Assembly: GCA_002633005.1 (NCBI GenBank)
Contig: NMRA01000011.1
Location: 1,771,275 to 1,835,274, forward strand
Reading direction: 5' to 3'
Length of the DNA stretch: 64,000 nucleotides
From: Phoronis australis
Taxonomy: Eukaryota > Animalia > Phoronida
This document shows, piece after piece, positions 1 to 64,000 of the stretch (the stretch's first letter is position 1; each line of letters begins with the position of its first letter). The notes beneath the pieces were generated by a model that saw only the letters and a program-made list of their open reading frames with translations, did no database searches and was not told where the DNA came from. The position numbers and the translations under genes were made by a program.

Positions 1-382
1 ATCTAATTGATTCTGAAAATGACTCAAGTTATTCCCAGTCATATCTAAGCAGTTGCTTATTTGATGAAATAAATTTCTTTTCTACTGTTGACAGTTGAAA
101 ATTGTATTTTTAAAATGGCCACTCGTAACACTAAAAGTGCATGAAATTCAAAAAACATGCATCAATTTCTCAAACATTGTCCGATTTTGATTGTTCTTTT
201 TTAATTTGCACAACTAAATAACTCTTTGCATATGATATTCAGTTGGCATTTGGTAAGTGAGCAAAAAATATTTTAGACCGTAACACTGTCTACTCTCAAT
301 ATAGACCTTGATTGTGATTTAACCGATTACATTCTCTGTTGATCCCTTACGTGTTTAACTCTCTATCCCTCCCACTTGTTAG

Positions 383-457
383 CTGGTTGCGCGGCAGAAG
401 CTGGAGACAGCAAAATCCACAGCAGTCCACATCCGACCGCCAGTACCCGCTCAGCTT
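383..457 (+). CDS. Possible phase 1-1 exon of the upstream repeat-exon gene (xGCAAEAGDSKIHSSPHPTASTRSA)
   Basis: Pyrimidine tract + ttag acceptor; 75 nt; open in phase 1; weak gtaaac donor. Confidence 0.35.
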
Positions 458-908
458 GTAAACGTTAATTCAGTCACGACAGGTTTCTGACATTATCGAC
501 TTCCTTATAATCGGAACCTTTATGGATTGACTTCATATTTAAATTGACAGTCTCCACGCAAATTCAAGAATTAAGGCCACCCTATTGTCACTACTCTTCT
601 TTTCCAATATATAGCTTCAGAACATAATCACACTTAGAATGCATATTATCATGATTGCGAGAGCTTCGGCAAGCGAAATGCCGTTCAGACATCTTTCGAA
701 CGATAGCTTCGACAGTACTTTCAAAAAGACGTACAGTACTTAATCCTGTAGATCAAAAACAGTTAGTTTTAATCAATGATGAAACCATCAGTACACCAGC
801 TGAATCCTACCGCGTATACAGGCGTATGTCTCGATCACCGCAGTTAGGATAATAACTTCACTTTCCAACAAAGACACACGGTCTACATCTTCTTTATGGA
901 ATTTTCAG

Positions 909-956
909 ATGAATCACTCCCCACTGAGAATCCTCGCCAGCCTTCTGCTGCCATCG
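909..956 (+). CDS. Phase 1-1 exon (xESLPTENPRQPSAAI)
   Basis: ttttcag acceptor, G|gtaagt donor, 48 nt, open in phase 1. Confidence 0.6.
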
Positions 957-1260
957 GTAAGTATGCAACCACGTAAGAAGGTGTTTATGAACCTGTAAAC
1001 CAATGAAACCAAGGCAAGTTACGTCATAGAGAATGGCATGAAACGGAAGTAGACGAGACGGAAAATACTGTTCCTAGGGCACGTTTGCATCCGAGATCTT
1101 TGAACGAAATGTCTAGACGGAGCCAGCAAGCCGATCTTGAACGTATCTCCGTATCTTGAAATTTCAGAAGTTGTGACATTTCACAGACGTACAGATAGGA
1201 CAAATTTAGGGTGCATGGGACGTTAAGCTTCCTGGGATAAAATTATGATAATTTAATCGC

Positions 1261-2085
1261 TTACACTAGCCCATGAATTATTATGAACAGACAATGTTTG
1301 GGCCTGCGATAATCCAAACGGGAGCCTCAGAAGTATTCAAATTGCCTGTGGTAATTCTCCAGAGGTGGCTTGTGGTCAGCAAATCTGACATTGGCCATAT
1401 GTTGTTCTCAGTAAACCTGGCTTCGAAAGTCGTCTCTTCTTGTTACAGCGGGACTTGCTTTTGTACCAACTTCAAAACCATTACAATTAAAAGGTTTCAA
1501 AATTGGTTCAATGTATGATTCCTGCTTAGTAACAGTTTTTCTATAGCCCAATTCTGGTTTTGTCACGTCCGGCTCTGCATTTTTAAATCGAGTCCCGAGT
1601 ACAACCTTTTATCGCTCACTTCTGTTCGTCTTGTTCATCCGCTCTTAAGCATGAGATTACACAGGTTTTGAGCTACAATATGCGTTGCAGCGTCTCCTAT
1701 CGTTTAATTAGTTTACCAGTGTAGTACCAACTTGTTTTAACCATTGTCCGTTTTTTCTTTTCAGATAGCACACCAGCTGCACCAAATCCCCAAGTACAGT
1801 TTCACGGTAGTGCCCGTTTTTGTATCCTCTAAACATTTCAAATTTCGATTTCCACATTTGCACCAATTCGTTATCGCAATTTCCTGCGTTTGGCTTTTTC
1901 AGGGATGCAGTCAAGCGCTGCGAACTCCACCCTAACGCCAGTGGAAGTTGATCCCTGCGGAGGTAATTCACTGTGAACAATTGATAGAAAGAGAACAAAA
2001 AGTGCATGTAGTTAAACGTTATCCGTTCCCATTTTTGCCACGAAATATGCCCTACTTTTTGAAGTGTGAAGATCATCTTCAACAA
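1261..2085 (-). mobile_element. Decayed ORF, possibly a Ty3/Gypsy-type gag relic
   Basis: ORF 1708-2085 continues in the same frame to 1261 with only a few stops. WKSKFEMF...LVCYLKRKNGQW resembles the retrotransposon gag W..KFE / YL.G.A..W pattern (by eye). Confidence 0.35.
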
Positions 2086-2350
2086 TGAAATCTACATGTA
2101 GACTTTCTTTTGGTCAGAGCATTGCAGTACATAGGGCCATCTACTCATTAGGCTTTCATAGATGTCGATTGCAACTATGCTAATTAGCGTAACCCTCCTT
2201 TCTCATCTCGAGGACACAAATACGCATAACGAGCGTCTGAGGCGTTTTGTCAATGAACAGTTGGGGCAGGTTGAGGTGTAATCAGAGAGTCTACAGTAAG
2301 AGCTTACTCCATCATTGTGAAAACAATGTCAAATGGCTTTATTTTTTCAG

Positions 2351-2440
2351 TAAGAAGATTCGCCGAACAAAATAACTTTCAGTACTGTCGCAGCCCCACA
2401 GTTATATATGCACAGACAGCCAACATGTACCCGGTTGAAG
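2351..2440 (+). CDS. Phase 1-1 exon (VRRFAEQNNFQYCRSPTVIYAQTANMYPVE)
   Basis: attttttcag acceptor, AAG|gtaagg donor, 90 nt, open in phase 1. Confidence 0.6.
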
Positions 2441-3208
2441 GTAAGGTTGTACTGTTCTTGTAGCCACCAACAAGTATGTATCTTAAGACACAATGCATGT
2501 ACATGTAGTGCTACCCATGTAGTCGGTGTATCATAACCAGTTTAATATAAAAAGCAATGGATTGGCTGTAGTTTAGACTGTGCACACCTTCACAAAGTTA
2601 AAATCAAAAGTTTTCATTTACAAGTATGAGTGCATAGCCTATCAGCTCAATCAGTTTTGATCTAAATCTTTTTTACTTAAATCTATTCACCTGATTAAGA
2701 ATCAGCATTTTGAAGCAACAGTTAGCGTGTTCCCCTCTTTTGTTTCATTTTGGGACTGTCATTATATTGTTTTATCGTTCAGCAGTGTTCACCTACTCAG
2801 TTCCAAGCAAAATAACGAAACGACCATTTACATGTATAGTATATACATATAGTATTGCAAATATGCCATTGTTCGCGAAAATGTTTGTTATTCGTTTTTG
2901 TGAGAAGTTGGCAAGTTCAAGGCTCCTATTTCAATGTCGGAATAAACGTTTGATGTTTTGTTTGTCAGTCAAAATGGAATGTCTTACATTAAAACGAATA
3001 TTCCAGGCTTCAGTGAATTTTACTGCCTGTTATCATGCTTTGCTACGGTAAAAGAAAATTGAAAATTAAGTAGAATTAGATTAGATTTTTTGGTTTAGGG
3101 AAAAGGTAAAAGTTTCGTTTTAATTTCCTTTTTAAGAATTCACGAATAAACCCAATTTCATGCAAATGCGTTGTTTTTCCGAACTATCGGTTTTGTTTTT
3201 ATTCACAG

Positions 3209-3274
3209 GCCCTCATGCACGTACGTTTTCGAGCAGTCAATCTGCAGCGCCAGATCCACATCCCAGTTATGAAG
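3209..3274 (+). CDS. Phase 1-1 exon, diverged outlier of the exon array (GPHARTFSSSQSAAPDPHPSYE)
   Basis: cacag acceptor, AAG|gtaatg donor, 66 nt. Ends catcccagttatgaag like the array exons; flanking intron at ~3040-3300 is recognisably homologous to the array unit. Confidence 0.7.
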
Positions 3275-3729
3275 GTAATGGTTGGAGCCTAACGGTTCCC
3301 AGTACGTTTGGAATTGATTGAAAATGGGTGCACTTCATAGAAAAAGGCATGACAGCGGAAATTCCAAGTGCAATTGCTTCGCAAGTATGCTCGGGCCATA
3401 CGCAAGTACTCAAGCAAAATGAAATGTTTGGTCGCTGAAGTTGAAATTTTGAATTACGCGATAGAATTTACTGTTAGCGTTCCATAAGCAAAAATTTGTC
3501 GTCGATGGGGCCTTGTGTTTACTCTACACACTCTATGATTCATCAATTACTAGGTAATGCAGTGTTAAAAAATACTGTGTAAATATTCTTTGAATTCTTC
3601 TCTTACAGTATGTTCGAGCAAAATCCATGCGCCAAAATTGATATTCTGTTGCAAATTCACAGAACAGTTTCACCATAATAAACAGCACAAGTTCTGGGTT
3701 TTATACCAAATTATCAGCCTGACATGGCC

Positions 3730-4760
3730 AATACAACCGTTGAATAACCCATTTCATCCCATATATGTGAAAATATGGACATTTTATACGTCACGTCATC
3801 AACTTTGAAATACGGGAAAGTAGAGCCAATCCGTATATCACGGTAGAGGCCGTATACAACGGTAGAAGCCGTATTTCACGATTGGTGAGCAGTCCTGGTG
3901 GAGCAAATTCGCGAGTGCAACACCAAATTTGATTGAGCTCGTTCATTTGGGTTACCTAAATCCTTAATCCAAGACGTCGTTGCTGAAAAAGCAGTTTTAC
4001 TGCTCTAAAAACAGAAAAGATTTACCGATGAAAATTACGACGCACAGTGATCAGGGCGCTTTTGGGCCTCGCTGAAGTTTAAATCTTAGTAATCATACAT
4101 GAAAATGGGTCGAGTGAAGTAGCGTCCCCGGCCAGCAAAACCAGCCAAAATCTAATTCAAACCCAACGCAGTGGAAACATACAGTATATCTACACTGAGA
4201 GGTAAGGTCTTTACAGGAAATTAAGGCCTAATAATTACTATGTATTTTTTAAGAGCCAATCGTCTGCTTGCAGCGTTCAACTCTCAGTTGCTGCCTACAG
4301 TAGCGTAAAATCTGCTTTTTGCGATACAGTCCTTACCTTAAGTTCAGCAAATCAGCACAGTTTCCACCACTATTTTCCAATGCTGTGATCAACATGGGGA
4401 AATGTTTCTATTCCTGTTTACAAAAGCTAAGGCAAGAAATTCATCGAAGCTAAAACGACACACTGCTGCACAACTCGGTTCCGGGAATATTTAAATTTTT
4501 ATATTCCCAGATGGATTGTTTCTAAGTTTCTGACAAAGTTTTGATCCTATTGAATGGTTCAGCGCTTTAAGTTGTATATTTTACAAACTGAAAATTCTTA
4601 TCAATTTACAGTGAAATAAATTTGGTTACTTAACACTTTCGCGCTGTCTTGTCAGGGTATCAGGGTACCGTACTTGGCACACACGGACGTCATATAACAA
4701 TAAGGTATTGCCACGCGATGTTACAAATGAGTCCAACATATATACATCTATGGGATAAAT
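3730..4760. mobile_element. Non-autonomous element, Crypton-like by structure; internal part repeated at 34362-34710
   Basis: Inverted pair tttcatcccata (~3752) / tatgggataaa (~4750); 19-bp minirepeats at 3831-3880; 3875-4200 aligns with 34362-34700. Confidence 0.4.
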
Positions 4761-4763
4761 AGG

Positions 4764-6003
4764 TTATACCACGTACATAGGAATACTACCTTTGGTCTCG
4801 TTGGGCCATTCCCAGATGAAATGAAATTCTCAATAAGTTACGGCAGTAGTGTTCCTAGGTATGTGGGATAACCTATAATAGTTATTCTACGCCTGTTGAA
4901 TAACATTTTGGTGGGAACCCGAGGCCGGATTCGAACCCGCTTTGCTAGAGTTTCAAATCGCCGAATTAACCGCATTCAGCAGCTGACGTCATCGTACGTG
5001 AAAATAGAATACTTTCATTTTCACGTACGTTATTAACGTAGAAAATAAATCTGAAACTAAATAAGGCGATCCAGATCCTCCCGAGGATACTATTGTTTCA
5101 CGAAATGTAGAATACAAATAGGTAAATAAAACAACAAGAATGGATCAACTGAAATTTTCGGATGTAGTAACGTCCTATGTCAACAGAAACAGAAATAAAG
5201 TAAAGTCAAACACTATATGATTTTGCTTTATTTCTGTTTCTGTTGACACAAGACGATATTAAATCCGGAAATTTCAATTGATCCATTCTTGTTGTTTCAT
5301 TTGCCTATTTATATTCTACATGGCGTTATTAAAAAATGAGAACGTGCAGTAATCGCATGCTCAACAAACAGCATTGTACCGACATTTATACGCTGTGATT
5401 AATGAAATTTCAATAAAATAGCATTTTTGATTTAGTAAAATTTATCTGACATTTTCTCTCGCTTGTATATCATGGATCTCCAGTTAAAATGCGAGTGACG
5501 TGTCGTCGTGATCCCTTGACTTGGGCATTATACTCAGTAACCAGTGGTAATCTATTTTAGCAGACGCTATTTTCCCAGTGGAAGCTTGGTACGATAACAT
5601 GTGTAGTAAGATAGACGACTTGTTTAAAACTTATTTTATATTCACTTTATTTCTATTTTGATTAAATTTTGCTTGGATTTGAGTAAAAGCATTGTGTTAT
5701 CAAGAATAAGTTGACGTTTCTTAAAAGGTCACGACCTCCAACCCTGGACCTCTGACATAGACAGTAGTTACAAAGCCGAGGCTAGTCCAGAAAGGTAGAT
5801 CAATTCATTGAAATGTTTATCCTTCAGTAATGTGGTATAAATAGATTATTATATATTCTCAGTCGTTATCCCCTTTTTCAAGGGCCCTCGTGAATTTTAT
5901 AAAATTTTCGCCCTCGAAGCTAACGCCTTGGGTGATAATTCTTTAAAATCCACTTGGGCTCTAGATTAATGGGGATAACGACTTCGCCATATAATAATCT
6001 ACA
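4764..6003 (-). mobile_element. Hairpin-ended non-autonomous element (Crypton-like) with tRNA-like cassette; inverted copy of 47311-48417
   Basis: Colinear reverse-complement similarity to 47311-48417; ~130-bp terminal hairpin at ~5855-5990; B box (ggattcgaaccc) at ~4927. Confidence 0.65.
5105..5321. repeat. Foldback palindrome (~100-bp arms) inserted in the element above
   Basis: atgtagaata...gtcaacagaaacagaaataaag / ctttatttctgtttctgttgac...tattctacat; absent from the 48.2 kb copy; cgttattaa direct repeat at 5028 and 5324. Confidence 0.8.
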
Positions 6004-6009
6004 TTTGCT

Positions 6010-6700
6010 TAACATCTTACTAGTGCGTTGGGCATTTTTGCAGGTAGACCCCATGCGCCACCGGTCTCGAATATCCGATTTCGAGATGAAGGCTCAGATA
6101 CAGGTATATAAGGGCAATGCAGACTGTCTACATGTAAATGTCGATGTCCTGTTGTCAGAAGATGTAGTTCAGTGGGGTTTCATAATCATGGATACTCCTT
6201 GGTTTCGTTTATTCTTTCTTACAACATATTAAAATATGTATCTTCGATTGCCACAAGTACAGCAATGAACAACTGTGTAATTAGGAATGTAACTTTAATA
6301 AATTTTTCCTTGTGGATAAGTGGATGTAATGTGGGAACCATAACACGTTTGTTTTTGCATGACTCCTGAAAGGTCAGTGCACGAAACTCGATGTGAGTTC
6401 TTAAAAGCTGATGTACACGTCAACAATAATCGGTTTTGCCGGGTCATCTGGAATCATTGCTTTTCCTATTTTGTGTTGGAATCCTCGAGAATATTACTCA
6501 AACATTATCCTCTTGTAATGTCAGCATTATTTAATCTGGAATTTATCATCAGTTTTGTTTTAACAATTGAAAAGTCGATTTCGGAATCAATCCACTAATA
6601 GAACGTGTAAACCAGTATTCATGTAACCCATAGCACATCCTCAATACGAAAACCTTTATACATCAGGAAGGGTGCATTTAAACAACACTCGTAAGAACCT
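6010..6700 (-). mobile_element. Possible highly decayed Penelope-like RT fragment
   Basis: GCAMG-like (~6630) and VTFL-like motifs in broken minus-strand frames; weak. Confidence 0.25.
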
Positions 6701-7618
6701 TCGTATCATACAGTAGTTAAGACAGCCGTGGGGATTCACTAGCGAGGTTGACGCCGCATTTCTAAAAAGTGCAACATTCTTGTTGACTTGAGACATGATC
6801 GCAGTTTACATTCGAACAAAAGGCACCCTTTACACAACACGTGTATGAGTTCTTTTGCCAACAGAATATCATGGCACGACCTTCTCAGATAAGGACAGGC
6901 GTCAGACATTTAACAGCGTCCTCCCAATATTGCGTATAATTTTGTGAACTATCTGAGTATTAAGGTTGCTGAAAGTTGATTATGCGCACTAGCGAGCGTT
7001 ACGCCCCATTTTTGTAAGGACATAACACTCCTCTTGACGTGAGACATGATCGTAGTAAGCAGTGCACTCTTGACTCAGCACGTGTATGTATGTATTTCGT
7101 TGCCAACAGAATGTCATGACACGACCGCCTTAGCTAGGGGCAGGCGTCAGACCTTTGACAAAACGAGGCACAGATATTTAACAGCGTGCTCCAAACATTG
7201 CGTATAAGTTTGTAAATTATTTGAGTATGAAAGTTGATCATGGGTAGTCAATCGAATTCCTTGCTTTTGCCCAGTCATGTACTTGCCAGTGGGAAATGGT
7301 GTGGACCTAACTTATCAATCACTGAGGGTAACAGTTAAACCATTTCACGATGTTTATCCGAGACTCACACTCCTCTTTCTCTTGCCTATCTTAAAGGGTC
7401 TTCTCTCAATGCCCCGTGTCTTCCCCTTTCTTCGTTTTTTTATGACAAAAGCAATTTAGTCACATGTCGCTTCATGGAAAAGGTATAAAGTTCATGTTGG
7501 TTTTCGTTTTAAGTATACAAAATATTCTTAATTCATGCCAATCTGTTAATTGTTACACAGAACAATCAACTTTGTTTCATACATAGACCCTCTTACACAT
7601 GCGTTTTCTATTTTTCAG

Positions 7619-7663
7619 GGAGGAATATGTATATGCAACAAGTTCCCCCTCCCAGCTATGTAG
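7619..7663 (+). CDS. Array exon 1, GRNMYMQQVPPPSYV (PPxY motif)
   Basis: tttttcag / gtaaga, 45 nt, phase 1-1 open. Confidence 0.75.
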   Translation, partial: GGICICNKFPLPAM

Positions 7664-8198
7664 GTAAGATGGGAGTAAAAACGTTCAAAATTTTTCAGTT
7701 GCGGCTCTGTCTCAGTTTTTCAATTGAATCACGATTTCAGTTTTTTGCTTATTTTCTTTGTCAGCAAACATAAGACCAACAAAACCCTATTTTAAAAGTA
7801 CTGGTTTAATGCTTGCATTACGTGGTACAGTACCGCAATCAATCAATAGCATGTCGTAGTCGGACAGTTTTAGAAACTTTGTGACTTGCCTCGTCGCACA
7901 ACTGTGCATGCAGTTTTGTTTTAGGCACGACTTTGGTGATTAACCTAAAATTTGTGAACAGAACTGAAGGTGAAATGTTTATCTGCGGATAGATGTCGAT
8001 TGACTGTTTCAGCCTTTTTACAAGCCCACTCACGCGTTTACTAAAACGTCAAATTCAAAACAAGAATAGTTAGAAGTGAACAGTAACGACATAGCACAGG
8101 TGGTCGTTTTATCAATTCATTCATATCTGTTGTTACACAGAGCAATCAGCTTTATTTCATTCATTGACTCTTGTGCACATACGTTGACTATTTTTCAG

Positions 8199-8240
8199 GG
8201 AGGAATATTTCTGCACAAGTTCCCTATACCAGCTATGAAG
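8199..8240 (+). CDS. Array exon 2, GRNISAQVPYTSYE
   Basis: tttttcag / gtaagg, 42 nt, phase 1-1 open. Confidence 0.75.
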
Positions 8241-9501
8241 GTAAGGGTAGGAGTTGTATATAATTTTTCGATTGCAGCTCTGAGTCAATTTTTGTATAAA
8301 GATTTCATTTTTCCTCATATTCATAGTCAGAAAACGTAACACTAACCCCAAAGCTGTACTTAAAAGTAATGCTGCCTATATAACATGGTGCAGTGCTAAA
8401 ATCACGCCGTAGCATAACGTAGCTCATTGACATTTATGGAGACTAAGCGACTTACCACCTCGCAGAACTGTTTTTGTTGATAGTTGAAAGATATAAACGT
8501 ACTCATACGTTTTCATTTCTTTGATAAAACATTTTAAGCCCAACTTTTAGCTATTAACCCACAATTGGTGAACAGAAATGAAGTTAAAAAGGTTGTGTGC
8601 GTATAAAAGGTGAGTCACTGTTTTGGCCCTAGTACACGCAGACTTATGTGTGCACAAAAAACAAATTCATACAAGATTCATTTGAAGTGAACAGAGAAGA
8701 CAGGGCAAAATAACCTTTGTGCCTAAGAGATAGCTTGATCAAAGGTCGATAGCCTGGTCATATATGAAGCTAGCTAAGTCGCAGCCTTTCATGACCGAAG
8801 ATGACGATGCATTTTTGTAAAAATAAAATGTTTTTACTTACGTGGGACATGATCGTAGTTTACATTAAATAAGGGCACCCCTCAAGCAACACGTGTATGG
8901 ATTGAGTTATTTTGCGAATGGTAGCAGAACATCATGATGTGACCGTCTTAGCTAAGTACTGGAGCAAAACCTTAGACAAAGCCCAGATATTTATTCCCAA
9001 CTCACACTGTACGCCAAACATTGCATATTTGTAAAGTATCTGTGTTCGAAGGCTACTCAAACTTGATTATGCGGAGTAAATCGCATTGAATTCTTGTTGT
9101 TGTTAGAGTCATTTTCCAAGAAGTCAATTTTGCTGTAGACCTAACTTACCAATCATTGAAAGCAACAGTTGAACCATCTCACGATCTTTACGAGCGTTTT
9201 AATGTACTGTGTGCGTTGCCCTTCTGAAGGCAACGATCGTCATTGTCGCATTTCAACTGCTTTCCTCGATGTTCAAGAACAAATAAGCTTTGTCACAGAA
9301 AGAGAAAATTGACAATTAAGTCGATTTTCACTATTCGGTTCACGGAAAACGACAAGCATGATTATAGTGTTGATTTTCGTCTTGAAAATTCAAAATATTC
9401 TCAATTCATGCAAATCTATTGTTACACAGAGCAATCAAGTTTGTTCCATTCATAGACTTTCTTGCACATACACCTGTACATGTACGTTGGCTATTTTTCA
9501 G

Positions 9502-9546
9502 GGTGGAATACTTCTATACCTCAAGTTACCCATCCCAGCTATATAG
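9502..9546 (+). CDS. Array exon 3, GWNTSIPQVTHPSYI
   Basis: tttttcag / gtaagg, 45 nt, phase 1-1 open. Confidence 0.75.
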   Translation, partial: GGILLYLKLPIPAI

Positions 9547-10137
9547 GTAAGGATTAGGAGCTAAAACTTGTCATAATCTTTCAGTCGCAGCTTTGTCTCA
9601 GTTTTTGGATCACGATTTTGGGTTTTTTGCTGATTTTCTTTGTCCGCAAACGTAACACCAACTAGAAACCGGCGCTTAAAAGTAATGGTTTAATGCTTAC
9701 ATTACGTCGTACAGTACCAAAATTATGCAATAGCATAACGTACAGTAGCAGGAAAGTTTAGAAAAGAATGTAACTTGCCACCTAGCACAATTGTGTAATG
9801 CGGTTTTTACGTGGTTGAAAGATTTAAAACATATTTACATGTTTTCACGTCTTTGATATAACATATTTCAAGCACGACTTTGATTGTTAACCGATAACTG
9901 GTGAGCCGAACTGAGTGTGGAAACGTTATCTGCGGATCGATTGACTGTTTCAGCCTTACTACAAGCCCACTCATGCGTTTACTAAAACGTCAAATTCAAA
10001 ACAAGAATCGTCAGAAGTGAACAGTGACGACATAGCACAGAGGGTCGTTTTATCAATGCATGCATATCGTTGTACACAGAGCAATCAGCTTTATTTCATT
10101 CACAGTCTCTTGTGCACATACGTTGACTATTTTTCAG

Positions 10138-10182
10138 GGAGGAATATTTCTGCACAACAAGTTCCCTATCCCAGCTATGAAG
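10138..10182 (+). CDS. Array exon 4, GRNISAQQVPYPSYE
   Basis: tttttcag / gtaagg, 45 nt, phase 1-1 open. Confidence 0.75.
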
Positions 10183-10816
10183 GTAAGGATAAGAGCTATA
10201 ACTGTACATAATTTTTCAATTGCAGCTCTGGGTCAGTTTTTGTTTAAAGAATTCATTTTTTGCTAATTTTCATTGTCAGAAAACGTAAGACTAACACCAA
10301 ATCTGTACTTAAAAATGCTTCTTGCCTATATTTCGTGATACAAGATACCAAAGTCACGCAGTAGCTTAACGTACATTTGGCTGGACATTTATGGAAACTA
10401 TGTGTCTTACCACCTCGCATAACTTTTTGTGTGGTTTAAAAACGGTTCAAATATATAAAATACTCTCATTTGTTTTCACTTCTTTGATAAAACGTTCACA
10501 TAGTATTTTGGTTATTAACGAAAATTTGGTGAGCAGAAATGAAGTTGAATGTGTTCACTAAAAACCAAATTCGCACAAGATTCATTAGACGTGAACAGAA
10601 AAACTAGGGCAATGTAACTTTTGTGCATCAGTAGATTGTTTTATCAAAGGTCGATAGCCCAGTCATATACTAAGCTAAGACAATTGCAGGCATTCACCAG
10701 AAAAGATGATGCCGCATTTTCGTGAGAATGAACCATTCCTACACACACGAGACATGAACGAAGTGATCGTGGTTTACAAAAGTCATTAAGAAACAGAGCC
10801 ATTCAAAAACAACTAA

Positions 10817-11099
10817 TATTAAAATCTCTTGGTCTGTTTACACCGACTCCTTATCTATGTTCATTTTCACATATTCGGTCGGTCTATTCTCCGGCTATCG
10901 TCAGGTGTTCCTGTGTTCTTAGAACGAGCACGGACAGTATATCATCAGAAGTTGCACCATGATGAGTGTACCACATACCCGTGCTCGTTCTTCTAAGTAC
11001 GCAGGAACACTTGACGATGGCCGGAGAATAGACCTACCGAAACGCCGTGACAATGTAAATTGACAGGATGTCGGTGTAAAAAACCAAGAGATTTTAATA
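10817..11099. repeat. Palindromic Penelope-type insert with two inverted hammerhead-like motifs (cores mutated in this copy)
   Basis: tattaaaatctcttggt...accaagagattttaata arms; ttgacga...gaaacgcc on +. Confidence 0.75.
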
Positions 11100-11708
11100 A
11101 TAAATGTAACACGTCACCACCTCAGAGAGGTTTTACAAAGTCATTCAAAACAATTGTATCAATTATTTTGCCAAACGTGGCCGAATGTCATGAAAGGACC
11201 GTCTCACCTAAGAACATGCGTACGAGTTTGCAAGTGGCCCAGATAATTATGACAACTCACAGCGTACCCCAAACACTACAGATTTATGAGCTATTTGCGT
11301 TCGAAGGCTGTTCAAAGTTGATCATGGGCAGTAGAACCCATTGATTGCTTATTGTTCGTATTCATATGCTAGCAAGGCGGTCAATGCTTTAGAGCTGACT
11401 TACCAAACCTTAAAAATAATAGTTGACCCATATCACGATTATACCAGTGTTTCACAGTCTAGTGGGCATTGTCTGTCTAAAGGAAAGGTCCTCATTGCCA
11501 AATTTCTCCTGATTTACTCCATTTTTAAAGACAAGCCCACTCATGCGTTTACTAAAACGTCAAATCCAAAACAAGAATCGTCAGAAGTGAACAGTAACGA
11601 CATAGCACAGGGGTCGTTTTATCAATGCATGCATATCTATTGTTACACAGAGCAATCAGCTTTATTTCATTCATAGACTCTTGCGCACATACGTTGACTA
11701 TTTTACAG

Positions 11709-11753
11709 GGAGGAATATTTCTGCACAACAAGTTCCCTATCGCAGATATGAAG
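11709..11753 (+). CDS. Array exon 5, GRNISAQQVPYRRYE
   Basis: ttttacag / gtacgg, 45 nt, phase 1-1 open. Confidence 0.7.
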
Positions 11754-12357
11754 GTACGGATAGGAGCTATAACTGTTTATAATTTTTCGATTGAATCTCT
11801 TGGTCAGTTTTTGTATAAAGAATTCATTTTTTGCTAATTTTCGTTGTCAGAAAACGTAAGGCTAACACCAAAGCTGTACTTATATATGCTTTTTGCCTTT
11901 ATTACGTGGTACACGATACCAAAGTCGCGCCATAGCTTAACGTACATTTAAATGGATAGTTATGGAAACTATGTGTCTTAGCACCTCGCATAACTATATA
12001 AAATATTCTCATTTGTTTACACTTCTTTGATAAAACGTTCATATAGTATTTTGGTTATTAACGAAAAATTGGTGAACAGAAATGAAGTTGAATGTGTTCA
12101 CGAAAACCAAATTCGCACAAGATTCATTAGAAGTGAACAGAAAAACTAAGGCAATATAACTTTGTGTATCAGTGGATTGTTTTATCAAAGGTCGATAGCC
12201 CAGTCATATACAAAGCTAAGACAATTGCAGGCATTCACGAGCCAAGATGATGCCGCATTTTCGTAAGAATGAACCATTCCTACACACACGAGACATGAAC
12301 GAAGTGATCGGGGTTTGCATAAGACATTAAGAAACAGAACCATTCAAAAACAACTAA

Positions 12358-12622
12358 TATTAAAATCTCTTGGTCTGCTTACACCGACTTCTTGTCTATT
12401 TTCATTGTCACGACGTTTCGTTCAGTCTATTCTCCGGCTATCGTCAGGTGTTCCTGCGGTCTTAGAACGAGCACGGACAGTATATCATCAGAAGTTGCAC
12501 CGTGATGAGTGTACCACATACCCGTGCTCGTTCTTGTAAGAACGCAGGAACACCTGACGATGGCCGGAGAATAAACCTACCGAAAAGTCGTAACAATGTA
12601 AATAGACCAAGAGATTTTAATA
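12358..12622. repeat. Palindromic Penelope-type insert; minus-strand hammerhead core intact at 12409-12450
   Basis: Reverse complement reads cac-CTGACGA-tagccggagaatagactgaac-GAAAC-GTC-gtg. Confidence 0.75.
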
Positions 12623-13232
12623 AAAAATGTAACACGTCACCACCTCAGAGAGGGTTTAGAAAATCATTCAAAAACAATTGTATCAATTATTTTGCCAAAC
12701 GTGGCAGAATGTCATGATAGGACCGTCTCAGCTAAGAACATGCGTACGACTTTGCAAGTGGCCCAGATAATTGTGAGAACTCACAGCGTACTCCAAACAC
12801 TACAGGTTTATGAGCTATTTGCGTTCGAAGGCTGTTCAAAGTTTATCATGGGCAGTAGAACGCATTGATTGCTTATTGTTCGTATTCATATGCTAGGAAG
12901 GCGGTCAATGCTTTAGAGCTGACTTACCAAACCTTAAAAATAATAGTTGACCCATATCACGATTATACCAGTGTTTCACAGTCTAGTGGGCATTGTCTGT
13001 CTAAAGGAAAGGTCCTCATTGCCAAATTTCTCCTGATTTACTCTATTTTTAAAGACAAGCCCACTCATGCGTTTACTAAAACGTCAAATCCAAAACAAGA
13101 ATCGTCAGAAGTGAACAGTAACGACATAGCACAGGGGTCGTTTTATCAATGCATGCATATCTATTGTTACACAGAGCAATCAGCTTTATTTCATTCATAG
13201 ACTCTTGCGCACATACGTTGACTATTTTACAG

Positions 13233-13277
13233 GGAGGAATATTTCTGCACAACAAGTTCCCTATCGCAGATATGAAG
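13233..13277 (+). CDS. Array exon 6, GRNISAQQVPYRRYE
   Basis: ttttacag / gtaagg, 45 nt, phase 1-1 open. Confidence 0.75.
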
Positions 13278-13911
13278 GTAAGGATAAGAGCTATAACTGT
13301 ACATAATTTTTCAATTGCAGCTCTGGGTCAGTTTTTGTTTAAAGAATTCATTTTTTGCTAATTTTCATTCTCAGAAAATGTAAGACTAACACCAAATCTG
13401 TACTTAAAAATGCTTCTTGCCTATATTTCGTGATACAAGATACCAAAGTCACGCAGTAGCTTAACGTACATTTGGATGGACATTTATGCAAACTATGTGT
13501 CTTACCACCTCGCATAACTTTTTGTGTGGTTTAAAAACGGTTCAAATATCTAAAATACTCTCATTTGTTTTCACTTCTTTGATAAAACGTTCATATAGTA
13601 TTTTGGTTATTAACGAAAATTTGGTGAGCAGAAATGAAGTTGAATGTGTTCACTAAAAACCAAATTCGCACAAGATTCATTAGACGTGAACAGAAAAACT
13701 AGGGCAATGTAACTTTTGTGCATCAGTAGATTGTTTTATCAAAGGTCGATAGCCCAGTCATATACTAAGCTAAGACAATTGCAGGCATTCACCAGCCAAG
13801 ATGATGCCGCATTTTCGTGAGAATGAACCATTCCTACACACACGAGACATGAACGAAGTGATCGTGGTTTACAAAAGTCATTAAGAAACAGAGCCATTCA
13901 AAAACAACTAA

Positions 13912-14194
13912 TATTAAAATCTCTTGGTCTGTTTACACCGACTCCTTATCTATGTTCATTTTCACATATTCGGTCGGTCTATTCTCCGGCTATCGTCAGG
14001 TGTTCCTGTGTTCTTAGAACGAGCACGGACAGTATATCATCAGAAGTTGCACCATGATGAGTGTACCACATACCCGTGCTCGTTCTTCTAAGTACGCAGG
14101 AACACTTGACGATGGCCGGAGAATAGACCTACCGAAACGCCGTGACAATGTAAATTGACAGGATGTCGGTGTAAAAAACCAAGAGATTTTAATA
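13912..14194. repeat. Palindromic Penelope-type insert (copy of 10817-11099)
   Basis: Near-identical to 10817-11099. Confidence 0.75.
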
Positions 14195-14803
14195 ATAAAT
14201 GTAACACGTCACCACCTCAGAGAGGTTTTACAAAGTCATTCAAAACAATTGTATCAATTATTTTGCCAAACGTGGCCGAATGTCATGAAAGGACCGTCTC
14301 ACCTAAGAACATGCGTACGAGTTTGCAAGTGGCCCAGATAATTATGACAACTCACAGCGTACCCCAAACACTACAGATTTATGAGCTATTTGCGTTCGAA
14401 GGCTGTTCAAAGTTGATCATGGGCAGTAGAACCCATTGATTGCTTATTGTTCGTATTCATATGCTAGCAAGGCGGTCAATGCTTTAGAGCTGACTTACCA
14501 AACCTTAAAAATAATAGTTGACCCATATCACGATTATACCAGTGTTTCACAGTCTAGTGGGCATTGTCTGTCTAAAGGAAAGGTCCTCATTGCCAAATTT
14601 CTCCTGATTTACTCCATTTTTAAAGACAAGCCCACTCATGCGTTTACTAAAACGTCAAATCCAAAACAAGAATCGTCAGAAGTGAACAGTAACGACATAG
14701 CACAGGGGTCGTTTTATCAATGCATGCATATCTATTGTTACACAGAGCAATCAGCTTTATTTCATTCATAGACTCTTGCGCACATACGTTGACTATTTTA
14801 CAG

Positions 14804-14848
14804 GGAGGAATATTTCTGCACAACAAGTTCCCTATCGCAGATATGAAG
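14804..14848 (+). CDS. Array exon 7, GRNISAQQVPYRRYE
   Basis: ttttacag / gtaagg, 45 nt, phase 1-1 open. Confidence 0.75.
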
Positions 14849-15483
14849 GTAAGGATAAGAGCTATAACTGTACATAATTTTTCAATTGCAGCTCTGGGTC
14901 AGTTTTTGTTTAAAGAATTCATTTTTTGCTAATTTTCATTGTCAGAAAATGTAAGACTAACACCAAATCTGTACTTAAAAATGCTTCTTGCCTATATTTC
15001 GTGATACAAGATACCAAAGTCACGCAGTAGCTTAACGTACATTTGGCTGGACATTTATGGAAACTATGTGTCTTACCACCTCGCATAACTTTTTGTGTGG
15101 TTTAAAAACGGTTCAAATATATAAAATACTCTCATTTGTTTTCACTTCTTTGATAAAACGTTCACATAGTATTTTGGTTATTAACGAAAATTTGGTGAGC
15201 AGAAATGAAGTTGAATGTATTCACTAAAAAAACAAATTCGCACAAGATTCATTAGACGTGAACAGAAAAACTAGTTCAACGTAACTTTTTTGCATCAGTA
15301 GATTGTTTTATCAAAGGTCGATAGCCCAGTCATATACAAAGCTAAGACAATTGCAGGCATTCACCAGCCAAGATGATGCCGCATTTTCGTGAGAATGAAC
15401 CATTCCTACACACACGAGACATGAACGAAGTGATCGTGGTTTACAAAAGTCATTAAGAAACAGAGCCATTCAAAAACAACTAA

Positions 15484-15746
15484 TATTAAAATCTCTTGGT
15501 CTGTTTACACCGACTCCTTATCTATGTTCATTTTCACATATTCGGTCGGTCTATTCTCCGGCTATCGTCAGGTGTTCCTGTGTTCTTAGAACGAGCACGG
15601 ACAGTATATCATCAGAAGTTGCACCGTGATGAGTGTACCACATACCCGTGCTCGTTCTTGTAAGAACGCAGGAACACCTGACGATGGCCGGAGAATAAAC
15701 CTACCGAAAAGTCGTAACAATGTAAATAGACCAAGAGATTTTAATA
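15484..15746. repeat. Palindromic Penelope-type insert, mosaic copy
   Basis: Left arm as in the 10817 copy; right arm (with short deletion) as in the 12358 copy. Confidence 0.75.
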
Positions 15747-16364
15747 AAAAATGTAACACGTCACCACCTCAGAGAGGGTTTAGAAAATCATTCAAAAACA
15801 ATTGTATCAATTATTTTGCCAAACGTGGCAGAATGTCATGATAGGACCGTCTCAGCTAAGAACATGCGTACGACTTTGCAAGTGGCCCAGATAATTGTGA
15901 CAACTCACAGCGTACTCCAAACACTACAGGTTTATGAGCTATTTGCGTTCGAAGGCTGTTCAAAGTTGATCATGCGCAGTAGAACGCATTGATTGCTTAT
16001 TGTTTGTATTCATATGCTAGCAAAACGGTCAATGCTTTAGAGCTGACTTAGCAATCCTTAAAAATAATAGTTGCCCCATATCACGATTGTGTCAGTGTTT
16101 CACAGTCGACTGGGCATTGTCAGGCCCTCATTGCCAAATTTCTCCTGCTTTACTCCATTTTTTAAAGACAAGGCTTTGTCACAGAAAGAGGAAATTGACT
16201 ATTAAGTCGATATTTACTGTTCGGTTCACGGAAACTGGCAAGCATTTCGTGCTGGTGTTCGTTTGAAAAATTCAAAGCATTCTCATTTCTTAAACCTCCT
16301 TGGTTACACAGAACAATCAGCTTGCTTCAAGGACCTTTTTGCACATACGTGAACTATTTTTCAG

Positions 16365-16406
16365 GAAGGAATGTTTCTATACAAGTTCCCTATCCCAGTT
16401 ACGACG
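16365..16406 (+). CDS. Array exon 8, GRNVSIQVPYPSYD
   Basis: tttttcag / gtaagg, 42 nt, phase 1-1 open. Confidence 0.75.
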
Positions 16407-16937
16407 GTAAGGATAGGACCTTAACCTGTTCACCAATTTTCGATTCCAGCTCTGTCTCAGGTTTTAGAGAATTTCAGTTTTTTGATTATTTTCATCGTCA
16501 GAAAATGTAAGACTAACACCAAACCTGTCATTTAAAAGTATCATGTTTTGGCTATATTTCCTGGTACAGTACCACAATCACACAATAGGATAACGTAGTC
16601 GGACAGTTTTAGAAACTGTGTAACTTGCCTCGTCGCACAACTATACATGCAGTTTTATTTCAGGCACGACTTTGTTTATTTCAAGAAAATTTGTGACCAG
16701 AACTGAAGGTGAAATGTTTATCTGCGGATAGATGTCGATTGACTGTTTCAGCCTTACTACAAGCCCACTCATGCGTTTACTAAAACGTCAAATTCAAAAC
16801 AAGAATAGTTAGAAGTGAACAATAACGACATAGCACAGGGGGCAGTTTTATCAATTCTTGCATATCTGTTGTTACACAGAGCAATCAGCTTTATTTCATT
16901 GATTGACTCTTGTGCACATCTGTTGACTATTTTTCAG

Positions 16938-16979
16938 GGAGGAATATTTCTTCACAAGTTCCCTATACCAGCTATGAAG
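16938..16979 (+). CDS. Array exon 9, GRNISSQVPYTSYE
   Basis: tttttcag / gtaagg, 42 nt, phase 1-1 open. Confidence 0.75.
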
Positions 16980-18249
16980 GTAAGGGTAGGAGTTATAACT
17001 GTATATAATTTTTAAATTGCAGCTCTGAGTCAGTTTGTGTATAAATATTTCATTTATCCTCATTTCCATAGTCAGAAAACGTAACACTAACGCCAAAGCT
17101 GTACCTAAGAGTAATGCTGCCTATAATACGTGGTGCAGTACTAAAATCATGCCATAGCATAACCTAGCTCATTCACATTGATGGAAACTAAGCGACTTAC
17201 CACCTCGCAGAACTGTTTTTTGTCGATAGTTGAAAGATAAAAACGTACTCATGTTTTCATTTCTTTGATAAAACATTTTTAAGCACAACTTTTAGCTATT
17301 AACCCACAATTGGTGAACAGAAATGAAGTTGAAAAGGTTGTGTGCGTATAAAAGGTGAGTCACTGTTTTGGCCCAAGTACAAGCAGACTGATGTGTGCAC
17401 AAAAACAAATTCATACAAGATTCATTTGAAGTGAACAGAGAAGACAGGGTACAATAACCTTTGTGCCTAGTAGATAGTTTTATCAAAGGTCGATAGCCTG
17501 GTCATGTATAAAGCTAGCTAAGTCTCAGCGTTTCATGACCGATGATGATGATGCAATTTTGTAAGAATAAAATGTTTTTACTTACGTGGGACATGATCGT
17601 AGTTTATATTAAATAAGGGCACCCCTCAAGAAACGCGTGTATGGATTGAGTTATTTTGCGAATGGTAGCAGAACATCATGATGTGACCGTCTTAGCTAAG
17701 TACTGGAGCAAAACCTTAGACAAAGCCCAGATATTTATTCCCAACTCACACTGTACGCCAAACATTGCATATTTGTAAAGTATCTGTGTTCGAAGGCTAC
17801 TCAAACTTGATTATGCGGAGTAAATCGCATTGAATTCTTGTTGTTGTTAGAGTCATACACTTGCCAAGCAGTCAGTTTTGCTGTAGACCTAACCTACCAA
17901 TCATTGAAAGCAACAGTTGAACCATCTCACGATCTATATGAGCGTTTAAATGTACTGTGTGCGTTGTCCTTCTGAAGGCAACGATCGTCATTGTCGCATT
18001 TCAACTGCTTTCCTCGATTTTCAAGAACAAGTAAGCTTTGTCACAGAAAGAAAATATTGACAATTAAGTCGATTTTCACTATTCGGTTCACGGAAAACGA
18101 CAAGCATGATTATAGTGTTGATTTTCGTCTTTAAAATTCAAAATATTCTCAATTAATGCAAATCTATTGTTACACAGAGCAATCAAGTTTGTTCCATTCA
18201 TAGACTTTCTTGCACATACACCTGTACATGTACGTTGGCTATTTTTCAG

Positions 18250-18294
18250 GGTGGAATACTTCTATACCTCAAGTTACCCATCCCAGCTATATAG
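18250..18294 (+). CDS. Array exon 10, GWNTSIPQVTHPSYI
   Basis: tttttcag / gtgagg, 45 nt, phase 1-1 open. Confidence 0.75.
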   Translation, partial: GGILLYLKLPIPAI

Positions 18295-18891
18295 GTGAGG
18301 ATTAGGAGATAAAACTTGTCAAAATCTTGCAGTCGCAGCTTTGTCTCAGTTTTTGGATCACGATTTCGGGTTTTTTTCTGATTTTCTTTGTCAGCAAACG
18401 TAACACCAACTAGAAACCCGCACTTAAAAATACTGGTTTAATGCTTACATTACGTCGTACAGTTCCAAAATTACGCAATAGCATAACGTACAGTAGCAGG
18501 ACAGTTTAGAAAAAGTATGTAACTTGGCACCTAGCACAACTGTGTATGCGGTTTTTACGTAGTTGAAACCTTTAAGACATATTTACATGTTTTCACGTCT
18601 TTGATATAACATTTTTCAAGCACTACTTTGATTGTTAACTGATAACTGGTGAGCCGAACTGAGTGTGGAAACGTTATCTGCGGATAGAAGTCGATTGACT
18701 GTTTCAGCCTTACTACAAGCCCACTCATGCCGTTTCTAAAACGTCAAATTCAAAACAAGAATCGTCAGAAGTGAACAGTAACGACATAGCACAGAGGGTC
18801 GCTTTTTCAATGCATGCATATCGTTGTAGACAGAGCAATCAGCTTTATTTCATTCATAGACTCTTGTGCACATACGTTGACTATTTTTCAG

Positions 18892-18936
18892 GGAGGAATA
18901 TTTCTGCACAACAAGTTCCCTATCCCAGCTATGAAG
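18892..18936 (+). CDS. Array exon 11, GRNISAQQVPYPSYE
   Basis: tttttcag / gtaagg, 45 nt, phase 1-1 open. Confidence 0.75.
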
Positions 18937-19571
18937 GTAAGGATAAGAGCTATAACTCTACATAAGTTGTCGATTGCAGCTCTGGGTCAGTTTTTGTTTA
19001 AAGAATTCATTTTTTGCTAATTTTCATTGTCAGAAAACGTAAGACTAACACCAAAGCTGTACTTAAAAATGCTTCTTGCCTATATTACGTGGTACATGAT
19101 ACCAAAGTCACGCAGTAGCTTAACGTACATTTAGCTGAACAGTTATGGAAACTATGTGTCTTACCACCTCACATAACTGTTTGTGTGGTTTACAAACTGT
19201 TCAAATATATAAAATACTCTCATTTGTTTTCACTTCTTTGATAAAACGTTCACATAGTATTTTGGTTATTAACGAAAATTTGGTGAGCAGAAATGAAGTT
19301 GAATGTATTCACTAAAAAAACAAATTCGCACAAGATTCATTAGACGTGAACAGAAAAACTAGTTCAACGTAACTTTTTTGCATCAGTAGATTGTTTTATC
19401 AAAGGTCGATAGCCCAGTCATATACAAAGCTAAGACAATTGCAGGCATTCACCAGCCAAGATGATGCCGCATTTTCGTGAGAATGAACCATTCCTACACA
19501 CACGAGACATGAACGAAGTGATCGTGGTTTGCAAAAGTCATTAAGAAACAGAGCCATTCAAAAACAACTAA

Positions 19572-19855
19572 TATTAAAATCTCTTGGTCTGTTTACACCG
19601 ACTTCTTGTCTATTTTCATTGTCACTACGTTTCGGTCGGTCTATTCTCGGCTATCGTCAGGTGTTCCTGTGTTCTTAGAACGAGCACGGACAGTATATCA
19701 TCAGAAGTCGCACCATCATGAGTGTACCACATACCTGTGCTCGTTCTTCTAAGAACGCAGGAACACCTGACGATGTCCGGAGAATAGACCTACCGAAACG
19801 TCGTGACAATGTAAATGGACAAGATGTCGGTGTAAAAGACCAAGAGATTTTAATA
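19572..19855. repeat. Palindromic Penelope-type insert, best-preserved copy
   Basis: ~125-bp inverted arms; hammerhead core recognisable on both strands. Confidence 0.8.
19764..19805 (+). ncRNA. Minimal type I hammerhead ribozyme-like motif (stem II imperfect)
   Basis: CAC-CTGACGA-tgtccggagaatagacctacc-GAAAC-GTC-GTG: catalytic core, palindromic ACGT stem III, 3-bp stem I. Confidence 0.55.
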
Positions 19856-20484
19856 ATAAATGTAACACGTCACCACCTCAGAGAGGTTTTAGAAAGTCAT
19901 TCAAAAACAATTGTATCAATTATCTTGCCAAACGTGGCCGAATGTCATGAAAGGACCGTCTCAGCTAAGAACATGCGTACGAGTTTGCAAGTGGCCCAGA
20001 TAATTATGACATCTCACAGCGTACTCCAAACACTACAGGTTTATGAGCTATTTGCGTTCGAAGGCTGTTCAAAGTTGATCATGCGCAGTAGAACGCATTG
20101 ATTGCTTATTGTTAGTAGTCATATGCTAGCAAGGCGGTCAATGCTTTAGAGCTGACTTACCAATCCTTAAAAATAATAGTTGACCCACATCACGATTATA
20201 CCAGTGTTTCACAGTCTAGTGGGCATTGTCTGTCCAAAGGAAAGGTCCTCATTGCCAAATTTCTCCTGCTTTACTCCATTTTTAAAGACAAGGCTTTGTC
20301 ACAGAAAGAGAAAATTGAAAATTAAGTCGATATTTACTGTTCGTTTCACGGAAAATGGCAAGAATTTCGTGCTGGTGTTCGTTTGAAAAACTCAAAGCAT
20401 TCTCATTTCTTAAACCTCCTTGGTTACACAGACCATTCAGCTTGTTTCATGGATCTTGTTGCAAATACGTGGACTATTTTTCAG

Positions 20485-20526
20485 GAAGGAATGTTTCTAT
20501 ACAAGTTCCCCATCCCAGCTACGAAG
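20485..20526 (+). CDS. Array exon 12, GRNVSIQVPHPSYE
   Basis: tttttcag / gtaagg, 42 nt, phase 1-1 open. Confidence 0.75.
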
Positions 20527-21343
20527 GTAAGGATAAGACCTTAACCTGTTTACAAATTTTCGATTCCAGCTCTGTCTCAGGTTTTAGATAATTTCAGATT
20601 TTTGCTTATTTTCATTGTCAGAATATGTAAGACTAACACCTAACCTGTCATTTAAAAGTTATCATGTTTTGGCTATATTTCCTGGTACAGTGTCATAATC
20701 ACGCCATAGCATAGCGAAGCTGGACAGTTGTAGAAACCTTTCACTTACCGCCCTGAAGAACTGTGTATTTGGTTTTTAAAATTGTTCAAACATATAAAAC
20801 TAACTTGCATGGTTTTATGTTTTGATAAAACGCTTTTCAAGAACAATTTTGGACGTGGCCCAGGTACGTTTCACATCTCACAGCATACTCCAAACACTGC
20901 GTGTTTTAAGCTGCTCCGTTGGAAGTCTGCTCCAACTTGATCATTCGCAGTGAAAAATAATGATTGCTTATTGTTCGTAAAGCGGCCAATGCTTAAGACC
21001 TATCTTGTCAATCAATGAAGGTAACAGCTGACTCATCTCACGATTGTATCAGCGCTTTTCACACGTGTGATCGATGTCCATCTGAAAGAAAAGTCCTCAT
21101 TCCAAATTTCCCCTGCTTTACTCGATTTTTGAGGACAGAGTTTTGCCACAGAAAGAGAAAATTGACAAGTCAATTTTTACTGTTCGGTTCAAGGAAAGGG
21201 GCGAGAATTTCAACTTGGTTTTCGTTCAAAAAATTCAAAAGATTCTCAGTTCATACAAATCCGTTTTTACACTTACCAATCAGCTTTGTTTCATTGATGG
21301 ACACTTTTTCTCATACATGTACTGTACGTTGGGTATTTTACAG

Positions 21344-21385
21344 GGAGAAATGTTTCTGTACAAATTCCCCATCGCAGTAATGAAG
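21344..21385 (+). CDS. Array exon 13, GRNVSVQIPHRSNE
   Basis: ttttacag / gtaagg, 42 nt, phase 1-1 open. Confidence 0.7.
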
Positions 21386-22588
21386 GTAAGGATACAAGCT
21401 AAACCTGTTGATACATTTTGGGTTCCAGCTCTGTCTCAGTTTTTTGATATTGATTTCAGAATTGTCAGAAAACGTAAGACTAACTACACCAAACCTGTAA
21501 TTAAAAGTTACGTTTTTGGCTATGTTACGTAGTGCAGTACCAAAATCACGCCACAGCATAGCGTAGGTGGACTGCAGTTATAGAAAACTTGTGTCTTAAC
21601 ACCACGCAGGCCTGTGCATTTGTTTTTTTTTAAATTGTTCGCGTATATAAAACGAACTCATATGTTTTAATTTGTGATGAAATGCTATTCAAGCGTAATT
21701 TGGTTATTGACCGAAATTTGGGGAACAAAACTTGGAGTTGAAAACGTATTATTCGGTTCAAATTGAGGTCAGTGCGTCACCCCTAATAGGGGCGAACTCG
21801 GGTATTCACTAAAAAGTCAAATTCACACAAGATTCAATAGAAGTGAACAGGAAAGACAGAGCAAAATAATTTTTTTGCATCAGGGTGTAGTTTTATCAAA
21901 GATCGATAGCCTGGTCGTATATGAAGCTAGATAGTCGCAGCATTAACCAGCCAAAAGATGTTGCACCATTTTTATAAGCACGAAACATTCCTACTGATCG
22001 ACGTGAGTCATGTTTGTTGGTTACATTAAAAACGACACCTTTAAAAAAACAAGTGTACGATTTATTTGGCCAATCGTGTAAAGAATATCATGACACGAGT
22101 GTCTCAGCTAAGAACAGGCGAAATACATTTGGCCCAGATATTTATCACACGTCACAGCGTACTCCAAGCACTGCATATTTATAAAATATCTGTGTTTGAA
22201 GACTGCTCCAAGGTGACTATATACAGTAAATGCATTGTTGTTCGTAGAGTCATGTACTTGCCAAGCAGTCAAATCTGTAGGCCCAACTATCCAGTCACTG
22301 TTCAGAAGATAGTGGTTGACTCGTCTCACGATTTTTACCAGCGTTCCACACTCGTGTGTACGTTGATCATCTGCTTTCCTCAATTTTCGAGGACAACAGC
22401 TTTGCCACAGTAAGAGAAAATTAAGTCGATTTTCGCAGTTAAGTTTAAGGGAGATGGCAAGAATTTCGTGTTGATTTTCGTTTGAAAAATTCAAAGTTTT
22501 CTCACTTCATGCAAATCCGTTGTTACACAGAACAATCTGCTTTGTTTCATTCATAGACCCTCTTGCAATTACGTTGGCTATTTTTCAG

Positions 22589-22624
22589 GATCGAATATTT
22601 CTGTTTCCCATACCACATATGAAG
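22589..22624 (+). CDS. Array exon 14, GSNISVSHTTYE
   Basis: tttttcag / gtaagc, 36 nt (frame-preserving deletion), phase 1-1 open. Confidence 0.7.
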
Positions 22625-22856
22625 GTAAGCATAGGAGCTAAATTTGTTCATGATTTTTCTGTTGTGTCTCTGTCTCAATTTTGGATCACGATTTCAGTTT
22701 TGTGCTCATTTTTATCAGAAACCCTCCCAAGAACTACACGAAACCCGTGCTTATAAATAATGATTATTCTTATATTACCTAGTATAGTAACAAAATCACG
22801 CCATAGCATAACGTATACGGACAGCCTATAGAAACTACGTGACTTACTACTGGCAA

Positions 22857-22858
<2 letters not shown>

Positions 22859-22897
<39 letters not shown>

Positions 22898-22926
22898 AGC
22901 GTGTGTGCGCGCGCGCGTGTGTGTGT
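22859..22926. repeat. (GT)n/(GC)n microsatellite
   Basis: Direct reading. Confidence 0.95.
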
Positions 22927-23897
22927 TATTTTAAACCGTTGAACGTTCTTATTACGTACTCTTCGATAAAGCGTTTTTCAAGCACAATTTTGGTTATAGC
23001 AGAGATTGGGGATTGTTGAACAAAATTGAAGTTGAAAAATGTGATTTTTGGTTAAAACTCAACCCTAGTTCAGGCAGACTCAAGTGTTCACTAAAAAGAC
23101 AAATTCACCCAAGATTCATTAGAAGAGCGAACAGGAAAGACAATGCACAATAACTTGTGTGCTTAGTCAGGGTCGTTTTTTCAAAGGTCGATAGCTTGGT
23201 GATAATGAAGCTAAGACAGTCATAGGCATTCACTAGGGAAGATGCCACCGCATTTTTGTAAGAATGAAACACTCATACTGAAATGAGACATGACGATATT
23301 AAGAAAACGACACTCTTAAAGCAACTTACACATGTACATGTATGAGTTATCTTAGCAATCGTGGCAGAATGGTAATAAGATACGACCACCTTAGCTAAGA
23401 TGAGGTGTAAGAACTTTGACAAGGCTCAGGTATCTATTACAACTCACACTGCACTCCAAACATTGCATATTTGTAAAACAGCAGGGATTGAGGGCTGCTC
23501 AAAGTTGATTATGCGGAGTAAATCGCATTGACTCTTTAATTTTTCGTTGAGTCATGAACTCGCGAAGCGCTCAAAGCTGTAGACCTAACTTACCAATCAC
23601 TGAAGAAAACCCTTGACCCATTAAACGATAATAACCAGCGTTTCACATTCGTGCATCCGCTTTCCATCTGAAGGAAACTGCGCTCATTGCCAAATTTCAC
23701 CTCCATTGCTAGATTTTCGAGGCTTTGCCACAGAAAGAGAAAATGGACAATTAGGTCTATTTTTACTCATCGGTTCACAGAAAGTGCAAAAATGTGTTGA
23801 TTTTTGTTTTCAAATTCAAAGTATTCGCAATTGATGCAAATTTGTTGCTGCCCAGGACCTTCTTGTAAACACGTTTATTACTCATGAAAGGGGAAAG

Positions 23898-23943
23898 GGG
23901 GGAAATTTTTTGGTACAATAAGTTCCCCATCCCAGCTATGAAT
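23898..23943 (+). pseudogene. Dead 15th array exon (pseudoexon)
   Basis: Pyrimidine tract replaced by purines; CAA>TAA at 23919; donor context degraded (aat|gtaaag). Confidence 0.7.
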
Positions 23944-24706
23944 GTAAAGATAAGAGTTAAAACTGTTCATAAGTTTTCGGTTGTAGCTATGTCTCACTTT
24001 TGGTTCACGATTTCAGTTTTTGCTGATTTCCTTTGTCAGAAAACGTAAGGCCAACACCAAACCGTGCTTAAAAGTAATGTCTAAATTACCCAGTACCGTA
24101 CCATAATCACGCCATAATATAAGGTAACTGGACAGCTAGATATAGCAACTTTGTGACTTACCACCTCACAACACTGTATTTGTTTTTTGAAACGGTTAAA
24201 ATTCCGGTTAAAATTCTGTTAACTGCTTCAGCAGCGGCAGACTCATGCCTTCACTAAAGAATCAAGTTCGCACAGGAGTCATTAGAAGAGAAAAGAAGAT
24301 ACAAAACAAAATAATCTTTGTACATCAAGGGGTCGTTTCATTGAAGGTTTAGCCCGATCATACATGTACCTAGTAAGCATGTTTAGTGAAGGTGACTCCG
24401 CATTTTTATGAAAATGAAAACCTCCTACTAAGGTGAGACATGATAATAGTTTGCATTCAAACAGGACAACCTCTTCATAAAACACGGAAAGGAATTTTCA
24501 ATCAATAGAACATCAGGATACGACAGTCTTAGCCGTAACACCAGGCTTAATACCTTTTAACACGAGGCCCAGATATTTATCACCCATCATAACGTACATG
24601 TACACCAAGGTCTGAATATACAATGTACAAAATGTGTGCGTTTGAAGACTTCACAAAATAAATTGTGTGTGTATCAAATAGTAATGACATCTTACAAACT
24701 TTTCAG

Positions 24707-24751
24707 CGGGACATGGTGTAGATGCAAGGTGTCAAAGCCCAAACACTGACG
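24707..24751 (+). CDS. Phase 1-1 exon after the array (AGHGVDARCQSPNTD)
   Basis: cttttcag / G|gtaaga, 45 nt, open in phase 1. Confidence 0.6.
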
Positions 24752-24785
24752 GTAAGAGTGGATCCACTTCACGTATCTTAGTGAC

Positions 24786-25008
24786 CCGCCTCCCGTTCAG
24801 TAACGCTAGGACCTCGCTAAAAAGCAAGACTTCGCGAGATTACGTGAGATATTGCCGTGTATTTTAAATGAGAACACGTGACTTTGACTAGCTAACGTGA
24901 GATATTGCTGTGTATTTTAAATGAGAACACGTGACTTTGACTCGCTAGCGTGTTTTAACTAGGTCCTAGCCTACATGTAGGTCCTAGCGTCTACTGAACG
25001 CACGCCCG
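24786..25008. mobile_element. MITE (TIR cgttcagtaacgctaggacc), internal ~54-bp duplication; relative at 57651-57781
   Basis: ttcagtaacgctaggacct...aggtcctagcgtctactgaa; same core in both copies. Confidence 0.7.
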
Positions 25009-26490
25009 CATTCTACACTCGCATGCGAGTTGTTAACATCGCGAGGATAATTATTCTTTCTGCTTCTATTAGTTAAAAACTTCATAAGCCGGATTTAAAA
25101 GAAGTTAGTTTAATCGATACTTAAGACCAAATAATATATGTATGCTCATTCAAAAAATTCCAAATTTTTCCAACTTAACTGAATTTGATAGGATTTTTTA
25201 ATTTACTTTTTATTTTTGGTTGAGTATCACCTCCTGAAATGGTCGCCGTATAGATTGACAGATGACTCATGCATTATGGGTACTCACTCAAGGGCTGTCA
25301 ATAGGTTATGAGGTTTCCGCTGAAACCCCGCCCACTTTTTAGTTTTTAGAACTAATAGGACAATAAGGCAAAAACACACAAAGCTGAAAGTTACAAAATG
25401 TTTACATTTCATCGATATCTTTCGACTGACAAAACTCTTCCGGAGTCTAAATTGATGAATTTAGAGGAAAGAGTGTCTTTAAAGAAGCGATAGCTAATGC
25501 TGCAATTCACCTGCCCTCGTAAGAAAAGCATGTTTAATTATAGCTTTTGAATTAGAAAACGTGTTTCACAAAATTGGTTTGGACCTGTTCCTTACTCAGA
25601 TTTGGAGTGACTCTGCGTGCTTCGCCTAAATTAAACTGATGGTAGACCTTCGGGTCTTAGTACTTTACTGCCTGTTCACCGAGTGTAGGAGATAGTGGGT
25701 TAGGTTAGTTCCAAACTAGATGGCTGTCACAATTTGGTCCGACTTGGTTATCAATTAGATGGTTATTGTTACATGGTTAATACTGAGGCAAACCCCTTGT
25801 ATACTTATGCTAATGAACTTCGTTTTTCATGCTCGGGTTGCCAGGCACGCTATTGCTGTTACACACGTGTTGCTTGACGCAGTCTACCAGTGATTTGGGT
25901 GTAGTGCAGTTGTGTTTTGCTACGCTCTTTATCTCATGTTTGTGGCACATGGTGCTCATGCCAGTTAAAATGAGTGGGAACAGTAAATGCGATTTATACT
26001 GAAGATTCTCTAGAACTGGTAGCCTACTTGTAATACGACATGTCAGTCGGTTTGTTACGTGCAGCCGGCCTTTATACATGTACATGTAGGTTCCTTCTGA
26101 TTGTGATTCGAAAGTGTATTTATGCTGTTGTTTGTTATGTAGGGTCGTTTGACTTACTTGATTATTGAACCTGTGAAATTTCCAGATGACACTTGTGTTT
26201 TGTCATGACGCTACTGAACCGTGAGTGGTGACTGGTCAAGCTCAAGCAAGGCTGGGGAATGAGTAACAGTCAAGCCAAAGCAGTGAACAGTCGATAAGAG
26301 CTGACAAGCTGTTAGTTGTGGCGCTGTGCTAGCGCTTCAAGAGACATCAATGAACTGTGATAACTTTTTGTGTCAGTTTAGGATCTATTTTTAAGCGGCC
26401 TTGACATTTTGTTTGGAAGTACCGAAAGTATAAATATTGTGTTTATCTTTTTCAATGAGGCGTGGAAATATGTGGCGAACATTTGGTCTG

Positions 26491-26761
26491 GCCAACACGC
26501 CATCTTTTTTGGTCACATCACGTGACCTAATGAATATCAGTCCGAAAGATATCTACCCCCGACCGGGACTCGAACCCAGGACCTTGTGCTAACCTTGATC
26601 AAGGGTAAGATGCCACGACTAAGTCTGATTGGATTTCTGTGCTACATCAGTGGCCCCCATGGCTCAGTGGCTAGAGCGTCTGCACGGTGGGCAGGTATCT
26701 TTTCGGACTTGTATCAAGTTCATTAGGTCACTTGATGTGACCAAAAAGATGTCGTGCTGAC
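26491..26761. mobile_element. Palindromic MITE-like element built from two divergent tRNA-derived heads
   Basis: ~65-bp TIRs; B box on - (26566-26576); A box TGGCTCAGTGG on + (26660-26670). Confidence 0.75.
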
Positions 26762-27057
26762 GAGAATGCAGAACAAAATTCCGTTAACAACTGATGTCAC
26801 TAGAGTTTTAAAAAACTATAGAAATATAGAATTTACTATTATTAAAATCAACGGTACATTAGAATATCGCAACGAAAAATGCATGGAATTTAGTTCAACT
26901 ATAACGCTGGTAAATGTTTATGTGTGTTTATGTAAGTTTGTATTGTAATTGACAATCTGATATAATGAATGTTTGAAAAAAAAACTAAAAAAATTCGAGT
27001 CAACACTCACTGCTATGAGTTTATGCGTATTGTGTTTGTGGAATATTTGATTTATAC

Positions 27058-27200
27058 TTAAAGGAGCATGCCACCCAAAAAAACAACCTAATTTGTGTCA
27101 GTTTAGATCGAGTAGTTCTACTCCATAACGGCACGCACATGTGCGGTTGCGTTAAATGACACCGGAGGGCAGACGGAGGTGTTGAAATTATCCAATGACG
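27058..27200 (+). mobile_element. Probable Kolobok-type terminus (other end not found)
   Basis: TTAA followed by aggagcatgccacccaaa, similar to the terminus at 34729. Confidence 0.4.
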
Positions 27201-30084
27201 TAATTGGTTTCACAAGCAGTTTGTTCAGCAGTTCACAACCACTGGTTACTGGTGTCAGCTTATCGCTGGAATTCATCGTTTAACATCAATAACTCATCAA
27301 ACTTCGATGCAAAACCTTTAAAAATACACCGAGTTCTTATAAAAACGTGTTGTTTTATTTGCTGTTACGGATTTATTGGTATTTGGCTAATAAGGTCCGT
27401 AGTAGGAGTTTGGGGTCTGTTCGTAGATAAATTCGAAGTATTTCCCGTGACATACAGACAGGAGAACCCAGATCTGTGTTGTTTATACTTGTGATTTTTT
27501 GAATTCTAAACACACGAAACGTTCGTTATCCTGGCCAGTGGGTCGGAGCTCGATCACGCCCGTCTCGGCCGGCTGGATTGACTCGTTATCCCGGCCAGTG
27601 GCTCGGAAACTGATCACACATCACGAACATAAACCAGCCAAAGTTGGAAACTAAACTTCCAGTCAAGAAAATACTATATTAGTGAACCAAAGTAATGCGC
27701 ACGTGATTATGTTGGTGAATTACCCACGAAACTGCAAATCCACTTACTCGTCGGGAGCCGCGAATTTAGAGTCCTTCTCTCAAACTGCCCATGTGGTTCC
27801 AGTATCCGAAAATACTTACTACATAAAATCTTATTTCGACACCCTTTCTTTATATTCTTTTCGCCTTTCTTGCCAAAAGCGATTTTTGAACAGTAGTTGA
27901 CCCTTCTCTGTGAGCGTATAATTACCGGCTGTCATCGGTTACTTCCGAACCCACATTTCCGGCTCATCAGTTCAGGAACTTTTCCTGAACGCCGCCATTT
28001 TTTCTTGTAACTGAATGTGCTATGGCTTGCTCGAAAAGTCTTCATTATTTTGTTTTATTAGTAATATCTCGTGATTCGTTTGCATATTTAGTGTATTTAT
28101 AGTTTGTAGTTAGTGGTCGTTGATTTTTTTTGGAATGTTACGCGTACTTAGTATGTTAAAATAGCATTGGTGTTTAGTTCCTTACGTAGGCCGGTCGAAC
28201 CTAGGAACCAAATATGGGTCGAACCAATTTTTTTCGGTTTTATTTTTTTCTCGTTTTGAAAAAGTACTTTGCTATCATCGGAAAGGTAATGCATTCTACT
28301 CAGTAAAAATCGAAAAAGTATCAAAATCGGGGCAAGCAGTGTAAAGTTATTGCAAGTTTTGTGGCGAAATTCAAGTTTGGGTCACTTTTTTTGGATCGCG
28401 TCGGCCATATTGGAGGACAGCGGGATACGTTACGAGTTTAAAACTTTGTGTAAATTGTTTTCGCGAACAAATTACGGCGAAATTTAGTTTGACATATCTT
28501 TACTTACTATTCTGCACGATTTAACAGTGTTCACCAAATTTCAGCCTCGCAGTTGTTAGGCCTACTCATTAAGTGATAAATGTCACAATTCCCGTTGGAC
28601 TTCGTCTCATTTCTGGCGGCGCCGACAACATGGCGAATTTTGCTGAACTGAAAGGCACGTTCAATCGGATACTTTGTAATTTGTGGAGATTTATCGTTGA
28701 TACATTTTGACAGACGTTGGTAAAAAAAAGAAACTTTGTTCAATTTTCGTGTTTTTTGTGCAAAAATATAAGATATATTCGAATTATTTTACTGTAAATT
28801 TCCCATTCAGATGATCTTACACTAAGCTAAAAAAATAGTTGAAATAATTTTGAAATGTTTTTTTGTTTGACTGTCAACTGCTGTTCAAGACTTGATTTGG
28901 TGTCACAAAATGATTCATATTTTCAAAATTTTAAGTCTCAATTGCTTTCAAGTCATGTTTTGTAACTTATTGCTTCTTATTTCAGGTTATCAAGTCAACA
29001 ATATGAATAATCTGAATATGAGAAATAAGATATGTTGGATTGTGAAGCTTCAAGCCTCTAATTCTTGTTCCTTGCAACTTCATATTTTTTTAAATGATGC
29101 TTGTTGAATTCTGGTGTAAGGAAACACTATGGTAATAATAACATGTATGTCCACTTTCATATCATGGAAACTGTTGCTGTTGAGCAGTGTTTGTAAGGCT
29201 AAAAGTTGTAAAGTATTGTGCATTTTAAGTTACTTATTATGTTAAAAGGTTGAATCATTTTGGCTTAATGAATAAAAAATGATAACATGTTGTATTGGAC
29301 TTGTCATACTCATGTGCTCGAACGAGCCCCCTTTTTGGAGAACTGGAAAAAGGTCTGCCTCAGTCACAGAAGCATGAATTCCAAACAAACTAGAAAATGA
29401 GACAATATTCCACTAGAAGACAGAAAGTACCAAAATTTAGAGTCTGCAATTCATAGCTCTGAACATACCCACTGAATCTTATAGTAGAAGATAGACATTC
29501 CCAAAATTTCCAGCCCCCCATTGTTTTAGGCTTGGTGCGCTCATACAAAGTCTGGGAAAATCTCTATTGAAAGCCAACAACTTTGCACAGTTCTCCAGAA
29601 CTACCAAGTTCTAAATAATCCTCGTTTGAGCGAGCGCTGTGGCCAGCGACCAGTTACATGTAGGTCTAAGGGTAGCCTTGGCGCAAAGCTGTATAGGCCT
29701 ACTAACAAGCTGTATTCACTGGTAGCTGGTGACTGGGGCTAACTAAGGTCTGCCGCGGCAGTGTGACACGGGACTAACCCAGCAGCCCCTAATTTCATGC
29801 AAGTGTCTGAAACTACCCTTGAATATATGCAGCATTTATGATGTGACCATTTTACTTCTACAAAACATCTTGCAACCGCATGCATTTACCGTTCGCCAGT
29901 GTCTGATCTCGATCCACACCGGGTCCGATAGGCTGCGGTCCCGAGTCTGGCAAAATAATTTGTCAAAAAATTTTCGCCACATTTCTTCAGCAAATTCGAT
30001 AAAATTGTCCGTAGTTTGATTTTATTAAAATTAAGGCGTGCTGTCGATTATTTTATCCCCGTTTGCTTGCTGGTAACAGTACAG

Positions 30085-30296
30085 GCACTGCTCCAGTCGC
30101 ACTGACGGCGTTTTCTCGGCCTGGGTTCCTGAATGAATTGTACTTCCGGGTTCGCGGCAAGTTCAAAATGGCGGTGTTTCTTCGGGTGCGAATCGTGAGT
30201 GGCGCGTTCATTTAAACTTTTTTCGAGTACGGCGCTTGTATTAGTTATAGAGTAATTTCTTGGATCCTTATAACATCCTCTAACCATGTAATAAGG
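30085..30296 (+). pseudogene. Possible decayed TMEM272-like TM1 exon
   Basis: tacag acceptor, gtgagc donor. Phase-1 frame open to TAA 30213; shifted frame reads KLFSSTALVLVIE*FLGSL*HPLTM..G, resembling the family FLG.L..P..M...G stretch. Needs two frameshifts. Confidence 0.4.
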
Positions 30297-30376
30297 GTGA
30301 GCAACGCGTGAGAGAAGGACTTTAGGTTCCGCTTTGGCCACAGCACCGCCAGGGCAGAAGTTGTACATTGGCAATC

Positions 30377-33300
30377 ATTATTACTCTACGCGTGCAAGCG
30401 CAGAGTACTGTTGTTCCTGGGTTTTCTTCAATTTTATTCTTATTCTTATTATTATTATTATTCTGCGCGTGCAAGCGCAGAGTACTGTTGTTCCTGGGTT
30501 TTCTTCAATTTTATTCTTATTCTTATTCTTATTACTCTGCGCGTGCAAGCGCAGAGAACTGTTGTTCCTGGGTTTTCTTCAATTTTATTCTTATTCTTCT
30601 TATTCTTCTTCCGACCAACTTTGAGGCTTAATAACTCAAAATTGAGTGCAGGCACGATCTTTAACTTCAGCACATGATTTTTGACAGTACATAAATTTTG
30701 ATTCGTTATATAATCATATTCCATAATGCACCGGAAGGGGTCGTTTGGTGCAAAGGTCATATAATTTTCAAAATGCCACTCCTCCTTCAGTTTTAAAGCT
30801 ACCTTTTCCACATTCGGTGCATGAAAATTAAAAAAATTGCTTTTCTACGTAATCGAATCATCCAATCAGATAAAACAGGTCAAAGGTCATTAGGTGCAAA
30901 ATAAAATTTTGAGCTTAAGTCTTCAAATTCACAAGTCTGATTGGCACAGGTAATTCAATTCGAAATCCAAAGTTTCAGGTCATTTAGTGCAACCATGGGG
31001 TCATTAGGTGCATTTTTAGTCAGAAAATTTGTCCTTTTCATTCACCAAGTATCCTGTTAGACAACTCTGATTCTCAGCAATAAATATACTTTTCACGGAC
31101 TTTGCAGTCAATAAGTGCAAAGGTCACCTACTCTTGACAAGGTTAATCTTCATATATTTTTCAAGGAATTCTCTTCAATTTCAGCACATTGATGTAAACC
31201 CACATGTCAATGCAATACCCTACTTTACTAAGCAATGGGGCCACCCAATCAGAGAAAATAGGTCAAAGGTCATTGAGTGCAAACTAAAATTTTGAGCTAG
31301 ACACTCCAAATTCACAAGTCTGATTGGTACGTCTAATTCAATTCGAAATACAAAGTTTCAGGTCATTTAGTGCAACCATGGGGGTAATTAGGTGCATTTT
31401 TCTTCTGAAAATTTGTCCCTTTCATTCACCAAGAATTCTGATGTGTCATCCGTTAGACATCTGTGATTCTCAGCATTATACACACTTCTCATGGGCTTTG
31501 CAATAATTCTCCTCAAGATGCTTATAATGCACCGGATATGGTCAATTAGTGCAAAGGTCATATAACGTTCAAAATCCCCGCCATTTTTCAAGGAAATCTT
31601 TTCAAGTTCAGCACACTGGTTTTACTTACCATGCCAATCGAAAGCCCTATTTTACTTCACAATATGCCTAACCAATCAGAAAATTAGGTCGAAGGTCATT
31701 GAGTGCAAACTAAAATTTTGAGCTAGAGACTTCAAAATTACATATCTGTTTAGTTAATGTAATTGAGTTTGAATTCTAAATTATCATGTCATTTGGTGCA
31801 CCCATGAGGTCATAAGGTGCATTTTTCTTCTGAAACTTTGACCAATTCATTCATGTTGTATTCTGAAGTGCTTAAAGTAAAACATTTGTGATTATTAGCA
31901 TTAACCACATTTTAATCGAGTTAACAATTACTCCATCATCGGGGCTCATAATGCGGCGAAAGAGGTCAATTTGTGGAAAGGTAATCAAAATATTAACATG
32001 TAATTTTTCCTACAATTTTAAAGAATTCCTTTTCAAATATTCCTTTTGAAATTGGTAAACGGGTTACTGACAGTAACTTCCCATAAAAATTCCTTTAATA
32101 CGCACGCGCAGAGTCCATTATTGTCACACCGTGACAATAATCTTTTTAGTTCTTCTTATTCTTCTTCCGACCAACTTTGAGTTTTAATAACTCCAAATTG
32201 GGTGCAGCTACGTTCTTTAAATTCCGCATAACATTTTTGACAGCACATAAATTTTGATTCGTTATGTAATCATATTCCATAGTGCACCGGAAGAGGTCAT
32301 TTGGTGCAAAGGTCAAATAATTTTCAAAATGCTACTCCTTCGTTAACTGAAAAGCTATTCTTTTTAAGTTCAGTACACAGGTATAAGTCAATAAGGCAAT
32401 TTGAAAAAAAATACTTTTTTAAGTAATCGGGTCATCCAATCAGGTTAAACAGGTCAAAGGCCATTAGGTGGAAACTGAAATTTTGAGCTAGACTCCTCAA
32501 ATTTACTGGTATGATTGGCACAGGTAATTCAATTCGGAATCTAAAGTTTCAGGTCATTTAGTGCAATCATGGGGTCATTTGGTGCATTTTTCTTCTGAAA
32601 ATTTGACCTTTTTTCATTCACCAAGTATTCTGATGTGTCAACTGTTAGACAACTGTGATTCTCAGTATTAAACACATTTTTCATGGACTTTGCAATATTT
32701 CTCCTCAAGACGCTTATAATGCACCGGATAGGGTCAATTGCCAGTGACCTATCGCCAAGATCCTGGGTGACTGCTTAAGTGACCAATCAGAACGTAGCAT
32801 TGTTGACATACCATCGTTTCCAAGCCGCCATTTTAACCGACAAACAAAACGTTGCCGGGTAAAACTTATTGTTTGTTTGTCGACATTACGCAAGGGGCGG
32901 GGCTTGCGATAGGTCAATTAGTGTAAAATTCATCTAACGTTCAAAATGTTACATCTCACGTTTTTCAAGGAATTCTTTTCAATTTCACCACACTGGGGTA
33001 AGTCAACATGCCAATTGAACACCCTATTTTATTACGCAATAGGCATAACCAATCAGAAGAAATACTTCGAAGGTCATTGAGTGCAAACTAAAACTTTGAG
33101 CTAGACACTTCAAATTCACAAGTCTGATTTGTACTTCTAATTCAATTTCAATTACGAAGTTTCAGGTCATTTAGTGCAACCATTGTGTCATTAGGTGCAT
33201 TTTTCTTCTGAAAATTTGTCCTTTTCATTCACCAAGTAGTCTGATGTGTCAACCGTTAGACAGATTCTCAGCATTAAATATCCTTTTCACGGGCTTGTAT

Positions 33301-34361
33301 TGCATTGGATAGTGTCAATTAGTGCAAAGGTCATATACTTTTGAAAATTTTATTTCTTCTACATTTTTCAAGTAATTCTCTACAATTTTACAATTTTTTA
33401 GCACAATGGTGTAAACCTACATGCCAATGAAATACCCTACTTTACTAAGCAATAAGGTCATCCAGTCAGAGAAAGTAGTTCGAAGGTCATTGAGTGCAAA
33501 CTAAAATTTTGAGCTAGACACTTCAAATTCACAAATCTGATTGGTACGTCTAATTCAATTTGAAATACGAAGTTTCAGGTCATTTAAAGCAACCATGGGG
33601 TGATTATGTGCATTTGTCGTCTGAAAATTTGTCCTTTTCATTCACCAAGTATTCTGGTGTGTCAACCGTTAGACAACTGTTTTTCTCAGCATTAAACACA
33701 CTCTTCAGGGGCTTTGCAATAATTCTCCTCAAGACGCTTATAATGCACCGCATAGGGTCAATTAGTGCAAAGGTCATTTAACAATCAAAATCATACATCC
33801 TCTACATTTTTCAAGAAATTCTTTTCAAGTTCAGCACACTGGTGTAAGTCACCATGACAATCGAACGTCCTAGTTTAGTATGCAAAAGGCCTAACCAATC
33901 AGAAAAATAGGTCAAAAGTGATTGAGTGTAAACTAAAATTTTGTGCTACAGACTTCAAAATTACATAACTGTTTAGTAAAGTGCGATTGAGTTTGATTTC
34001 TAAATTTTCAGGTCATTTGGTGCACCCATGGGGTCATCAGGTTCTCTTTTCTTCTGAAAGTTTGACCAATTCATTCATCTTGTATTCTGAAGCATTTAAA
34101 GTAAAACATCAGTGATTGTTAGCATCAACCACACTTTTAATTGAGTTTAGAAATTTTCCCTCATCGAGGCTTATAATGCACCGGAAGAGGTCAATTAGTG
34201 GAAAGGTCATTAAAATATTAACATGTAATTTCTCTTACAATTTTAAAGAATTCCTTCTCATATTGGTAAACGGGTTACTGTCAATAACTTCCCATAACAA
34301 TTTCAGTAATACGCACGCGCACTGTCCATTGTTGTCACGCCGTGACAAAAATCTTTCTAGT
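30377..34361 (+). mobile_element. Helentron-type non-autonomous (HINE/DINE-1-like) element, two tandem units with core repeats
   Basis: 5' palindrome actctgcgcgtgcaagcgcagagt (x3) + (ttcTTA)n; internal tandem cores (ccaatcag, aaggtcattgagtgca); 3' inverted gcacgcgcagagt + hairpin attgtcacaccgtgacaat + tag at ~32100-32150 and ~34310-34361. Confidence 0.75.
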
Positions 34362-34710
34362 TCACAATTGGTGTGCAATCAGCTTGGGCAGCAAATTTGC
34401 GTGTACAACGCCAAACTTGATTGAGCTCGCTCATTTGGGTTACTTAAATCAATTAATCCAAGACGTCGTTCCCGAAAAAGCAGTTTTATTGCTCTAAGTC
34501 AGAAAAGATTTACCGATGAAAATTACGAAGCACGGTGACCAGGCGGATTTTTGGACCTTGCTGACGTTTCATTCTGGGTCATAATACATGAAAATAGGTC
34601 AAGTTAAGTGGCGCTCCCGGCCAGCAAAATCGGCCAAAATATAATTCAACTCTAACGAAAACGTTTCGTAATTGAAGCATGCAGTATATCTACACTGAGA
34701 GCTAATTAAA
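34362..34710 (+). repeat. Dispersed repeat matching 3875-4200
   Basis: Colinear similarity (ttgattgagctc...cagaaaagatttaccgatgaaaattacga...cagtatatctacactgaga). Confidence 0.85.
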
Positions 34711-34724
34711 GTATTTACATAAAA

Positions 34725-35140
34725 TTAAAGGAGAATGACACACCAAATTTAATTAGATATCCACATCGCTTCTTATACGGTCGACCTCACCTAGCCGAGA
34801 GGTGTTGCGTTAACATGTGAGGAAGGTGAAAAACGAAGCAGCGACGTCAGTGGTTCGTCTGCAGAGTGAATGTCGCTATATTGCGGTGCACTGTTCCCGC
34901 TTGTCCGAACTATGAAACCGCGAAGAAAGCGGTTATACTGTTTTCTCGACTTCTTCGAGAACCCAAATTGCTTAGGGAGTGGCTCACGGTAGTGAAGAAT
35001 GAAAGGTAAGCTGTTAATAGCAAGTATGAGGCCGTGAAACATCTCCGTGTCTGTTGCCGGCATTTCGTCGACAGTGATTTCCCTGCCGCATTCCGGTTCA
35101 CCAAAGAACTATCCATATGTTCCGTTGCCTGTGCATGTTC
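34725..35140 (+). mobile_element. Kolobok-like 5' end with decayed THAP domain
   Basis: TTAA+aggagaatgacac terminus; 34887-35080 reads CTVPACPNY...LFSRLLREPKLLREWLTVVKNER*...LRVCCRHFVDSDF (THAP C2CH signature, one stop). Confidence 0.7.
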
Positions 35141-35411
35141 ACGGCGCCTCTCTAGTATTTCTTGATCAGTGTATTTCGGTTCGAACTGATAGCCTGTGAA
35201 ACCTAACGATCCGACCGTGAAGTTTTCGTCGGATGAGCTCTTAACTTAGTCGGGATTGGCGCCTGCTAGTTGCCATGTAGACGTTTATTCTTATGCGTTC
35301 TGTTTCAAAATGAATTATTCAAATCCTAACCAATGCTTATATGAAATTGAAACAAAGCCTGTCTCACTAGATAGAAAAAGTAATGCCCTGGAGTGCTCGT
35401 GAGTGCAAATG

Positions 35412-35546
35412 TTCTCAGTCGTTATCCCCCTAACCTAGAGCCCTCGTGGATTTTGTGGAATTTTCACGCCCCTCGGGCAATAATTCTCCAAAATCCACTG
35501 AGGCTCTAGATAACGGGGGACGACGACTTCGCCATGTAATAATCTG
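35412..35546. repeat. Isolated terminal hairpin of the 4764-6003 / 47311-48417 family
   Basis: ttctcagtcgttatcccc...ctagagccc..gtggatttt / aaaatccac..ggctctaga...cgacttcgccatgtaat. Confidence 0.8.
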
Positions 35547-35600
35547 TGTATATTTTTGCGATGCAACTGGAAGTATATAGATTGACTTTTCTTTCTTCAG

Positions 35601-35825
35601 GTTCTGCGTACGTCCATGATTGTGCCATCAGACCTGTTATCCCGATTAGCCTTATTTTGACTGGGCTTTTCTTTATAGGCTGTGCCTCTTTTGTGCGTTT
35701 TGTGTACCTGGAGGCTAAAAACATGACAAGTCTATCGTGTTCCTACCACTAGGGCAACATTCGAATGTGGACGATTTGGGTCGGTATTTCCTTGGCTGCT
35801 GTACTGTTCACGTGGACCATACTTG
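35601..35825 (+). pseudogene. TMEM272-like: TMEM272-like exon (TM2-TM3) with in-frame TAG at 35750; may serve as a truncated terminal exon
   Basis: ttcttcag / G|gtgag, 225 nt, phase 1-1. GSAYVHDCAIRPVIPISLILTGLFF...*GNIRMWTIWVGISLAAVLFTWTILG matches the family G..Y..DC....IP..LI..G and F.W.I.G motifs (recalled, not searched). Confidence 0.7.
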
Positions 35826-36257
35826 GTGAGAGTGCTATTTTATTTACAATTTTATGACAGAGACGATGAAGAATGGCTAATCATAATACTGTAACTTTCA
35901 CTGGATTGAAATTCAATTGGTTTATACTCGTCTTTTTTGTCCTTCATAGTACCAAAACCTATAATAACGATGGTATCTTCTTTGTCACACCAGTTCATGG
36001 ATCGTTAGGAGGGTCGTTAGTATCATGTACCATTTCGTGTTGTTTCTGTTCACTCTTGAACTTTAGATACAAGACAACAACCAGTAACAAAGTTATGGAA
36101 TGTGTTATTTTATTGTAATTTACACTATCTCGTCCATAATAGGTTTCGCAAAGAACCAGAAGCAAGCGAACGAAGAGGAAAATGGAAAACAGAAGCAAAG
36201 GGAGCAGAAACTCTGATACACAGAAGTTGTAAATATTTTTGTGCTTTGCTTTTGTAG

Positions 36258-36480
36258 GTGCGACCTGGACATTCATTAGTTTCTAATCTTACATACCAGT
36301 CAAGCTCAGGGACGTCCTTCAAAGGAAATATTGTTGATCAATAGCCCCTTAACGTCATAAATCGTTCTTACTTTTATCTACTTAGCAACTTGCTGCCCAT
36401 TACATTTGTAATTTGGAATGACTGTTTCCAAAGATTTAAAAACGTCTCCCATATTCAAAGCACTGATGTTTCTTTTAAAG
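36258..36480 (+). pseudogene. TMEM272-like: Decayed last TMEM272-like exon
   Basis: tttgtag acceptor; GATWTFISF*SYIP...KYC* then frameshifted hydrophobic SYFYLLSNLLPITFVIW; fits G..W.F...YC + TM4. Confidence 0.55.
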
Positions 36481-38528
36481 GTCTATTGAACCTATTGTAT
36501 TGCCAAACACTACAGCTTGTTTTAGTGGAAAATGAACGGCTACATTTGAACTTTTTTGAGACTAGTAAATCAATATCTGGCACTTGTATAAATGGGGGTG
36601 CGTTTCAACAAATCGGTTGTTGCAAAGTTGTGTCACTGACATTTACCGGGCTCTAAGACCGTCAGCGGGTCCTCTATTCTGCATCAAGCCTTTCATGGAT
36701 GGAATAGCGGGTTCAACCGAGGTTTCTGAAAGGATATTCTTCACGTAACCTCTAAAATCGGTTTTGGTCATGCCTGAACGGTTCTGGATTCCTATCCCTC
36801 TTCCACACTTAACTGGTGCACAAAGGAAGGAAACAAAGGGTGGACAAGGGGAGAACACGTTGTGCATGTCATAGTCCTCTATCTGTGAGAAAAACAAGAT
36901 CTCGCAAGACCTCGCAAAATTACACGATTGCAAGTTGGCTAGGGTTTCGCAATCGTGCTCTAGCCTACCCTAGCAAAACTGCGAAAACTGAAGATGTTTA
37001 TAGGCTGGGATTGGATTGAATTCACAGTTTCCGTTCCATAATTAGCGAAGATTTTTTTCGCCCGGAGTGTAAGGTAGTGCCTATCAGTCGATAGCATTTA
37101 GCATTGTCTACACATTACGATGTTTTGTAAGTGAATCCAAATACGAGTTTGCGACTGCTACATGAATCTTCACTCCATGAACTTCGAAGTTGTACATATG
37201 AAAAATCAGAATATTCAGGCAAGGCCCATCATAAGGGAGTGAAGAGGCAAAGCTGATGGCGCTCAGGGGAGGGGAGGGGGCAACAAGTGCTGACCGGTGG
37301 GGCTACGGTTGGGATGTGGCATTGGTGACGATCAGTGGCGATGGTCACTTGGTAGAATGTCGGGGTGCGATAGACAGATGGGTTGCATCGAATTGTGCTC
37401 AGACGCCTTCTCCCGTGCGAGGACATTCTGCAAGACCAGCGTGTTATAATATCGACAGAGATTGCGACCGCTTGCGGATTCGGTATTTGTTATATGTACA
37501 GTAAGACTGAATGTTCTGTTCTTCGAAGGCTTGTTTGTAATTTGTTTGTATGGGGTGGGAGGGGATATTCAAGAGGAATGGAAAAATTCAAAGCAAATTT
37601 GAAACGAAACAAACTGAACCAGCCAGGAGTAAGGGAAAGACAGATATTTTATAATAGTTCATTACGAGCAGCAGCATAATTACTCTTTATAAGCTTTACT
37701 ATGAAAGAAAGCAGCAGCGGAGCTAAGTTTTATAAAATTTCACTGCGAGGGAAACCAACTGCCGAGTTATATTTCATAAAAGTTCGATATGAGCGAGTTG
37801 TTTTTTACTTCTTTTTGTGATAGTTCACTATAAGCGAAAACAGCAGCGGCGTAAATTTCTATAACAACTTACTAAGACGAACAACGCCAGCCGAGTTATG
37901 TTCATGACTACGTTTTTTCCATAATTTTCGGTGATGACAATAATTGAATCCCTTGGAAATACGTGTATACGCGAGAAGGGGTAAAATTAACGATTTGAAG
38001 ACAGGCAGTCTGTTGTTGGAATTGGGATTAGTAGGTAGGCATTTATTTAAGCATTTAATGCCTTGGCCCACATGTTACATACAATTTACAGGATAACGCT
38101 GAGCTGCTTTTCACTAAGGGCAGTGGCGTGAAATACAAATTTAATTAGATTAATCTGAGCAATAGGCTCCGACATTTTCATTAGCTTCACAAATCTATCT
38201 TCATTTGGTTCACGCCAGCAACACTCAAGTATAAATGCAGTTCTAAGAGAGCAGTACAATTACATATGAAATGGTATTCATCTTCAGTTAGGGGTACACT
38301 TAAACAACACACACGGTACATGTATTATTCAGAGATTGGCTGTGGGTTTGTTTAAAAGGTAGATATGCTTTGAGATTGTGCGTAGATGGAGAGAAAATGA
38401 TTACAAACAGTAATTATTTATTATATGATAAACTCTGTTCAGACAAGTGAAACCTGTTCTTAATTAAGTAATCAATTACAAAGAAGAGTAACTACGCTAA
38501 CGTCCTCTTTAACGATTACTTCAATCAG

Positions 38529-38720
38529 TCAACCAAAATAATGTCTGCTATCCCAGCTGCGGGACTCTCCACTTGTTGTATGACAGTACCGTTGGTGAAT
38601 CTTCGAACTACACACACTGCATTGCGACAGTGTGCTTGATGGTCGCAGGGTCTGGTGACACAACACTTGCAGACAGTTTCTTCTTAGTACCCACAATTCT
38701 TCTTGCTGGTCACAGTCTCT
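38529..38720 (-). other. Cys/His cluster resembling a decayed PHD finger, likely TE-borne
   Basis: CLQVLC...SQCSVCSSKIHQRYC; adjacent cgtcctctttaa could be a TTAA terminus. Confidence 0.3.
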
Positions 38721-39879
38721 GGTGATGCAACACCTCAGGCAGTATCTTACTACCCACGATGCCAGTGACAAGCTCGTGGTTTACTTCCAGTTCGTTAAGG
38801 TGTCACTGAACAGTTAGGCTGTGTCTGCGGCCAATTTGCACTCCCAAAATATTAAATTCTAGGGGTAGGCCAGGGTTTGGGGAATTTTGAGTTAGGTATT
38901 GTACATGTATGTACATGTAGGCCAAGTGAATGTGGTTTGCTTGTATTTGTGAACATGCTGAGAATGAAAGAAGACCACTTTTTAGGCTGTAGCTGCACTC
39001 TCCTTCAAGATGGTGTCCCCCTGTTGCAATTGTGCATTGTTGTGTAGCAACTGAGAAATTGGCCTCGACATCATGTAGCCCTCAAACAAGACAGATTTGC
39101 AAAAACAGTGCCGATTTTGCATTTTTTGCCCTTGTTTTTCTTAGTGTAGCTTGGTTTTCAGTGGGAGTGAAAGGGTCAAAATACAAGAGGGAACAAAGTT
39201 TCTGTGCTCATCTGTAGGGCCTTTGATGTGAAATCACTCAAAACTTTTCTTTATTTGCATGCAGTTTTTTACAGAGTGAAGAAAGGGCGAAAAGTCCATT
39301 GAAAGGTGTTCTGATAGGCAAATCCCTGTGAGAACTGTTCTGTGCCTCCTAACCTTTGCCCTTGCCAAGATCCTCTCTAGAATCTTCCGCGAGATGGCTC
39401 TGTTGTACAATTTCCTCTGTACACCGTAACAAGTCTTTATGCTTCAACTACTATAGCGCATCTCAGTATCTTCTTGATTTTAGCCCATATTATAGTATTC
39501 TACTTTTTTAGCAATTGGCTAATAAAAGCCACATAATCTTATTTAATCATGTCATTGGCTGTTACAATTTACTCTCAGAAATTTCTAGAATCTCTAGAGT
39601 GCTTTGACCCCAGAACCAAAGTAGTAAACACCATCTAAAAATAGATTTTGACGTTAAAATACATGTCAACAAATTTCACCCCATGATTTAAAATTACATA
39701 TGCACAAATTCTGGGCAACTTTAAATGGACCTATTCTTACTAATTACTTAATCAATATTTATTCTAACAGTATTTTGGTCCACAAGAGCATGTCTACATT
39801 TCTCTATAAGTTATGGTTGGACCAACGTGATTTTGCCATTGCTACTAAAACGATAAATAAATATCGCGCAACAGACAGG

Positions 39880-41725
39880 ATTCCATTTGGAAATTAATTT
39901 TAAAAGAGGAATATGTATTAAGTTTTGAGCTATTTTCTACAGCGAAGCTCCAATCTTCTAAAAATTAATTCACTGTTCACAAATGACAAGAAAAGATGAT
40001 TCGCAGCCAACTCCCTGATTGTGCCAGACCAATCTAAAACCATATCTTTGCAGCAAATTTCTAACAAATCAAGCCTAATTTTTCCTACCAGCCTCATCCA
40101 ATGTGACAAGCTTGTCACTGACTGATTCTGGATTTTGATGTGCTGGCATTTTTGACAATTTAAACCAATACTTGATCACTTTAACAAACAGCTTTTCATA
40201 AATTGGATACCTTCCCAGTAGATGCCAATGTTCGTATTTTCCTAATGATCCGCCTTTTCTAAATACCATTATTTTTGTTTTTTATGATTGACTTTCATAC
40301 CCCAAAGCTGACAGTATTCATGCAAAACGTTTCAAAATTTGTTGCTGTAGTTTAAATGCTGTCTCTGCCCAACCAACCATATCATCAGTGAATAGAATAT
40401 ACAAATTTGAGGTACATTCTCATTTACGTAAATTTTGCTATTTAAAGATTCTCTTTAATAATCAGCAAACTCGTCCAAATACATACTGAATAAAAACAAA
40501 CTAAGCATACAACCTTGGCGAGTACCAATGTTGTTACTGAAAAAGTCAGTTACCCTACGCTAAGTTCTTAAACACGCTCTTACATTTGAATAAATACTTT
40601 TCATAAATTTTAAAACACTACCATGAATACCTATTTTTGTAGCCTATTCCACAAAGTTCATGTGAAATGTTGTCAAAGGCCCGAGAAAAATCCACGTATA
40701 TAGCATAAAATATGCCTCTGCGCTTACTCAAGTACTTATGAACAATTCCTTGTAAGGTAAAAATTTGGTCTATTGTACTATACCCTTTTCTAAGACCAGC
40801 CTTGGTTAAATAAGTTGTTAACTTTAGCTCGACTTGTTAGACGAGTGTTAATAAGTTTTGTGAAAATTTTCCCGAGAACAGGCAAAAGCGAAATTCCTCG
40901 ATAATTATTTACGTCATTGACGTCCCCGTGCATAATCAATGGACATATTATAGCGTCACACCAGTGAGGAAATTCTCAAGATCGTAGAGCACTGTTAAAA
41001 AAGTGTGTCAAAACAGGTGTTATACACTGTATAATCTTTGGTGAGCTTAAAGACTTCACAAACGAGTGTGTCAACACCAGAAGTTCTACCGTTCGGTAGG
41101 TCTAAAATCATGATTCAGTTGATTTGGGTCATCTACCAGACAGTCATTACAATACTCATCATGACTTGCAAAGTTTTTTTCTACTTGTCCAAGCATACAT
41201 GTAGGTACATTATCAGGATTTCCATGGTTCAAAGAGTGACAGAAAGTGGAAAAACCATTTATTGGCAGAAATTGAAGAATCTGGCGTCTTTTTCCTTGAG
41301 CATGATTTCACTAGCTGCCAAAACGCTCTGGGATTGTTAACATTTTCAATTAGGTTTTTCATGTCATCTTCAATCAACTTTTCTTTGGACTAACACTTTA
41401 GATTTTTGTCGCAATTCTTTGTTATACTTAACAACATTTACCTGGTTGTTATATTTTCGGAAAGCAGACAGCGCACAATTTCTTTCTCTTTTCAGTGCAT
41501 CTAAATCCTCATCCAACAATGAGGGCTGAGTTTTCACAAATTTAACCACGGCACAGGAGTGTACAGTCGGCTGATTTATACATTTTGTTTAACGACTGAA
41601 CTGCGTCTTCAACCCTACTGCTCTCAATAAAATTCGCAATATCACTAGAGAACACTTGGGACCCACTAACAAACTTGTCCACGAACTGACTACATTTTTC
41701 AGCCTTCCATCTAACTCGGTCATAG
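39880..41725 (-). mobile_element. CR1-group LINE, RT part (decayed)
   Basis: AGLRKGYSTIDQIFTL...YVDFSRAFDNISH, GTRQGCMLS, ILFTDDMV. Confidence 0.9.
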
Positions 41726-42249
41726 TGTTACTGCAGACTGCCATGCTATGTTATTCTGACTTACGCGTAAGAATACACTTGGTTTCCGCCTTGTAATTAG
41801 ACTTGTTAGTGTATACTTCTTGCGCCAGAAGTCGCTCTCTCTGACTACGTATTCTCGTGTCGCCTTTTTCGAATGTCATTCCACAAACGTTTATGGTGGA
41901 CTCAACAATGTACATACAGTTATTCAAAGGAATTTTTGTTGGACTTGGGCGATATCGGCGTAATTACTCGTGTTTCTTGATATACAGTAGTTTATTTGCT
42001 TCCGTTAGTTTTCCATGTTCTGTCAGTGTATTTAACGTTTTGAAAGCTCGCTATTATGTATGCCCTTTGTCCGTCGTCATTTTCTTAGGCGTTGTCCAGA
42101 GAATTGAGTTGTAATATATACATGGCATAGCATTATGTGTAAACTTGAACATAGTTTTTTGTTATATTTCAGTTTTCCTACTACTACTATTTTTTCTACT
42201 AACAAATAAAAGAGTAAAGCCCCCGAGCCTGTTTTGTCTTGCTTCAACA
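41726..42249 (+). repeat. 5' LTR
   Basis: TGTTA...CAACA with AATAAA near the end; matches 43711-44173. Confidence 0.9.
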
Positions 42250-43710
42250 TTTGTAAAGCCGATGGCCTGCTGTTCCACTGACTGGACTGCGACATGAATG
42301 GCCTCGATACGTATGAATGTTACTGTGAGTCATTTCTGTTGTGTCTTGTGAAGTTCCAGTAAACTGACAGTGTTCAAGTAACGTTATCATGCCGTCAGTT
42401 GCTGAGGGGTCAGCCAGCAATGACAAGCCGCCGCTAGGTAGAGACGTTACTATAGTGACAACAGCTTCATGCAAACAAGCAAAGACTCCCCAGGCCTCAG
42501 TGACTAAACTTACAAACAACCTTAAGCATTTAAAGAAGAGCTCTCAGATAATCTTCATCTAGTGTAAGACGTTCTTATAGAACTGGACAGTAACATCAAG
42601 ATTTTTATTGATGTTTATGAACACTACTTATCAGTTTTGAAACATGACGGCAGTAAGCAGTTGGTTAAAGAGAAATTCTCGTCAAAGATTGGTGATATTG
42701 ATTTGATTTGTTATATCCGTGGAAGCAAAATCTCTTACTAGAAGATGTCTCTTGTCGACGATCGTATCAGTGTAAGACCATCTCGGGATTTTGGGGCCGT
42801 TTGTACTCCAGGGCCAAGATGATCCTGTAAGATTTATGCAAAAAGAATGGGTTGGAAGTGGCTGTGCGAATTACCCCGAATGGAAGAAGTTTCCTGTCAC
42901 CGCCATTACATTCCAGAAGATTATGGTCCCATAGTTTCACGTGCGTTACATCTGTTTTCTGACGCGAACGCCAATGGTAGTGGATGTTGTGCGTATTTAA
43001 GATTTGTTAATGCCAGAAACCATGCTCATTACTGTCTCGTTTTAGGGAAGAATAGAGTGGCTCCTTAAGCGAATGACCATCCCTAAGATGGAGTTGACCG
43101 CAGATGCTGTGTCGCTTCAAATTGGACGAATGGTATGCATGGATTTGGACCTGCCACCCAACAGTGTTACGTACCATATCGATTATATGGCTGTACTACA
43201 TTGCCTGCAAAGTACCAGTGGGCGATTTCCGGTATTTGTTGCTAAACGCATACAGCAAATACACGACTTCAGCGACCCGACCCAGTGAAGGGATGCAAAC
43301 AGTGAGAGCAATCATGTGGACGCTCAGAAGTTTTTCACTTATGACGAATGGTTCATGGGCCCTTCTGTTCTTTGGAGACCGCAATATTCGTTTCTGCAAC
43401 CAATCGATTTTCCTGCTCCTGATGATCCCTGTAGCAGAACCGCTATTCAGGCGTTCGCATGACTGTGATGGAGTTTTCTGGTGGATTTGCAAAACTGATA
43501 TTCTACTGCTCGAGTTGGACGGCTGTGAAGAAGGTTGTGGTTGTGTTCCAAAGATTGAGCGCTCGGTCAATAAATTGGTTCTGCTCGTTTCCACTTAGTG
43601 AATATTTGCAATCTTGTTAATAAATGTGATTATTGTGTTGTTTATTTGTCATGACTATCGGCAGTGATGTTGTTCGAAGTAAATCTCGATTTCCTTGTTT
43701 ACGGGGGGAG

Positions 43711-44173
43711 TGTTACTGCAGACTGCCATGTTATGTTAATCTGATTTACGCGTACGAATACGCTTGCTTCACGCCTTGTAATTAGACTTTTTACTGTGTA
43801 CTTCTTGCGCCAGATGTCACTCTCTCTCTGACTACTTATTCTCGTGCCGCCTTTTTCAAATGTCATTCTATAAATGGTGGAGAAACGCCAATGTACCTAC
43901 AGTTATTCAACGGAATTTTGGGCGATATCGGCGTAAGTACTCGTGTTTCTTGATATAAAGTAGTTTATTTGCTTTCGTTAGTTTTCCATCTTCTGTCAGT
44001 GTATTAACGTTTTGAACGCTTGCTACTACATGTACGTATGCCCTTTGTCCGTCGTCCTTTTCTTGGGCTTTGTCCAGGCATGTTACGTGTAAACTTGAAC
44101 ATAGTTTTTGTTATGTTTCAGTTTACCTACTAATACTACTTATTCTACTGACAAATAAAAGAGTAAAGCCCCC
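43711..44173 (+). repeat. 3' LTR, missing its last ~25 bp
   Basis: Starts tgttactgcagactgcc after the PPT; similarity ends at gagtaaagccccc. Confidence 0.9.
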
Positions 44174-44870
44174 AAAATGAAACAAATCAGTAGATAATAG
44201 TAAATAATCAACTAAACTACACCCTTTATTAGACAAACACGTAAACCTTCTTCCTCATGAACTGGAAATCTAAAGTTACATGCATGAACATTTAACTTGC
44301 AACACATTTGCATCATTTTCCAAATGAATTAATCACCTGATCTTTACAGATCCTCGACAAATTAAAGGTATCTGAGTCGTACCATCCACCTGAAGGCAAA
44401 AACTCTTCTGAGTCGTCTTGAATATACTCTGACAGATTGCCAATTCTAGCGTTAAGATCGCCAGTAATCAAAAGAGATAAATCATCATGGGCATTTAAAA
44501 GCGCATCTTCAATAACCATTTCTCAACACTCTTTTCAATTTGATTTTCATACACTGTCGCACCCTCTGGTGGCAAGAAACACAGCAGAATAATACTCCTT
44601 TTCAGTACACAATAGACTCTTGCTAATAAATAGAAAAAGATCAAAATCACATTTCACTCGAATTACATACCGAGCTAAACATTTCTTTACAAACGCACAT
44701 GCTGCACCCAAGTTTCTACCAAATATCCTTTTTGTTATATTAACTTTACTGAAACAAGTTTCCACAACTCCAAGTAAATCAAATGAACAGAAAGTGTATA
44801 ATTAATGTTACTTTTGTTATCTATTTTGCTACCTAATCCGTGGACATTCCAGACTGTTATACGTATTTCG
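44174..44870 (-). mobile_element. CR1-group LINE, APE endonuclease part (decayed)
   Basis: IRITVWNVHGL, LLGVVET, ITGDLNARIG, NSFGK, SLVDY motifs. Confidence 0.9.
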
Positions 44871-46153
44871 CTGCTCCTTGGAGGCTCTGGGCCGTGGCCA
44901 GATTGCTAGGAATTTCTGTAGATGTCTTGCTTGATTTCTTTAACCATTTTCTTTGGGATTAGTAACATAATAATGACTGTCATCATGTTCCATTCTTAGG
45001 GTTACCTTTCAAAACTGGTCCACTTGCTACCATCAAATGTTCGTCTTGTTGGTAGAAACCTAAATTTTACTGTGAAATAATAAACCTATTTCATAATTTT
45101 CATACTTGGGCCACATTAAGTTTAATGCGGTACAGGCCGATCGCCTATATATACCAGAAGGAGTTCAGGAACACAGCAAATATAATGTAAAGTACCAGAT
45201 GGGTATACAAACTATGAAATGGACGACAGCAATACCGAGTAAGCAGGTCATTCTGCACAGGCTGAGTGAGCATGCCTACCGGAGAGTGGTAAAACTGCTT
45301 AAACAAGTAGACCATATCACTTCCTAATGAAAACCTGTGCGTGGTATAAGCTGGGCTGCTTGAGGCAACAACCATTCAATGACCTTCAAAAGCTGTTCAT
45401 ACAATGTTAATAATTGATGACCTGAAATGATTTTCGATCCAATGCTCCGTGATGTTAAAGGTCTTTCGAAGCGCAACTGCTACAATAAATCACACCACAA
45501 AAAACATAGGAAAACTTAAAATTACAATGACAAATTTATTTTGAGACTATTATTGTGTCTATACGGGAGGGACTGCTGCCAAATATATGAATTTGTATAT
45601 TAATGTTCGTACTGCTGAAGCCCAGTAGGTTTTGGTTTCGTTTTTCGGTTGTAACCATGGTCACTTGACGTATGGATAAAATACAAAGGTGTGTTTCTAC
45701 AGACGCCGTTGTTACATTCTTACATGTAGGTTAGTTATCGACCTAATAGTGACTAAGACAATCAAACTACAGGGGGCAAGGAGTTGGTTTATGTATTACT
45801 TTTAGAAATTAATGTTTTCGTCAGTTGTTTGATATTGAGATTCATTTTCAAAGGTGAGTATTTGAGCATAGCGTTTTGTGGTCAATGTTCTCCCGGGCCT
45901 TGTTTGAGTCGGTGTAATTGGCATAGGTTTCATTGATGCTGAAAATGAATTTCGTTGAGTGAACCAAATACTGCACATTTTTATTATTCATGATGAATAC
46001 GTTCAAATCTCTTCCGGCTACGCCTAATCAAGAAACAGGAAAACAAAAGATTGAAAGGATACCAAACCTGGTTTTAGAATATTAACAGACAACAATTGAC
46101 AATGCTTGAATAAATTTTCAGTAACAAGTTTTGTAAATTGTATGGTAGATATG

Positions 46154-47306
46154 TAGGTTATACAACGTACGTGTTTGAACCATTGGTTATTATATCGAGA
46201 TTTGCGGTATGCAAAAGTATTTGAATGAGTGCGAAGCCCGAGTTCAAATACTTTTGCATATCACGAATCTCGATATAATAACCACTTGATACAAACACGT
46301 ACGTTGTATAACCTATTTATCCTAAACGCCCCACTGAGGATTCTTTAAAGAAGCGGGTATACACAGATTGTTCCGCTTGTTCTGGTGTCGTATGTCATTT
46401 TTTATCAATGATGATTGCAGATCGCGTGACACGTATACGGGCCCACAATTTTTTGTGAATGAATTTTTGCAGCCTGTATGACACGGCAGTCAAGTCGTAT
46501 GTTACAGCAGCTACAGGCTTGGGGTGCACATCTGCTATTTTCGGTATTTTCGTCAGAGTTTGAGCTAAAACTATCTCTAAGTTAAAGTTTGCTTACATTT
46601 CTGACGATTTTTCTTGGCTTCGTTGAGTAATATCTGTGCAAGAAAACCCAGACGTTGTGGCTGATGCACGTTCAGACTCTTATTAAAAATGCTCCTTGTG
46701 CGCGGTTTTTATCATTTTTAAGTAGAAAGTATTCTGAAATAGATCGTAACAAAAATACAGTGTTTACAAAAGTTGCAGTTTTATTTTTGAGCTCGACATA
46801 TTTTGATTGTTTTGAGAACGAATTTAAAAATTGACTCATATTTGATAACCTCAACTGGTGTACTGCAATAGGTGACCAAAACGAGGCATGTATTTGTAAA
46901 GTATATTGCTTTCTTAATCCCAAATATATTGTGGCAAGTTCGAGACTTCGTGTGATTTAAGTGTTCTACTCAGGTGCAAAATTTTACGGTATATTAAGAA
47001 ACATTGTCAACAATATTTTCATTTCACTTTTTTGTTTAATTTTCAGAACTCCTATCATAGTATTGGCATGTGAAAATATTGCGCACGGAGATGAACCCAA
47101 AGTGGTGTCATATACATGTATATATACAATCATGTTCAATTGTATTGTATAGTATTGTATTGTATTGTGTGCTCAGGAGGGATTTTGGCGAGAAAGAAGG
47201 CATCCGTATTCAACGCGAGTTGAATAACAGAAAAGTAGTTCGTCGATATCAAACCTCACAATACGACCTGTATTTCATGGCCACACTATCACGCGTATAG
47301 GATAAA
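46154..47306 (+). mobile_element. Hairpin-ended non-autonomous element (Crypton-like)
   Basis: ~75-bp-arm hairpin 46154-46315 with gcgaagc centre; tttatcctaaacgc (46316) inverted to gcgtataggataaa (47293-47306). Confidence 0.65.
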
Positions 47307-47310
47307 TATA

Positions 47311-48417
47311 CTGTAATTTATTACATGGCGAAGTCGTTATGGCCCGTTATCTAGAGCCCGAGTGGATTTTGGAGACTTATCGCCCGAGGTGCAAGTTGAT
47401 AATTCTACAGAATCCACGTGGACTCTAGATAAGGGGATAACCACTGAGAATATATAATAATCTATTTATACCACATACTGAACGAGAAACATTGCACTGA
47501 ATCGATCTACTTTTCTCGACCCGCCTCGGCTTTGTAACTACTTTCTATGTCAGAGGCCCGGGGTCGGAGATCATGACCTTTTAAGAAAAGCCGAGCTATT
47601 TTTGTCAAATAATGCTTTTACTCAAAACCAATTGAAAATTTAAAAAAATTAGAAATAAAGTGAATCTTAAATTAAGATTTAGCAGCTATTATAGCTTACT
47701 AAACATTTTATCAGGCTAAGTTTCGTCTGCTAAAGTAGGTTACCACTAGTAACTGAGTATAATGCTCAAGTCAAAGGATCCTGACGACACGATACCCGCA
47801 TTCACATTGGAGATCGGTGATTTTACAAGCAAGTGAGAGAACACGAGAGAAAGAAATCACTGAATTAAAATATATGTAACAGAGCAAGTCTCCATTGAAC
47901 CTCAAAATATGTATTTTCTCTCATCAGGCATTCGTTTCAGTTCAATTTGCACCTGATTACGATCAACTTTCCATGAAAGCAAAAGAAGGAAACACCCTTC
48001 TCCTAAGCCTGTCGCTAGCGAAGTGCCCGACACATACAGTTGCGCCCACATGCCCCCGTAACAAAGGCGCACTGAGACGCAATAAAATAAGAATAACAAT
48101 AAGCGTAAAGTTACGAACGTCCCGTCACACATGGTTTTCATAGAAATTATGCGTTTTATTTTTCATAGCGTATAAATGTTGGTACAATGCTCTTTGCTGA
48201 GCATGCGACTGTTGCGCGTGCTCATTAAGTATTCTATTTTCACGTTCGATGACGTCAGCCGCTGAGTGGTGTAGTGGTAAAATCGGGGAATCGAAACTCT
48301 TGAGGACCGGGTTCGAAACCGTCCTCGGTTTCCAACTATGTCATCTCACTAGTGAGATAACTAGATGGGTTATTACACGGTTGTGTTTACCATTTGACGC
48401 TGACATTATGGTATAAA
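47311..48417 (+). mobile_element. Hairpin-ended non-autonomous element (Crypton-like) with tRNA-like cassette
   Basis: Terminal hairpin ~47320-47460; tttatacca (47465) inverted to tggtataaa (48409-48417); homologous to 4764-6003. Confidence 0.65.
48258..48334 (+). other. tRNA-derived (SINE-head-like) Pol III cassette, not a functional tRNA
   Basis: A box TGGTGTAGTGG 48267, B box GGTTCGAAACC 48310; stems imperfect. Confidence 0.6.
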
Positions 48418-48791
48418 GTGACGTATTTTCCTTTTAATACAGCAGTGCTTTAGACTTAATAAAATAAAACTTAGTTGCTGGCTGCCAACACAATGCTCTG
48501 CGTGCGTAGTCGCGCACGTGTGCATATAAGTCGCCGGTGACACTCGTGTTTACTTCAACATACTTTTGTAATTAAGTGACCAATAATCATTTTCATTCTT
48601 ATTTTTATTTATCCCAGGCAATTCAATAGACAGCATAGCACTGATTACAGGGATAGTGGACTTAGGTTTACTCAATAATGTCGAAAGTTTGTGAACAGGT
48701 TTATATTCTGCGTGAACTGGACATGCGTTATTCAAAGCCGTGTCCACTGATGTTGGGCTAAAGGTCAAATAAATGAAAGAGTGAAATAAAC

Positions 48792-50517
48792 ATTTTATGC
48801 GCCCACATATTTATATGTGGTCGCATATTGCCGTCATCTCTGTCTGGGCATCCTGACTTCCGGGCGCCCGGTGTCGAGCCTCCGCAGCTGTATTTCCTAA
48901 ACCCCGAGCAAGATCTTAATGAAATTCGGCAGACGTGTTCCTATTAAGCTGACGACGGACGACGACAAATTTTGGAGCGGTCTCACTACCAGTGTGCCCC
49001 TAATGGCAATTTTAGTTGTTTACGCTTACCTCTGTATCTTTGGAGGTCCTCAACGGTTTCGCCTAAAATTTGGCAGTTAGGCATCTATTAGTGAGGTGAT
49101 GCCACCCCCTCGTTTTCGGACGGATTTGAGGTACTTTGCGTCACTTAGTAGCCATTTTTACTCTTTTCGAGTCAGTTTTTGGCGTCCGCCCTTCTATCAA
49201 CCAAACCGCTCTGGGTATGATTTTGAAAATTGGCATATGTGTTGTTACTGTAAAAAGGGCGGCTGACAATGATTTTCTGACGACTTCGACTACTCCGGCG
49301 CCTCGTAGTGGCAGTTTTGTTATTTTTGCGGCCATGGCTGTACCTCCTAAACCGTTAGTGGGAATCTTTTAATAATTGTAGCAAGTATATTCATATGATG
49401 TTGGCAGGGAACGACGACGACTTTCGCATCGATCGGTCTACATTTGCACCCCCTAGTGGCAATTTTTGTTTTTTTACGTTTACCTTTGTATCATCAAAGG
49501 TCCTCAACCGATTTTCATAAAATTTGGCAGATAGGCGTGTATTATTGGGATGACGCAACCCTCCCGTTTTCGGATGGGTTCGGTGTATTTTGCACCACCT
49601 AGTGGTCATTTTTACTGTTTTTTTGGCGTCCACCCCTCTATTAACCAAACCGTTCTAAGGATATCCTGAAAATTGGCATGTACACATGTATGTTCTTACT
49701 ATGAAGGAGATGGCTGACGATGATTTTCAGACGACTTCGATCACTGTGGCGTCTCCTAGTGGTAGTTTTGTTTTCTTGGGCTCATGACTGTATATCCTTA
49801 ACCGTTTGCAGGATGTTTACTAAACTTAGCAAGTTTATTTATTTGATGTTGACAACAATTTGTCCCCTGGTGACAATTTTAGTTTTTAACGTTTACCTCT
49901 GTATCAATGGTCCTCAACGGATTTTCATAGAATTTGGAATAAAGACATCTGTTGGTGAGGTGACGCTACACTGCCGTTTTCGAATGGATCGAAGGTATTT
50001 TGCGCCACCTGGTGTCTATTTTTACTGTTTTTAGCGTCCACCTCTCTATCAACCAAACCATTTTAAGGACGATTTTTAAAATAGGCGGATATGTTCTCCG
50101 TGTGATGAGAACGGATGACGATGACGACTTCGAATACTGTGGCGCCTCCTGGTGGTAGTTTTGTTTTGCGCCCATAGCTGTATCTCCTAAACCCAGTACA
50201 GGATCTTTATTAAACTTTGTAAGTGTATCTTAATGGAGCTAACAATACACAACGACAACTTTCAGGTGGACGCTTTGCCCTCTTTTGGCTATTTCATATT
50301 TTGTTTTCCATTGTTTCTCTGAAGTTCCTTGACAGATTTTTATCAAATTTGGTAAATAGCTTTGAATTACAGAAGCGATGCCATGTTCAGTTTTCAGATG
50401 GATTGGACGTTTTGCGCCGTCTAGTGGCCATTTTTATGATAGAAATAAACTACTCTAGAAGCATACGGTTTGTGGTGCATTCGTGGGCACATTTCAAAGC
50501 TCCTCGTTGCTCTTGTT
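48792..50517 (+). mobile_element. Second Helentron-type (HINE-like) element with diverged tandem cores
   Basis: 5' ttttatgcgcccac...gtggtcgcata palindrome; recurring cctagtggc / aaatttggca cores; 3' gtgggcacat and cttgtt end. Confidence 0.7.
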
Positions 50518-53099
50518 CATATTAGTATCAACGGTTATTTTTCTCTCTTTATGAACATTCTCTTGAAAGTATTGTATGCAATTATATAAAAATTCTAGCA
50601 TCGGTATTAGAAAGTACTAGGCTCTACCACATCACCTTCACACATATGAGCGAAAGTAGGAGCTATATTTTGAGGGGGAGTGAATCAAAGTAATTTGCCC
50701 AAACTTAGCCAGTGGGCCTCGAGCTATAGGAAGACATTTCGTGAAAACTTTCATCTCGCAATTTTCCTTGTTTTTGGATGACTGACTAAAGTGATTCTAA
50801 TTAATTATTTTAAAAGTTCTCACTTTCAACTTGAGCATTTTCTTTAAAAACGAAGTTTATATGGATTATTGTGTAGGAGAGTAGTAGAGGGCGCTGCATA
50901 CATAAGCACTGGTCAATCATAAACAAAGAAGCCCATTTCTGGTTCTTCACTGGGGTATATACAAATTACACAACTACCTCGAGCACGAGATTAAGAAATC
51001 TGTGGCAGATAGACAAAAGTAAAGTTCAAACGAGATTGTGTCACGCATCAGTTTTGTGAGAATAGTAGTTGTATATACCTATTACACTATTAGTTTTGTA
51101 CATTATTACTTCATTTTACAATGAACATCTCAATCACATTCCATTTTTCTAACTTGCTTAACTTAGCGCGAATCACCGCAAGCAAAATATTGTCCTAGAT
51201 AAAAATATATTTCCACGCATAACATGCTTCACATTGTTTTTCGGTATATTTCTAGTAATGTAATAATCAAATTGCGGTAGAATTTATCAGTCAAGTGTCC
51301 CCTAGAATTACGAAGTTTTATACATTATTTTCAGTTTATTTTGAAAAAAACGATGATGCCATGTTGAAAAGGCATCGTTTGAAAACACATGTAAATGATG
51401 TTGGTTGGTTTGTGCTCATTTTAATGAAAATGAAGTCGAAACAGTATTTTAACTTGTCTGGGAACAGGATATTAAGTTGTTTTTGGTGCGAGTAATGAAA
51501 AGTGAAGTGAAATATCTGAAAGGCATAAAATAATGGAAGAACGCACAGAATAGGAAGGAAATTAGGCTCCACAGTTGATGTTTCTTTTGTATTTCAGCAA
51601 CAATTCAAGTCATTTCAGCACGCACATCAATCAAAATTGTCAGCATAAGAAATTTGGCTGTTTGATATGACCTTTACAGAGGGCATGATTAATATGACCA
51701 ACGGTATTGTAATTAATGAAACCGAACCAATCTTTATGAACTACAGATAAAAATATGACGGTGTTCAGGTACTTTTAAACCAGATTGGAGAATGCTTATA
51801 AAATACATTTTATTACCATGAAAATTTTAAAGAAAAATATCCCCGAAAACACAGGTTGCCACAACTAAACAAAACAACGAATAAATAAATGGTATTAATA
51901 CTTACTAAAAATAAAAACAATCAACTTTACAAGAAATTTCCATTACATCTTTAAAAACTTTAAGAATGTGAAAATACTGACCAAGGAGTAAAAATTAAAA
52001 ATCCACTTATCTGGTAATAGTTCATCAATATTCAATGTTTTAGCCTATTACATGTCTCAATGATCACGACATATCACAACTTTGTGCTCCATTTTACTTA
52101 TATTTCCACTGTACTCACTCAAATTGTTTCAAACGCCGAATAACTCTGAATGACTTTTATTTCAATTATTTGAATTTGGAGGGAGGCCGGATGAGGGGGT
52201 CCAGAGAAGGTATTTGCTGGATGTGCCTTATTTTGACGACGCTGAATTTGTCTCTTTAATTGTTACATGTTTTATACCTGTTGTGATGTAGGGTGAGCAT
52301 CTCTGGTAAAAGTTTACTAAAACAAATCCAACACAATTGAAGTCCACGTTTGTCATACTTTCTCCTACTCATTTGCCACACAGTTCAGTTGAAACACCTT
52401 GAAAACCTAAATTCATCTCTTGTTCATTTACATGTAATTGGTATTAAAGATGGTTTCTTATTTTATCACTACGTTGCAGGAAATCATTTTTAAAAGGCTA
52501 TTTTACTAACATGTCCTATTTTGCTTGGTCAGTGTAACCAACAGTATTCATTTAAAAGCATGTGTTGGAATTTTCTAGACGATTTATTGTACACGGACTC
52601 TAAATTTCAAGAGTTTGTCAAATTCATTGGATAACTACACACAGCACCTTATCCACATTTGAATGAGATGAAAAATGTCAATTGTCAGGTTTAAGCCGTT
52701 TTTAAAGCTCCTAGAGCTCAGGACCCATTGACAGCTCTTTGAAACGTTGTGTATTCAAATGAGGTGAGGATGAACAGACAAATAGCGAGCTATTTTTGGA
52801 ACGTTACTTTTTGAAAGCCTTTTGATCAATTTGGAATCTTATTGTACTGGTACCAAAGCCATGCCAGTCAATTACTGCAAAAAGTGTAATTTAAAATAAA
52901 AAGAAATATATTACAGTAACCAGTGTTACTTGAATACCCAACCCCCTGGGATTATCAGTCACTTTAAACAAAATACATGAACAGGAATGCATAAACAATA
53001 AAGCTCAAAAATAATTAAGAAATTAAGTGAACAGAAAATTCCGCCGTCTATTAAAAGCACCTTCTTTATATCTAGCCATAACATTACATTTTTTCATAA

Positions 53100-53260
53100 A
53101 ATAGTAAGCTTGTCTTCACAAAGTAACAGGTCGACATTCGGGAGAATAAGTGTGATTTTATTAAACAACAAAATTCTTAAATCTTCGTAAAAAGAAGAAT
53201 GGCAAAGAAAATGAATTTCATCTTCAACAGCGTGCAAATTTCCAAGCAAACAAAATCTGT
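53100..53260 (-). mobile_element. LINE 3' fragment
   Basis: VEDEIHFLCHSSFYEDLR, the ED..HF...Y..LR C-terminal motif of CR1-group ORF2. Confidence 0.55.
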
Positions 53261-54287
53261 TTCAGAGATCTATGTTACACACATCCCAGATTCATTTTGA
53301 AGTGGGAAAATTCCAAAACAAAACTGTGATAAACGTTATCTATCGATATCAGACAGGAACTAAAGTAGTTTTCATTAAAAAAGATCCTTTTAAAATTTTG
53401 TCTACTGTTCTCAATTTTACAGAAAATCTGGGTGCAAGAATGGAGAATCCGTAATTTTGCTATTTTATAGCTATGACCATAGTTAATAACTTCTGGACGT
53501 CCATCACAGTAGCGATAAATTATACAAAAAAAAAATGTTTTTAGTTCATGTGTCCAATAAAAGTACCATTCAACACCATCTTACAAAGCTTTTGAGTTTC
53601 ATTTTTTGTGGTGGAAGGTTTTGTTTTGGTTTGTTAACAAGGCGATTTAGCGTTCATAATTGAACATGATAAAACTATGAACCCAATGGAATTCACTCGT
53701 TACTTCAACGAACAGATTCACCGTCGGTAACTTGATGTACTCTAGTTCTCGAGCCGGCTTGACTTACATTTAATTAGCGCTACGTGTGTCTTTTAAACTT
53801 ATTATCGACTAGAATACACCTTCAAATACTTTCATATGATTACAAACGGCTTAGTCTGATCCTTAACATTCTTGACAATTCCTCTTCTTTTTCAGTCATG
53901 GAAGACGACATCACTGAATTCGCATTCCACCCAGTCGTCATAACGAGCAATTTTGGGTCATTTTGTTTGAATTAATTTTGGCGTGTACTGTACTTTCACT
54001 GAAGTCAATATGTTGATTTTTAGTCGCCACAAATGTGAAATATTCTCGACTACGCTTCAAAAAATTACCGGAAATCATGCACATGCACAGATTGTTTTCA
54101 TTTCCAAGGTGATACATGCACAATAAATAACGATAAATGAGCAATAAGTGTGTCTCAGTGACTAGTCTTTAACTTTCCATAACCTGTCGACATAATGCGG
54201 AGTTAGGGAGAGAGGGATTGCCCGATTTTTTTCTCTAGAGCGTTCTTTTTGTTTTAGGTCGAACCATCACTTTCAACTGTATGCAAA

Positions 54288-54497
54288 ATGGACGAAGCAG
54301 ACTCCCAGAGACTTAAACACAACAGGACAGCCTTACTGAGCAATGTGGACCCAAATGGCGGTATCATCGACTATTTGATCGAAAAGGACATTTTAACTGA
54401 CAACGATAACGAAAGATTACGCCAGGAAAGAACACCCACAGACAAAACACGACTACTTATTGAAACTTTACCCAAGAGAGGGAAAAGGGCGTTTCCG
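54288..54497 (+). CDS. CARD-domain protein, first CARD exon
   Basis: MDEADSQRLKHNRTALLSNVDP..IIDYLIEKDILT....ERL....T..DKTRLLIETLPKRGKRAF is a classic CARD pattern; acceptor at 54257, donor gtagat at 54498 (phase 0). Confidence 0.9.
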
Positions 54498-55194
54498 GTA
54501 GATGCATGTTAGGTTTCATCTGTCTCCTCACGAAAGCAGACTGAGCGATATTTAGTAGCTCTTGCAATGCCATTAGTTATCCAGTTTCTCACAATGCGCC
54601 ACCTGTCGAGTATTTGTAGAGTCAAGAGTTTTGTTTAAATTTCGCGACTGTCACAACAATAGAGCGGTAAAATAAAATAAACACTTCTTGTATTCGATGA
54701 TTAGATTGTGGTTGGAATGGAACGCATACTAATTGTTTTAGATTGATTAAACGCCTTCATGTTTATTAATCTCAGTTGGCCATTTCAAGCTGTATATCGA
54801 CCCTGTTTAGCAGTCAGAGTTGAGCTGAAACCGAAGTACTTCAGGGTTCAAAACTTTTCCACTCTACGTGTAACCAGATCTTGAACTGCTATCGGATGAG
54901 CCTGCAACACAAGTCACCGACAATGAGTACTGATGTACAATTTTCGAATCAGTAATTATATAGAGTTGGATAGTCCCAATGAACTCTCAAGCGTTTTCTT
55001 GAGGGTTTCCTTGTTTTTGTTGGTAATGAAAATAGAATCCTATCAGGGTTTGGAATGAGATGAGACTGATTTTACGAGACTAAAGTGCCTAATTCGATTT
55101 TTGATTTTAACTAAACATGACGAAATGAAGATTTAACTCACACTGTAAGTTGTCAAGTCATTGCTAACGAAATTTACCTACGTATCAGTTTCCA

Positions 55195-55440
55195 ATGTTT
55201 CCTCATTTTATTCCACCCTTTCTTTTTTCATTCCACCACGTCCTCCTCGATTCTTTCCACTCGTCATTCATTCCCTTTGTTCCACGTTCACCACCCTTCT
55301 TCCTTCATTCAACGCTTTTCGCCTCAAGCTTCATTTCTTTCATTTCCTCATCATTCCGTGTCTTTTTTCCTTCTCCATTCCCTACGGTCCTCCTCAATTG
55401 CCTCCCCCCGCCACCATCCGCACCTTCCTTCCTCTCCCTT
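55195..55440. repeat. Pyrimidine-rich low-complexity tract (intronic)
   Basis: TTC/TCC-rich; explains the three overlapping F/S/P-rich ORFs. Confidence 0.85.
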
Positions 55441-55529
55441 AATCCAAAATTGTTCTAGCTGGAAGGACGACACGTTCTTTATATCTGTCTGATATCCACT
55501 CTTCGTATATTTGAATACCTGTTTTTTAG

Positions 55530-55590
55530 GTTTTTCTAGAGGCTCTCAAACGTTATCAACAGGAATATGTTTATGACCTGCTTATGAGCG
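55530..55590 (+). CDS. CARD-domain protein, second exon (VFLEALKRYQQEYVYDLLMS)
   Basis: tttttag / gtaagt; phase 0-1; supplies the F..AL...Q..L..LL end of the CARD. Confidence 0.9.
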
Positions 55591-55723
55591 GTAAGTCATT
55601 CAAAAACTTATCATGCCGCTTACATGTACATTAAAAACGCAGATTTAACGGACTAAAGTGTTTTTCACCTTTTACAGTTATTGCAGTTCTTCTCTCACTA
55701 TTCTAAACACGTTTGTTTTACAG

Positions 55724-55780
55724 ACGGAAGTCCTCCACCATCTATCGCCTCGAGTATTAAGCAACATATTTTTTCTTCAG
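55724..55780 (+). CDS. CARD-domain protein, linker exon (DGSPPPSIASSIKQHIFSS)
   Basis: ttttacag / CAG|gtaagt, 57 nt, phase 1-1 open. Confidence 0.8.
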
Positions 55781-57650
55781 GTAAGTCAGCTTAATGTGCA
55801 GGAGCGTCGTTTACATAAATAGTAAGAACAACCCTAACAATAGTACTCGGATAACCGAAGCTAGAAAGCAAAAACAAAAAGGTAATCAATTAATTTGAGC
55901 CAAGGCGGTACCCTTGCGCTACTTAAAAGTTGAATTTTCTTTTTAGAACAATGTGACATCATTTCTAGAATCTATAAATCTACATGCACCGGCCTCTAAC
56001 CTATTTAAATAGGGTCAACCCGGATTAGAACAGCGACACTCAAATCTTGCTGTACACGTACATGTATTTACCCGCAATGCCGTAAACATCTGTCAGCCAA
56101 ATTTGCAGCCTTGTTTTCGTGACATTTGAGCTTCACATGTTATTTGCTGTTGTCTGATTCTTTACAAGTTATTCTCGAAGTACAGTGTGTTACTGCTGTG
56201 CTGTGCGCTGCAACTCCGACGTGAGAAAGTTAGACAAAATGTAAAAATTCCCGTGGATGTGTGATGTGAAGTTGTTCGACTTTCCAACATCAATGAGAGA
56301 CACGAAAATGTGCCTGACTTCCCAAACGACATTACGCAAGTTCTTGTCTCCGAAAAATGATAGTGCTTCCGTCGTGTAAACCAAGAGGGCCATATTGGGA
56401 CGAAGTTAGGTCGATGATTTCTTCTGTCGTCTTCAGATAATACAGCGTTCTGTGAAGTATCTATAAAACGCTAATCAGTTCGGACCCAGATGTTGAGTGG
56501 GCAACTGCCGTTCGACTCCGTCGGACAGAAACTTCTCGAGAGCTGCCGCTAGGACACCCGCCCCCGCCCGACGCCTCCTTCCCAATAGTTCCCGCGAAGG
56601 AAAAGCGCCTGGTTCTGTGGCTTCAAATCCACGGCGTGTTTTTTTTTTTCTCTTTGTCTCAATGAGTCGTGGCCTCAGTCGACCAGTCGAAGCCGAACAC
56701 AATTCGGAGGTATTTGTCCGCGGCCTGCGATTACCGTTTACTACGCCTTCTAGGTCGCGTGCTCAATATTCGGAGACGAGAGAATTCAAAGAAACTATGT
56801 CAAAGTTGAATAACTTTAGGAGAGAAGTGAAGGGGCGGCCTCGGTATTTTATGCTTACCCGTTCGCCGCCGCGTAGACGTAACCTGTGTGCTGCGGTCGC
56901 GTGCTTCGACATATAGAGAGACCTACTACGAATTCACGATGACGAGGTGAGAGTTCCTCGCTTATTCTTCCCGTTAAAAGTACTTTTATATCAGAGGTAA
57001 GTGGCCAAGATCTTAGCCTTTATTTCAGTCTTTAGTGCATTGCCATAGATACATGTAAATAAACTTTTTGACCACGTTTTGTAAAAAGCGAACCGATGCC
57101 CATACAGTCACGCCGGGGTTTTCCTTTGTCTCCGGCGTAGGCTAAACTAGCTACTAGTCCACAGAGTCAACTGTTTAAAAGTTTCGCGTTTCCCGTTTTA
57201 ATCAATCAGTTTGGTGTTAAGTCCTGATGTGGAATCAGTCGTGCTGCGGAATAGTATGGTCATAAAAAGTACACAGTCATCACATTTTTACATTTTGGGT
57301 TTAAATTGAATTGTAAACAAAGACAGTTTCAAGTCAGGTCAGGTGTTAATGTTTATCTGGGTCAACCTTTTGCCACGTTGGACTGGTACAGGATGACATA
57401 ATCCCACTGGGAACTTTCTTTCAATAAATAAAATTTTCAAGTTATCAAATAAGTTTGATCACGTCAAGAATCGCATTCACGTGTGACAATTTCCTGCTAT
57501 TGTGTGTGTCATGCCAAATATTAGTCAGTGAAAATCCAAACCTGTCAGAAGAACCCAACTGAACTCGACCTGACAGGCATTCTTTGATATGGGCAAAAGA
57601 GCCCGTATGTTGCAGGTTACTCAAACCTGATGGAAGCACCCGCAAACTTA

Positions 57651-57781
57651 CCCAGAATTCAGTAGCGCTAGGACTTTGTTGAAAATCAAGACTTCGCAAG
57701 ATTACGTGGGATGTTGCTACGTACGAGAACGCGTGATTTTGGCTACATTTTTGCGAGGTCCTAGCATTACTGAACTCTACC
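57651..57781. mobile_element. MITE, same family as 24786-25008
   Basis: ttcagtagcgctaggac...gtcctagcattactgaa TIRs. Confidence 0.65.
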
Positions 57782-58566
57782 GTGTTGAATCGACATGTTA
57801 AAGCTGGTCGTGGAGAACACTGATGTATCAAAATGACTCCCAAGCATAATTGATTGTTGTTTTTCTTTTCTCTTTTACAGTTACCGGTGTTTATGAAAAA
57901 AACAATTAACCCAAGATTGGGAATGCCTTTTTGCAAATAATTTTTCGATTATTGGTTGAAAACTTCATCTTTATAAATGAAAAAGAGGAAGCAAAGAATT
58001 TTATTGGACTACCTACCAACACTAATCCTCCATGAACCCAATCGAACATTGTCTGAATATCTGCGCGCAATACACGTTCAGGTACCGGATACGTCGAAAG
58101 AGGTGTGCGGTTAAACTCCATTTGCTGGAACACAGTGTGAGACATGTGTACCACAGAAGCTGTTGTATTCTACATTCCAAGGCCACTGCACTTCGGTTTG
58201 CCACATTATTTTCGCACAGCATTCCGACCTATTGCTCTACTGTGACGGGATCAGCACTAAGCTAATTTGATTGAGGACTTTGTTCACTACAGCTAAACAT
58301 GTGAAGCGTATGTTCACAAATAGATCTGTACATGTGAATTTGAGGTATGGTAATAAAGACCCATTGTGTGTATGTACTTCGTGGTATTACCATCATCACA
58401 TTGTGTTCGATGAAAGAAACGGGCGTTTGACAAAGAATGAAATGCTATAAACAAAAGATTGGATGGCAATAGAAAATAGTACCTTAACGCATTGATAACA
58501 TCACAGCTTTTAGGTGATATTTTTGTTGCCTAACTCAAGCATGTATCCCCAGGACCACTCCCCATG

Positions 58567-61243
58567 CAGTGGCGGATCTACGTTTTCAGTAAGGGGGGTA
58601 GGATTCCTGCAAAGGTCGAATCCGAAACGCGTGACACCGAGCGGGGGGTGGGGGTAAACCCTCCTCCCGTGTATGACAACTTTTTGTTTTTGTAGCCAAA
58701 CAGTGAAATTTCCATGCATCCTGGTACGTTTCTGGCACTTAACATGTCCCTGGAGTTTTTCTTAAGATGATTAAAACCCTTCCCGATTTCGTCACATGAA
58801 CTTGGCTCATAAGTTTCGTGAAACCATATTTGTGCACATCTGGGTATGAGTCACACAACCAGCAAAACATCTGCGTACACACACCTTTTTAGCATACGAA
58901 AAAGTGTGGTGTGTATACAGGGGCTTAGACAACTACCAAATATCCAAGAGCATAAGGAGTACCGACGGGGTGTAAAAACTTGAATATCAGATGATCGCAA
59001 CAGCCTCAAGCTGTTTAAGAACGAAGACCTGAACTGTTAGTCCGGAAATAAACATGTGTTCTGTCTCGTTACGAAACAAACTGGCGAACGATGGTGCTCT
59101 CAGCTCATATTCTATTATTAAAAGCGACACTAAATAATTAAGTATCACTTTATTAAGCTGAATCACGTTGACAACAATTGAAAAACGTCAAATGTATCAT
59201 GAAACAAATCATCTGAAAACAGTTTCACGAAACCAAAACATTCTATTCACCGTGGTGAAAATATATATACAGGAGCAGTTTGCAGAGGGACCAGTTGTAC
59301 ACTGAGAGTACACAAAAACTCTGGCCAGGTCCGTCACGAGACCAAAAGTACATCTGTGCTTATTATCCCTATGAAAATAGTCGATCTGTCGCGGGACCAA
59401 ACAGTACTGGCTGAGTTAAATAGTTTTACAAAGCACACTTTGGTAAAAAACATCGTAAGACTTATTCGCCGAGGGACCAGACAATACACTAAAACTCAAT
59501 AGCTACACAAATCAAGCTGGCCTGGTCCGTCACGAGGCCTAAAGCGTACTTTGCAAAAAAAATTAAATTGAAAACTTCTCTCTAGACACTTTTTAATCCC
59601 AGTGGTTGCTCATACGTGTAGTTTACACATCTGGTGGTCAACTGCTGCGAGAGGTTGTCTAGGAAGGGTTTTTCCACCGTTCTGTAGTACTCACTGGAAG
59701 AAACAAGTATTGAATACAAATTTAACTACTCGCTACGTGAAATAGATTTTGGATATGAAGCAGATGGACTCAAGTGAAAATACGAACCAGAATCAGTTTC
59801 TGTGCGCTCGTAGACCCTCTGCTGTACTGGGTAAATTTGGCATGTCCAAAAATAGTTTCTATTTCGTTTTCATTGTACACGGGCATAAAAAACCGACATT
59901 ATTACAAACTTGTAGAATTATAACTTACTACTGGGTGTTTCTTCAGGAACGTTGTTATCTTTCTGTTGTCTAGACTGCCGAGGAATCTGTACATCGGATC
60001 CAATGGGTTGCTCCTCTTGGAACCATTCTACCCAGACATCTTCGACGTTTGCTCCCAACACTTGCTCTTCGTCAACTGCTGTGTCAATGAGCTTGTACGC
60101 CTTTACAATGTCAGCATCTCGTTTCGCAGTTCAGTTGGCACTAAGCCCCCTGAGGTTACCAAGTCCATTCAAAAAACTTACAGCATGCGCAACTAAATTT
60201 GATCCGTTCATCATGGACTACTTCAAACCTTGACGATGTATCACAGGACCCATTTGCATCTCTGCAATTTTTGAAATAAACGTCCCAATGCCTGAACGCT
60301 TGAAACCCGAAGTACTAACATCAAATAAATGTCTATGGGCAAGGGCGTTTCGTCGGGTGGGCTTTTCTGCGGAAATTCCCAGTATAGAAAACGGCAGTGG
60401 TGATTATTGCAGGAAGAAAGACGGTAGGTGTTGAGATCGGCACTACGGCTCCTTAGGAGGCCTATTGAACATCTCACGATTCCCGCAAGACTTTGTTGTG
60501 AAAATACAGCCTCCCCGCAATTTTTGGTACTGTACACTGTTCGCGAATGCGGTCACTTTGTCAATGTGTGTGCCCCCGTGGTCATTCCTTGTATAGACAT
60601 AACCTGTTAGAATGCATCTTCAAACAGACTCGCGACCAGACCACGGCGACCGCCACAATAGCAGTTCATCGGAAAACGATTTTTTTTTCAAAAGTATTAC
60701 ATGTACATGTACACTGTATGATATTGCGCAAGACAACTTTACTATACACCAGTCAAATTCGAGTTACAAACGTGTGGGGTGTAATAGGATGACACGGTAT
60801 GGCAGATGAGGTAAAAACACTGCACGACAATTCGCCTGAATATCAGGGTTGCGGCACCACAGTATTTCCCCTAATCAAATCAAAACATATCTTAGAGTAA
60901 AGAAACTATAGTTACCTAAAGAAATCAGCTATAGAGCTGTTCTTTCAGTGGTGGATCCATCTGCAATGCTCGGCTACTTCAGAAGTGTCGACGGAAGCGC
61001 GCGCACAATTGAACTCCGGGGTTTTGCCGATGAGCCACGAAGACTCGAAAAGCGTTGATTTTCATAACAGTAATTCACAATCCAAAAAACTATATTTTCA
61101 GAGTGAACCCCCCGCTCATTTTTTCCAAGTTGATTTACTTGGTGCCGTTTTTGTTTTGCTGGACACGTTTTTTTTAATTTTTGGGTCCTGGCCCGAGGGG
61201 GGGTTTAAACCCCCTGAACCCCCTCCCCGTAGATCCGCCACTG
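58567..61243 (-). mobile_element. hAT DNA transposon with decayed transposase and 6-bp TSD
   Basis: TIR cagtggcggatctacg / cgtagatccgccactg; cccatg on both flanks; minus strand ~60220-59620 reads GL..LRGLS...KRDADIVKAY..ID...WF...PRQSRQ..NVP, EYYR..PFLD (THAP12/ZMYM1-type hAT core). Confidence 0.85.
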
Positions 61244-61717
61244 CCCATGTGTAGCTCAAACCCGGCTAAATCTGATTCCCTTACGCTAGGTGGTAACCGT
61301 GCGAACTACGGATTTCAGCTAGTGTGATAATGAATGGAACTTTTTGGCACACGTGGGAATTGAAACATAGGTCTTTCGGTTGTCAGTTCAGCGTTCTCGC
61401 CACTAGAAAGTAAACATTTTGTCAAGAGGAACGACCAATATTGCGGACGTATCTGCAGTATGGATTGTTCATTCATTTAAGCTGCACAGCTAGGAGTACA
61501 GATGCAGGTCTAGGCAATGCACGCATCTATAAAAACCTGAATACACATATTTGGTGACCAACGACATATTTTAGACAAAATACATTGTAGCACGAATAAC
61601 CAAAGAGGGCAATCGTCTGTTGGTTTGCTGATCCCATTACCCTGTTAAAATGTTCGGCTTCAAAAGGGTGTGTGCAAAATATTTGTTGTAATCTGCATAT
61701 AATTATTATGTTTTCAG

Positions 61718-61744
61718 AGAGAAAAGTAGCACCTGCCAAGGAAG
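61718..61744 (+). CDS. 27-nt microexon of the CARD gene (ERKVAPAKE)
   Basis: ttttcag / AAG|gtaaga, phase 1-1 open; duplicated at 62630. Confidence 0.7.
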
Positions 61745-62629
61745 GTAAGATTGATGCTCTGTTGATAATTGACAATACCGAAAAACAAAGTAAGTAACAG
61801 ACAAAGGAATCTCATGTACCCCAAAATTCTTGTAAGCTAGGTTAGCCAATGCTTCGTGGTTTAACGGCACGTTTATATCACCATATTCTAAGTTCTGGGA
61901 TACTAATGTATTCCTTCAGTTTAGAAGACGAAAACCGTACATGTATATGTAGGTTACGATAACAATATCTATATATTCAATAATATCTACTAACATGTTA
62001 CAACGAAATTTAATATCAACGCACGGATACATTGAAAGGAAAAATGCACCATTTATGCCAACAAACACATTCGCAAATATATAATTATTTAAAAAGAATA
62101 CTGTTATAATGTATTCTATAGCAGAGTTTTAATTTCTGCTAACGATAAGGACCTGAAAAACAGTCTTTCCACAAAACTTTTCGGGAGCCTCAGTTCTAAC
62201 TTTGTGCATGTATTCGTAACTGGGACAATTGCATCCTTTTTAGTGAACAATTTCGTCGCAACACAAACAACCACATCACGAGACAGTAGAAACATTCTGT
62301 CCATATTTTTCAGAATCTTGTTGCTTGCTTGTTTTTGTGGTACTTATTTTACGTGTAGAAATCGTTCTTTAAGTTTCTAACTGCTCACCATCAACCTTTG
62401 CATCACTTGTCGGCATTATATATGTGCCGTGACGATAATCAACGTCTGCCTGGTGTTCAACTAATGTGAAAACTAATAGTAACAAGACAAAATATTATGC
62501 AACACAAATAAGCAAAGAGAACAATCGTCTGTTGGTTTTTTAATCTCATTATCGTGTTAAAATTTTCAGCTTCTAAAGAGTTTATGCAAAATGTTTGTTG
62601 TAATCTGCATGTAATATTTATGTTTTCAG

Positions 62630-62656
62630 AGAACAAAATAGCTCCTGCCAAGGAAG
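62630..62656 (+). CDS. 27-nt microexon of the CARD gene (ENKIAPAKE)
   Basis: ttttcag / AAG|gtaaga, phase 1-1 open; flanks ~62484-62855 match ~61572-61940. Confidence 0.7.
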
Positions 62657-62860
62657 GTAAGACTGATAATCTGTTGATAATTGACAACAACTAATAACAA
62701 AGTAAGTAACAGACAAACGAACCTCATTTACGCCAACAATCTTTATAAGCTTCCAAATGGTCAGCCAATGCACCGTGACGCAACCGCACGTTTATATCAT
62801 TATATCATTAGTGTTGAGGTACTTTTGTATTCCTTCAGACTACAAGGCGAAAACTTTATC

Positions 62861-63970
62861 GGTCGATTTCATAAAGGTGGTTTAAGGTTATAGCTGGTTT
62901 AAACTGGTGTTAGATCATGTTTAAAGAAAATCTGCATTTTATAAAGGTGGTTTAACTTTAAGACCACTTGTCTAGTAAAACCTGGTTTCACTCCTGTTTA
63001 GACCTGGTCTAAATCAGTTTTCAATTCACCAACTAGGTCTATATTCCTTAGACCTGTATTGAGATCTTAAACCAGGTTTAATTTTAGACTTGGCCAGACC
63101 CAGGTTTAATACTGTTAAATATGTTAAACTTGCGTGACGTAGGTGCAACCGAATAATGCCGAGGTGTGCGTATACGACGCAGTTTTAAAGCGAGAATGGG
63201 CTATTTTCAATATTCAGTTTGACGACGACAAAAGATCAAACGCAGCCGGGGCGGATTTAGGATTTTTAAAGGGGGTGGGGTCAGTCATGGATTTTTTAAA
63301 AGGGAGGACCAAGTCGACAATGTTAAAATCATAGATTTGATATCACTAAAACCGAGGGAAAGGGGGGGCGGACCCTCTGACCCCTTGGATCCGCCTATGC
63401 GTAAACCAGTACGCGTTAGAGAGAGTCCTTCGAAATCCTCGGGATACTAGTGATTGAGCAGGGCGTCATAGTCGTAAGCACTACGGGTTTGACTGACGAC
63501 AGCATCTTCTCATTCTTCTGATTGAGTTCCACCTACATTTGTATACTGGTCCCTGATTTAATGTTGCCGGGAAAGGGTCTTGCCCCCTCTTTGGTCACGA
63601 AAATAAAATAAAATAAACAATAAAATGACACGGAATTAAATTAAGGCATTCATCATGTTGCAGCTAATGGTGAGCATGTACTTTAACATTAGAAAAGGTT
63701 GCAGACCTTTTTCGCAAATGTTTGCACTGATTCTACTAGTGTGTGCCATTTTATACCTGCATGATCAAGGTTTCATTGAAGTACTTCAACTCTTTCTTTG
63801 TTGGGTTAAGCCAGATGGACACGATAGGGTGGCTTGGATATTTTAAACCTGGTTTTACTAAAGCCGCCTCCTTGTCTAACGAAAACAGGTTTTCAGAATT
63901 TTAAACCAGATTGGTGAAATGCAAATTAGGTTCAAAATTACACCAGGTTTACATGTAGGAAGACCAGGCA
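62861..63970. mobile_element. Probable PIF/Harbinger-type MITE with nested insertions
   Basis: ggtcgatttcataaag start; repeated accagg/cctggt subterminal motifs at both ends. Confidence 0.45.
63246..63399. mobile_element. Small hAT-type MITE
   Basis: ccggggcggattt...ggatccgcctatg termini with G-runs; TSD unclear. Confidence 0.55.
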
Positions 63971-64000
63971 AAAAGTGATAAAGGATATGTCACGGATTTC

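Follow-up and report, generated by a model that had tools for sequence, protein, structure and literature searches.

Does a tandem repeat extending over more than 16 kb of the Phoronis australis genome encode part of a protein, with one short exon per unit? The repeat lies within a stretch of 64,000 nucleotides (contig NMRA01000011.1), which was analyzed as a whole and is hereafter referred to as the window. We put at roughly 70% the probability that splicing includes its 14 short segments, as coding exons, in the C-terminal portion of an animal gene, where they would form a tail of about 200 residues with a likely prenylation-box end. That the segments are phase-1 coding exons within a larger gene is, as judged from the sequence, very likely.

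Fourteen Exon-Like Segments with One Common Open Phase

The repeat unit consists of one exon plus its flanking intron, in tandem, and a scan of the repeat found all 14 segments flanked by TTT(T/A)CAG and GT (Table 1). The original prediction had described ttttcag and gtaag bounds in every unit; AG and GT indeed hold for 14 of 14 copies, but GTAAG is limited to 12, with GTACG and GTGAG occurring once each. Segment lengths were as predicted, namely 45 nt in eight copies, 42 nt in five and 36 nt in one, and phase 1 was likewise confirmed as the sole phase open in all 14, given that phase 0 contains TAG in copies 1, 3 and 10 and phase 2 a stop in 9/14. The array, initially estimated at ~18 kb, is real, although it spans 16.3 kb from exon to exon and ~17.5 kb with its homologous flanks; its introns measure 531–1548 nt. 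The exons sum to 606 nt, so that the predicted spliced product of 202 codons agrees with the ~200 residues proposed beforehand. No stop arises at the junction of any exon pair when all pairings are checked, and any subset of array exons would remain in frame, as had been anticipated.

At the peptide level, 13/14 copies carry a Tyr two residues upstream of the exon's end, and 7/14 contain PxY. The NEDD4-binding PY motif is [PL]PxY; with the canonical PPxY in 1/14 copies, the repeat does not belong to this class. A RHIM/amyloid reading was dropped, since the cores read IQVP or VQIP and not (I/V)Q(I/V)G, the RHIM core motif.

Table 1. Positions, within the window, of the array exons, the candidate flanking exons and associated features.
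Feature	Coordinates	Strand	Remarks
Candidate upstream exon	909..956	+	48 nt, phase 1-1; AG/GTAAGT, phase 1 open; chosen by eye
Candidate exon	1765..1806	+	42 nt, phase 1-1; phase 1 open; 2 X1 reads join at 1765
Candidate exon	1903..1962	+	60 nt, phase 1-1; phase 1 alone open; zero reads in bin
Candidate exon	2351..2440	+	90 nt, phase 1-1; phase 1 alone open; homologue search empty
Exon, older relative of the repeat	3209..3274	+	66 nt, phase 1-1; 3' half and donor homologous to array exon
Candidate exon, last before the array	6044..6103	+	60 nt, phase 1-1
Array exon 1	7619..7663	+	45 nt; sole copy with canonical PPxY
Array exon 2	8199..8240	+	42 nt
Array exon 3	9502..9546	+	45 nt
Array exons 4-7	10138..14848 (10138-10182, 11709-11753, 13233-13277, 14804-14848)	+	45 nt each; period ~1.5 kb
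Hairpin (MITE-like) insertion	10809..11107	.	unit-4-type intron; inverted arms
Array exons 8-12	16365..20526 (16365-16406, 16938-16979, 18250-18294, 18892-18936, 20485-20526)	+	
Array exon 13	21344..21385	+	42 nt
Array exon 14	22589..22624	+	36 nt; 9-nt in-frame deletion
Decayed copy 15	23899..23943	+	without acceptor tract; weakened donor; TAA in frame
Candidate penultimate exon	24707..24751	+	45 nt, phase 1-1; phase 1 alone open, GTAAG donor
Likely last coding segment	26186..26208	+	ends C-V-L-S-stop (CaaX-type box), then 3' UTR

Duplication History of the Array

According to the intron tree, the copies are not independent but fall into ~7 deep lineages, which are ~25–30% diverged in their introns (old copies are ~70% identical). 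The introns of exons 4–7, in turn, are 91–99.5% identical and represent the youngest amplification, while exons 9–12 appear in the tree as a block duplicate of exons 2, 3, 4-type and 8, with the intron pairs 2 and 9, 3 and 10, and 7 and 11 being 93–94% identical. Among the 14 array exons there are 10 distinct sequences, the identical copies being 5–7, 3 and 10, and 4 and 11. Exons 5–7 and 9–11 differ by 0–2 nt from exons 2–4. Further copies of the hairpin insertion, near 12355–12606, 13909–14197, 15481–15736 and 19569–19858, were carried along by the later duplications.

An origin of the array through successive tandem duplications is supported by these comparisons of its units. First an exon related to 3209–3274 multiplied, next a block of 4 units (~4.1 kb) was duplicated, and finally a single 1.5-kb unit underwent four-fold amplification. 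Part of the copy number in units 4–7 might nevertheless stem from over-expansion in the assembly, the rest being real, which would be compatible with an array of coding exons. Such an artefact would account for introns 4 and 6, with 99.5% identity over 1526 nt, and for the identity of exons 5–7, but the remaining pairs in this block differ by 5–10%, and copy 5 carries a donor variant and a deletion that no other copy shares, which makes over-expansion rather unlikely.

The 15th copy had been predicted to have lost acceptor, donor context and frame together, and this was borne out: the T-tract is gone, GT is retained but positions -1 and +5 are altered, TAA lies in the homologous frame, and the nearest AGs would yield 46 or 53 nt. 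Its acceptor region shows an identity of 0.56 to the other lineages, compared with 0.87 among those lineages, whereas in the downstream intron it resembles the other copies as closely as they resemble one another. Zero reads were found in the bin of copy 15 in 4/4 RNA runs.

Splice Sites Are Retained in Excess of Neutrality

Constraint was evaluated by simulating neutral evolution 20,000 times along the intron tree. All AG and GT sites were kept in 0.3% of the runs, an open phase 1 in 3.9% and the two together in 0.025% (5/20,000), values that are optimistic because the segment was chosen for its pattern. The simulated mean was 3.6 intact copies, compared with the 14 observed. Acceptors had undergone 7 changes versus 15 expected (P = 0.011) and donors 6 versus 12 (P = 0.038), while the downstream intron evolves at the neutral rate. 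This shows that the splice sites have been retained in excess of neutrality.

The picture is different for the exon bodies. With 33 steps versus 48 expected (P = 0.008), they evolved more slowly than the average intron; however, the upstream intron window was also slow (49 versus 64 expected, P = 0.016) and as conserved as the exon, and exon dN/dS was not below 1 (~1.4; pN/pS 1.36, neutral 95% range 0.52–1.95). This goes half-way towards the refuting outcome named beforehand, namely exons no more constrained than matched intron windows. No protein-level constraint on the exon bodies was detected, pN not being below neutral (P = 0.20). Likewise, the frame-preserving lengths hold up as multiples of 3 throughout but are weak when taken by themselves: the exons show two different gaps, of 3 and 9 nt, as against 23 in the introns, 8 of which are multiples of 3, and the probability of no frameshift, which depends on 2–3 indel events, is ~0.11.

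These results also bear on whether most copies are unspliced passengers, with one or a few ancestral exons in use and the others intact through recent duplication. Such a situation would fit the small number of deep lineages and distinct sequences, the lack of constraint on the peptide, the absence of array joints from the RNA reads and the outcome of the no-frameshift test when considered alone. It is, however, difficult to reconcile with the fact that lineages so diverged in their introns all keep AG, GT and frame, and copy 15 displays what decay looks like. On balance, we regard the passenger explanation as improbable, and as somewhat less so than the assembly artefact described above.

Candidate Flanking Exons and the Host Gene

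The 14 array exons were considered together with seven non-repeat candidates, the latter picked by eye. All 21 are bounded by AG and GT, measure a multiple of 3 nt, end in G and can be read through in phase 1, while phase 0 is closed in 6 of them and phase 2 in 16; candidate exons at 383–482, 752–823 and 1014–1142, whose boundaries are not fixable, were excluded from this set. Local alignment of exon 3209–3274 with the array exon gave a score of 84, with none of 200 shuffles scoring above 42 (blastn E 8e-4), and no homology to the repeat was found for exons 1903, 2351 and 24707. A CaaX motif is present at the C-terminus provided that 26186 is the last acceptor, where few reads and no listed joint were found; as background for such an end, Cys at -4 turns up at 6/59 acceptor-like sites.

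The 5' end of the host gene lies upstream of the window. A CARD was found solely in a neighbouring gene (54288–54497; Pfam E 4.5e-13), and after it come phase-1 exons of 57 and 27 nt, one of which is duplicated. In its use of small phase-1 exons, this neighbour is built like the array gene. Five of six Pfam queries gave no family above the cut-off, and protein searches returned 0 matches among 1.84 billion representatives for exon 2351–2440 (0/2 candidates), 0/5 candidates for ORF 1013–1147 and 0/30 for the neighbouring CARD among longer proteins.

RNA Reads at the Locus

A run search listed no RNA run containing 26100–27000. Four RNA runs were selected by species label only, a choice that by itself says nothing about expression; 18–19% of each was read, and the reads were mapped on 300–11600 and 22930–27300; exons 5–14, including types 8/12, 13 and 14, are in the stretch outside these intervals (11601–22929). 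In the best-supported rows of the read tables, where interspersed repeats dominate, joints between array exons were present in none of the four runs. Depth was 0 in the bins of array exons 1–3 and equally in the bins of exons 1903, 2351 and 3209, which served as controls, so that either these samples hardly express the gene or the mapped reads come from elsewhere. Near exon 4, run X1 contained few reads, with an intronic 31-nt gap and no splice. Two X1 reads join exactly at acceptor 1765 from upstream sequence, with 34 intervening letters that belong to neither side; since 21 of these letters found no match within the window at ≤3 mismatches, the reads may derive from a paralogue or a diverged allele. 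Reads at 300–1053 run mostly in the mate direction opposite to that of the 1765 joint. The bin of the last exon (26142–26287) reached a depth of 2.9 in X1, 1.9 in X2 and 0 in X3, and the preceding bin was at 0.

Near-zero coverage in three runs and the unmatched letters upstream of the 1765 joint would both be expected if the whole gene were a recently silenced family copy or pseudogene, with the few reads coming from a paralogue. Yet zero stops or frameshifts occur in ~1040 candidate coding nt, and the coverage refers to a fraction of each run from unspecified tissues; we consider silencing the least probable of the alternatives.

Comparison with Known Systems

The architecture of the array is already known from the schistosome gene SmPoMuc, and we describe here another instance of that design. 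SmPoMuc of Schistosoma mansoni carries a variable repeat domain of up to ~20 tandem units of ~1 kb, each with a symmetric 27 bp exon plus intron; the mucin is secreted, its repeat is N-terminal, its units are >94% identical and the number of repeats varies in cDNA, while unequal crossover and conversion are discussed and in-frame alternative splicing is reported (PMC2576457). Both systems share short symmetric exon-plus-intron units in tandem and one open frame with flanking unique exons, whereas the Phoronis repeat is C-terminal, its old copies are far more diverged and a CaaX end is likely, the likeness seen being one of architecture. Schistosome micro-exon genes (MEGs) consist of many short exons, mostly of 15 bp and mostly multiples of three, with long introns between them, an arrangement that automatic annotation handles poorly, and encode proteins with a signal peptide and short conserved motifs (PMC10526429). 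Compared with this description, the exons of the array gene measure 36–90 nt, away from ~15 bp, and its repeat exons are homologous tandem duplicates. Regarding likeness to the SmPoMuc or MEG families, two single-exon queries gave no relative, and the repeat peptide was too short to serve as a query.

The LPA kringle IV-2, NBPF/Olduvai, titin PEVK and casein exons illustrate how symmetric exon-plus-intron duplication builds repeat proteins. About 10% of animal genes have tandemly duplicated exons, a figure cited in PMC9013439. Against this general background, the array has 14 intact copies of 12–15 codons, nested higher-order duplication and a putative intracellular adaptor tail, and no title or abstract opening in the literature searched described such a 14-copy tiny-exon array in a putative adaptor tail.

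Dscam clusters, too, are long tandem arrays of diverged homologous exons, and the copies could be mutually exclusive, with one per transcript. Tandem exon duplication is often tied to exclusive choice (PMC9013439), there is sequence variation among the copies, and conservation extends over the 90 nt that precede each exon. However, a simple complementarity scan, from which weak pairings could escape, placed the docking complementarity of three flanking introns (5–6, 2–3 and 5 of 7 lineages) no higher than that of shuffled sequence, which reaches 3–7. Moreover, the array introns are too long for steric exclusion, the in-frame lengths carry no decay penalty for double inclusion, and identical copies bring no diversity; the exons are also tiny and encode a low-complexity peptide rather than Ig halves. 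Exclusive choice is therefore quite unlikely.

H-Ras ends in the same four residues, C-V-L-S. The array gene would resemble CaaX-prenylated proteins in its predicted C-V-L-S-stop end and would putatively be prenylated, but it shows no GTPase or other domain within the window. A CaaX end, as predicted, is indicative of an intracellular product.

Proposed Mechanism and Significance

If the 14 segments are indeed coding exons, the tail would be Ser/Tyr/Pro/Gln-rich and probably disordered, and the protein, with its likely prenylation box, would probably be membrane-anchored. We propose that duplications arising from unequal crossover are tolerated, since every unit contributes a whole number of codons, that selection acts on splicing and frame and not on the exact peptide, and that by default most copies may be included together in the transcript. 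As to function, the likeliest reading, though one that we rate below even odds, is a multivalent linear-motif tail, with its recurrent Tyr and PxY, that belongs to a signalling adaptor anchored in the membrane and perhaps paralogous to the neighbouring CARD gene. More speculative still, and in our view doubtful, is a membrane-anchored adaptor in a cluster of similarly built CARD genes, in which the number and mix of Tyr/Pro docking motifs would be set at two levels, among individuals through unequal crossover and within one animal through combinatorial skipping of microexons, a form of immune diversification that would be intracellular, not secreted or at the surface.

The locus is a clean example, and one that can be dated, of how a repeat protein grows one exon at a time; its old, young and dead copies lie next to each other, concealed in what repeat maskers would label a macrosatellite. 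It suggests that splice sites and frame are kept by selection while the peptide is free to vary. If skipping or copy-number variation in a CARD-linked adaptor proved true, invertebrate immunity would gain an example of tunable signalling valency that can be put to the test.

Anatomy of the array and its probable host gene

Self-comparison of the window revealed a diverged tandem array from ~6.7 to 24.2 kb, which was missed by Tandem Repeats Finder (period limit, 500 nt), and a unit probe recovered 15 copies and a weak match at 3252-3287. In 14 copies, TTT(T/A)CAG on the 5' side and GT on the 3' side bounded a segment, 45 nt long in 8 copies, 42 nt in 5 and 36 nt in 1. Phase 1 was open in 14/14, with TAG in phase 0 of copies 1, 3 and 10, and a stop in phase 2 of nine copies. 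Copy 15, at the end of the array, had lost its pyrimidine tract, its donor was weakened and a TAA lay in frame. The original prediction, which had described the macrosatellite as 14 such frame-preserving segments followed by a decayed copy, was accurate in these respects. The array peptide comprises 13% Ser, 11% Tyr, 10% Pro and 9% Gln, with Tyr two residues from the exon end in 13 of the 14 copies, PxY in seven and canonical PPxY in one.

Seven non-array segments, chosen by eye, showed the same design. All 21 candidate exons had AG/GT borders, a length divisible by 3 and G as the last base; phase 1 was open in every one, phases 0 and 2 were blocked in 6 and 16, respectively, and no stop arose at the junction of any pair among them. 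The 3' half and donor of the exon starting at 3209 were homologous to the repeat (score 84 vs. a maximum of 42 in 200 shuffles), and the repeat therefore derives from an exon already in the host gene. An acceptor at 26186 leads to a 7-residue C-terminal end, C-V-L-S-stop, which we take to be a CaaX-type box; since 6 of the 59 acceptor-like sites tallied downstream also put a Cys at -4, this predicted end is suggestive only. Neither a start codon nor a domain was evident for the array gene in the window, and the gene begins upstream of it.

Features of the window
Feature	Position	Strand	Remarks
Open segments	383-482, 752-823, 1014-1142		Close together in 300-1150; low depth in RNA run X1, mostly one mate direction
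Further candidate exons	909-956, 1765-1806, 1903-1962, 2351-2440, 3209-3274, 6044-6103, 24707-24751		Design as array exons
Array exons 1-14	7619..22624
Hairpin MITE-like element, about 300 bp	10809-11107; copies near 12355-12606, 13909-14197, 15481-15736, 19569-19858		Unit-4-type intron; relatives transcribed elsewhere (RNA reads)
(GT)n microsatellite	22859-22926		Intron after exon 14; arose in exon-14 unit only
Copy 15	23899-23943
Second diverged tandem array	30377-34363		Opened by a 74-77-bp triple repeat; subunits about 400-800 bp, 70-83% identical; probably a repetitive element
Short hydrophobic exon-like segments	34980-36260, e.g. 35601-35830, 36135-36230	+	Like a small multi-pass membrane protein of TMEM272 type; no Pfam match in two frames tried; possible frame break near 35750
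Direct repeats, about 500 bp, 81% identical	41724-44173		Lie on either side of decayed coding-like sequence; suggest the remains of an old LTR element
Unit of about 430 bp	48997-50436		Three diverged copies, 68-72% identical
CARD gene	54288-62656	+	Small phase-1 exons 55724-55780, 61718-61744, 62630-62656

Constraint on the candidate array exons

Since the copies grouped into about seven deep lineages in the tree, 14 is not the sample size. In 20,000 neutral simulations on the intron-column tree (length, 1.43 substitutions per site), all AG and GT were retained in 0.3% of runs, phase 1 was still open in 3.9% and both occurred together in 0.025%, with a mean of 3.6 intact copies per run. Acceptor and donor positions changed at about half the expected rate (7 vs. 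15 expected, P=0.011, and 6 vs. 12, P=0.038, respectively). The exon body was slow too (33 vs. 48, P=0.008), but the intron window upstream of it shared this slowness (49 vs. 64, P=0.016); in the downstream intron, change matched the neutral expectation (57 vs. 55). The multiple-of-3 exon lengths trace to just two distinct gaps, of 3 and 9 nt; 8 of the 23 intron gaps in 310 columns were multiples of 3, a tally that gives a chance of about P=0.11 for zero frameshift in 45 nt. Among the seven lineages, pN was 0.24 and pS 0.18, a ratio of 1.36 that lies within the neutral range (0.52-1.95). It is thus splicing and frame that are under constraint; none was detectable on the peptide. A reading of the copies as passengers is a minor alternative. 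Mutually exclusive use of the exons is disfavoured by a docking-site signal not above shuffles, by introns of 531-1548 nt and by the identity of several copies.

Duplication history

Intron pairs 2~9, 3~10 and 7~11 shared 93-94% identity, which indicates that four units, together about 4.1 kb, were duplicated as a block. The unit-4 type was next amplified to four copies (91-99.5%), carrying the hairpin insertion along. The longest branches belonged to the outermost copies, 1 and 13-15, which would be the pattern expected of unequal crossover; PMC2576457 makes the same argument. Partial over-expansion of the array by assembly is a minor alternative.

RNA reads

RNA support for the candidate array gene was weak. 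Three paired-end runs (X1-X3; 18-19% of each raw run read, 11-13 million records) and one contig set, matched by species label, were compared with stretches 300-11600, which takes in array exons 1-4, and 22930-27300, which begins after exon 14. No array exon-exon joint was among those listed for 300-11600, and depth was 0 in the bins of array exons 1-3 (4/4 runs) and likewise in the bins with the control exons at 1903, 2351 and 3209 (4/4 runs). Two X1 reads joined exactly at 1765, coming from 1110 plus 34 letters present on neither side; because a 21-letter part of these had no match within the window, an allele or paralogue is a possible source. Near exon 4, three X1 reads had a gap of 31 nt that lay in the intron, and were unspliced. 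X1 depth was about 3 over 300-1053, most reads having the opposite mate direction, and the reads over 300-1150 possibly reflect antisense or paralogous transcription. Depth was 0 in all runs across 12 bins from 22930 to 24681, copy 15 included; the bin of exon 24707 was swamped by repeat, and the last-exon bin reached 2.9 (X1), 1.9 (X2) and 0 (X3), with 0 in the preceding bin. Silencing of the array gene is a minor possibility.

Relationship to other genes and proposed role

Two exon-sized queries found no relatives. A CARD exon lies thirty kilobases downstream (Pfam PF00619, E 4.5e-13), with RAIDD as its best solved relative (E 7.4e-7). After it come exons of 61 nt (phase 0 to 1) and 57 nt (phase 1), and then two phase-1 exons of 27 nt; these two lie within a duplicated block (about 370 bp, 80% identical) and possibly start a second microexon array that extends past the window. 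With two instances of this style of construction in the window, paralogy of the two genes is plausible but unproven.

Tandem exon duplication is described as common in PMC9013439. In SmPoMuc genes, according to PMC2576457, a 27-bp exon and its introns form repeat units of about 1 kb in up to about 20 copies; the array locus works in the manner of that repeat region, its membership of that family being putative at most. MEGs carry numerous tiny, mostly symmetric exons (PMC10526429), and present evidence likewise does not place the locus among them. Among the papers listed in a literature search, which most subscription papers lay outside, none described this locus or a microexon array of CARD/CaaX type. 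The array is thus a real feature, of a tandem short-exon architecture already known.

We propose, with a probability of about 0.72, that the array segments are coding exons, mostly included together, which would form a low-complexity, fast-evolving tail that gains length through whole-codon duplications; the protein that carries it is probably intracellular and prenylated. Our best guess for its predicted role, a tentative one, is that the tail may offer signalling partners a multivalent platform of Tyr/Pro motifs.
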